A program made the position numbers and the translations under genes. From assembly GCF_011386835.1 (NCBI RefSeq), contig NC_088791.1:88474001-88538000 (forward strand): DNA of 64,000 nt, written 5' to 3'. Positions 1 to 64,000 of the stretch are shown in pieces. The first letter of the stretch is position 1. Every line of letters starts with the position of its first letter. Under the pieces are notes generated by a model that worked only from the letters and a program-made list of their open reading frames with translations, searched no databases and was not told the DNA's origin. This stretch comes from Chrysemys picta bellii (Eukaryota).

Positions 1-12376: not shown

Positions 12377-13496
12377 GACAGCAGGGAAGGGCTTTCTGTA
12401 ATCTGTGTGTCCTCAGAAATTATTTCAACGGTAGATATGTACCTGGTACACCTTGTGTCACGGAGTCTATGTGTATCTTTGGCTGAAAATCCATTATATA
12501 GTCTGACAAGGAGCTTGTATATTAATTTTAAGTTAAAATAATGTGTTAAGATTGAAAGTTGGTGACTGCTGGGGAGAATGTCTTAAAAGAGCATGGCAGC
12601 TAAAAATAAATAAATAACCCCAATCTTTAGAAAGCCTGGAAATTCAAAGTTAAGGTTATACTTAAAACCACCAATGTTTGGAAGTGCACAGCTAAATTCA
12701 CCCAAACAGATTTAACTTTGTCCCCATCTCTGCCCACACCTCATCGGAAATCAAGATGCAGCTTGATCTCTGAACACCATGCCCAGACCACCCAAGGAGT
12801 CACGTCTCAGTCACAAGAGAAGAACACAAACATCTGAGACACTGTAACTTATATCAACACCAAAGAGGTGGGCAAAGCCCTTCTGACATTGTCAATAGAC
12901 CCCAGTGCTGCCATACACAAGCATGTAAATACCCCCAGTCCATTAGCAACCAGAGCTGTTTGGATATCTGCAGCTATGGGGATCTTAAAACACATAAAGT
13001 CTTCTCTATCTGCTAAATATACCTTGCTTCAGTATTCAAGGCTCCAGGCTTCCTCAGATTCATATGCAAATACCCAAATATAGAAGTGGAAAACCACCAA
13101 GCGCTATGAGGTATAAGATGCCAATTTGTTGATATACTGTGAAATTAAGCATAGACCCTCATCTACTTTACATATTATAAACACAGATCTTCCCATAAAC
13201 AAACTTCAGCCTTTGTCAAATTAACAGGCAAACTTGGGACATACACACCACAGAAACATTTAAAATTCTTCTATATATGAAACCCTAATCAAAACATTTC
13301 TAAGGGCACGTGCATGTTGCAATAAAAGACCTGTGGCATGGCTGCAGCTGGTCCGACTCAGCTGACTTGGACTCGTGGGGCTTGGGCTGCAGGGCTAAAA
13401 ATTGCAGTGTAGATATTTGGGCTCAGGCTGGAACCCAGGATCTGAGGTCCTGAGAGTGGGGAGGGAGTCAGAGTCCAGGCTTCCTGAATGCCTACA

Positions 13497-13832
13497 CCAG
13501 GAATCTGCAACCTTTGGCATGCAGCTTGCCAGGGTAAGCCCCCTGGCGGGCCAGGCTGGTTTGTTTACGTGCTGCATCTGCAGGTTTGGCTGATCGCAGC
13601 TCCCACTGGCCGCGGTTCGCCGCTCCAGGCCAATGGGGGCTGCGGGAAGCGGCGCGGGCCGAGGGATGTGCTGGCTGCTACCTCCCGCCACCTCCATTGG
13701 CCTGGAGCGGCGAACCGCGGCCAGTGGGAGCCGCGATCAGCTGAACCTGCGGACACGGCAGGTAAAAAAAACGGCCCGGCCTGCCAGGGGGCTTACCCTG
13801 GTGAGCCGCATGCCAGAGGTTGCCGATCCCTG
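13497..13832. mobile_element. hAT-type MITE nested in an older palindromic repeat (~13340-13890)
   Basis: TIRs caggaatctgcaacctttggcatgc / gcatgccagaggttgccgatccctg. TSD gcctacac / gcctatac. The flanks (gggcttgggctgcagggctaaaaatt ... aatttttagccctgcagcccaagccc) are the two arms of the interrupted host repeat. Confidence 0.8.
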
Positions 13833-15162
13833 GCCTATACCATAATTTTTAGCCCTGCAGCCCAAGCCCAAGTCAGTTGACATGGGCTCTGAGATTTGGT
13901 GCTGTGGGTTTTTTATTGCAGTGCAGAAGTAGCCCAAGATTACTAGCCAGCTATGCCACAGTGCAGCTATGCATGATTTAGCATCCTCCTGGTCAAATGC
14001 CAATCTCAGTTTCACAGGTGTAAATCCAGAGTAGCTGCATAGACTTCAGTGGAGTTACTCTGGATTTAGCTCACTGCACATGACATCAGTATTTATTTCT
14101 TAGATTATATGATAATCACAAAGGGTGGCAAAGGGTGGAACTGATTTCAGGTTGTTCGGGTGCCCTGAATTTTGCGTTTATATGCTTTCAATCTTTTCTT
14201 ATTTATCATTGTTCTTTAACGGCACTTTTCCCTGAAGTTATATGCGTTTTCAATCTTTGCTCAATGACTTTTTATTTTTATTTTCTTAAATTAAAAGTCA
14301 ATGTTTCTAAGAATGGATCTGTGACAGAAACCCTGGGCAGTGAATATTCCCACATCAAGCCTCTATATGAGGCATAGAAAGTCCGCATGGAAATTCTGCT
14401 GCCCCTACTACACAGACACTTCCTGTGCACTGTTTCCTGGTCCTTACAGGTCTTTGAGGCTCTACAGCAATGGTCACATGCGCCCACTTCCTCCATCCTA
14501 AATTGTTTCTCTCCCCACTGCCCTCAGATTCCCCCTCCTTCCCACAAGTGGCTCTCGGACGCCTGTGCCCTCCAACCTCCCCTAGTATATGGAGAAGCTG
14601 TTCTGATCTGAGCTTTAGGAAACATGAAGCCTGCAGATCAAGAGGACCATGATCTGCCAACAAAAGACCATGCAGGCACTGGAGTATCTGCATTGCATCA
14701 GGCGAGGGTTACAGTGTCCGACATGCAATCGCAGGAAGCTCAAACATTATCAAAACTGCATGGAATAACTGAGGGCTCAATTGTGCCTTTCGAGGCTGAC
14801 CGAGATGGTTAGACTTTCTAAACATTTCCTTGAACTTGGAAAACATTTCAAAAATCTTACAGAAAGCGTTGTATTTTTAAACTGTTTTTTTCAACCAGTT
14901 GTAACAGCCCAGTGTTGGGGGTGCTGTGGATCTGCCCCCTGCCTGGGGGAGTGCAGACAGAGAGCGCCTCTACTAGGAGTGAGGCCTACTCTCCTCCACG
15001 TGCCTGGCCCCAGCTCCCTGCCACTCTCTTTAGGGAACGCAAAGGGAGCACAGAGACTGTAATTGTACCTGGGCCTCTTGTGGCCTGTATAAGAGGGGAT
15101 ATAGCTCCTTTCATCCCTCCCTCCCTCCCTCCCTCCCTCGGCACATGTATATGGCTCAGCCA

Positions 15163-15638
15163 CAGGGGTGAAAGTAGAAATAGGGACTTACCAGTACGGG
15201 GCTGGGTCGGGGCCGGCTCTGGCCCCTGGAAGGGGCGGGGCCTCGGGCAGAAGGGCAGGGGATGGGGGGGTCAGAGCCAGCCCTGGCCCGCCCTGTACCG
15301 GTAAGTGCCCTCCCCCTCCCCTGCCAAGGTAGCAGCGGCAGCTGGGGGCTCCGGCAGCAGTTTAAAGGGCCCGGGGCTCCCGCTGCCTCTACGGCCCCGG
15401 CCCTTTAAATAGCCGCCGGAGCCCCGCCGCCGCTCTGGCAGGCTCCAGCGGCTATTTAAAGGGCCCGGGGGGGTAGAGGCAGGAGAGCCCCGGACCCTTT
15501 AAATAACCCCCAGAGCCCTGCTGCCAGAGCCCTGGGGTAGCAGCAGTAGCTGAGGGCTCCGGCAGCAGTTTAAAGGGCCCTGGGTGGCAGCAGTGGCCAA
15601 GAGGCATACTGGGGTGTACTGGCTTATTTTCACCTCTG
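15163..15638. mobile_element. hAT-type non-autonomous element with internal GC-rich tttaaagggcccgg repeats
   Basis: TIRs CAGGGGTGAAAGT / ATTTTCACCTCTG. TSD ctcagcca (15155-15162) / ctcagtca (15639-15646). Confidence 0.8.
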
Positions 15639-18600
15639 CTCAGTCACCAACTGACCCTAAATTCTTAACTCTTCTAAACTAGCCAAAGGAACTAATAGTT
15701 ATTGAGCCCAACAGGATGAAATGAATGTAGAATCTATAGTTCAAGTCTTTTTGAGATATGACAAGCAAAATAAATAAATAAATAAAAATTAGGAAACTTC
15801 CCAGGAAGCAAAAAAATATCTAATTTCTTTAAAACATTCATCACTCCACAGTGCCTTGTATAAATTGCCTTACACTTTCACCAACAAAAGTCTGTTCTGC
15901 AATCACTTCACACAGGAAGCATTTCAGATGGGTTGGTTGGTTTATTTCAGCAGGACAGTGTCAAGTTCATAATCAGGCTTCAATCTTATCTTTGGAGACT
16001 CTACCACAGCTCCAAAATAAAGACTTAACCCTGGGCAAGCAGAATCTGCCTCACTAAACTGCAGGGAGCACATCACTATATACTTAGCATCAGAAATGCT
16101 GAATTGTGTGTTGTAAACAACAGATGATCACTGGCCCTGACAAAGAGTGGTTATTTTAAAGCTGCAGAAAGTTGTTTTGAGAATTCAGGAGCCTTTTGTG
16201 CCTTAATCAATGGTCTATTGTTTCCTTAAACTTACTAACTCACACAAAAGCATGGAAATAATATAGGGGAAAATGTGCAGAGAAGGAAGGAACAAATCTT
16301 CTCACTATCTGGTTCAAGCAGTCAGGGAAACAAACAAAAGAAATATAAACCACATCTATCAACCACAAGTACATACAAAATCATACAGAAAGCAAACATC
16401 CTAGAGACAGCCAGATTCCCAGCTGGTGGGAAGTGGCACAGCCAAACTTTATCAGCTAAAATTGATTTATATCAGTTGAGAATCTGGCCCAGTTTAGTTT
16501 AATCTTCTTGGGTTAGTTCTTCTCTCATTTACATTACTCAGGAGGACTTCCAGCCAAGTCAGCAGTGCAGCCTGGGGAAAGTGAGCTATTTTCAAAAGGT
16601 GAAACAGGTTTTTAGAAGTTGAAAAAAATTTAATAGTAGATTTTTATTTTTTTTAAATGGGAAGCATTGAAATGAGCCCATAGGGAGTTCTGGTAACATC
16701 TGTGGGAGGGAAGGGGGAGTGCACGTTGCTGAGGTTTTATTGACCCTCATCTGAATTCTGCCAGATAGTCCATGTCCTCTGAGACTGATTCTAACATTCT
16801 AAACAGATGCTTAAAAACACCCTGATCACAAATTTACCCAAGTTTGAGACTGTAGGACAGGCAATATTTGGTCTGATCTCATTATGCAGCAAGCTTAGAA
16901 ATGGGTTCGCTTCACAACTTGAAAGGAGAAATTCCCAACTTTCCAATGGGGCTCAAAGCAGAATTTACTTATAGATCGTGAAAATCCCAAGATATCAGAT
17001 CTTAAAGTTGTAACATTTTTATGTTTGAGCTCTGAACAGATGAACAAATGCCAATTAAGGCACATAGAGTTACATGTGTAGAGATATAAGAAACAGTCAC
17101 AATGCAATAAAAAAAGAGTTCTGATATGTTTGTAAAATCTTTTTTCCCATGTACAATACATGGCATGTAGAGAATAAAGCATAATGTGGTATGATATAAA
17201 GGTTTTAGCAGTGCTCATTTGAGAGCACCTGCATAATTTACTCATGGCTGCACCAATTATGAGCAATGCAGCCATCTAAAACTCATGTTTTAAATCCTTT
17301 ATAGCACCCCTCATCTTCATGTATTCCATACATAAACATTGCCACGATACATGGGATCGCATTCCATCTTAAGCTGGAAGCACTTATTAAACTAAATAAA
17401 TATAGACACAAATAAGCAGACTTCCACACAGCTTGAGTTTCAACTATGTCTCCTTTATTTACCAGGAAGCATATGCTTTCTGAAAATCTGTACAGAGCCC
17501 AGAGGAATCTAGTGGCTGAATAATGCTCTCCAAGTAAATCTATTATTAAACACTTACACACATAGATATTATAGATAGGAATCATAGCAAGATCTATACT
17601 TAAGGCTGCCTAAGGGTTTCCATTTTAAAGGACATTTTTCCGTTGTTTTTTCAATGCTTTTTTATTTTCAGCTGAAATTTGATATGTTTGCTCTCAGTCA
17701 AGGAATGCATTTTTTCTAACAGTCCTTCCAAATCAAGTGAGCCATTTTCAAGTATGAAAGGGTGAAAACTGCAGTTATTCTGCTAAGAAAAATGTTATGC
17801 CCTTTCTTTGAACAGCTTCAGAGCTGATGGAATCTTAACATTTGGCAGAAACATGGCCCCTACGTTGCAGATGTGTCTTTGATTGGTCTTGTGAAAATCA
17901 CATTTGATTTGGCAGAGTTAAGATTTAATAAATGTTTTCCACACATATGCACTGTACTTTCTCATACCCATACACAGAGAGCTAGCTGTATAGCACACAA
18001 ACACACACAGATATATAATGGACCCTTGGATAGTGCAGTAAGAGCTAGGGGAATGATAGAGATGTATGCCAATCCCACCATTAACACACACGGAAAAATT
18101 AACTAAGGGTGGGAGAGGCCAGGACCAGACAAGACTCCATCTCCATAAAGCTTAACAACCATTATTTACAACTGACAGCACTAACAGAGTCAGTTTCTAG
18201 GAACTAGTTAATATCCTCTTACCTCTAGATTTGCTGCAGGGAGCCCTGGGATTTGATGTCGCCATGCAGCTTATGCCCAGAGGAATTCAAAACTGGTTTG
18301 TTCTTTTTTGCCTCTGGTCCTGAACACACCTTCTGGCTGCCAAGATAATATACAGTGCCGTTCTCTACCACAAGAGGGTCCAAAATCCAAAAGTTCAGGG
18401 GAATGAATGTTAAAAACCTCCCAAAGCAAACTGAACATATCCAGTGCTGCCTGATGAAACCAGATGGCAGTTTTCATTGCTGATGGGTGGCTGCTGCTGT
18501 GTTTCCAGGAAATAATGGTTATTATTATTATTTATTTGTATTACTGTACGGCCTAGAATTCTCCTTACTTAACTTTAATCTTAATTTAACCTCAATAAAT

Positions 18601-18968
18601 CACAGGGTTTATCCTATAGGCAGATTTCCATCTTCTCTCCTCCTCTGTGTTTTATTTAACTACTATCCTTAAACTAAATCTGTGCACTCTATTTCCTGTC
18701 TTATGCCTTCCTCTACTCCAGTGAAATCACTTCTGCTTCTGTCCTTCACCTGTTTCTCAGTCTTTCTTCTGTTTTTCTTCATCTCTCTTTGTTTCTCCTT
18801 CTCCTTCTTTCCCTCCCTTACATTCAGTACCTTTCTCTACCTCAGCCCAAGCTCAGCTGACCACCCAACTGTCATTCTACCCAGAGCTCCAGACCCCTCT
18901 TTAAAGCATTTTTGTTTCACCTAGACTCCCTAGAGGGGCAGGACTCCATCTTAGATACTCTTCTGACT

Positions 18969-19195
18969 CTTACAGGGTCATTTGCAGTGTTGTAGCCATG
19001 TCAGCCCCAGGACGTTAGAGAGACAAGGTGGGTGAGGTAATATCTTTTCCTGGAAGTTGGTCCAATTACCTCACCGCCTTGTCTTACAGGGTCATCTTTC
19101 ATATGAAGTATTGTTGTAGCTGTGTCAGTCCCAGGATATTAGATAACCCAGGATACCGGATTCTGTTGGTCTAATAAAAGATATTACCTCATCGT
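18969..19195. repeat. Locally duplicated fragment of an interspersed repeat (possibly Penelope-derived)
   Basis: tcttacagggtcat...gtagc(c/t)(a/g)tgtcag(c/t)cccagga occurs twice (from 18969 and from 19082), with an inverted gaggtaatatctttt / aaaagatattacctc pair. Family assignment is tentative. Confidence 0.45.
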
Positions 19196-19574
19196 TTGTG
19201 CATTTCCCTTTCATCCTTCAATGCTGTGCATCTCTTTTTTTATCCTACTGGGTTTCAGCCCAAACCTATGTAGTTGCCCCTTGTTCCTTCTTCCTAATCT
19301 TCAACTCACTGTTCCTTCTGCCCCCTGTTGCTGCCACATCCTCCCCATTTTCTATGCATACGCATGCTTTGGGGCGTCTAAAATCACCAAACACAGAGTG
19401 AAGTGCCCATTTTTGAAAACTGGGCTCTGGAGGGATCACTTCCTCTTCCCCTTGCCATGCAGCGGTCTCTTTGGCAGGCATTTAATAGTGTACAAACAAC
19501 ATCTTGGGACAGGAACTATCAAATTTCGTATCTACTTGACACTACAGGGGGAATTTAGGCAGACAGAATGTAAC

Positions 19575-19830
19575 TGCCCAAATTGCAATTTGGCAAGGAT
19601 ACTGGGGCTAATTCTCTTTCAAAAAGCATTGTGGGATATTCAAGTGGTATATATAGGCCTAGCTGCACTGTCTGACCCCAGAAATTTAGCTTTGGTTTTA
19701 TACCTTATCTGAATGATGCCACCTCCTGCAGCAATGTGCCCCTAGCTTCATTCTGGAGCATTAGTTCAAATCAATCTTGATTTGGATGAAAGCAATCCCC
19801 TAATGTGTCACCAAGACCATATCCTGAAAC
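19575..19830 (-). mobile_element. AmnSINE1/Deu-SINE-like remnant
   Basis: ttgcaatttggcaaggatactggggctaa...aaaagcattgtgggatattcaagtggt...ttttataccttatctgaatgatgccacctcc resembles the reverse complement of the Deu-SINE central domain as I recall it. Needs a Dfam check. Confidence 0.5.
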
Positions 19831-20562
19831 AACTGGGCACAGTGCTGCTTAGTTTTGAGATTGGAACAGCTCAGATTACTAACCTTCATTTCCCCCTTCT
19901 GTCTTCTCTGCTTAGCTCCCCCTTGCCCAGCATTGCACAGTGGATCCTTCCATATGATTTGGTCCGGAAGGAGTTCCTGAGCGGGTCAGAGGACTAGGTG
20001 AAGAGTGATGTGGTGAGTTCCTTCCACGCAAGCCAATGTGCTGAGCTTGCCATATCCAGTTTTACCATTTTTCACTTCTCTCGAAGAAAGAAAACTGCCT
20101 CTGTGGGCACCTCAGCATGCCAGATACTAGACTGAGATCATCTTATTTGAGCCGAGGCAGGATTTGATTAAACTCAGATTGTCAGAGGTGTAAGATTGTT
20201 TCATTAGCAAAAATGGGTCATATGAAACCGCCTTCATTGGCTGCACCACATCATGACATGATGGTTCTCTCCCATTGTCTCTCCTCCATGCAGCTGGAAT
20301 CACTTTCTCACTCAACACTAAACTATGTTTGTAATTAAGCTTTTTTTTTTTTTTTTTCCCCCCTTTAAAAGTAGCATTTGGAGCTCCATGAAGTCATCTG
20401 GAAGTGCCATGAGCCTTTGGACTGAGATGGATGTGCACATGGCTGCCAGGACCGGATATCTATTGGCCTAAATGCGAAGCTTTGTGTTGGAGCCGGGACA
20501 CAGGAATGTCAAAGTTTGAGAGACTCTGGCCAGAGTCCTGATCTCTCCAGATGGTCACAGGA

Positions 20563-20568
20563 TATAAA
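20563..20568 (+). promoter_or_regulatory. TATA box (TATAAA) of the OC3-like gene
   Basis: gaTATAAAgtg 85 bp upstream of the ATG at 20648, followed by E-box CAGCTG. Confidence 0.7.
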
Positions 20569-20647
20569 GTGCAGCTGGGAGGCAAGCCCCAGAACCCTCC
20601 TAGAGAAGCTCTGAGGCTGCAAAATTGCATTAGACAAAAAGGAGGAG

Positions 20648-20714
20648 ATGAGGAAACTTCTGGTGCTGCTACTCCTGACCCTGGCCCTGGCAGCCTTCTG
20701 CTATTGTGAAAGAG
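20648..20714 (+). CDS. OC3: Osteocalcin-like protein (OC3-type) exon 1, signal peptide MRKLLVLLLLTLALAAFCYCER
   Basis: Good Kozak context (gagATGA), hydrophobic signal peptide ending AAFCY as in MGP, phase-1 donor GTAAGG at 20715. The symbol comes from my recollection of the sauropsid OC3 gene next to MGP. Confidence 0.88.
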
Positions 20715-20840
20715 GTAAGGGGACACAGCATTAATCTCACCTGGAGTGTTCACTGAGTGTATTATTGAACACTTAAAACCTGAGAAGACTGCTTGCTCAG
20801 GAGAAGACCTGCTTTGAGGCTAGGCAGTATACTATGGGCT

Positions 20841-21062
20841 CGGGGCTGGCTCCAGGATTTTGGCCGCCCCAAGCAGCCAAAAAAAAAAAAAAAAAAGCCG
20901 CGATCGTGATCTGCGGTGGCAATTCGGCGGGAGGTCCTTCGCTCCGAGCGGGAGTGAGGGACCATCCGCCGAATTGCCGCCGAATAGCTGGATGTGCCTC
21001 CCCTGTCCGGAGCGGCCGTCCCAAGCACCTGCTTGCCAGGCAGGTGCCTGGAACCGGCCCTG
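20841..21062. mobile_element. hAT-type MITE in OC3-like intron 1
   Basis: Ends cggggctggctccagg / cctggaaccggccctg. Perfect TSD TATGGGCT at 20833-20840 and 21063-21070. Confidence 0.85.
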
Positions 21063-22261
21063 TATGGGCTATTGCACTGGCAAGGTGTTATATTATATAG
21101 GTCACAAATAAGAATGGGTTTGGGGGTCTCCAGCCTAATCCCTAATAGACATTTGCCTCCACTAGGACACAAACTATTGCACAAATGGGCATGACTGGCA
21201 ATCTCAGGAATCCAGTTTAGGATTTAGGTGAATTAGCAAAGCCCAGTTTTGGACAAATGGACTGCGCTGCAGGTCAGAATTGAGGGGAATTAACTAAACT
21301 ACATGGACTGTGGGGAAGGCTATGTTATATCTGCCAACACTGGAAAGTTGTACAGTACCCGGAGACATCTGAGGAGAAAAATAATGCTACACCTTTTAAT
21401 TCCATTGAAATATGTTGGACTGGGAGAGTTTTTGAAGGCACAATGAAAAAAATGGCAGTGATACTGTTAAAAAAATATGGTCATAGGATATAAACTGCAG
21501 CTGGGAGGCCAGCTCCAGAGCCCTCTTAAATAAGAAATAGCCATAGAGGAGTGAGCTGCACAGCTGGAAAGGGGTGGGAGATCTAGATCTGAAATAGCAG
21601 GTGTTCAACCTCTCTCTGCTTTGGCAGAATGGACAGGGATGCTGAGACAGGAAGGGTAGAAAGCTTGCCCTGTACTTGCCTGTACTACGCCAGTTCTTGT
21701 CAGCGTTAAATTCCTTAGTGTTAAAGATGACCCTGTAAATTAAATACACTCTCACGGGCATCAGATTGGTGAGAAATCAGTTAATATTTTGCAATACAGT
21801 TTTTAATCTTTGATTGTTTTCCCCTCAGAGAGCTTCTCTCCTTCATTCCTGGTCAGTCTGCTCTAAAAGCTATTGTATTCCAGTCTGTTCATTAGTCTTG
21901 GTCTAATCCTTTATCAGTTTCCATGTGGAGTGCAAAATGCAGATTGGCTCCTCAAGCCTAGAGATTTCCAGAAGGCTCCATTCTACAGCAGACAGCATGT
22001 TGCCCTCTGACATTTCGTAAGGAGCCATTGTCTCCTGGCATAGGTGGCACAGTTTGGATAAAACAGGAACTGGCCAGTGCCTTTGCCAAAGCACACTGAA
22101 TCTTTCTAAGGTTAAAAAGCATTAAGTTAAAGACTCCCCATTCCCTCTCATCTGCAGCCTTCTCCTCAGAGGAGAAGGTGAAGGGGGTATCAACTTGGTC
22201 GCTACTTTTTACCTCCCTTACTACAATCCTTAATCTGCCTGCCTCATCTGCTGGCAGTGTC

Positions 22262-22470
22262 CAGGACAGGAGGCTGGGGGTCAAATGTCCTAGTGTCTAT
22301 TTTCTGCTGTGTTACCTTAAGCAAATCACTTACTGCTCTGTGCCTCAGTTTTTCCAGCTGTAATATGGGGATTATAGTGCTTTCCTAAGTCACAAGGTCA
22401 TGGGGAGAATTAACTAGTTAGTGTTTGGAGATCACCTGGAGATCCTCAGATGAAAAACACTGGAACTATT
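22262..22470 (+). mobile_element. MIR/CORE-SINE remnant
   Basis: MIR core-like accttaagcaaatcactt...ctctgtgcctcagtttttccagctgtaatatgggga. Confidence 0.65.
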
Positions 22471-24194
22471 ATTAATCACATTATTACTAAGACTCTGATG
22501 AGGGTTGCTGCTCTGCTGGGTTCTCTATGGCTAAGAGCTGGGGGATTCAATGCAGTGTGGCAGACAGCGCTCTAGAGGACATGAACTTCAAATGAGCAGC
22601 AGCACTGGGGGACAGGTGAATGGGGAGTACTGGGGCAGGATGACAGTGAAGAGGCTGCCTGGGGATCTCTGATTAAAGATTGGGGTGGTGGTTCACGGGG
22701 TGGATGTGAAGACTGCTCATCTTCTCTAGGGGCAGAGGGAAGGGGATGGGGCAGAAGAAAATCGGCCATGCTAGCTTCCCCCTCCTGCCTCTGGTGGCAG
22801 GTTGTTTGCATAGCCGAGAACAGGAACTGGGGCCTGCTTGGGGGTAGAGTTCACTTGGAACATAGTGAATGAGACATCTATCAGTTTCCCCTTTCTCTTC
22901 ACTGTGGTGAATGTGACACAGCAAAACGGCCGTTTAGCTCTCAGAAGCTGCTAGGTAAAGGCCAGATTCTGATGCCCTTGCTCAAGCTGAGTAAGACCTT
23001 ACTCTGCAAATCAGACCCATTGAAGTCAATGGTACTACTTAAGTAAGGTGTATTTAACATGAGCCTGAGAGTCACAAGCTGAACCTAAGTGACTTAGGGT
23101 CAAACTCGGATACCCAGACTCATGCTGAATAGCACCTTTCCCCACAAATAGTCTGCAGGGTCTGATCAGACAACAAATGTGTCTTGCTGATGTAAATTCA
23201 CACGGTGCTTTGGAAAAAACAACAACAAAAAACCACAACCCTTCCCTCAAAGAGTTTACAATCTAGCAATTAATCAACACATTTATTTTCCTAAATCTTC
23301 TTTGTCCCCTTAAATACACTTCTAAGACAATAGCAGATGGGATTTGCCATGGGTGAAAAAGCGATAGGTGAAGAACTAGAGAAGAGCCTGGGTGGTTTGG
23401 AGTGGCAAGCAGAGTATGGGTCCCATGAGCCCCCAGTAAAATCAGAGGGAATTCCCCTGGGGTGATTGCAGGGACCATCGAAGGTTAGAACACATCTTTC
23501 CAGTGGAGAAGGAGGAGAGATGGTGCCATCCAGGCTGTGTCTACACTAGGCATTTTGAGCAAAATTTCCCATTATTTCTACCACCACTGCATCGCTTTTG
23601 ATAGTAGCCCTAATGTAGACAGGCTTCCCATCTTGGTATTTTTATCACTATGTCATCTTGCTCCAAGCAAGCTGAAATGACACTATGTGTATGTCTACAC
23701 TAGAGCTGGAGATATGATTCCAGTACCGGTGGACATACCTGTGCTAACACTGATTGGCAGGAGTGGCTAGCCATCCTGAGTATGTACCTATGGTCTTGGA
23801 TAGGCTCATACTTGGATGTATAGCCCCTCCAGCTGCTCACACTGCTGCAGCCATACTTCTGTTTTTAGTGCACTGGCTCAATCAGAGTTAGTTCAAGTAT
23901 ATCTTTGTGAGCTGGAATTTGCACCTTCCAGCTCCAATGTAGAGATATCCTATAGACTCTGGTGACATTGATAGAACTGAACCACTATTAGCAATGGTGG
24001 GAAATTTTTGCCCCAAACTTCTAATGCAGACAAGGCCCTAGTGGGGGCAGAGAGATAAAAATTCCTGATGCAGGAAGGGAAATGGTGTTGCCCAATAAGG
24101 GAAGGAGATACAGTCATCCAACGGGGGCCAAGGACTGGAGTCACATGCTTGGTTCCTGTGTGGTATCCCCTGACTCCTATTCTTTGTTTTCCAG

Positions 24195-24230
24195 ATTCAA
24201 AGGACACCTTGGAATCACACGGTGTTGAAG
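24195..24230 (+). CDS. OC3: OC3-like exon 2 (D-SKDTLESHGVE)
   Basis: Pyrimidine tract plus CAG acceptor ending at 24194. 36 nt, the same length and phases (1/1) as MGP exon 2. Donor GTGAGT at 24231. Confidence 0.85.
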
Positions 24231-24698
24231 GTGAGTATCTTGCTATGACTTTCCCACATCTCTGCACATGTCTCAAGTCCTGCATCTGCCTCCATCTTTC
24301 CCTTTATCAGGATTAGGGAATGAGTGAGATGCTTACAGAATCCTCTAATTTGTTTCTCCTTCCTTGACCAACACTGAGATCTACAGCAGGTGTCATCATG
24401 AGTCCTCTCGTCTCAGCAGAGCACCCGTGACAACTAAAGGTCCAATTTTCACATGACCTGGTGGAACCGGTGGAACCCTGCAAACAGTAGGAAACAGGCA
24501 GCAGTGACATGAGCAGGCTGAGGTTTTCAATTGTTAGATAAACCAGGACATGAGGCAGGCCCAGTCAACAATAGAGTTGCTCTGGGAGCTACATGGGGAT
24601 TAGGGTGTGAGCTAGCTGAAGTAGTAGCAGAACGGACAGATACCCATAATGGGTGTCACAGAACGTCAGGGCTCCTCTATTGGCTCATCACAGCAGGA

Positions 24699-24916
24699 GT
24701 TAGAAACCTGCACCGAGCTGCTCAGTTGGTAGTTCTGCTGACTTGCTGGGGCAAGAGAGGCTTATTAGCTCCACTAGGATATAAGGGAGGTGGAGTGACA
24801 AAGAGAGCTAGGGTTTGGGACAGAGAGGTCCCTTCAGGGAAAACCTAAGAACAGCCAAGTGTTGGGAAAAAGTTTAGGCTGAGCTTTATGTTGCATTACT
24901 GCAATTTCAACTAGCA
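24699..24916 (+). repeat. Old TATA-containing interspersed repeat (LTR-like), copy A
   Basis: Aligns by eye with 40898-41099 (gttagaaacctgca; cca(c/t)(t/c)aggatataa(g/a)ggaggtgga; ggacagagaggtc...caggga...aacagccaagt). Confidence 0.6.
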
Positions 24917-25180
24917 GGAAAGGGTAAGTTTAGACTATGTACTGACTGTGCATATTCTGTTCAGTTTGGGGTGGGACCTGAGTTTAGGGTCTGAAATGTT
25001 CCCCTGTCTCTCACTCGGCTCTGCAGCCTGGCTCACAGAAATCCATTAGGAAAACTATCCCCTGGCTCTCTTGGACCCCTCTATCCCCTCTCTTGTCCCA
25101 TAGGTCAAGGGATAAATTGCCGCTGGGGATCATTAAAGCTGGAATTTCCCAGAGAACCAATCAAAACACAGGGGGTTGTG

Positions 25181-25204
25181 GAGAGAGAGAGAGAGAGAGA
25201 GAGA
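25181..25204. repeat. (GA)n microsatellite
   Basis: Direct reading. Confidence 0.95.
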
Positions 25205-25639
25205 AACATCTTTACAAGGGAGGTTGTAATTGCTGGCACTTCTTACAGTGAAGGTTTATTTGTAGGTGGTATTTCAGACATGACCTGAGCTCAGCTTGCC
25301 AGTTGGTCCCCAGAGATAACACCTTCCCTCCCCGTGAGATAAACAGCTGGGCTCTCTCACTGGCCAACTAATCTGGCATTGGAAAGAACATTTTGCTGGC
25401 AGTTGAAAGTCTGGGTTAGGGAGATGAGATGAACTGGGAATGGTACAACCTCTATGCGGGAAGAGCTTGGCAGCCCTCTCATAGCATTCCACAAACACAG
25501 GTATCCAAAACTCTCCATGCAGTGCTCAGTGTGCTGGGGCAAGGGGTGCAGGGTCCTCTGCCCTCTCAAGACTCTCCACACATGAGCACCAGGATCTCTC
25601 TGTGAAGAGATTACTGGTGTATTTCCCCATTGGCAATAC

Positions 25640-26245
25640 TCTCAATGTAATATATGCCATCGTGTGCCAGCAATGCCCCTCTGCCATGTACATTGACCAA
25701 ACCGGATAGTCTCTACGCAAAAGAATAAATGCACACAAATCAGACATCAAGAATTGTAACATTCAAAAACCAGTAGGAGAGCACTTCAATCTCCCTGGAC
25801 ACTCAATAACAGACTTAAAAGTGGTCATTCTTCACCAAAAAACCTTCAAAAACAGACTTCAATGAGAAACTGCAGAACTGGAATTAATTTGCAAACTTGA
25901 CACCATCAAATTAGGTCTGAATAAAGACTGGGAGTGGCTGGGTCTCTACAAAAAATAATTTTCCCTCTGTTGATACTCACACCTTCTTGTCAACTGTTGG
26001 GAATGGGCCACATTCACCTTAATTGAATTAGCTTCGTTAGCACTGACCCCCCCACTTGGTAAGGCAACTCCCATCTTTTCATGTGCTGTATATTTATACC
26101 TGCCTACTTTTTTTCATTCCATGCATCTGATGAAGTGAGTTATAGCCCATGAAAGTTTATGCCCAAATAAATGTGTTAGTCTCTAAGGTGCCATAAAGAC
26201 TCCTCGTTGTTTTTGCTGATACAGACTAACACGACTACCCCTTTT
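25640..26245 (+). mobile_element. Penelope-like retroelement 3' fragment (GIY-YIG endonuclease remnant plus degenerate hammerhead motif) in OC3-like intron 2
   Basis: Translates to NVIYAIVCQQCPSAMYIDQTG*SLRKRINAHKSDI...EHFNLPGHS... (VIY...YIG-type motif). The 3' end matches the copy at 33089-33747. Confidence 0.85.
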
Positions 26246-26888
26246 AAATCTTTCCTAGCACTCTGCACACATGGGCACCAATATTCTTAAGCACAGCCTT
26301 CTTACGGTCCCTTAAAGGTATTCTGGCTGTATGGACACCAGTGTCTCAGCAGGCAACAGTCAATGACCCAACCTCCATTTCCTTCAGTCACCTTGGGGTG
26401 TTCTGCGGACATTGGTACCAAGGCTTCACTGTGCAATGGCCAGTGCGACAGTCCATATTAGGTTGGGTCAGAAGGCAAGACTCTAAGGTCATCAGGACTG
26501 GAGAGAGAGGGAACCATGTCCCTGCAGATTTGAGGCTTGAGTCTCTTCTCCTACTGCTGTGACTCCACTAACTGCAGTAGCTTTGTTCCAGATTTACATC
26601 AGGATAAGTGACAAGAGAATCATGCTCCTGGAGTTCATGACCAAGGGGGTACTTGGCCCCTGAGACCAAGCAGGTTGGAGTGGACGGGGAGATAGGTCCC
26701 TGAAGCTGTGGGAGATAAGGAGGCAGAACTGTGGAGGCTGGGGTGGGTAGATATGCATTGGGAAGTAAGGTGGGGAGGGACTGTGATAAGGGATAGCAGA
26801 TGTTCCATCTCCAGAGGACACTCCAGTATTTGGACTATAGGAGGCCAGCCCCAAAGCTCTAACCTACTCTTCTATTCTCCCATGGCAG

Positions 26889-26961
26889 GTGTTAAGGTAA
26901 AAAGAGAAACGGCCAATGCCTTTGTGAGGAGGCAGAAGAGGTCCTACCCCTATTATGAAAG
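26889..26961 (+). CDS. OC3: OC3-like exon 3 (G-VKVKRETANAFVRRQKRSYPYYE-R)
   Basis: Acceptor ending at 26888, 73 nt, phases 1/2. Contains ANAF (carboxylase-recognition/ANxF-like) and an RQKR furin site. Donor GTAAAA at 26962. Confidence 0.9.
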
Positions 26962-28077
26962 GTAAAATCTTCCCTGCTTCACCAGTTGGGCTCAGGACTG
27001 AACTCTGTACTGATTATTTCAGAGGGGGATAGGAAGGCAGTGGGATGTGGCAAGGAATTTGATTAATGTCTGGGATAACATCCTCACACACAGAAGTAGA
27101 TAAAAGAGGATGCCGGAGATACTTACTGGAGACAAGTGGCCTGTTCTTCCTTAAAGGGCCATAAATATCCCCTGAGGAGTCTTTGATAGACATAGAGTGA
27201 CCATAGTCAGCTTTACATCACCTCCTGTAAGAGCCCCCAGCACAGGGGCATGCCAGATGCATTGCTGGGAGTATTTCAGGAAGGGGGGTACTTGGCCAGC
27301 ATTCCTAGGTTGCTGGTACTTCTGGCTACTTGAACTGCCCTTAGGGGCCAGGGAGAGTGGGGTGCAAGTTAGAGGCTGCGCTAGCCTGCACCAGGGACCG
27401 AAGCAACCCGCTGCACAGGGTACAGTGAGGAGGTTTCATCTTTGCCTTCAGTTCCTGCACTGAGCTCAGCTCTGCAGCAGGGATGAGGTCAGATCAGACA
27501 GGCTCTTCATTCTGACTATGCCCAGACACTTACAGCAAGCAGAACTTTTTTTACAACACTCCTGGAGACAGGGACTCAGAGAACTTCAGCTGACAGATTG
27601 ACACAAGAACATGCTTCACATACCTCCTGGGAGAGGTCACCAAGCTGCATCTCACAGAGGCCCTGAGGGATAAGACATTTCTAGTTGAGCATCCTTGGAC
27701 AGTAGTTAAAGGCCTGGGTTTAATCCCCAGTTAGTAAAGCTTCTGAAAGGATAACTAAGGTTCCTGGGTAAAGTCCCAGCTGATAGACCTGACCCACTCC
27801 CCAGGAACAATAACCAGGGAGCCTGGGTTCTATCTTTAGCTGTTAGAGCCTTGTGAATGAGATGGGGAACTGGCTTCAATCCCTAACTGATAGAGCTCCC
27901 TCCCACCCCTGGACATTAATCAAAGGGGCTAGGTTCTAACCCTTTGTAGGTAAATATTGTATTCACTATAAGGGAGTCCATCTCTAGGGAATGCTGGTAA
28001 TCACTCTCCCTGAGTTCAGCAGGTGGCATAGGAGCCTGATGAGTCATGAGTGGCATCTTTCTCTTTGTCTACTGCAG

Positions 28078-28207
28078 GTACTATGAAATGTACAAGTCCC
28101 CAATGGAGCTGAGGAAGGAACAGTGTGAAAACTACGCCCCCTGTGACTACCTGTCCGATCACGTGGGGTTTCATGCTGCATATCAGCGTTACTTTGGGAG
28201 GTTCTGA
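28078..28207 (+). CDS. OC3: OC3-like exon 4 (YYEMYKSPMELRKEQCENYAPCDYLSDHVGFHAAYQRYFGRF*)
   Basis: Acceptor ending at 28077. Osteocalcin core ExxxExCExxxxCDxxxDxxGFxxAYxRxxG, TGA at 28205-28207. The four exons total 306 nt = 101 aa + stop. Confidence 0.93.
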
Positions 28208-28652
28208 GGAAGAGACTGTCCCTTCCCTCACCTGGCTAGGGTCCAGTCTGTCCTCCATAAAGACTGGAGTAGTGTGAGGAAGGGAAGGAAGGAAAAGGGA
28301 GAGGTAGATTGGGCCCACTTCAATTCTGCTCAGCACTGATGAGAGCACAATGGCAAAATTTACCCCATGTATCCATTTTCCAGTCCAAGACAGCTGAACA
28401 CTAGTTGTGATCCTTCTACCAGAGGCATTCCCACCTGTGGCCTCCCATAGTATTTTGAGTTTCTTCAGAGAAAGGAAGGTGAGGAGAATCCGTCTTATCT
28501 GCTTGCCATGGAAGTTCCAGAGCAAGTATAGGAAGAAGAGATTCTTCTGAAGAAACTCAAAATATGACAAAGGGAGGCAGCAAGATCTTTTGTGCTCCCT
28601 CCCCTCCCAAAAAAGTACTAGGTGAGGGGTGACTAATATGAGAAATGCAACA

Positions 28653-28677
28653 GTGTGTGTGTGTGTGTGTGTGTGTG
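28653..28677. repeat. (GT)n microsatellite
   Basis: Direct reading. Confidence 0.95.
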
Positions 28678-31600
28678 CTGTGGAGAGCAGTGATCCTCAT
28701 GCATGCACTGGAAAGGGAGGGGTCCTGTTGCTTCCTGTTGGGGAAGGTTCAGCAAATTGCCACCACCAGGTTCCAGTGTGGGGTGATCAGCCCAAGTGTA
28801 TGTTAGTGACAATGCATGAGCCCCTAAAGGTTTGGTGGGTCCATTCAACTAAGCACCTTGATTTCATATACTTCACTGAGCTTCTTGGACCTGCAAAATT
28901 GGGGTGGAAATCTCTGATGCTTCTGATACACCCTGTTTCTGGTCAGGCTGAAAATACCTGAACAAAAAGCTCTTCCTCATAATTATTTTGGCACTTATGT
29001 TTCTGGTCCTGGCTGAAACAAACAAACAAAAAATGCAGAGGCAACTGTAAAATAAAACAAAAAGTTAATTGAACTTTTATGAATCTTCAAAAAAAAAAAG
29101 AGGGTGGTCAGTTCAGGATTGGGTTGGGTTGAAGTTGGGTCAATGCCAGGTTTATCCAAATTGGTTTGCCTATCCTCAATATGTATCTTCCCTCTTTGCA
29201 AATTCATGCAGGTATCTTTTTATGAGTGTTATGCATTAGCAACTTTCTGAAATTTCACCTGTGCCATCATATATTCTGTTCTGTAAGGGAGATGTCAGGT
29301 TCTCCAGAGGGGCAGGTGTCTGCTCAGCAGCAAAATTTGCATGTTGGCTGGTGAAATCATCCCCAGCTGTTGGCTATAATAAATGCTGGTTATGTAAAGC
29401 AGGTGTGTGTTTTGCTTCTCTCTGTTCATGTGTCCAGCATCTAGTGGGGAGTGAGAGGTGGTGAGATTCAACTGGGGGAAAGAGAGGTCTGGACGATAAA
29501 GCTCTCTCTCCCAGTCGCTAAGATGGATACTGAACAGGAAACGACAACATTGGCCTGATTTTCCTCTCCCTTATCCCAGTGTTAATCAGGAGTAATTACA
29601 TTGAAATCAATGAAGTGATACCTGCATAAGACTGTGTAAGTGAGAGGTGGATCCTACTCCACCATCAGTTGAATTCTTCCTTCCCCTGGAGAGACCTTCT
29701 TCGTACTGGGATAAGAGGTGAACCCAGTCTCCATGGTCATGTAGAAATAGACTTAGTTCCCACTGACTCGAATGGGAATCCCAACTCTGGAGCCCCTGGA
29801 GGAATGTCCTCTTTTGGGCCGAGAAAGGAACGTTTTTCCTTCTACGAGAGTCTCACTCCAGCTGTAAAGAGAAAGAGATGTGGGTCTGAATGAAATGCCT
29901 GCCCCTCTTGGCTCTGCAGTGGAGAGAAGGGCTACAGGAATTTCTAGGCCCAGATAACTACCTTGTACCATACCATGTGGGTCAGAAGGTACTAGGCCTT
30001 TCAGTCTGCACAGTATAGGTATATATCTGAGCTGGGTGACTGGAGCTCCTTCAAAGACACAGGCCAATTGTTCCCTCTACAAGTGGAGCCCCACCCCACT
30101 TTGGGACAGCGGGTGTTTGTGGGATACACCTGTAACAAACTGAAATAATGACGTACTGCTGATATGGGCATCCTAGCGGGCTCATAGAGACAGTGTGAAC
30201 CTTGTGGCGCTTGTATGGTTTGGGATGGGCTTTGTTTAGGGCAGGAATGCATTGTTGAGTGTGGAGGGTAAAGTCTGCACAGAGGGGACTCACAGTGGCA
30301 CAAGCTGCGTATAGTTTTGCAGCCCTGTCTCATCATTCCATATCCTCTGCTGCCACCTAACGGACATTTCATTTCACTCAGTGAAAGAGCATGTGGCACC
30401 ACTAAAGCATTTTACATTTTCAGAGCTCTGCATGAACCCTGCATTCCAAACGCAGGCTAATCTCCCATTATCGTCACACTAAAATATACATAGAAGCAAA
30501 GGCCTAAGGGTTCAGTGGGAAGGGATAAATGGCTAGTGGGCATGATATGCACAGTCAGATTTGTGAACTGTATGCGTTGTGTATGGGAGGGGGCAAAAAT
30601 ATTCCTGCTTACATCCCCCAAATGGGCTAGCTCTGCCAAAATTCAAATACCCGACAACAGTGGTTCTCAACCGTTTTTATACCAGGACTCTTTTCATTCT
30701 AGCTGGGATCTAGTCAGGATTAGTTAATCTAATCTAATTAGCAATTTGGGAAGGGCCAGGGCCTTGACATATGCTTGTGATCCCTCCAAAGGGGACATGA
30801 TCCGAAGGCTGAGACTGGACGGTTCAAAGAATTAGAAGGAGGTTGGCTGCCTTTATTACCTTGCCCCCATGGCACAAAGTGACATCAGCACAAGGGTGCA
30901 AATGCCTTTACATCACTGACATGTCATGACCCAGTGTTATAACATTCTGAGGCTATAAGGATTTTATGCCAGCCCCTGATTATATTTCAGCATCAATGAT
31001 GCCTATGTCATCTACATGGTGGCATAGGGACCTGTTCTTTCAGATGAACCAAACCACAAACCTGACCTGCTAGTCAGAGCATCATCCTTGACTTTCCCAT
31101 CTGACCCCAGTGCTATCAAACTGTACTAGTGATTGAGTCTCCTGTCTCCCTTCCCCTGCAACACACAGAGAGAACTGTTCTTTGGCTCTTGTTCTATGTA
31201 GAGCAATCATGAAAGCCCACAAAGCATGGTAACCGAATGGGAGAGCTCACCACAGCCTAATGGGTGGGAGGTCACAAAGAGGTGGGAAGCTGCTGATGGG
31301 GAGGATTAGTGTAGATTGCTGAATGGGGCCCAGCATATGCAACTTTGCAAAGGGCTCTCAAAAACTTAGGGCCATCCCTGTTCAGGTCTGTTTCAGTGTT
31401 ATGCAAGCTGCTTCTTACAGGGCATGGGGCAGCCTCTCTCCCCCAAACCAGGACTGCGCCTCAAAATGAGCTCATGTGGAAGCCCTAAATAGGAACAGGA
31501 CATATAGCCTCTCACAAGCAAGGCACTAATTGGAATACAGCCAGTCAGTAGGGACTGAAAGTTGCTACCTTCTGTCCCTGTTCTGTGATGTGTAAAACTA

Positions 31601-31860
31601 GCTGGTGGGTCTCAGTGTAGTGCATTTATGAGACAAATGCCCATATCACCTGCAACTTTGGCCACTGTTTGGCTCCTTTGTTGGCAGTCTCATCCAGGGA
31701 GGTCAAGAATGGTGGTCTTTTGTTTGGTGAGGAGCAGCTGGCAAGCCGAACTTGGTTGCGTGGCTGAGTCAGGCACATTTCACAAGCAATATATTCATTT
31801 AAAAATATATAAAAAAGGACTAGAGTGGGATGGGCAGCAGTGTTGTTTGAGAGGCTAGGA

Positions 31861-32195
31861 CAGGGTGGGGCAAGAAGGGAATAGGCAGCTGTGTTATCTG
31901 TCGTGCCAGATGGGTTCTGAACCAGAGAGGCATCTCAGTTCTGCCTTTATCAGAACCCTACATTCCTTTAATGTTGTTCATTAAACTTTTGGCTGGAGAT
32001 AGTTTGCTTCACTCAACCTCATCTTGTCATGTAAATCCACAGAAGAGAGCTGTCTTGGGTGCCTCAAAGGTCTGAGTCTCCTCTCACTTGAGACTGACAA
32101 CAGGATTTGAACAGGGCCTGGCATAAGGAACCTTCATGACCCAGAAAGAAAAGAGAAAAGACCATAGGAAATCTCAACATTAAGTGAACTGATAA
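31861..32195. promoter_or_regulatory. Cluster of KLF and GATA motifs upstream of ART4
   Basis: GGGTGGGG (31863-31870), TTATCT-N7-CAG (31894-31909), TTATCA (31947-31952), AGATAG (31997-32002), TGATAA (32190-32195). Motif match only. Confidence 0.4.
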
Positions 32196-32541
32196 AGACC
32201 AGGTGAATGCATAGCAACTGGGACTGGAGTGGAGGAGAAACTGTCATTTAAAGGACCCAGACCATTTCTTTTGGACATCTTTTGGACATCGGAGCTATTA
32301 CTTCCGATATGTCCTCGCCTTGGTTCTAAATTACTGTCCTCCAAACTGCAGCCTGTGTCCGATGAGTGATCCCAACTGACTCATATCCGAGTGTAAATTT
32401 CACACAGCAGATTTGTTGGAATTCAATTTATGACACTAAAAGAGAAAAGAGCAAAACATCCATAAGAAAGAGAGGGTAGCCCCATCTTCTGGTTCTGTGG
32501 GAGTTCAACATCCTGTAGCAGATCTCCTGGTGGACTCTGGG

Positions 32542-32613
32542 ATGACAGCTGATCTACTGAGCTTCCTGCTGTTGCTGCTCTTCTCCCTGCTGAGGCTGAT
32601 GAGAGGTGACAAG
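32542..32613 (+). CDS. ART4: Ecto-ADP-ribosyltransferase 4 exon 1, signal peptide MTADLLSFLLLLLFSLLRLMRGDK
   Basis: Leu-rich signal peptide ending in a phase-0 donor AAG|GTTGTG, matching the phase-0 acceptor at 38898. In-frame stop at 32437 with no earlier in-frame ATG. Confidence 0.8.
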
Positions 32614-32928
32614 GTTGTGCTTTATTTGAAACTCTGAAGTTGCTCAGAGTGTGGCTGCTCCAAAGCCCATTGAGGATGATGGCTGTATTTCCATTCTCTT
32701 CAATGGGCTTTGAATCAAGCTTAGCATGAGAACTACTTTGCTTTCACTTGCTTTGTTCCATTTCTCACCTTCTCTAACCCTTCTGATTGCATTGTTAGAA
32801 ATGCACTCCATTTTCAAGTCACATGTTTTCCCAGAGAATGTTTGTGGTTGGGCATCAAGGAAATGCCCCAATCAGTACAAAGAACGAGGAGTATTTGCAG
32901 CACCTTAGAGACTAACAAATTTATTTGG

Positions 32929-32968
32929 GCATAAGCTTTCATGGGCTAAAACCCACTTCATCAGATGC
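32929..32968 (-). ncRNA. Second (inverted) copy of the minimal hammerhead motif
   Basis: The minus strand reads gcatctgatgaagtgggttttagcccatgaaagcttatgc, identical to 33606-33645. Confidence 0.65.
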
Positions 32969-33511
32969 GTGGAGTAGAAAATACAGTGGGAAGATATCTA
33001 TATCTATATAGATACAGAGAACATGAAAAGATGGGGATTGCCATACCAACTCTAATTAGATTAATCAATTAAGGTGGGCTATTATCAGTCACTACACAAA
33101 AGAATAAATGGACACAAATCAGACGTCAAGAACTATAACATTAAAAAAACAGTCGGAAAACACTTCAACCTCCCTGGACACTCAATAACAGACCTAAAAG
33201 TCGCAATTCTTCAACAAAAAAAGTTCAAAAACAGACTCCAACGAGAAACTGCAGAACTGGAATTAATTTGCAAACTGGACACCATTAAATTAGGCTTGAA
33301 TAAAGACTGCGAGTGGATGGGTCATTACACAAACTAAAAACTATTTCCCCATGCTAATTTCCCCCCCTACTGTTACTCACACCTTCTTGTCAACTGTTTG
33401 AAATGGGCCATCCTGATTATCACTAATAAAGTTTTTTTTCTCCTGCTGATAATAGCCCACCTTAATTGATTAGTCTCATTAGAGTTGGTATGGCAACCCC
33501 CATCTTTTCAT

Positions 33512-33556
<45 letters not shown>

Positions 33557-33605
33557 ATATATATATATATATATATATATATTCCTACTGTATTTTCTAC
33601 TCCAT

Positions 33606-33645
33606 GCATCTGATGAAGTGGGTTTTAGCCCATGAAAGCTTATGC
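33606..33645 (+). ncRNA. Minimal type-I hammerhead ribozyme motif of the Penelope-like element
   Basis: GCAU-CUGAUGA-A-GUGGG(uuuuag)CCCAU-GAAA-GCUU^AUGC: conserved core, stem I GCAU/AUGC, stem II, palindromic AAGCUU in place of stem III. Confidence 0.7.
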
Positions 33646-34290
33646 CCAAATAAAATTTGTTAGTCTCTAAGGCGCCACTTATGAGTACCAAAAAGTACTC
33701 CTCATTCTTTTTGCTGATACAGACTAACAAGGCTACCACTCTGAAACCAATCAGTACAATCTTTCTTAGATGGTACAGAGATGTTCTTGGTAATTTCTCC
33801 ATTCCATGTGACTGTGTTTGGGATTCTCCCAAAAAATGTTTAAGATACTATTGGTAGAGAAGTTGTGTCCCAAAACAGTGAGGTCCATGCTATTAATTCC
33901 ATGGGCCCAGTCAGTACATTAACTTAGGGGCCCTTTTCCAAGTGAGGGGTGAGGATAAATGTTCATGGTGAACTGAATGTCTACTTGTAGTCAGCCAAAT
34001 ATCAAATAACTGGATATAGTGTTTGGCCAAAGCCCACTTAAAAACCAAACAGTGAAAAGAGCAATCAATGATATTATCACATGCATTATATTGATGTTTG
34101 ATTACAGAAGGTTTTCAGGGATAAGAAACATTATCAACAGTTAATCAGCTGCACAACCACACAAACAGAATACACTAGATATTATTTTCCTGTTATAGGG
34201 CCCAGTTATATTGTATATAGTATATTGTATATCGTAGAGCCTAGGCGCCCCAGCCACAGACCAAGACCCCATTGTGCTAGATGCTGTCTG

Positions 34291-37234
34291 AACTGGGGAA
34301 GTGGGATACCAGGAGGAAACACAAGGAGAAGGATGCAGCAGGGGAGGCCTCCTGATTCCTACTGAGAAAGCAGGGCAATCCACTAGTTATCTGAGGTGCC
34401 TGTACATGAACGCAAGAAGCCTGGGAAAAAAGCAGGAAGAATTGGAAGTCCTGGCACAGTCAAGGAATTATGATGTGATTGGAATAACAGAGACTCGGTG
34501 GGGTAACTCACATGACTGGAGCACTGTCATGGATGGTTATAAACTGTTCAGGAAGGACAGGCAGGGGAGAAAACGTGTAGGAGTTGCACTGTATGTAAGA
34601 GAGCAGCATGATTGCTCAGAGCTCCAGTATGAAACTGCAGAAAAGCCTGTTGAGAGTCTTTGGGTTAAGTTTAGAGGTGAGAGCAACAAGGGTGATGTCG
34701 TGGTGGGTGTCTGCTATGAACCACCAGACCAGAAGGATGAGGTGGATGAGGCTTTCTTCAGACAACTAATAGAAGTTTCCAGATCACAGACCCTGGCTCT
34801 CATGGGGGACTTCAATCACCCTGACATCTGCTGGGAGAGCAATACAGAAGTTCACAGACAATCCAGGAAGTTTTTGGAGAGTGTTGGGGACAACTTCCTA
34901 GTGCAAGTGCTAGAGGAACCAACTAGGGGCCATGCTCCTCTTGACCTGCTGCTCACAAGCAGGGAAGAATTGGTAGGGGAAGTAAAAGTGGGTGGCAACC
35001 TGAGCAGCAGAAACCATGAGATGGTCAAGTTCAGATCCTGACAAAAGAAAGAAAGGAGAGCAGCAGAATACGGACCCTGGACTTCAGAAAAGCAGACTTT
35101 GACTCCCTCAGGGAACTGGTGGGCAGAATCCCCTGGGAGGTTAATATGAGGGGGAAAGGAGTCCAGGAGAGCTGGCTGTATTTTAAAGCAGCCTTATTGA
35201 GGGTACAGGAACAAACCATCTCAATGTGCAAAAAGAATAGCAAAATATGGCAGGTGACCAGCTTAACAGAGAAATCTTCAGTGAGCTTAAACACAAAAAG
35301 GAAGCTTACAAGAAGTGGAAACTTGGACAGATGACTAGGGAGGAGTATAAAAATATTGCTTGAGCATGCAGGGGTGTAATCATGAAGGCCAAAGCACAAT
35401 TGGAGTTGAAGCTAGCAGGGGATGTGAAGGGTAACAAGAAGGGTTTCTTCAGGTATGTTAGCAACAAGAAGAAGGTCAGAGAAAGTGTGGGCGCCTTACT
35501 GAATGGGGGAGGCAACCTAGTGACAGATGATGTGGAAAAAGCTGAAGAACTCAATGCTTTTTTGCCTCGGTCTTCACAGACAAGGTCAGCTCCCAGACTG
35601 CTGCACTGGGCAGCACAGTATGGGAAGGAGATGAGTAGCCCTCAGTGGTGAAAGACTTAAGGACTATTTAGAAAAGCTGCACATGCACAAGTCCATGGGG
35701 CCAGATACAATGCATCCAAGGGTACTGAGGGACTTGGCTGATATGATTGCAGAGCCATTGGCCATTATCTTTGAAAACTCATGGTGATTGGAGGAGGTCC
35801 TGGATGATTGTAAAAAGGCAAATATAGTGCCCATCTTTAAAAAAGGGAAGAAGGAGAATCTGGGGAACTACAGACTAGTCAGCCTCACCTCAGTCCCTGG
35901 AAAAATAATGGAGTAGGTCCTCAAGGAAACCATTTTGAAGCATTTGGAGGAGAGGAAGGTGATAGGAACAGTCAACATGGATTCACCAAGGGCAAGTCAT
36001 GCCTGACTAACCCAATTGCCTTCTATGATGAGATAACTGGCTCTGTGGATGAGGGGAAAGCAGTGGACGTGTTATTCCTTGACTTTAGCAAAGCTTTTGA
36101 TACGGTCTCCCACAGTATTCTTGCCAGCAAGTTAAAGAAATATGGGCTGGATGAATGGACTATAAGGTGGATAGAAAGCTGGCTAGATCGTCGGGCTCAA
36201 TGGGTAGTGATCAACGGCTCAATGTCTAGTTGACAGCCGGTATCAAGCGTTGTGCCCCAGGGGTTGGTCCTGGGGCCTGTTTTGTTCAACTTCTTCATTA
36301 ATGTTCTGGATGATGGGATGGATTGCACCCTCAGCAAGTTCACGGATGACACTAAACTGGGGGGAGAGATAGATACTCTGGAGGGTAAGGATAGGCTACA
36401 GAGTGACCTAGATAAATTGGAGGATTGGGCCAAAAGAAATCAGATGCGGTTGAACAAGGACAAGTGCAGAGTCCTGCACTTAGGACAGAAGAATCCCATG
36501 TACTGCTACAGGCTGGGGACCGATTGGCTAAGTGGCAGCTCTGCAGAAAAGGACCTGGGGATTACAGTGGACAAGAAGCTGGATATGATTCAACAGTGTG
36601 TCCTTCTTGCCAAGAAGGCTAACGGCATATAGGGCTGTATTAGTAGGCGTATTGCCAGCAGATTGAGGGAAGTGATTATTCCTCTTTATTCAACACTGAT
36701 GAGGCCACATCTGGAGTATTGCGTCCAGTTTTGGGCCCCCCCACTACAGAAAGGATGTGGACAAATTGGAGAGAGTCCAGCAGAAGGCAACCAAAATGAT
36801 TAGGGGGCTGGGGCACATGACTTATGAGGAGAGGCTGAGGGAACTGGGCTTATTGAATCTGCAGAAGAGAAGAGTGAGGGGGGATTTGACAGCAGCCTTC
36901 AACTCCCTGAAGGGGGGTTCCAAAGAGGATGGAGCTCGGCTGTTCTCAGTGGTGGCAGATGACAGAACAAGGAGCAATGGTCTCAAGTTGCAGTGGAAGA
37001 AGTCTCGGTTGGATATTAGGAAAAACTATTTCACTAGGAGGGTGGTGAAGCACTGGAATGGGTTACCTAGGGAGGTGGTGGAATCTCCATCCTTAGAGGT
37101 TTTTAAGGACTGGCTTGACAAAGCCCTGGCTGGAATGATTTAGTGGGGGTTGGTCCTGCTTTGAGCAGGGGGTTGGACTAGATGACCTCCTGAGGTCTTT
37201 TCCAACCCTAATCATCTATGATTCTATGATTCTA
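34291..37234 (+). mobile_element. CR1 LINE, 5'-truncated, full-length but disrupted ORF2 (APE endonuclease + RT), in ART4 intron 1
   Basis: ORF pieces with [50 protein letters not shown]; several stops and frameshifts. 3' tail (attctatg)n ending ~37234. Confidence 0.97.
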
Positions 37235-37927
37235 ATATTGATCAGCATGATAGACAGTGATCTCAGCACACCAGCAACCTAACCATTGCCAAGTGTTAGC
37301 TTGCATGATTAGTCCAACGGACTCCATTAGGATGAATGATATGAGTACAGACTATTCATGTGATTTAGGATTTGTCAGATCTGGAAGATATTTTGTTAAT
37401 AATTTGCTATGGGACTGTTTTTATCCCACATTATGTAAAAAACCTTGCAGATAGAACATCTACTTTGATTCAACAGGGCTAGAGCTGGCTGAAAATTTGA
37501 TTTTCCATGCTATGAAAAATCATGAAATTTTGATACTTTTTTTTTGTCCTGAATCAGGACAAAAAGGCAAAATTTCAACATTTTTCGCATCATGCAATTC
37601 CAAAACAAAGAAAAAAAATTATTTCAATTCAATCAAAGCATTTTGGTTCAATTTCAACCCTTTTTAACATTTAAAATTCAAAATAAAGTAAATTTTGAAA
37701 TGAAAAATCAAAACGTATCATTCTGAAAATGTCAAAATGTTCCATTTTGATATTTTCAATACTTTTCCCCCCAGTTTTTCCCCTCAACAAAATGTCATTG
37801 AAATCAATATGAGTTTCTGAAAAATGTCAGTTTTGGTGAAAGGGCATTTTCCAATAGACAACTGGACCAAAAAAAAAAAGTGTAGCTAGCTGTAAGCAGG
37901 GCACCAGGAAGAAATTCACTTCTCTAG

Positions 37928-38090
37928 CAGGGCCAGCTCTAGGCACCAGCGTCCCAAGCATGTGCTTGGGGCAGCACTTTTCAAGCGGTGGCACTCCGGC
38001 CCTTTTTGTTTTTGTTTTTTTGCTTCAGCGGCGGCACTCTGGATTTTTTTTTTTCCGCTTGGGGCGGCAAAAAACCTGGAGCCGGCCCTG
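37928..38090. mobile_element. hAT-type MITE (same family as 20841-21062)
   Basis: Ends cagggccagctctagg / cctggagccggccctg. Perfect TSD TTCTCTAG at 37920-37927 and 38091-38098. Confidence 0.85.
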
Positions 38091-38897
38091 TTCTCTAGTG
38101 CACTCCCACAGCATTGCACAATTAACATAGTGCATTATGGGTTCCTTCACTTGCCGCTGAAGCACTTGCCAGGCAGAGTTAGGCTACCAATGGTCCACCT
38201 GACCACCTCGGTCCACCTACCTACTTTCTCATTAAAAGGGAGTGGAGACACTGGAGATATACTACGTCCATTCATTAAGGGGGCTTCTTCCACTTGTCAG
38301 ACCTGAGATGAATTGCTGCACATGGGTCTTTGTGCATTTGAACTGGCAACATGCAGAAAGCCTCACAAGTAATGTCCTCACTGCACCCAATGCAGAGAAC
38401 ACAATGTCAAAGGCAACCTCAGAGCCATAGCTCTGAGCTGACTAGCCCCTCACTTCAAGTTTCTGAGTCTGTCTAGAACCTAGGTGGAGTGTTCTACCAC
38501 ATCCCAGACCCCAAATCTATAGGAGACCAAGTGAATGTTCCTTTCTCCAGCCTGTTAATGTGTCCTAACCTCATCTCCTCTGGCTATTGTATTCCCAGCC
38601 TACCTAATAACTCTCCTCAGGCTCCAATACTGAGCTTCATGAAGTGAAATAATGGTAGAATCCTGGTCAATATGAACTCACAGGGAAACTGGTACAAAAA
38701 TGTGCAAGGTTACATATGTGCTGTTGACAAGCTCAAAATGACTGCAATATTTGTCTGCCACACACTGTGCTGTGAGCTTCTAATGCTCCACCGTGCACTC
38801 TAGGATCTCTGTAGCAGGACAAAAACAGTAGAGACAATCTGATTTATTGACATACACATACACACAAACTAATAGGGTCCCATTCTTTATGTTGCAG

Positions 38898-39615
38898 GCT
38901 GTGTCCCACATTCTCATGGATATGGCACCAGATTCCTTTGATGACCAGTACCAGGGTTGCCGTGAGCAGGTAATGGAAGAACTGGACCGAGGAGACTATT
39001 TCCAAAAGGAATTGGGTAATAATAAGAACTATTCCAGCATCTGGGAGAAAGCAAAGCTGGTCTGGTCAAAAAAGCCAGTGGCTCTGCTAAGGGAGATGCA
39101 GGAGAATCACGCTGTAGCCCTCCTGGCTTACACCATGAACACCTCGCTGCACTCTGATTTGAACTGGGCTGTGTCCAGAGCTGGGACATCCCCAGAGCAC
39201 TACAGACACAGCTTCCCCTTCAAATACCTCCACTTCTACCTGACTACAGCCATTCAACTGGTGAGGAGATGGAAGAGTGGCACCACAAGAAAAAAGTGCT
39301 ACCAGGTGCACCGGGGGGTAAAAGGCCTATATTTTGAGGCTGAGTTGGGCACCAAAGTGCGGTTTGGCCGCTTCACCTCCACTTCACTCCTCCGGAAGGA
39401 AGCCCGGAGATTTGGGAATGAAACAATATTCACCCTGAAGACTTGCTTAGGGGCAGTTGTGCAACGCTTCTCCCACTACCTCTCCGAGAGGGAGGTCCTC
39501 ATCCCACCCTATGAGATATTTCAGGTCAGAAACTTCAGCCGAACACCAAGTGGTAACTGGCTGTATCTGCTCTCCGTGGGAAATTACAGCCAATACAACT
39601 GCCAGCTCCTGAAAG
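38898..39615 (+). CDS. ART4: ART4 exon 2, catalytic domain
   Basis: Acceptor ttgcag ending at 38897, 718 nt open. ART hallmarks MDMAPDSFDDQYQGC, AYT, FKYLHFYLTTAIQ, VHRG, FGRFTSTS, EREVLIPPYE, YNC. Phase-1 donor GTACT at 39616. Synteny with MGP/SMCO3 supports ART4. Confidence 0.95.
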
Positions 39616-40897
39616 GTACTGTATATAGGAACTCTCATAATGGAGACCCAGGGTGTCTTGACAGGCACCCCGAGAGCTCACCCTGCTGCACCGCATCTCA
39701 TGTTTCAGGCCTAATATCTTCCCTGGGGCAGAGGAAGCCAGGAGTGTCCTTTGACTGAGTGTGCACTGTCATGTGTTTTCTGGCTGCTATGAAAGGTGTT
39801 GGGGGAGGGCAGGGGAGAAAGTAGACATTTTGTTGTGTATAGGTTAAAGTTCTAACACAGACTGCTGGCAAAGGAACCTGGGTCTAGCCAGGTGCCATTC
39901 CTTCCATGCTTCCATTACTCCCACCTACATTCCCTTTGCAAAATCCCAGCATGATGCTGGAAATAGCTGCCAGAGCTGCAGAGCCACCTACAACAAGGGT
40001 CCCAAATGTTGCTAACAGTGGTGCAGATTAAACAGAGTTAGCAACAGTCAGAGGTTTTGGGGGGGTTGTAAGAATTACAGTCTGTACGACATTTAATTGA
40101 CAAACAGCCAGAAAACTTGCATGTGGATCAGAAGTCCTGGCTGGAGCAGGCTGTGGTTCCCTACCTTATTGGAGAGAAGGAATAAGTACGTTGCACATCA
40201 CGGACACGGGGCTCTTAGTTTTTGTCCCAGGACAATAATGGTCAATGCAACCTTTAAGCACAGAACGCCATTCAGAAAATGAAAGCAACTGCCTAGTACT
40301 AAGACAAAATAGTAGGTAGACTTGAAGCATGGACTGATTCTGTTCATGAAGTTGACAGCACAGTAGCAAGTTGCTGCTCCAGTGCAGATCTCAGTCAATA
40401 AGAAGGGACCTAAACATTCCTTGCTAAGTCCTTTCAGGACTGTGGTAGGACAGACACCAAAAAAGGCAGCAATCCACAGAGAGAGTGACCTTTTCATAGT
40501 TCAAGTTGCAATCAGCTTCCATTCTATATATTCTGGGCCCTGTATGTATGTTGCCTTCTGTAATTGGCATGTAAAACCAGTCATTGTTTAGCTGCAATGA
40601 TAAAGGCCTGTGTTTTTGGAGGTATGGGACCAGAATTTTAGTCCCAGCTCAGCAGGTACATGTAGTGTAGAATGGCAAGGCGAAGGTTTCTCAGTAGTTA
40701 AAGTTGCATTCACAGTGCCATTGTAAGTCTGATTTTGATTCCCATTGAAACGCCAACAAAACCAAAAATCTTTCACATTTTAGGGCTAAATCTTAATGTC
40801 AATTAGAAAATATTCTGGAAATGCGGATTAAGTGGGTTTTGAGATTTTTTTACTTTAATATGGCTCTGTAACAAGGTGGCAGATTTTTATTAACTGT

Positions 40898-41099
40898 GTT
40901 AGAAACCTGCATAAATCTGATGAGTAAAATCTACTTACTCATTGTGTCAGGTGAGGTTTAATTCCACCAGGATATAAAGGAGGTGGAAGAGATTCTCTGG
41001 ACAGAATTAGAGTCTTGGACAGAGAGGTCTCTGCAGGGAAACCTTAGAAACAGCCAAGTCTGAGCTGAGGTTTATGTTGTGCTATTATTCCAACTACCA
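40898..41099 (+). repeat. Old TATA-containing interspersed repeat (LTR-like), copy B, in ART4 intron 2
   Basis: Homologous to 24699-24916; TATAAA at 40973-40978. Confidence 0.6.
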
Positions 41100-41185
41100 A
41101 TACAGTCAAACCTGAGGAAGGAATAAGTTGTGCATTGAAGTTCTAGGCTGAATTTCTAAAGAACATCTCTTTGATTCTTTTGCAG

Positions 41186-41277
41186 CTTCAAGCAGCAAGA
41201 ACTGTATCCACAGTCCTCCAGTCACTGCCTTTCTTTCTTGTGTGATCAGTGCTTTCTTCTACTCCACCAGGCAATGA
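41186..41277 (+). CDS. ART4: ART4 exon 3, GPI-anchor signal (A-SSSKNCIHSPPVTAFLSCVISAFFYSTRQ*)
   Basis: Acceptor ending at 41185, 92 nt. Small-residue omega region plus hydrophobic tail, resembling human ART4 ASSKKCIPDP.... The three exons total 882 nt = 293 aa + stop. Confidence 0.9.
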
Positions 41278-41491
41278 CTCTTTCCCTGATCACAGAAGGA
41301 TTCATGTGCTGCGTAAAAAGGAATGAGTGACGGGTGCAAGGGATTTACAGCTAACCAGCCACAGAGGTGCTGAACACCTCCTGTGATTTTACCTCTAACT
41401 CCCCCTGACTTCAATGAGTTAAGGGTGCTCAGAATTTCAAAGGAGGTGTTTAATCCCTAGCAAAATCAGGCCCCTAGGTGTACATTCAAAA

Positions 41492-42027
41492 TAGGGATGT
41501 AAATAGGGTTTAAAAATAGTAATAGTTTAATCTATTAAAATTCTATTGGTTAAACTGTTAACCATTAAGCAGTTCATATAGGCAGGGAACTAGGGGTGGG
41601 GTTGAGAGTGCTGCAGCACCCCCACGTTTTATGCGGGGCTCCACTGCCGACTGCACCCGGGATCCTGGCTGCAGGCCTGGGCGCGGAGCTCTGCTGCCTC
41701 CCCGTGCCCAGGGTCCTGGCCCCAGGCCTGGGGTCCTGGCCGCCTCCCTGGGCCCAGCATCCTGGCTGCCGGCATGCCGGCCTCGGGACCAGCATGCCGT
41801 TGCCGCCTGCCCAGCACCTGGGGTCCCAGCTGCTGCCCCATGCCTGATACTCCGCTGCCTCCCCATGCCCAGGGTCCCAGCTGCTGGCTCCGTGCCTGGG
41901 ATCCCAGGACCCTGGGCACATTGCCGGGAGCCGGGAACCTAGGCATGGAGGGCAGAAGAGTTTAATCGTTAACTGAAACCAATAAGACTGTACTTATCGG
42001 TTAACCAGTTAAACTTTTACATCCCTA
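41492..42027. mobile_element. hAT-type non-autonomous element with GC-rich degenerate tandem repeats
   Basis: TIRs TAGGGATGTAAA / TTTACATCCCTA. TSD attcaaaa (41484-41491) / attcaaag (42028-42035). Confidence 0.85.
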
Positions 42028-42208
42028 ATTCAAAGTAGGAAGATAATGGGTCTGTGTGCTTACTGAAGAGCACGGCAGAGACTCCAGTCAATTTAGGTAC
42101 CTAGTCTGCAAGGCTTTGGATACAACCATACAGTAGGAACTCTTGAACCACTATTTGTATTAGCATTTTTTTTGCAGGTCTCAGTAGGTTCTCTTGAGTT
42201 AGTAGTAA

Positions 42209-42227
42209 TAGCACCCTCTGGTGGCCA
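42209..42227 (-). promoter_or_regulatory. Candidate CTCF binding site
   Basis: The minus strand reads TGGCCACCAGAGGGTGCTA, a close match to the CTCF consensus TGGCCACCAGGGGGCGCTA. Confidence 0.65.
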
Positions 42228-42897
42228 ATAAGAAAACACCAGCAAATTCTTACGAAGGTTAATTAGAAATTGTAGAGCCTATTGGGCTGTGTCCATTTTA
42301 AAGAGAGGTTGATGTTATTAAATACATATATATTTATATTGCTCTGTTTTTTAATTTGTAATATCAGTGATAGAATTCACACCCCATACTGAATTCTCCT
42401 TCCCAGTTTAACTATGTTCTTTCATAACTTTTAAAGGTTAATTTAACATTCCTGCAAGGCACCAAGGCAATAATTCTGAAATCTTCTAATCCCACAACAG
42501 CTGTAGCATGTTAATGCAAATTTTCCTCTCATACTGCCTCCCTCCAATATGCCTGGAGGGACCACATCTTGGAGATGAGATTGTTTTTTAGCTTCTGTCC
42601 CATTTTGTCCTTGGACTGAGCTCAGACTACCAACCAGATGATAAATTATGATAATTTAGTTTTGTAATGTAGACATCTGACCACCAAGTACTGAATTGAG
42701 ATTCACTAACACATTCTAGATAGGCTACAAATAGCCATCAGGTGGCAACAATTTTCAGCCAGTAACTATCAACCTAAGCTGGCATGGAACTGGTGATCAA
42801 AAGGCAAGAAGTTCCATATTCTATGCGCCATCCCCCCTGACCTATTCAGTATGCACAGAGCTAGTTGTCTATATTATAGACTTGAACTTAAAAGAGC

Positions 42898-43682
42898 TGT
42901 CATAACTATAAAGGGAAGGGTAACAGCCCTCCTGTGTACAATACTATAAAATCCCTCCTGGCCAGAGACTCCAAAATCCTTTTACCTGTAAAGAGTTAAG
43001 AAGCTCAGGTAACCTTGCTGACACCTGATCCAAAGGACCAATAAAGGGACAAGATACTTTCAAATCTTGGTGGGGGGAAGGCTTTTGTTTGTGCTCTTTG
43101 TTTTTGGGGGGAGTTCGCTCTTGGGACTGAGAGGGACCAGACATCAATCCAGGCTCTCCAAATCTTTCTGAACAAGTCTCTCATATTTCAAACTTTTAAG
43201 TAAACAGCCAGGCAAGGCGTGTTAGTTTTATCTTTGTTTTCTCAACTTGTAAATGTACCTTTTACTAGGGTGTTTACCTCTGTTTGCTATAACTTTGAAC
43301 CTAAGGCTAGAGGGGGGTCCTCTGGGCTCTTTAAGTTTGATTACCCTGTAAAGTTATTTTCCATCCTGATTTTACAGAGATGATTTTTACCTTTTTCTTT
43401 AATTAAAAGCCTTCTTTTTAAGAACCTGATTGATTTTCCTTGTTTTTAGATCCAAGGGGGTTGGATCTTGATCCACCAGGAGTTGGTGAGAGAAAGGAGC
43501 AGGGATGGTTAATTTCTCCTTGTTTTAAGATCCAAGGGGTTTGGATCTGTATTCACCAGGGAATTGGTGAAGAGTCTCTCAAGGCTACCAAGGGAAGGGA
43601 ATTAGCACATTGGGAGTGGTGGTAGTGAACCAGATCTAAGCTGGTAGTTAAGCTTAGAAGTTTTCATGCAGGCCCCCACATC
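42898..43682. mobile_element. Solo LTR-like element (3' end apparently truncated)
   Basis: Starts TGTCATAAC, contains TATAAA- and AATAAA-like signals and an internal ~50-bp duplication (tagatccaagggg..ttggatct...caccagg..ttggtga). No coding sequence; TSD not identified. Confidence 0.6.
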
Positions 43683-45169
43683 TAGTGCCCTTCTCCAGTC
43701 CACACCACTATGCTCATACCCAGTCTAGTAACTTTGCTCCTTTTCTAGCCCAACATGTTGGGTCTTTCAGCAGTTCAGCAAGTAAATCCTCCCCCAGCCT
43801 ACCTCACTCTATCTCCTGTTCAACTGAACCACTAATTATTTTTGTTCCTAGACTATGCATTCAAATCCCTCCTCCAGTCTACCCTGCAGTGTCCTTTCCT
43901 ATCACAGATCTTCCCCAGCACAGCAGCTGGGATTCTCCCCAAACTGTCTAGGTGATTCACTTCTGTTTCAGCTCACTTGCTATACCCTTCCTCCATTCTA
44001 ACAGCTGTGCATCACCTTTTCTCTTCCTTTAAATTTTCCTTGTGCATCTCAGGTGATGTGTTCTTCCAGGAACCTGCTCAATATGCCTTTCCTCCAGACC
44101 ATCAGCTGTACCCCTTCTTTAGCTCACCCTGTTGAATCTATCCCCAAATCACCTCACCAGGTTCCTCCTTCAGTTTGCTCAATGAACTAACTCCTCATCA
44201 GGTCTGCTTTACTAGACTCTTCCTAAACCTGGCCACCACGTTATTCCTCCAGCCCAGGCATTACACACTTCAAAGGCAGCAAAGTCTCTTTTAGGTTTTA
44301 TTTTGACTTTAGAAGAGAGTTACAGAAAACAAATTAGTTGCTGAGGTCATACGTAGGCATGAAATATGGAAGAGCTTCCACAACCCCCTTTCATCAATTA
44401 TGTTTCTCTGGTTTACTTGCCCCATCACAAAGGTTTAGTCCCCATAATACTTGCACTTATACAGCACCTTCCATGCAAGAATCTCAGAGTGGTAAACATT
44501 CATTCATGAATGTAGCCTCACAATGCTTCTTTATGATAGGGAGAAAATATGCCAATTTCACAAAGAACCTGAAGCAAAGAGAGATTAAGCGAATTGCCCA
44601 AAAGTTGCACACAAAGCCTCTGGCAGAGTACAAGATTATCTTTCACTCTACTACAGATTATCTAGTTACTTCTCATCTCAAATCACAGTGATTTACTATT
44701 CCCAGTTGGTCAATCAGATGAAAATCCAACCATGATGGTTAACCTCCCAATGACCAATACTATCATAGCTTATTTTGAATAAGCTAATTCCTGTTAGCTA
44801 GCCACTATAACCTGACCTGTCAAAATGAATTGTTGCTATCAGAATAATCTAAAAAGCTTGCCCAGAAAGTTTAAACACACTTATTAAAACAGATACTGTT
44901 TCAGCATTTTGATTCTTAGACTTTTTTCCTGTTTACATTAGTTTCCTGTTGATTTTTATTTATCAAGTTTTTAAATTAACAAAGCGAGAAGACTTCACCT
45001 TGCCGCCTTAGTGCAATGCTCAAATCTAGACACTAAAAGTGATTGCAGAAGTTATTGTGGAATCAGCAATTAGCCGCAACCTTCTCTTGTTCCTTTGTGC
45101 AACTTCCCTTGTTGTAAGAAAAGAAGGAACAGAAGCATATTTCTAACACACGAACAATTGCCGTATTGA

Positions 45170-45940
45170 TCATTGCAACTTGTCTGTTATCAGTGAGATA
45201 TAGACCTCAGCTAGTTTAACAATGCACTGGAAAGATTCACAAGATGGTCTCAGCACTCTGACAGCCTCCTCGAGATAGTCTGCAGCTATTTTCAGGGTGT
45301 TTGTAGAAGCCTGTCCCCAAAGGACAGCCTGCAAGAAATTGGAAATTGAGAAGGCAATTGATGGACTGCGAGGTCTAGCTTCTTGAATCCTACTCCCTGA
45401 AGGGCTGTTCTCAGTGACAGTTGGGAATATTTTGACAATTTCATTGTGGCCCATGAGAAGGTCAGCCACTTGGAGGGACAGGGCAGGGGAAGTCACTAGA
45501 TGATGAATAGCAGACTCTACAGACTCAGGGAGATTGCTGTGTTTCAGTAGCACAGCAGCGATTGGACCACTGATACTTCCTAGGATTCCCTTATAATTTT
45601 CATAAAGGTCCTTCACAACAGTAATCTTCTCTTGCAGAGAAGTGATGGGCCCAGCAATCTTAGCATATAAACGCTGGCTGATGCTCTGCTGCACATCTTT
45701 GTCTTTCATTTCCACAACAGCCTGCATCTCTTTCAGAGTACTGATCAGGAGCTGAAGGTTCTCCTTAATGCTGAGGTTTTCCTTCACGGTAATGATGGGG
45801 AAGCTGGTGCCAAGGTGCTGATTGAGGATTCGAAATATTGTATTGGTGGAAGAGACATATATGTATATGAAATCATACAGAGTCTGGCTGGCTGCGAGCA
45901 CCCTTTGTTTATCTCTCTCTGCACCAAAGACGGACAACAT
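45170..45940 (-). CDS. C12orf60: C12orf60-like protein (256 aa), single coding exon
   Basis: Open 771-nt ORF. N-terminus ERDKQRVLAAS resembles human EKDKERLIQAA; C-terminal AADYLEEAV resembles AADLLEQIV. Acceptor with pyrimidine tract on the minus strand (exon starts 45961); AATAAA on minus at 44955-44960. Orientation opposite ART4/SMCO3, as in human. Confidence 0.88.
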   Translation of the reverse strand: MLSVFGAERDKQRVLAASQTLYDFIYIYVSSTNTIFRILNQHLGTSFPIITVKENLSIKENLQLLISTLKEMQAVVEMKDKDVQQSISQRLYAKIAGPITSLQEKITVVKDLYENYKGILGSISGPIAAVLLKHSNLPESVESAIHHLVTSPALSLQVADLLMGHNEIVKIFPTVTENSPSGSRIQEARPRSPSIAFSISNFLQAVLWGQASTNTLKIAADYLEEAVRVLRPSCESFQCIVKLAEVYISLITDKLQ

Positions 45941-47527
45941 TTCCAGAGAAGAGATTTGACACTGAAAAACAAATCAAAAGACACAGGTGAGGAATCTAAG
46001 AGGTACAGTACTTGTATCCTGAGCTGTAAATCTCCAGTAATAATACCATACAGTTTTTTTTTTCAAACCAGAACTATAGTACAACTCCTCCTAAATAGTG
46101 TATCCTCCATTAGCCTCTACAGTTCATGTGTCTTATTTTCTGGGTCAAATGTAGAACTGATGTAAGCAGGTGCAACGCCACTGATTTTGGTGCTTACACT
46201 TGGAATGAATCTGACCCTTTAAGTGTAAGCAGAACAGTGGAATTAAGAGTAGGAATGAGAACATTCCTCTTGAGGAAGGACAGCTTAGCTATTTATTGTT
46301 AGATTTACTATTAGTCTTTGGGAACTAATATACCTGTCTTCACCCTTACTAGATGTAATTGTTTTGGCTAAATCTAATATTTTTTCCCGTATGTATATAC
46401 TGTGTGTGCCACACAAAATTAAAGCACGGTCCTCTGTGGAGGAAGCAGAAGGGTACTCGGTCCATAAGGGCCATTCTTCAGTTACAGGCCAGAATGACTC
46501 AGGACTGGGAGTCAGGTACACTATTTCTTCCTTATTCTGGAGCAGTGAGCATCTTCTCAGCATGCACGTGTTGCTGAATGCTGTAATCCTGATATCCAAC
46601 TAAGGTTATATACACATCGCTTAGCCAGCATTCCACAGCTCTTGGTAGGTTGAGGCACAAGCAAACTCACTGATTGGGCTTTCATTTTATCATTCTTTTG
46701 ACTGCTAGGGAGAAACTCTGCCCTACTTCTTGCACAGGGGTGGTGAAGAGTAAGAGTTTCTCTACCACTGTTAGCTCCTTTTCAAGTGCTAGATCCCCCT
46801 CCTCTGGTGCACTGAGATGTCAACAAAAAAGATTAGTGATGGGCAAGCCAGACTAAATCTTTCCCCCAAACTCAAGTGCTCTGAAAGAGTTGTGATTAAC
46901 ATTCTTTAAACAAAAAAGTCAGGCATCCCTGAATTTCCTGGTTTGGGCTGTAAGTGGAAGTTCTGAAAAACCATGAGAAAGACAATTTGTGTGATCTGTA
47001 TCCCAGTAGAAACCACCAGTTATCTCCCAAGAAACTCTGTGTTCTCTTCACATTCCCAGTCTGATTTTTAGACTAATACAGTTCAGATAAGCATCTAAAT
47101 TGAAAAGAAATGACAATTTTATGAGGTTTCTCCAGCACTAATTTTGATCTATCTCAAAAGGCCAGAAGGATTGTTGGATGTGTATTTCCTGCTCAAGAAG
47201 GGCTCAACTCTGCTTCCTTTTAAATCAGTTGCAAATTTCCCTTTGACTTCAGTAGGAGCAGAATCAGGCCTGAAATGTGTTATGTACTTCTGTAAGATAA
47301 TATAAGTTCTAATAATGACTAAAGAACTAATGGTAATAAAATGGAAACCAAGAAGAATTCCAAGCACTGCATCAGTGGCTGGCATGTGGGATTTATAAGA
47401 AAGAAAATATTTTAAAATATTAAACAATTTTTAAAATATTTACAAATATGGTATTTCCTAGTGTACATGGAGGAATAACTGTTCATTTCTTGTTAAATGA
47501 TTGCCAATCACATTCTAACCTATAACA

Positions 47528-47716
47528 GGGGGGAAGGACAGCTCAATGGTTTGAGCATTGGCCTGCTAAATGCAGGGTTGTGAGTTCAATCCTTGAGGAG
47601 GCCATTTAGGGATCTAGGGCAAAAATCTGTCTGGGGATTGATCCTGCTTTGAGCAAAGGGTTGGACTAGATGACCTCCTGAGGTCCCTTCCAACCCTGAT
47701 ATTCTGTGATTCTATG
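47528..47716 (+). mobile_element. Tortoise Pol III/SINE (tRNA-derived head + CR1 3' tail)
   Basis: A-box-like cagctcaatgg and B-box-like gttcaatcc. The 3' ~80 nt (cctgctttgagca..gggttggactagatgacctcctgaggtcccttccaaccct...attctatg) nearly match the CR1 tail at 37155-37234. Confidence 0.9.
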
Positions 47717-48894
47717 AACATGAAGACTCCAGAACAAAAGGATTAGCACTGACCAGAAGCCTTATGGATGTAGTATCAAGGAGTTGAATCTGGCAGAAAG
47801 CCCTGCACAAACTGAATGAATGCTTAAAGGGAACAAAGCTTAGGTGATGATAGCTCCATATCAGTGAGAGACAAAAAGCACATTCCTGCACCCCTATCCA
47901 CTAGGGTCTTGCAATCTAAACTAGATGACCCTGGTCAGTACTTGAAGGGGAGATTTTAAAATAAAACAAAAATCAGAATGTTGCACAAAATTAGTGCTTA
48001 TGTTGTTAGAATTTTCTCTCTGTGCCCATTTCTTGCACCCCCAAAACTCTAAAGTCAAGAGGAATTTTGTGCCCTGATTCTGTATTGAACCAATGTCTCA
48101 TCATTCAGAAGAAAACCAAACTGGAAATTATGGATTAACCTTTCCCCACCTGGCAGTAGAACAGAGCTTTTCCTGTCATTCTCAGAATGTATCCATCTTG
48201 ATTTGAGGAAGGGTCTATCAGTTGGTGTGGCCCTGGTGATTGCATCTGACATGCCAGAGGTCCCCCTACCCCAAGTGTGATGCACGGGACTGAGTCTTTC
48301 TTTTTGTGTGACTCCCAGCATGGAGTTTAAATGGGATTAGTGTTGCCCTGCTGTGACAGAAGCTTGTACTACCAAGCAGATATGTTGTGGTATATACTCT
48401 TCTATTTGTGTTGGACTGCCCATGACTTTTCTTTTGGAATTCACAAATGTACAGCTATAGCAACATTTAGCTGTTTGTGATTATGTTTGGCGGGCACTCA
48501 AGTTTATGAAGTATATATTTTTAGAAATATTTTTGATGGAACAAGTATTAGACGCATATGGATTTGTACTGTACCTGTTCCTTCCATAAACAGAAGGCTA
48601 CAGGTTCTAGGGTTGTGAATCAAATTATTTTACCAACATGAAATAAACTAAACAATTTTAAAATTGAAAGGGGGATGGAGAAACAATGAGCTGAGGCTGG
48701 GTATAGAGTCCAGAGAGCAGCGTTACACTAAAATAATCTACAAACCAGGCAGGCAACAGGACCCAACTGAAGCAACAATCCCTGCAGACCTAGGTCATCA
48801 CATTCCATCAGAAACAGCCAGAGAAATCCAGTGAAAAGAGAATTCACTGTCCTGCACACCTACAGCTGATTACAGAGCTCTGACTAAAAAGCAG

Positions 48895-48900
48895 GTAGGT
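48895..48900 (+). other. Candidate splice donor of a non-coding SMCO3 first exon
   Basis: Strong CAG|GTAGGT donor upstream of the SMCO3 coding-exon acceptor (52664). Inference only; no transcript support. Confidence 0.25.
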
Positions 48901-49529
48901 AGCCTTTATGATTTACTGTGTAGAATCCCTTAAAAATATTTCTGTTGGGCCGCAGAGGCTGACTTACAGTATGCACAAAGATTTAAATAAATATATATGG
49001 ACAGCTTGGCTATTTGACTATAGAAGTAATATAACATCATCTGAAAAGTGTCAATGCCAAAGAGAGAGAGGCTTATGATGTTCAGAAGAGGTATAATAGG
49101 ATAAACTGAAATAATCCTAGATTGGCCAGCGATAAAGAATATGAACTAATAGGCCTCTTCCATCTCTTACATTTCTATTATACTAATGACATTCACAAAA
49201 GTTGCACTCCATTTAGCACATTTCATCCTCTCTAAATTTCCACAATACAGTACTAACCAACAACATTTAACAGAGAACTCATTAGAGGGAAAGGACCCAA
49301 ATACCACTCTGAGTCAGAAAGAAGCCTGCTCTCTATTTTCCTTAGGTAGAATTGATAAGGAATCATACCTGCTTTCACAAGGCTTTGTTTCAGTTCAGTT
49401 CACGGCTTTTCATCAAAATCATAAACTCTTAGTGTACATGAACAATACCTCCTCCATCCTGAAAGGAAAAAGAAGCATGAGTTGAAGTGATTGCCCTATT
49501 TTTTTTTTTTTTGAGAACTTCAAAAGAAG

Positions 49530-50820
49530 CATGTGAAGGAAATGCAGTAGATGTAATATATTTGGATTTTCATAAATCAATGTACATTTTCCACACAATG
49601 TTACTAATTATATAAATTCCAATTGGCTTGTGGCTGAGCACGGTCACTTGGATTGAAGGCTGGTTGAAGGACGACTCAAAAAATTATATATAGCAATGCA
49701 TCTGCTGTGGAAGGGAGTGGTGTCTAGTGGATTACCACCAGGTAGGTGATAGCTGATTCTAAATTGGCAAGTGTTGCAAAAACTAGTAAGGACAGACAAA
49801 TGATATGAAGGATCCTAGTAGTAGAAATAGCTATCTGATCTACCATATCTTAGATATTTCTGAGGTGCCTATCGTTGTATTACCTAAGCACCAATAACAA
49901 AATGAGACTTATCTTGGAAAAAGGCAGGCTAGTACACAAAAATAACCCCAAACCCAGATTGTCAATGAGAAGGAGGATAATACAAACACACAAACCAGAA
50001 AACCTCTACACCCAGGGATGAAGGTGAATAGCACACTAGGGATGATTTGTTAATGTAACACAGAAGCAAAAAAGGCCAAGAAATGTTAGGCTGCATATAA
50101 AAAGGCAACATGTCCTGGAGCAGGGGAATAATACTCCCTTCTCCATGCTTCAGTGCTAGAAAAATAGTGACAAACCGGAGACTGTTTAGACAAGAACAAC
50201 ACAAATTATTAGGGGGGAGCCTGTAGGGAAAGATTGAAAGAGCTAAAATGATATATTACAGCTTGGTTAAGTGATAACTAAGAGCCAGATTCTGCCTAGC
50301 CTTTACAGTGGTTAGGCCAATGTAAGCAGCCTGTGCACTCAGGTAGAATTGCAGACCTTGCAGTCAGGGGAGCAGTGTCTGCTCAGTTCCTACTTTCCCA
50401 GGCACACAGCATTCCCAAAAGAAGTGTGAGAGGAGATGGGGCTATAGTCTTCCCACCAATTGCACTGGAGCAGGACTGACACACAATAGGGACAAGGTCA
50501 CTACCACAAAAGGGTGTGGAAGTGGATGTGTTCTCTCTGTGTGCCCAGGGTTGTTCAGAGAGAGATTTTATCTCTGAGGCAGGATGCCTCCTGGTGCTCC
50601 AACTAGGGCAGTGCAGTTAAGCATCACCCCTTAATATGGACAGTGCCTAAATGGCATGCGCTAACTATAAATTTGGGACAAGATAATCATCTTCAGATAT
50701 ATGATGTATGGAGAAAATTTCTGTGGTGATAGGGAAATAAACAGGAATACTGAGATCAAATTAAGAAAGTGAACATTTAGGTTAAATATCAGGACAAAAA
50801 TACAGTGAGATATATTAGGT
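49530..50820 (+). mobile_element. Old fragmented CR1 ORF2 remnants
   Basis: Degenerate motifs gcagtagatgtaatatatttggatttt (AVDVIYLDF), gcaaaaaaggccaa...ttaggctgcat, tttaggttaaatatcagg, interleaved with other sequence. Confidence 0.55.
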
Positions 50821-50973
50821 GATGTGTAAGGTGGTATAAGTTAGGCCTTGGCTACACACACCATATTAAATATTCTGGTATAGTTAAAGCCATACATCCC
50901 CCTACTGTGGCTAATACTGGTATAAAGATGCTTATTCCAGGATTACTTATTCCCCTATGGGAACAGGAATACT

Positions 50974-51988
50974 TAGGCTCTGCAAAATTCAATTTTTTTT
51001 TCAATTTCAACAATAACTTTTATTTTTCCAAAAAATGTTTATTCTTAGTTACAGGAATTAAGGGGGGATAGGGTTGGGATGAGGGCAGTGCTGACAGCAG
51101 GGGGCTCCCTGCGCAGTTGAGGGGCCCAATACACCTGTGCATATGGTGTGGGGGATGCTGTGGTCCTGGCCAGCCAGAGCAGAGATTCCTGGCCCTGCAA
51201 GGAGGACAAGGCCCAAGCCACAGGGTGCTGCAGGACAGTTCCTGCCCGGATAACCTCTGCACTCCTGGCTGGTGAGTGAGTGGGGCCATGACAGCAGGGC
51301 TGCAGAGTGCTCCCTCTATGACCGGCTGTGAGGCCGGTGACACCTGATCGCTGTAGGCGCAAAGTGCGGGGAAGGCTGTAGTCCTGGCAGGGCAGAGCAG
51401 AGACCATTGGCCAGGGCCGCAAAGAGGAGGATGAGCTCTCAGCTGTGTGGGGGAGGCCACCTGCCGCTGAATGGCTCCTGCATGGGATGGGAACTTGGGG
51501 GGCAACTCCTCCTCCTCCTCCTTGTAGGTCTGGCTGGGACTCTCTGCTCTGTCCCGCCAGAACCGCAGTCTTCTTCACACTGTGTGACTGCATGGATTGG
51601 GTGTTACTGACACCTGCCCCGAAGCCATGCAGGGAACCCTGATAGCAGGGCTGCAGAGGGCTCCCTTTGCTGCTACAGGACCCGTGACACCCGAATCCTG
51701 GAAAGGCTAGGTGCAGGAAAGGCTGCAGGCCTGTTGGGACAGAGAAGAGACCCCCAGACCCAGTACTTCCAGCTGGTGTGACAGCAGGGCCGTGACAGTG
51801 GGACTGCAGAGGGCTCTCTTCACTGCCACAGAGCCAATCACACCTGATCCCTGGGGCCATAGGGTGGGGGGAGGGAAGGCTGCACTTGTGCTGTTACCAA
51901 TGGCTATTTTTTTGTTGATTTCAGTGTGTCAGCTGAAATAAATGTTTAGCACCCATCTATTCATTGTTATCCAATCCTGCCAAGCCTA
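50974..51988. mobile_element. hAT-like non-autonomous element with GC-rich internal repeats
   Basis: Imperfect TIRs taggctctgcaaaatt / aatcctgccaagccta. The TSD is only partly preserved (ggaatact / actatact). It interrupts an older palindromic repeat. Confidence 0.55.
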
Positions 51989-52662
51989 ACTATACTGGTA
52001 TAATTATGTCCACACTAGTGGTTTTACTGTCATAATATTTTGGTAATGTGAAATTATTATATTGTTACAAAAACTGTGTGTAGAACATGTTTTTGACTTT
52101 GACTTTCTCAGATTCCCTTAGACTTATTTTATACCAACTTGCTAATATGTGAGTAAGTGTAAGGGGGTCAAGTCAGTTTAATTTATGGACCAAAGAACCA
52201 GAAGAAGGTATATGCTACAGGAGGGACTAGTCTATTTTACCTTAAACATGTGCCAACACTGATCTGTGAGCTGCTTTTCTTGCTACTCCCCTCTCTTCTA
52301 GACCATTGGTAGAATGATTTATACCTACTCGAAATCCCTTGCAGTCACTCAGATTCATTTATTGGACTAAATTCAAGGGTGATGTCAGTTCACAATGCTA
52401 AGCAGGTACAAGTTTTAGGAAGTCTATGCTGGTGTAATGTATATGTTGGACAGATACAGAAGTTGCAAATGATGTCGTCTTAAGACTACTTCAAGACATA
52501 CTGAGTCACACCTCTGGATTTGACTTGTTGGGTCTAAAGTGAATCACTGACCTAGAGGCTCTGTATCCCAGTTCCCAATGCAATCCAGTCCCCTTTCAGT
52601 GTTCTGGGTTTTAAAGATGGGTAACAAACCTTATTTTTCCTCTCTCTGCTGCTCTTCTCTGA

Positions 52663-53343
<681 letters not shown>

Positions 53344-54435
53344 ATGGCTTTTAATGTTCTCTCTGGCTGTCACAATGACCACACTAATTATGCTTATACT
53401 AACTTTTCTGATTCTTTATGGTAGAGTGAGCGCTCTTACTTCTTTTTTAGCAGCACATAAGATAGCCATGGAAATGGGGGCCTTGATGGCTCAGGAGATT
53501 AGCACAGAAATATACCAATAGGTAATTGGTTCAAGCCCACTCCAAGTAGGTAGTGTATGACAGTACCTGCTCCAGAGGTCTGGTAGCTTATGTGAACCAA
53601 GTTGGTTATTTCCAATCCACTTCCAAATGCTCGAAGTACAAAAATCACCATCATAACTATCAATAATTTCTACAGTTTGGAAAAAGGCCAGGTTTACATT
53701 AGACACTTTTGCTGGATTAGTAATGTCAGTTAGGGACATGATTTTTAAATGACATTTCTATACCACAAGAACCCTAGTGGAGATGTAGTTATACTGGCAA
53801 TAAAATAAAATAAAATAAAATAAAATAAATGTTTTTGCTGAAATAAGATGCATCTACAGTAGGAGGGTTTGCTGCTGTAACTATATTGGCAAATCTTTTC
53901 TAATGTAGATGCATCTTATTTCAGTAACCTTTATAGGGGAAGATCAAGGAATATTTAACTGCTATTTCCTGTAACTATTGTACCAGATTGGTGGAACCAT
54001 CCAGTGCCCATCTTAAAATAAATTCTAATCCTGACAGATTTGTGGTTTGGAAAATTCCCTAAACACTATAGTTAAGAAAAGTTGTCTCTAGTATTCAGGG
54101 GCTTTATTTACAGTATCTCTTAATAACTTTTTGTATCCTCATTATGGCCCTGCTCCTATAAACACACATGTAATTAACCTTGTGTACATATGTAGTCCCA
54201 TTAGGGTCATTGGGACTACATGCAAAAGTGTTTGCAGGATTGTTGGCCTATAAATCATAGGACTTGTTATGCTATTTTATTTTATTTTCCTTTAAAGTGC
54301 TAGAGATGTGAGCATACAGAGGGCTTGTTCAATACAATTCTGAGTTTCATACATCATTATAGGAATAGCACAAAATTAAATGTCCTTAACTCGCATACTT
54401 TGTAAACAAAAGGCTAGAGTAAAAAAATTGATTTG

Positions 54436-54438
<3 letters not shown>

Positions 54439-54483
<45 letters not shown>
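54439..54483. repeat. (TC)n microsatellite
   Basis: Direct reading. Confidence 0.95.
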
Positions 54484-54486
<3 letters not shown>

Positions 54487-56062
54487 ATGCTGTGATTTGA
54501 TTCTCTGCTTTGTTTTTTGCAGAAAAATTGTAATTTAAAATGAATTAGAAATATACATTATAGGTTTTGAGAGTTCTCCTCCCTGTGTGTGGCTGATTTA
54601 GTCCGTATGTATGTGTTCCTTCCATCTCAAAAATCAAACCAGATTTATATAATTCACAGTGCTTACTAAAAGAAAGATTACAATTTCTATTATAGGATGC
54701 CATATATAAATTACTCTGCATATATAGATTATCATTCATAGATCAGTGTTCATCTCATGCTCCCCATCATTACCTGGCTTGGGCCAGGGAAGTTAATGAT
54801 CCAAACAGCAGACCAAATTTGGTGATGAAATCTGGTCACATGCCACCTGAGGCACATTGTGCATATGCTAAGAAGAAGATTCCAGGGCTGTACACAGGTC
54901 CATCTTTTCATATTCCACAAATATGATATTGTGACTAAACAATTCAGAAATATTCATTAATACTTAGCAGTGGTTTTCTATAATAGTAATAACTACCCCA
55001 TATCTGTGAAAAACTACTATATTGGGGAGATAACAGAGTAGCTCCTTCTCCTCTTTTCATCCCCTTCCCATTCTCTTTTTCCATTTTTTAATCTTTTCTT
55101 CTCCTTCTATCTCCCCTCCTTCTCTTTATATCCCTCTTCCCCTTTCCCCCTTGTCCTTCCCTTTCCTAGGTCTCTGTAGGCTGCAGCACTAGAAGACAAT
55201 GCAGTTGTGTACACTTCAGTTTGTCTGATCCATTCAGCAAAAGGGCATTGGGAGGACCTACAGACACACACCTAGCAATCTATATCCGGAGGGGACAAAC
55301 CACCATAAACCATTAGGAAATCCCCAGTAAAAATTATTAACATGTAAAGACAAAAAATTTTCATTCACCTTTCTACATTTCCTTGACAACGGTGGGAAAG
55401 AAGGAAAGACAAATCCACTGGGGAAAGAGAAGGGAGAAGAGGGTGCTCATCTCTGTGAACTGCTCCTATCAGAGGCAAGCTGTCCCACAGAATACAGAGC
55501 ATGGGGGCAGTGACCTCACAGAGGCTTGTGGCAGGTCAGCAGTCCTGCATGATCCAGAGGAGGCAGCTACCTCACAGAGAGGTATATGCAGATAAACCAG
55601 ACAGGAGGAACCTTGTGCTTTACCTTGAAACAGGCTAAAGTCAACTGTAAATTAGCCCAGACATTTACCAAATTCTTCTTTCTAAAAGTATAATTTGGGT
55701 GGTTATTTTTATTTGTAAGTGGACTGTTGGCTCCTTACTAAAACTTAGTGGGTTTTTTTTTTTTTTTTGATTAACTAGCTTCCAGTACCAAAAGAAAGGG
55801 GAAGGGTCAATGGGGAAATCAGGAGACTGACAGTCCTCAGGGGCAATGGGGAGAGGTCAGTGCTCCAGATCAGAGTGATTGACAGCAAGGGCAGGCTAAT
55901 GAGGGAGTCAGGAGGCAGGGGGATCCCATCCTCTGTGTGAGCTGGAACTGCCCCTGGGCCACAGTGGAGCTGAGCTAAGGAGAGAGCAGGACCTGGGGAG
56001 CCTAGCTGTGCTGGCCAGAGCCAAAGAAAACCAGAAAAGCAGTCCAAGGAGAAGACCTGTCC

Positions 56063-57605
56063 TAGGGTTGTCAAGTTTCTAATGGCACAAAACTGAACAC
56101 CCCTGCCCCAACACCTCCCCCGAGGTGCCTGCCCCATCTCCTCCCCTTCTCCAAGGCCCCACTTGCTCTCCCCCGCCCTCACTCACTTTCACCAGGCTGG
56201 GGCAGGAGGTTGGGTTGCGGGAAGAGGGTGAGGGCTCCAGCTGGGGATGCGGGCTCTGGGATGGGGCTGGGGATGAGAGGTTGGGGTGCAGGAGAGGGCT
56301 CTGGGCTGGGGCAGATGGTTGGGGTGCGGGGGGAGTATGGGCTCTGGGCTGGGGGAGCGGGCTCCAAGTAGGGCCAGAAATGAGGGGTTCAGGGTGTGGG
56401 AGAGGGCTCCAGGCTGAGGCAGGGGGTTAGGGAGTGGGGGGGGGAGGTGAGGAATCCGGCTGGGGGTGCAGGCTCTGGGGTGGGGCCAGGGATGAGGGGT
56501 TTGGGATGCAAGAGGGTGCTCCGGGCTGGGGCAGGTGGCTGGGGATGTGGGCTCTGGGGTGGGACCAAGGATGAAGGGTTTGGGGTGCAGGAGGGGACTC
56601 TGGGATGGGGTTGGGGTGCGGGAGGGGGTTCAGGTGCAGGGTCCCGTTCCCTGCAGCCCCTAGATGCATGGGTGGCCGGGGAGGCTCTGCAGCCACAGGT
56701 GCCACCCCCGCAGCTTCCAATGGTTGTGGTTCCCAGCCAATGGGAGCTGTGGAGCCCGTCCTTGGGGCGGGGGCAGTGCACCACGGAGCCTCCCTGGCCG
56801 CCCATGTGTCTAGGGCAGAGGTTCTCAAACTGTGGTTGGCAGATAGTTCTAAGGTGCGCGCCTGGGCGGCTGCACACGAGAGAATGAAGGGCCACCTACC
56901 TAATTAGTGGAGCCGCGCAAGCGTGGCTCCACTAATTAGGTGCCTGGACCATGGAGAAGATGCACATGTAAGGTGAGGTGGTGGTCTTGGGGAAATAGGG
57001 AGTAGGTGGGAGGGGGCAGTGGGGTTAGAAGAGGGTGTGGGGGGAATTTGGGACGTGCAGGGCTGTGGTGCAGAGAAAGAGATAACTTTTCCCAGCTCTA
57101 GGGCTACGGCTGCTGTGGAGAGAGTCCCCTCCTTCCCAGCCTCAGCTCGGGGGCTGTTGCAGTCGAGGAGAGAGGGCACATCCATCGCATTAGAAAGGTA
57201 AGACTATTGATATTAAAATATGAGTTGTGTGCTTTTATTTGTAGAACAAAAAATGTTTATTATTATTAAGGTTATTTTTATATAGCGTTTTTATCCAAAG
57301 TGCTTTTCAATAGTTAGCTAACAGTACAAACAACATTTGGAAAGATCATTAAGTGATCTGCCGAGACTCTAAGCAATTTTCAAGTGGTCTGCGGAAAAAA
57401 AAGTGTGAGAACAACTGGTCTAGGGGCTGCAGGGACCTGGCAGCCACTTCTGAGAACTGTGTGGAGCTAGGGCAGGCAGGGAGCCTCCCTTAGCCCTAGG
57501 CCTCCACTGCGCTGCCTACTGGACTTTTAACACCGCCGACTGGAGCCACCAGGGTCCCTTTTCGACCGGGCGTTCCGATCCAAAACCGGATGCCTGGCAA
57601 CCCTA
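56063..57605. mobile_element. hAT-type element (TAGGGTTG TIR) with G-rich tandem repeats
   Basis: TIRs TAGGGTTGTCAAG / CTGGCAACCCTA. TSD acctgtcc (56055-56062) / acctgtgc (57606-57613). Confidence 0.8.
56816..57417. mobile_element. hAT/Charlie-type element nested inside 56063-57605
   Basis: Ends CAGAGGTTCTCAAAC / GTGTGAGAACAACTG. Perfect TSD GTCTAGGG at 56808-56815 and 57418-57425. Confidence 0.85.
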
Positions 57606-58504
57606 ACCTGTGCTGGGAGGAGAGCTGCAGCAACCAGAACCAGAGGGGCCAGAAAAGCAGCCCAGGGAGCTGGAGACAGGCCAGACTTGGAGGGGGATCA
57701 TAACTCCGAAGGCATGGGGGAGGGGCGATGCTGGGAAGAAAGGGCCTGCCATTTAGAGCCTGAGGGCATGTGGTCACCGCCAGAGCAAGTGTCTGACCCA
57801 TAGCATCCCTGCAGCACAGCCAGCGCCTGGCCAGGAGGCCTGGCACATGTGAGGAACAGACTGTGAACTTCCCTTATATTCTAGAGACTGCTGTTTGTGA
57901 TGTCCCTGTGCCACAGAGCGAGGTTATGTGTTTTCCTTTAACCCTGCCCATTTTTCCTTATTTTTTAAATTGATTTCTGTTTAATACATTGTATTTGCTT
58001 GAACTATATGTAATGATCAGTGGGTCAGGAAAGCATCCAGCGGAGAGAGAGCACCCTGGAGTGGGGACACCCTAGCCCCTGTCCTAAGTGACTATGACAA
58101 GATTGGGGGTTAAGCCCCCCAGGAATCCTGGGCCCAACCTTATTGCGGTTACAAGGACTCTGCCACACAGGAGAGTGGCAGGGGAGTCCTCAAGCTCAGG
58201 CGGGCCTCTGGGTAAAGGGAGTGGGAACGAGGACTCAGCCTTTCACTAGCCAATGCCACTGAGGTAATGTATAAGCCAGGAAAGTTCCTCACAATAGTGG
58301 GACCAATCCCCCACTTACATATTATTTACAGTTATGTTTTTATTTATTTAAAAAAAATGCACTGCAAATCATCAGAGTCAATAAAGAGAAGGCAGAGTAG
58401 AAGCAGCCTAGCTGTTTCTCCTTCTAAGTGTCATCTGCAAGTGAAACAATGTTTCTTGAAATAGGAAAGAATATCTGCTTTCCCTAGTCCTCTTGCCAGT
58501 ACCA

Positions 58505-61500
58505 TGAGGAGGGCTTTAAACTAGGTTCGATGGGGACAGGTGAGCAAAGCCCACAGGTAAGTGGGGAACATGGAGACCGGGGAGATGGGTCGGAAACGAG
58601 AGGGAGTGTGGGCTATATTGGCAGAGAGAAAGGAGAGTCAGGACAAAACTGGGAGAAAAGATCAAACCAGTATCTTAGATGCCTATATACAAATGCGAGA
58701 AGTATGGGGAACAAGCAGGAAGAACTGGAAGTGCTAATAAATAAATACAACTATGACATTGTTGGCATCACTGAAACTTGGTGGGATAATACACATGATT
58801 GGAATGTTGGTGTGGATGGGTACAGCTTGCTCAGGAAGGATAGACAGGGGAAAAAGGGAGGAGGTGTTGCCTTATATATTAAAAATGTACACACTTGGAC
58901 TGAGGTAGAGATGGACATAGGAGACGGAAGTGTTGAGAGTCTCTGGGTTAGGCTAAAAGGGGCAAAAAACAAGGGAGATGTCATGCTAGGAGTCTACTAC
59001 AGGCCACCTAACCAGGTGGAAGAGGTGGATGAGGCTTTTTTCAAGCAACTAACAAAATCATCCAAAGCCCAAGATTTGGTGGTGATGGGGGACTTCAACT
59101 ATCCGGATATATGTTGGGAAAATAACACAGCGGGGCACAGACTATCCAACAAATTCTTGGACTGCATTGGAGACAACTTTTTATTTCAGAAGGTTGAAAA
59201 AGCTACTAGGGGGGAAGCTGTTCTAGACTTGATTTTAACAAATAGGGAGGAACTCGTTGAGAATGTGAAAGTAGAAGGCAGCCTGGGTGAAAGTGATCAT
59301 TAAATCATAGAGTTTGCAATTCTAAGGAAGGGTAGAAGGGAGAACAGCAAAATAGAGACAATGGATTTCAGGAAGGCAGATTTTGGGAAGCTCAGAGAGC
59401 TGATAGGTAAGGTCCCATGGGAATCAAGACTGAGGGGAAAAACAACTGAGGAGAGTTGGCAGTTTTTCAAAGGGACACTATTAAGGGCCCAAAAGCAAGC
59501 TATTCCGCTGGTTAGGAAAGATAGAAAATGTGGCAAAAGACCACCTTGGCTTAACCACGAGATCTTGCATGATCTAAAAAATAAAAAGGAGTCATATAAA
59601 AAATGGAAACTAGGACAGATTACAAAGGATGAATATAGGCAAACAACACAGGAATGCAGGGGCAAGATTAGAAAGGCAAAGGCACAAAAGGAGCTCAAAC
59701 TAGCTACGGGAATAAAAGGAAACAAGAAGACTTTTTATCAATACATTAGAAGCAAGAGGAAGACCAAAGACAGGGTAGGCCCACTGCTTAGTGAAGAGGG
59801 AGAAACAGTAACAGGAAACTTGGACATGGCAGAGATGCTTAATGACTTCTTTGTTTCGGTCTTCACCGAGAAGTCTGAAGGAATGCCTAACATAGTGAAT
59901 ACTAATGGGAAGGGGGTAGGTTTAGCGGATAAAATAAAAAAAGAACAAGTTAAAAATCACTTAGAAAAGTTAGATGCCTGCAAGTCACCCGGGCCTGATG
60001 AAATGCATCCTAGAATACTCAAGAAGCTAATAGAGGAGGTATCTGAGCCTCTAGCTATTATCTTTGGAAAGTCATGGGAGACGGAAGAGATTCCAGAAGA
60101 CTGGAAAAGGGCAAATATAGTGCCCATCTATAAAAAGGGAAATAAAAACAACCCAGGAAACTACAGACCAGTTAGTTTAACTTCTGTGCCAGGGAAGATA
60201 ATGGAGCAAGTAATTAAGGAAATCATCTGCAAACACTTGGAAGGTGGTAAGGTGATAGGGAACAGCCAGCATGGATTTGTGAAGAACAAATCATGTCAAA
60301 CCAATCTAATAGCTTTCTTTGATAGGATAACGAGCCTTGTGGATAAGGGTGAAGCGGTGGATGTGGTATACCTAGACTTTAGTAAGGCATTTGATACGGT
60401 CTCGCATGATATTCTTATCGATAAACTAGGCAAATACAATTTAGATGGGGCTACTATAAGGTGGGTGCATAACTGGCTGGATAACTGTACTCAGAGAGTT
60501 GTTATTAATGGTTCCCAATCCTGCTGGAAAGGCGTAACGAGTGGGGTACCGCAGGGGTCTGTTTTGGGACTGGCTCTGTTCAATATCTTCATCAACGACT
60601 TAGATATTGGCATAGAAAGTACGCTTATTAAGTTTGCGGATGATACCAAACTGGGAGGGATTGCAACTACTTTGGAGGACAGGGTCATAATTCAAAATGA
60701 CCTGGACAAATTGGAGAAATGGTCTGAGTTAAACAGGATGAAGTTTAACAAAGACAAATGCAAAGTGCTCCACTTAGGAAGGAAAAATCAATTTCACACA
60801 TACAGAATGGGAAAAGACTGTCTAGGTAGGAGTACGGCAGAAAAGGATCTAGGGGTTATAGTAGACCACAAGCTAAATATGAGTCAACAGTGTGATGCTG
60901 TTGCAAAAAAAGCAAACATGATTCTGGGATGTATTAACAGGTGTGTTGTGAGCAAGACGCGAGAAGTCATTCTTCCGCTCTACTCTGCTCTGGTTAGGCC
61001 TCAGCTGGAGTATTGTGTCCAGTTCTGGGCGCCGCACTTTAAAAAAGATGTGGAGAAATTGGAAAGGGTCCAAAGAAGAGCAACAAGAATGATTAAAGGT
61101 CTTGAGAACATGACCTATGAAGGAAGGCTGAAAGAATTGGGTTTGTTTAGTTTGGAAAAGAGAAGACTGAGAGGGGACATGATAGCAGTTTTCAGGTATC
61201 TAAAAGGGTGTCATAAGGAGGAGGGAGAGAACTTGTTCACCTTAGCCTCTAAGGATAGAACCAGAAACAATGGGTTTAAACTGCAGCAAGGGAGGTCTAG
61301 GTTGGACATTAGGAAAAAGTTCCTAACTGTCAGGGTGGTTAAACACTGGAACAAATTGCCTAGGGAGGTTGTGGAATCTCCGTCTCTGGAGATATTTAAG
61401 AGTAGGTTAGATAAATGTCTATCAGGGATGGTCTAGACAGTATTTGGTCCTGCCATGCGGGCAGGGTACTGGACTCGATGACCTCTCGAGGTCCCTTCCA

Positions 61501-61531
61501 GTCCTATAATCTATGAATCTATGAATCTATG
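58505..61531 (+). mobile_element. CR1 LINE, 5'-truncated, near-intact ORF2 (one in-frame TAA at 59301-59303)
   Basis: ORFs 58530-59303 and 59361-61436 share a frame (offset 831 nt). EN motifs [34 protein letters not shown]; RT motifs [24 protein letters not shown]. Tail (tctatgaa)n to ~61531. Confidence 0.98.
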
Positions 61532-63331
61532 TGTTCTTCTGGCTACTTAGTGGGTCATCATCTGCCAAGGGGAAGTGTCACAAGACCACCAGGACCACTT
61601 CTAAGGGTTATAGAGGTGTTTGTTCACAGGGCTCATTTAGTCCTTAGCTTGCCTGGTGAAACTGCCAAGGGTCAGTTAGTGCCCCAAATGTATGGCAACT
61701 TTTGTGACGTGGGCACCTGTGCAGCAGGAATGTGACTGAGTGATCACCACCTCATTTCACACAGGCAACTAAACAGCCAGCAGACTTTGTCACTTCTGAC
61801 CACACAGCTTCATTTTAGCTAAATATATATTTGATTAGGTTATAGGTCAGACTGGTTCTGATAATGTACAAGACCTGAAACTTCACTCCAAAATAACGCA
61901 ATCCCTCCGAAATATTTCCTGAGGTTCAGGGAAGAAGTGGAGAAATCTTGATTAATATTTTCCGTGTATCTATAATTGTCACCTACCTATGCACTTAAGT
62001 GACTTCCAGAGACCTGAAATATCAAAATAACTGAGAGAAAATGCTATACTTATTGTCCAACTTAATTGAAATTAGAATTTCTGTTTTCATAACAACCCCA
62101 GACCAAAGAGCTTGGAAAAAGTTTATAGACTTGTAGATGCTTAACCAGAAGTTTGATTAATGTATTCACAGATTTCAAGGCTAGAAGGGACAATTAAATC
62201 ATCATTTGCATTCCTGTATAACACAGGCTATAGAATTTCACATAGTTTCACCTGCATAGAGTCCTAATACTTGTGTTTGCATCCAGTCTTGATCAGAAGA
62301 CATAAAGAGATGGAGAATCCACCAGTTCCCTTGGTAGGTTCTTCCAATAATTTATCAGCCTCATTGTTTAAAACATGCATCTTATTTCTAATTTGAATTT
62401 CTCTGGTTTTAACTTCCAGCCATTGGTTCCTGTTATCCTTTTCTCTGCTAGATTAAAGAGCATTGGTACCTGGTATTTTCTCCCCATGAAGGTTCTAATT
62501 CACCATAATCAAGTCACCTTTTAGGCCTGGTCTACACTTAAAAATTGAGATTAATTTAGCTATGATGCTCAGGGCTGTGAAAAAATTTGTGCACTGATCA
62601 CAGTAGTTAGGTCAACCTAATCCTGGATGGAGAGGAAGGAAGGAATGAAAAGTCATTCGGAGAGAATGAAGGAGTGAAAGGGCGTATGGCAGAGATTAGA
62701 AGTACCTGAGGGAGGACTTAAAAAAAAAAAAAAGGATAGAGATTACAGTTGTAACCACTAGGAACTTTATTTTTTGGTAAAAAATTTCCCCACGTTGCTA
62801 CTAGTTCAGCTTCCCTATTGGCAGCAAAGATGAGAACCCTCGTGCAGATCTGGGTACAAGTGGCTACTGGTATTTAAAGCACCCTGCCATATAACAGTAC
62901 TGCCAAGACTTGTAACATTTGGTGTTTTTCTTAAAGTTCCAGCTCCTTAAATGTGTAATTATGTAAGAATTTCAGCTTTAAAACAAAGAAGGCTCTAGTG
63001 CTCATGACTTTGGAGGAAAGGATGAAAAAGTTATTTAAGTGCAGAATAAAGTTAAAAAATTATAATGCAAATAAAAAGAACCTAAGATTTTATATTTTAA
63101 ACCAATCTCAAGATTTTTTTGGGGGTGGGGGAGAACTGACTCATGATTCTTGACTGTGTGGAGTTGGTAATATTACATGTAGCTACATTTAGCCTGGACC
63201 AGGTACAAGAGAGGAAAACCAGCACATGTAGACGCTGGAAGTGCTGGTCTGAAATGGGCAGGACATATTAGGCAGTAGGAGCAGAGAAGAGAGAGATTGA
63301 AAGTGCAGGAGGCCTATTTGGTGCCTGCAAT

Positions 63332-63570
63332 TTAGGCCTGGTCTGCACGAAAAAGTTAGGTTTACCCAGCTGCGTGACTTGGGGGAGTGAAAATCCACCG
63401 CCCAGTGTAGACAGTGCTAGGCCGATGGAAGAATTCTTCCGTAGACCTGGCGCCTAGGGACACGAGGTGGATTAACTACGCTGGCAGGAGAACGCCTCCT
63501 ATCGGCGCAGGCCGTGACTACACCGCCACGGTGCAGCGACGTGCTGTAGCCTTTCAGGTGTGCACAAGCC
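63332..63570. repeat. Palindromic gtctacac/gtgtagac-type interspersed repeat with retained CpGs
   Basis: Same family as the fragment at ~62520-62625 and similar repeats near 23540-23950, but CpG-rich. Confidence 0.55.
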
Positions 63571-63674
63571 CTGCCATAGCTGCCCCTCGGGCCTGGATGG
63601 ATCAAACCAAAAACACCTTCCCCTGGGGCGAAGGGCCCAAGAACCAGTGGCTCAGCTAAGCCCGGGAACGCCGG

Positions 63675-64000
63675 TGTTGGCCAAATAGGGCCCGTTTCCC
63701 CCCGGAGCTTACCTAATTACACCAAGGAGGCACGGAGAGACAAGAAGACGGGTACCAGGTCCTTTATTTGTCAGTCAGCTGAGAGGGTGCTCCCATCGGC
63801 TCATGCCAGAGGGGAGAGACACCTTACAGGGCCAAGCAGGCCCTTTTTTATAACCAGTAACAAACAACTTAGCCTTGATTCTTTTGCGTCATTACACTGA
63901 CCTATAGATAATAGGTTACACAGAATACATATATTATTTTGGGGAAGGGGATACAAGAAACATCTGTTGCGGATACATTTATCATATTGAAGGGAGAACA
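63675..64000 (-). mobile_element. LTR-like element running off the window edge
   Basis: On minus: TATAAAA (63852-63846), AATAAA ~80 nt later (63768-63763), a U5-like tract, and an end ...ccaaCA at 63675. The other end and the TSD are not visible. Confidence 0.45.

Follow-up and report, generated by a model that had tools for sequence, protein, structure and literature searches.

Bgp2/OC3 as the probable identity of an osteocalcin-family gene in tandem with MGP in the painted turtle

Gene content of the locus

The window analysed here, a stretch of 64,000 nt from the painted turtle (Chrysemys picta bellii), was identical to sequence CM062318.1 of assembly GCA_011386835.2 over 27,560 nt. Positions are those of the window, and all features given with coordinates lie on its + strand. 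An intact MGP gene encoding 105 aa (4858..9255) was composed of exons 4858-4918 (61 nt), 5967-6002 (36 nt), 7714-7789 (76 nt) and 9111-9255 (145 nt) with phases 1,1,2, and was placed in the MGP clade. It lies 11.4 kb upstream of a second gene, named Bgp2 here, on the same strand. Downstream of the latter is an ART4-like gene (32542..39755; main exon 38847-39755; Pfam ART, E 1.7e-66), for which the NCBI gene call starts at window position 32542. The gene order was MGP - Bgp2 - ART4 - DUF4533 pair, and the intact osteocalcin-family gene reported in tandem with MGP by the first-pass annotation was indeed found between MGP and ART4.

Bgp2 consisted of four exons with GT/AG borders and phases 1,1,2, which joined to 306 nt and a 101-aa precursor matching letter for letter the peptide proposed earlier. 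A TATAAA box was read at 20563..20568. Exon 1 (20585..20714, with the 5'UTR starting at ~20585) contributes 67 coding nt (20648-20714), which encode the signal peptide plus the start of the propeptide, and ends in a phase-1 donor. Exon 2 (24195..24230, 36 nt) encodes a propeptide segment with an LESH motif and was kept in 20/20 turtle sequences. Exon 3 (26889..26961, 73 nt) carries a carboxylase-docking-like ETANAFV, the putative convertase site RRQKR and mature residues 1-6, while the coding part of exon 4 (28078..28207, 130 nt including TGA) encodes the Gla motif ExxxExC, Cys23/Cys29 and three predicted helices. The 3'UTR extends over at least 28208..28677, where contigs end at a (GT)n run; the first AATAAA past the contig end is at 29051. 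A 58-nt copy of the core promoter was present inside intron 1 (21477..21534), 86 % identical to 20551-20608, with similarity confined to these 58 nt. No further Gla-like exons or pseudo-copies were detected in the 64-kb window, and an Rfam search of 19000-30000 returned no match.

Transcription and splicing

Spliced contigs from four runs (presumed RNA), belonging to four studies with three species labels, covered all three Bgp2 junctions. In each of the four runs, one contig displayed both GT..AG joints and ended in exon 1 sequence; joint 24230>26889 was present and exon 3 was joined on both sides in 4/4. The loose contig ends preceding exon 2 corresponded in all four runs to the 3'-terminal 30 nt of exon 1 (the compared stretch began at 22400). 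Word depth was 50-1550 along the Bgp2 contigs versus 0-6 in introns. The longest spliced contig extended ~130 nt 5' of the exon 1 donor, to ~20585, that is 17-22 nt past the TATAAA box, and contig pieces reached 276-278 nt past 28399 in three runs. Bgp2 is a TATA-driven four-exon gene, transcribed and spliced exactly as modelled, and the splicing evidence that the first-pass annotation had asked for across the three junctions does exist.

These transcripts also bear on the view that Bgp2 might be a decaying or non-functional relic of intact appearance. Such a fate could be imagined for a gene that was lost in mammals and ray-finned fishes, has no published function or expression (Leurs et al. 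2021, PMC8006282) and encodes a propeptide devoid of Phe at -16. However, abundant and correctly spliced contigs were obtained from several studies and species labels, neither the reading frame nor the canonical splice sites are disrupted, the Glu of the Gla motif and the Cys are invariant, and both the stem and the branches of the Bgp2 clade are short (stem of 0.17 versus 0.69 for Bgp1). Mature peptides were 82-97 % identical among turtles and 59-68 % identical to those of birds and squamates. Decay thus appears very improbable.

Mature peptide and predicted fold

Putative cleavage after RQKR would leave 49 residues with E17, E21, E24, C23, C29, D30 and D34, as well as E6 and E10. Porcine osteocalcin (chain 1q8h, 49 aa) has the same register, so that the osteocalcin-numbered 49-mer announced in the first-pass annotation held for the modelled peptide. 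The putative convertase site RRQKR|S was kept in all Bgp2 compared, and E69, E73, C75 and C81 were invariant in an alignment of 38 family members. Judged from its sequence, a ~49-aa peptide with the Gla motif ExxxExC and the Cys23-Cys29 pair belongs to the osteocalcin family. Exon 4 matched osteocalcins among PDB sequences (E 1e-8), and the precomputed Pfam family for the gene is PF25890 BGLAP_C; a Pfam scan of exon peptides and of full proteins P0133, P0120 and P0001 gave no useful match with a profile set apparently devoid of PF25890.

Structure and genome look-ups used protein P0183 (XP_005305341.1), which is identical to the Bgp2 model. In the AlphaFold model (pLDDT 94-98 over residues 60-100), helices were predicted for mature residues 15-25, 27-36 and 38-46. 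Best Foldseek matches were 1q8h, 1vzm and 4mzz (rmsd 0.8-1.2 A, with 1.2 A to 1q8h; prob 1.00), with E-values of 0.07-0.4 that are weak because the domain is short. The peptide is accordingly predicted to adopt the three-helix osteocalcin fold, a match not independent of homology since AlphaFold was trained with osteocalcin structures in view.

Clotting factors, MGP and Bgp1 have a Phe at position -16 of the propeptide, a position important for carboxylase binding. The Bgp2 residue here is Lys in both turtles and squamates, and chicken has Thr, which makes the efficiency of carboxylase docking uncertain.

Phylogeny and distinction from canonical osteocalcin

The window gene grouped in a Bgp2 clade supported at 96/92 over 97 columns, with a sauropsid Bgp2 subclade at 98/97. 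Bgp1, without the window gene, formed a clade at 100/100, and MGP another at 94/91; Bgp2 fell outside the latter and could not be assigned to MGP. With the 42 exon-4 columns only, the Bgp2 clade was recovered at 93/96. Bgp2 orthologues of identical architecture were found in birds, squamates, frogs and caecilians, and the predicted 101-aa precursor is strongly conserved in turtles and recognisably so out to caecilians.

Could Bgp2 simply be the turtle's canonical osteocalcin (BGLAP/Bgp1), merely sited beside MGP? RefSeq and UniProt call several of its orthologues plain 'osteocalcin', the best PDB matches of exon 4 are osteocalcins, exon 4 measures 130 nt in both genes, and an AU test restricted to the 42 exon-4 columns allowed the window gene to join Bgp1 (p 0.37). 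The same grouping was nevertheless rejected over 97 columns (lnL -29.4, AU p 0.004), which places the gene outside canonical BGLAP in the phylogeny suggested by the first-pass annotation; two of the AU tests rest on a smaller sequence set. Moreover, a separate canonical osteocalcin (P0120, locus L003) is located on CM062337.1 of the same assembly, another chromosome than CM062318.1 with Bgp2, as had been expected from the position of canonical BGLAP elsewhere. This second locus refutes an identity with Bgp1, which is the least credible of the alternatives considered.

Both genes nonetheless have much in common. Canonical Bgp1 is likewise split into four exons, the fourth of 130 nt and the introns in phases 1,1,2; it is cut at a dibasic propeptide site (predicted in Bgp2) to a 48-49-aa peptide and has the same Glu17/21/24 and Cys23/29 register; the predicted three-helix fold of Bgp2 lies within ~1 A of osteocalcin crystal structures. 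In contrast, the mature part of turtle Bgp1 is just 20/43 (47 %) identical to that of Bgp2, its N-terminus is Pro-rich (xPxPDPLE) and not Tyr/Glu-rich (YPYYERYYEMYKSP), its AF(V/I) docking residues precede the cleavage site by ~14 residues instead of 2, its exon 2 is 45 nt long instead of 36, and its stem branch is four times that of Bgp2.

Relation to MGP

An MGP-like front half and an osteocalcin-like mature peptide had been claimed for the gene. The four exons of MGP are colinear with those of Bgp2 (identities of 12/19, 4/12, 9/25 and 19/42), its 36-nt exon 2 also encodes ESH, and an ER..E..K(S/T)P.E stretch precedes the Gla motif in both, with a one-codon difference in the distance between ANxF and the Gla motif. 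For exon 2, which aligns with the Ser-x-Glu exon of MGP, an equal or higher score was obtained in 2/2000 shuffles. MGP, unlike Bgp2, has no site for a convertase and therefore retains the docking region in its mature form. MGP also preserves the phosphoserine motif SxExSxE, of which exon 2 of Bgp2 (DSKDTLESHGVE) displays a degenerate form, and possesses a basic C-terminal tail and a 145-nt exon 4.

The proposed division was borne out only in part. The prepro part scored somewhat higher against MGP (76) than against Bgp1 (51), and the mature peptide higher against Bgp1 (126) than against MGP (107), yet most of the particular clues proved family-wide or attributable to chance. ESH and ANxF were indeed encountered in both Bgp2 and MGP. 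Phases 1,1,2 are common to the two genes, but since turtle BGLAP displays them as well they are a family-wide trait. The 17-mer TGGCAGCyTTCTGCTAT occurs at only two places in the window (4901 and 20688); a 16/17 match has P ~0.055 at the overall 55 % codon-aligned identity of Bgp2 and MGP, which, together with a gene-wide third-position identity of 22/43 at shared residues, makes it nothing special. The AAFCY end of the signal peptide that it encodes is confined to part of the turtles: the corresponding ends are FCCC in Emydura, FCSC in Pelodiscus and Carettochelys, VSCYC in sea turtles, LCCC in birds and PCCC in squamates. This variety indicates that the Tyr of AAFCY arose by a point change inside turtles, hence convergently with MGP.

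The same observations weigh on a recent turtle-specific origin from MGP, either as a duplicate with a gene-converted front half or as a hybrid between MGP and a retrocopied osteocalcin. AAFCY and the 16/17-nt match with the MGP gene, which has the same orientation and lies 16 kb further upstream, could be taken as its traces, as could the shared 36-nt exon 2 and the higher prepro score against MGP. Against it stand the orthologues with the same architecture out to caecilians, the within-turtle origin of the Tyr and the statistics of the 17-mer, where third-position identity was no higher than gene-wide. No similarity extended into the flanks, and Bgp2 has introns, which a retrocopy would lack. 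The 17-mer statistics, the flanks and the signal peptide ends across turtles led to the rejection of gene conversion from MGP, and a recent duplicate or chimeric origin as a whole is highly unlikely.

The position of Bgp2 relative to its two relatives was less sharply defined. Bgp2 joined to Bgp1 in the best tree with a support of 56/0, and Bgp2 joined to MGP was also compatible with the data (AU p 0.28). The suggestion that the gene is a retained MGP/osteocalcin duplication intermediate was therefore not upheld.

Identity with Bgp2/OC3

The model was 101/101 identical to RefSeq entries XP_005305341.1 (Chrysemys picta bellii) and XP_034629957.1 (Trachemys), both named 'osteocalcin-like', and it equals the 'Chrysemys Bgp2' row in Leurs et al. 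2021 (PMC8006282). According to that work, Bgp2 (OC3 of Cancela 2014) adjoins Mgp in every lissamphibian and sauropsid surveyed, was lost in mammals and ray-finned fishes, and had no account of its expression that the authors could locate (Leurs et al. 2021, PMC8006282). The turtle gene agreed with Bgp2/OC3 in every tested feature, namely sequence, tandem arrangement with Mgp and position in the Bgp2 clade, and shares RRQKR followed by SYPYYERYYE as well as the ExxxExC motif. With a probability of about 90 %, it is the painted turtle Bgp2/OC3, an ancient second osteocalcin paralogue in tandem with MGP in lissamphibians and sauropsids.

The correspondence to bird OC3 considered in the first-pass annotation was thereby supported. 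So was its description of the gene as little studied: our literature search found no functional study of Bgp2. As the exact protein is present in RefSeq and in the 2021 paper, it is not a new discovery, a limit on novelty that had been foreseen and leaves the validity of the gene unaffected; RefSeq carries Bgp2 for >20 turtle species, and publications of 2014 and 2021 already covered its family, synteny and phylogeny. The present analysis added the evidence for transcription and splicing, the exon coordinates and phases, and the recognition of AAFCY as a within-turtle novelty.

Proposed mechanism and ancestral form

Beyond splicing, what is established for osteocalcin and MGP allows a course of events to be proposed. 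The precursor would enter the ER by means of its signal peptide, and there propeptide ETANAFV (A-10, N-9, F-7 and V-6 from the cleavage site) would dock the vitamin-K-dependent gamma-glutamyl carboxylase. This enzyme would turn E17, E21 and E24 of ExxxExC, and possibly E6 and E10, into Gla. A furin-type convertase would cleave after RRQKR, and the secreted 49-residue peptide, with one Cys23-Cys29 disulfide and folded as the three-helix osteocalcin bundle, would bind calcium and hydroxyapatite.

Chondrichthyan Bgp and the lungfish 'osteocalcin' share the layout of Bgp2, i.e. K/R-R-x-K/R-R, then S/E-Y..YYER..E.YK(S/T)P.E...E.CE.Y.PCD.L, which suggests that Bgp2 keeps the ancestral Bgp form; shark Bgp differs by long Ser/Asp-rich or repeated inserts ahead of the docking site. 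A bolder and rather doubtful proposal is that the ancestral Bgp of jawed vertebrates lives on in place, and evolving slowly, as Bgp2 rather than as canonical osteocalcin, with up to five Gla (E6, E10, E17, E21, E24) and an MGP-like job such as curbing or shaping mineral in bone, shell or soft tissue. The short stem (0.17 versus 0.69), the likeness to shark Bgp, the deep node at 56/0 and the high contig depths are compatible with it. A role in dermal bone or shell mineralisation in particular, as raised in the first-pass annotation, is speculation, and the gene is not turtle-specific.

Databases do not name Bgp2 uniformly ('osteocalcin', 'osteocalcin-like', 'matrix Gla protein-like'), so that what transcriptome studies of birds or reptiles record as 'osteocalcin' may be Bgp2 and not BGLAP. 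Reptiles and birds possess a second well-conserved, apparently well-expressed osteocalcin-like peptide predicted to carry Gla; if the ancestral reading were true, Bgp2 would be a major overlooked Gla peptide of both groups.

Gene model and genomic context

Reading of positions 20400-28400, followed by splicing with a script, exactly reproduced the four-exon Bgp2 model of the first-pass annotation: coding exon 1 (20648-20714), exon 2 (24195-24230), exon 3 (26889-26961) and coding exon 4 (28078-28207), all on the + strand, with AG/GT at all borders and intron phases 1,1,2. The 306 nt encode 101 aa. The peptide downstream of RQKR was 49 aa long and displayed E6, E10, E17, E21, E24, C23, C29, D30 and D34. 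Exon 4 aligned with the 49-aa porcine osteocalcin chain 1q8h with identical numbering, confirming the proposed osteocalcin register.

An intact MGP gene, likewise on the + strand and with phases 1,1,2, was located 11.4 kb upstream (exons 4858-4918, 5967-6002, 7714-7789 and 9111-9255, of 61, 36, 76 and 145 nt). A gene downstream of Bgp2 had an ART domain (Pfam ART, E 1.7e-66) and its main exon at 38847-39755; the suggested order MGP - Bgp2 - ART4 therefore held. A divergent pair of single-exon DUF4533 ORFs, SMCO3/C12orf60-like (45173-45940, - strand; 52666-53340, + strand), rounded off the conserved MGP-ART4-SMCO3-C12orf60-WBP11 neighbourhood. The window contained no Gla-type exons besides those of Bgp2 and MGP, and no N runs.

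LINE-type ORFs were also present: at 58530-61433 an endonuclease ORF (257 aa) was followed by an open reverse-transcriptase ORF of 691 aa, and an older endonuclease fragment (34301-35038) separated Bgp2 from the main exon of ART4. Intron 1 of Bgp2 harbored a GC-rich element beside an 18-nt A run (20840-21060), which resembles a SINE-like insertion; the 140-aa antisense ORF overlapping it (20762-21184) is probably spurious. The same intron carried, 926 nt downstream of the core promoter (20551-20608), a 58-nt copy of it (21477-21534; 86% identical), which takes in both the TATA box and the putative start site. Similarity stops sharply on both sides, and just two copies of this 58-mer occurred in the window.

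Annotation and earlier descriptions

The model was identical (101/101) to P0183, the RefSeq protein XP_005305341.1 ('osteocalcin-like', Chrysemys picta bellii), and likewise to XP_034629957.1 from Trachemys scripta elegans. The P0183 locus (GCA_011386835.2, CM062318.1) matched the window identically across 27,560 nt; canonical osteocalcin (Bgp1; P0120, XP_005280803.3) lies on CM062337.1 of the same assembly. The latter protein begins 46 codons upstream of the Met conserved in other turtle osteocalcins (L003 3001-3199; 146 vs 100 aa), and its start is probably over-extended.

No Pfam match was obtained with the separate Bgp2 exon peptides. A profile (A1) built from the exon 4 peptides of Bgp2 and MGP in the window recovered 109 proteins from a representative library, and names came from cluster look-ups and a word search with P0001, a protein returned by that profile. 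Annotated orthologues existed in over 20 turtles and in numerous squamates and birds, under varying names ('osteocalcin', 'osteocalcin-like', 'matrix Gla protein-like'), and the precomputed Pfam family of all of them was PF25890 BGLAP_C. P0001 itself (UniProt A0A8C3FEU2) and many other matches were alternative or ORF-style models joining intron sequence to exons 3-4 or exon 4; many big-library 'representatives' of this family are such fragments.

Bgp2 is the name given to the second tetrapod osteocalcin, equivalent to OC3 of Cancela et al. 2014, by Leurs et al. (2021, Front Genet, PMC8006282), who found it confined to lissamphibians and sauropsids, invariably at the Mgp locus, and inferred its loss in mammals and actinopterygians. 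One row of their supplementary alignment, 'Chrysemys picta bellii Bgp2' (ENSCPBP00000007447, a 'novel gene' in Ensembl), equals our model once gaps are removed. The gene is thus already annotated and placed in the literature as Bgp2/OC3.

Expression and splicing

Logan contigs were taken from four runs containing Bgp2 and presumed to be RNA (four studies, three species labels), and compared with 22400-28399. Each run yielded one contig of 680-839 nt, with a word depth of 50-1550 vs 0-6 in introns, a contrast which argues for an origin from RNA rather than a genomic retrocopy. All four contigs omitted 24231-26888 and 26962-28077 at GT..AG, and in each, exon 2 was preceded by the final 30 nt of exon 1. 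All three junctions were thus supported in 4/4 runs of putative RNA, the first solely through the contigs' loose end in exon 1.

The contigs placed the 5' end near 20585-20620, directly past a TATAAA (20563-20568), and extended the 3'UTR to at least 28677. Contigs of two other species labels displayed CAA (Gln) instead of GAA (Glu) at codon 21 (20708-20710), after the signal peptide, a G-to-C change giving E21Q; the exon 4 difference 28201 G>A was synonymous. A high-copy interspersed repeat in intron 2 (25600-26400; contig depth 10^3-10^5 in 4/4 runs) showed numerous variant letters and spurious joints and lies outside the transcript.

Predicted structure and maturation

E69, E73, C75 and C81 were invariant in an alignment of 38 relatives (A3). 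AlphaFold with A3 gave pLDDT 94-98 for residues 60-100 and predicted helices at 67-77, 79-88 and 90-98 (mature residues 15-25, 27-36 and 38-46). The best Foldseek matches were porcine, fish and bovine osteocalcin (rmsd 0.8-1.2 A, prob 1.00), with weak E-values because the domain is short.

By analogy with known family biology, the precursor would enter the ER, where ETANAFV would dock the carboxylase and Gla would be formed; a convertase would cut at RRQKR, and the secreted product would be a disulfide-bonded calcium-binding peptide. Propeptide position -16 is Lys in Bgp2 vs a consensus Phe in clotting factors, MGP and Bgp1, which calls for caution about the docking step.

Comparison with MGP and Bgp1

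The exons of Bgp2 and MGP were colinear, with 12/19, 4/12, 9/25 and 19/42 identities in exons 1-4, all significant (0-2 of 2000 shuffles scored as high). Against the same turtle's proteins, the prepro part scored 76 with MGP vs 51 with Bgp1 and the mature peptide 107 vs 126 (20/43 identical to each), so that 'MGP-like front half' is a fair but mild description. The individual clues weighed less than the first-pass annotation had assumed. Phases 1,1,2 are not MGP-specific, being displayed by turtle Bgp1 too. Bgp1 exons after the first measure 45, 67 and 130 nt; exon 2 of Bgp2 (36 nt) is as in MGP, but exon 4 (130 nt) as in Bgp1. AAFCY is not ancestral: signal peptide ends differ (Emydura FCCC, softshells FCSC, sea turtles VSCYC, birds LCCC, squamates PCCC). 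The shared 17-mer did not reach significance (P about 0.055); gene-wide, third-position identity was 22/43, and no similarity was found in its flanks. ESH is probably an old exon 2 feature, being kept in all turtles and present as SESH in caecilians. As shark Bgp and lungfish osteocalcin have the same overall layout, the sequences fit a conservative copy of ancestral Bgp rather than a hybrid.

Phylogeny

Tree 1 (123 rows, 42 exon-4 columns only) displayed Bgp1 as one clade (100/98, starred) and tetrapod Bgp2, including the window gene, as another (93/96), with MGP split from the Bgp side by a starred branch (95/86). Tree 2 (39 full-length rows, 97 columns) recovered Bgp2 (96/92, starred), its sauropsid part with the window gene (98/97, starred), Bgp1 (100/100, starred) and MGP (94/91); the Bgp1 stem was fourfold longer than that of Bgp2 (0.69 vs 0.17). 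Joining turtle Bgp2 with Bgp1 was rejected (AU p 0.004), and the gene therefore does not belong inside canonical BGLAP, the placement that the first-pass annotation had named as refuting its reading. On 42 columns alone this joining gave p 0.37, in a test without power. Bgp2 with MGP was not rejected (AU p 0.28), and the best tree contained Bgp2 with Bgp1 at a support of just 56/0; Leurs et al. (PMC8006282) likewise obtained no resolution of the deep position of Bgp2.

Bgp2 is a genuine gene that is expressed and looks functional. Since it is common to birds, squamates and amphibians, the suggested shell-specific role is unsupported.

The Protopterus annectens 'osteocalcin' P0013 (XP_043924103.1) displayed a layout of the Bgp2/shark type and belonged to neither the Bgp1 nor the Bgp2 clade, grouping weakly with the MGP side (81/71). 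Its accession number and that of lungfish MGP (XP_043924090.1) differ by 13, which hints at a shared locus. Leurs et al. (PMC8006282), lacking coelacanth data, left the date of the Bgp1 translocation open, and this lungfish protein could help to establish it.
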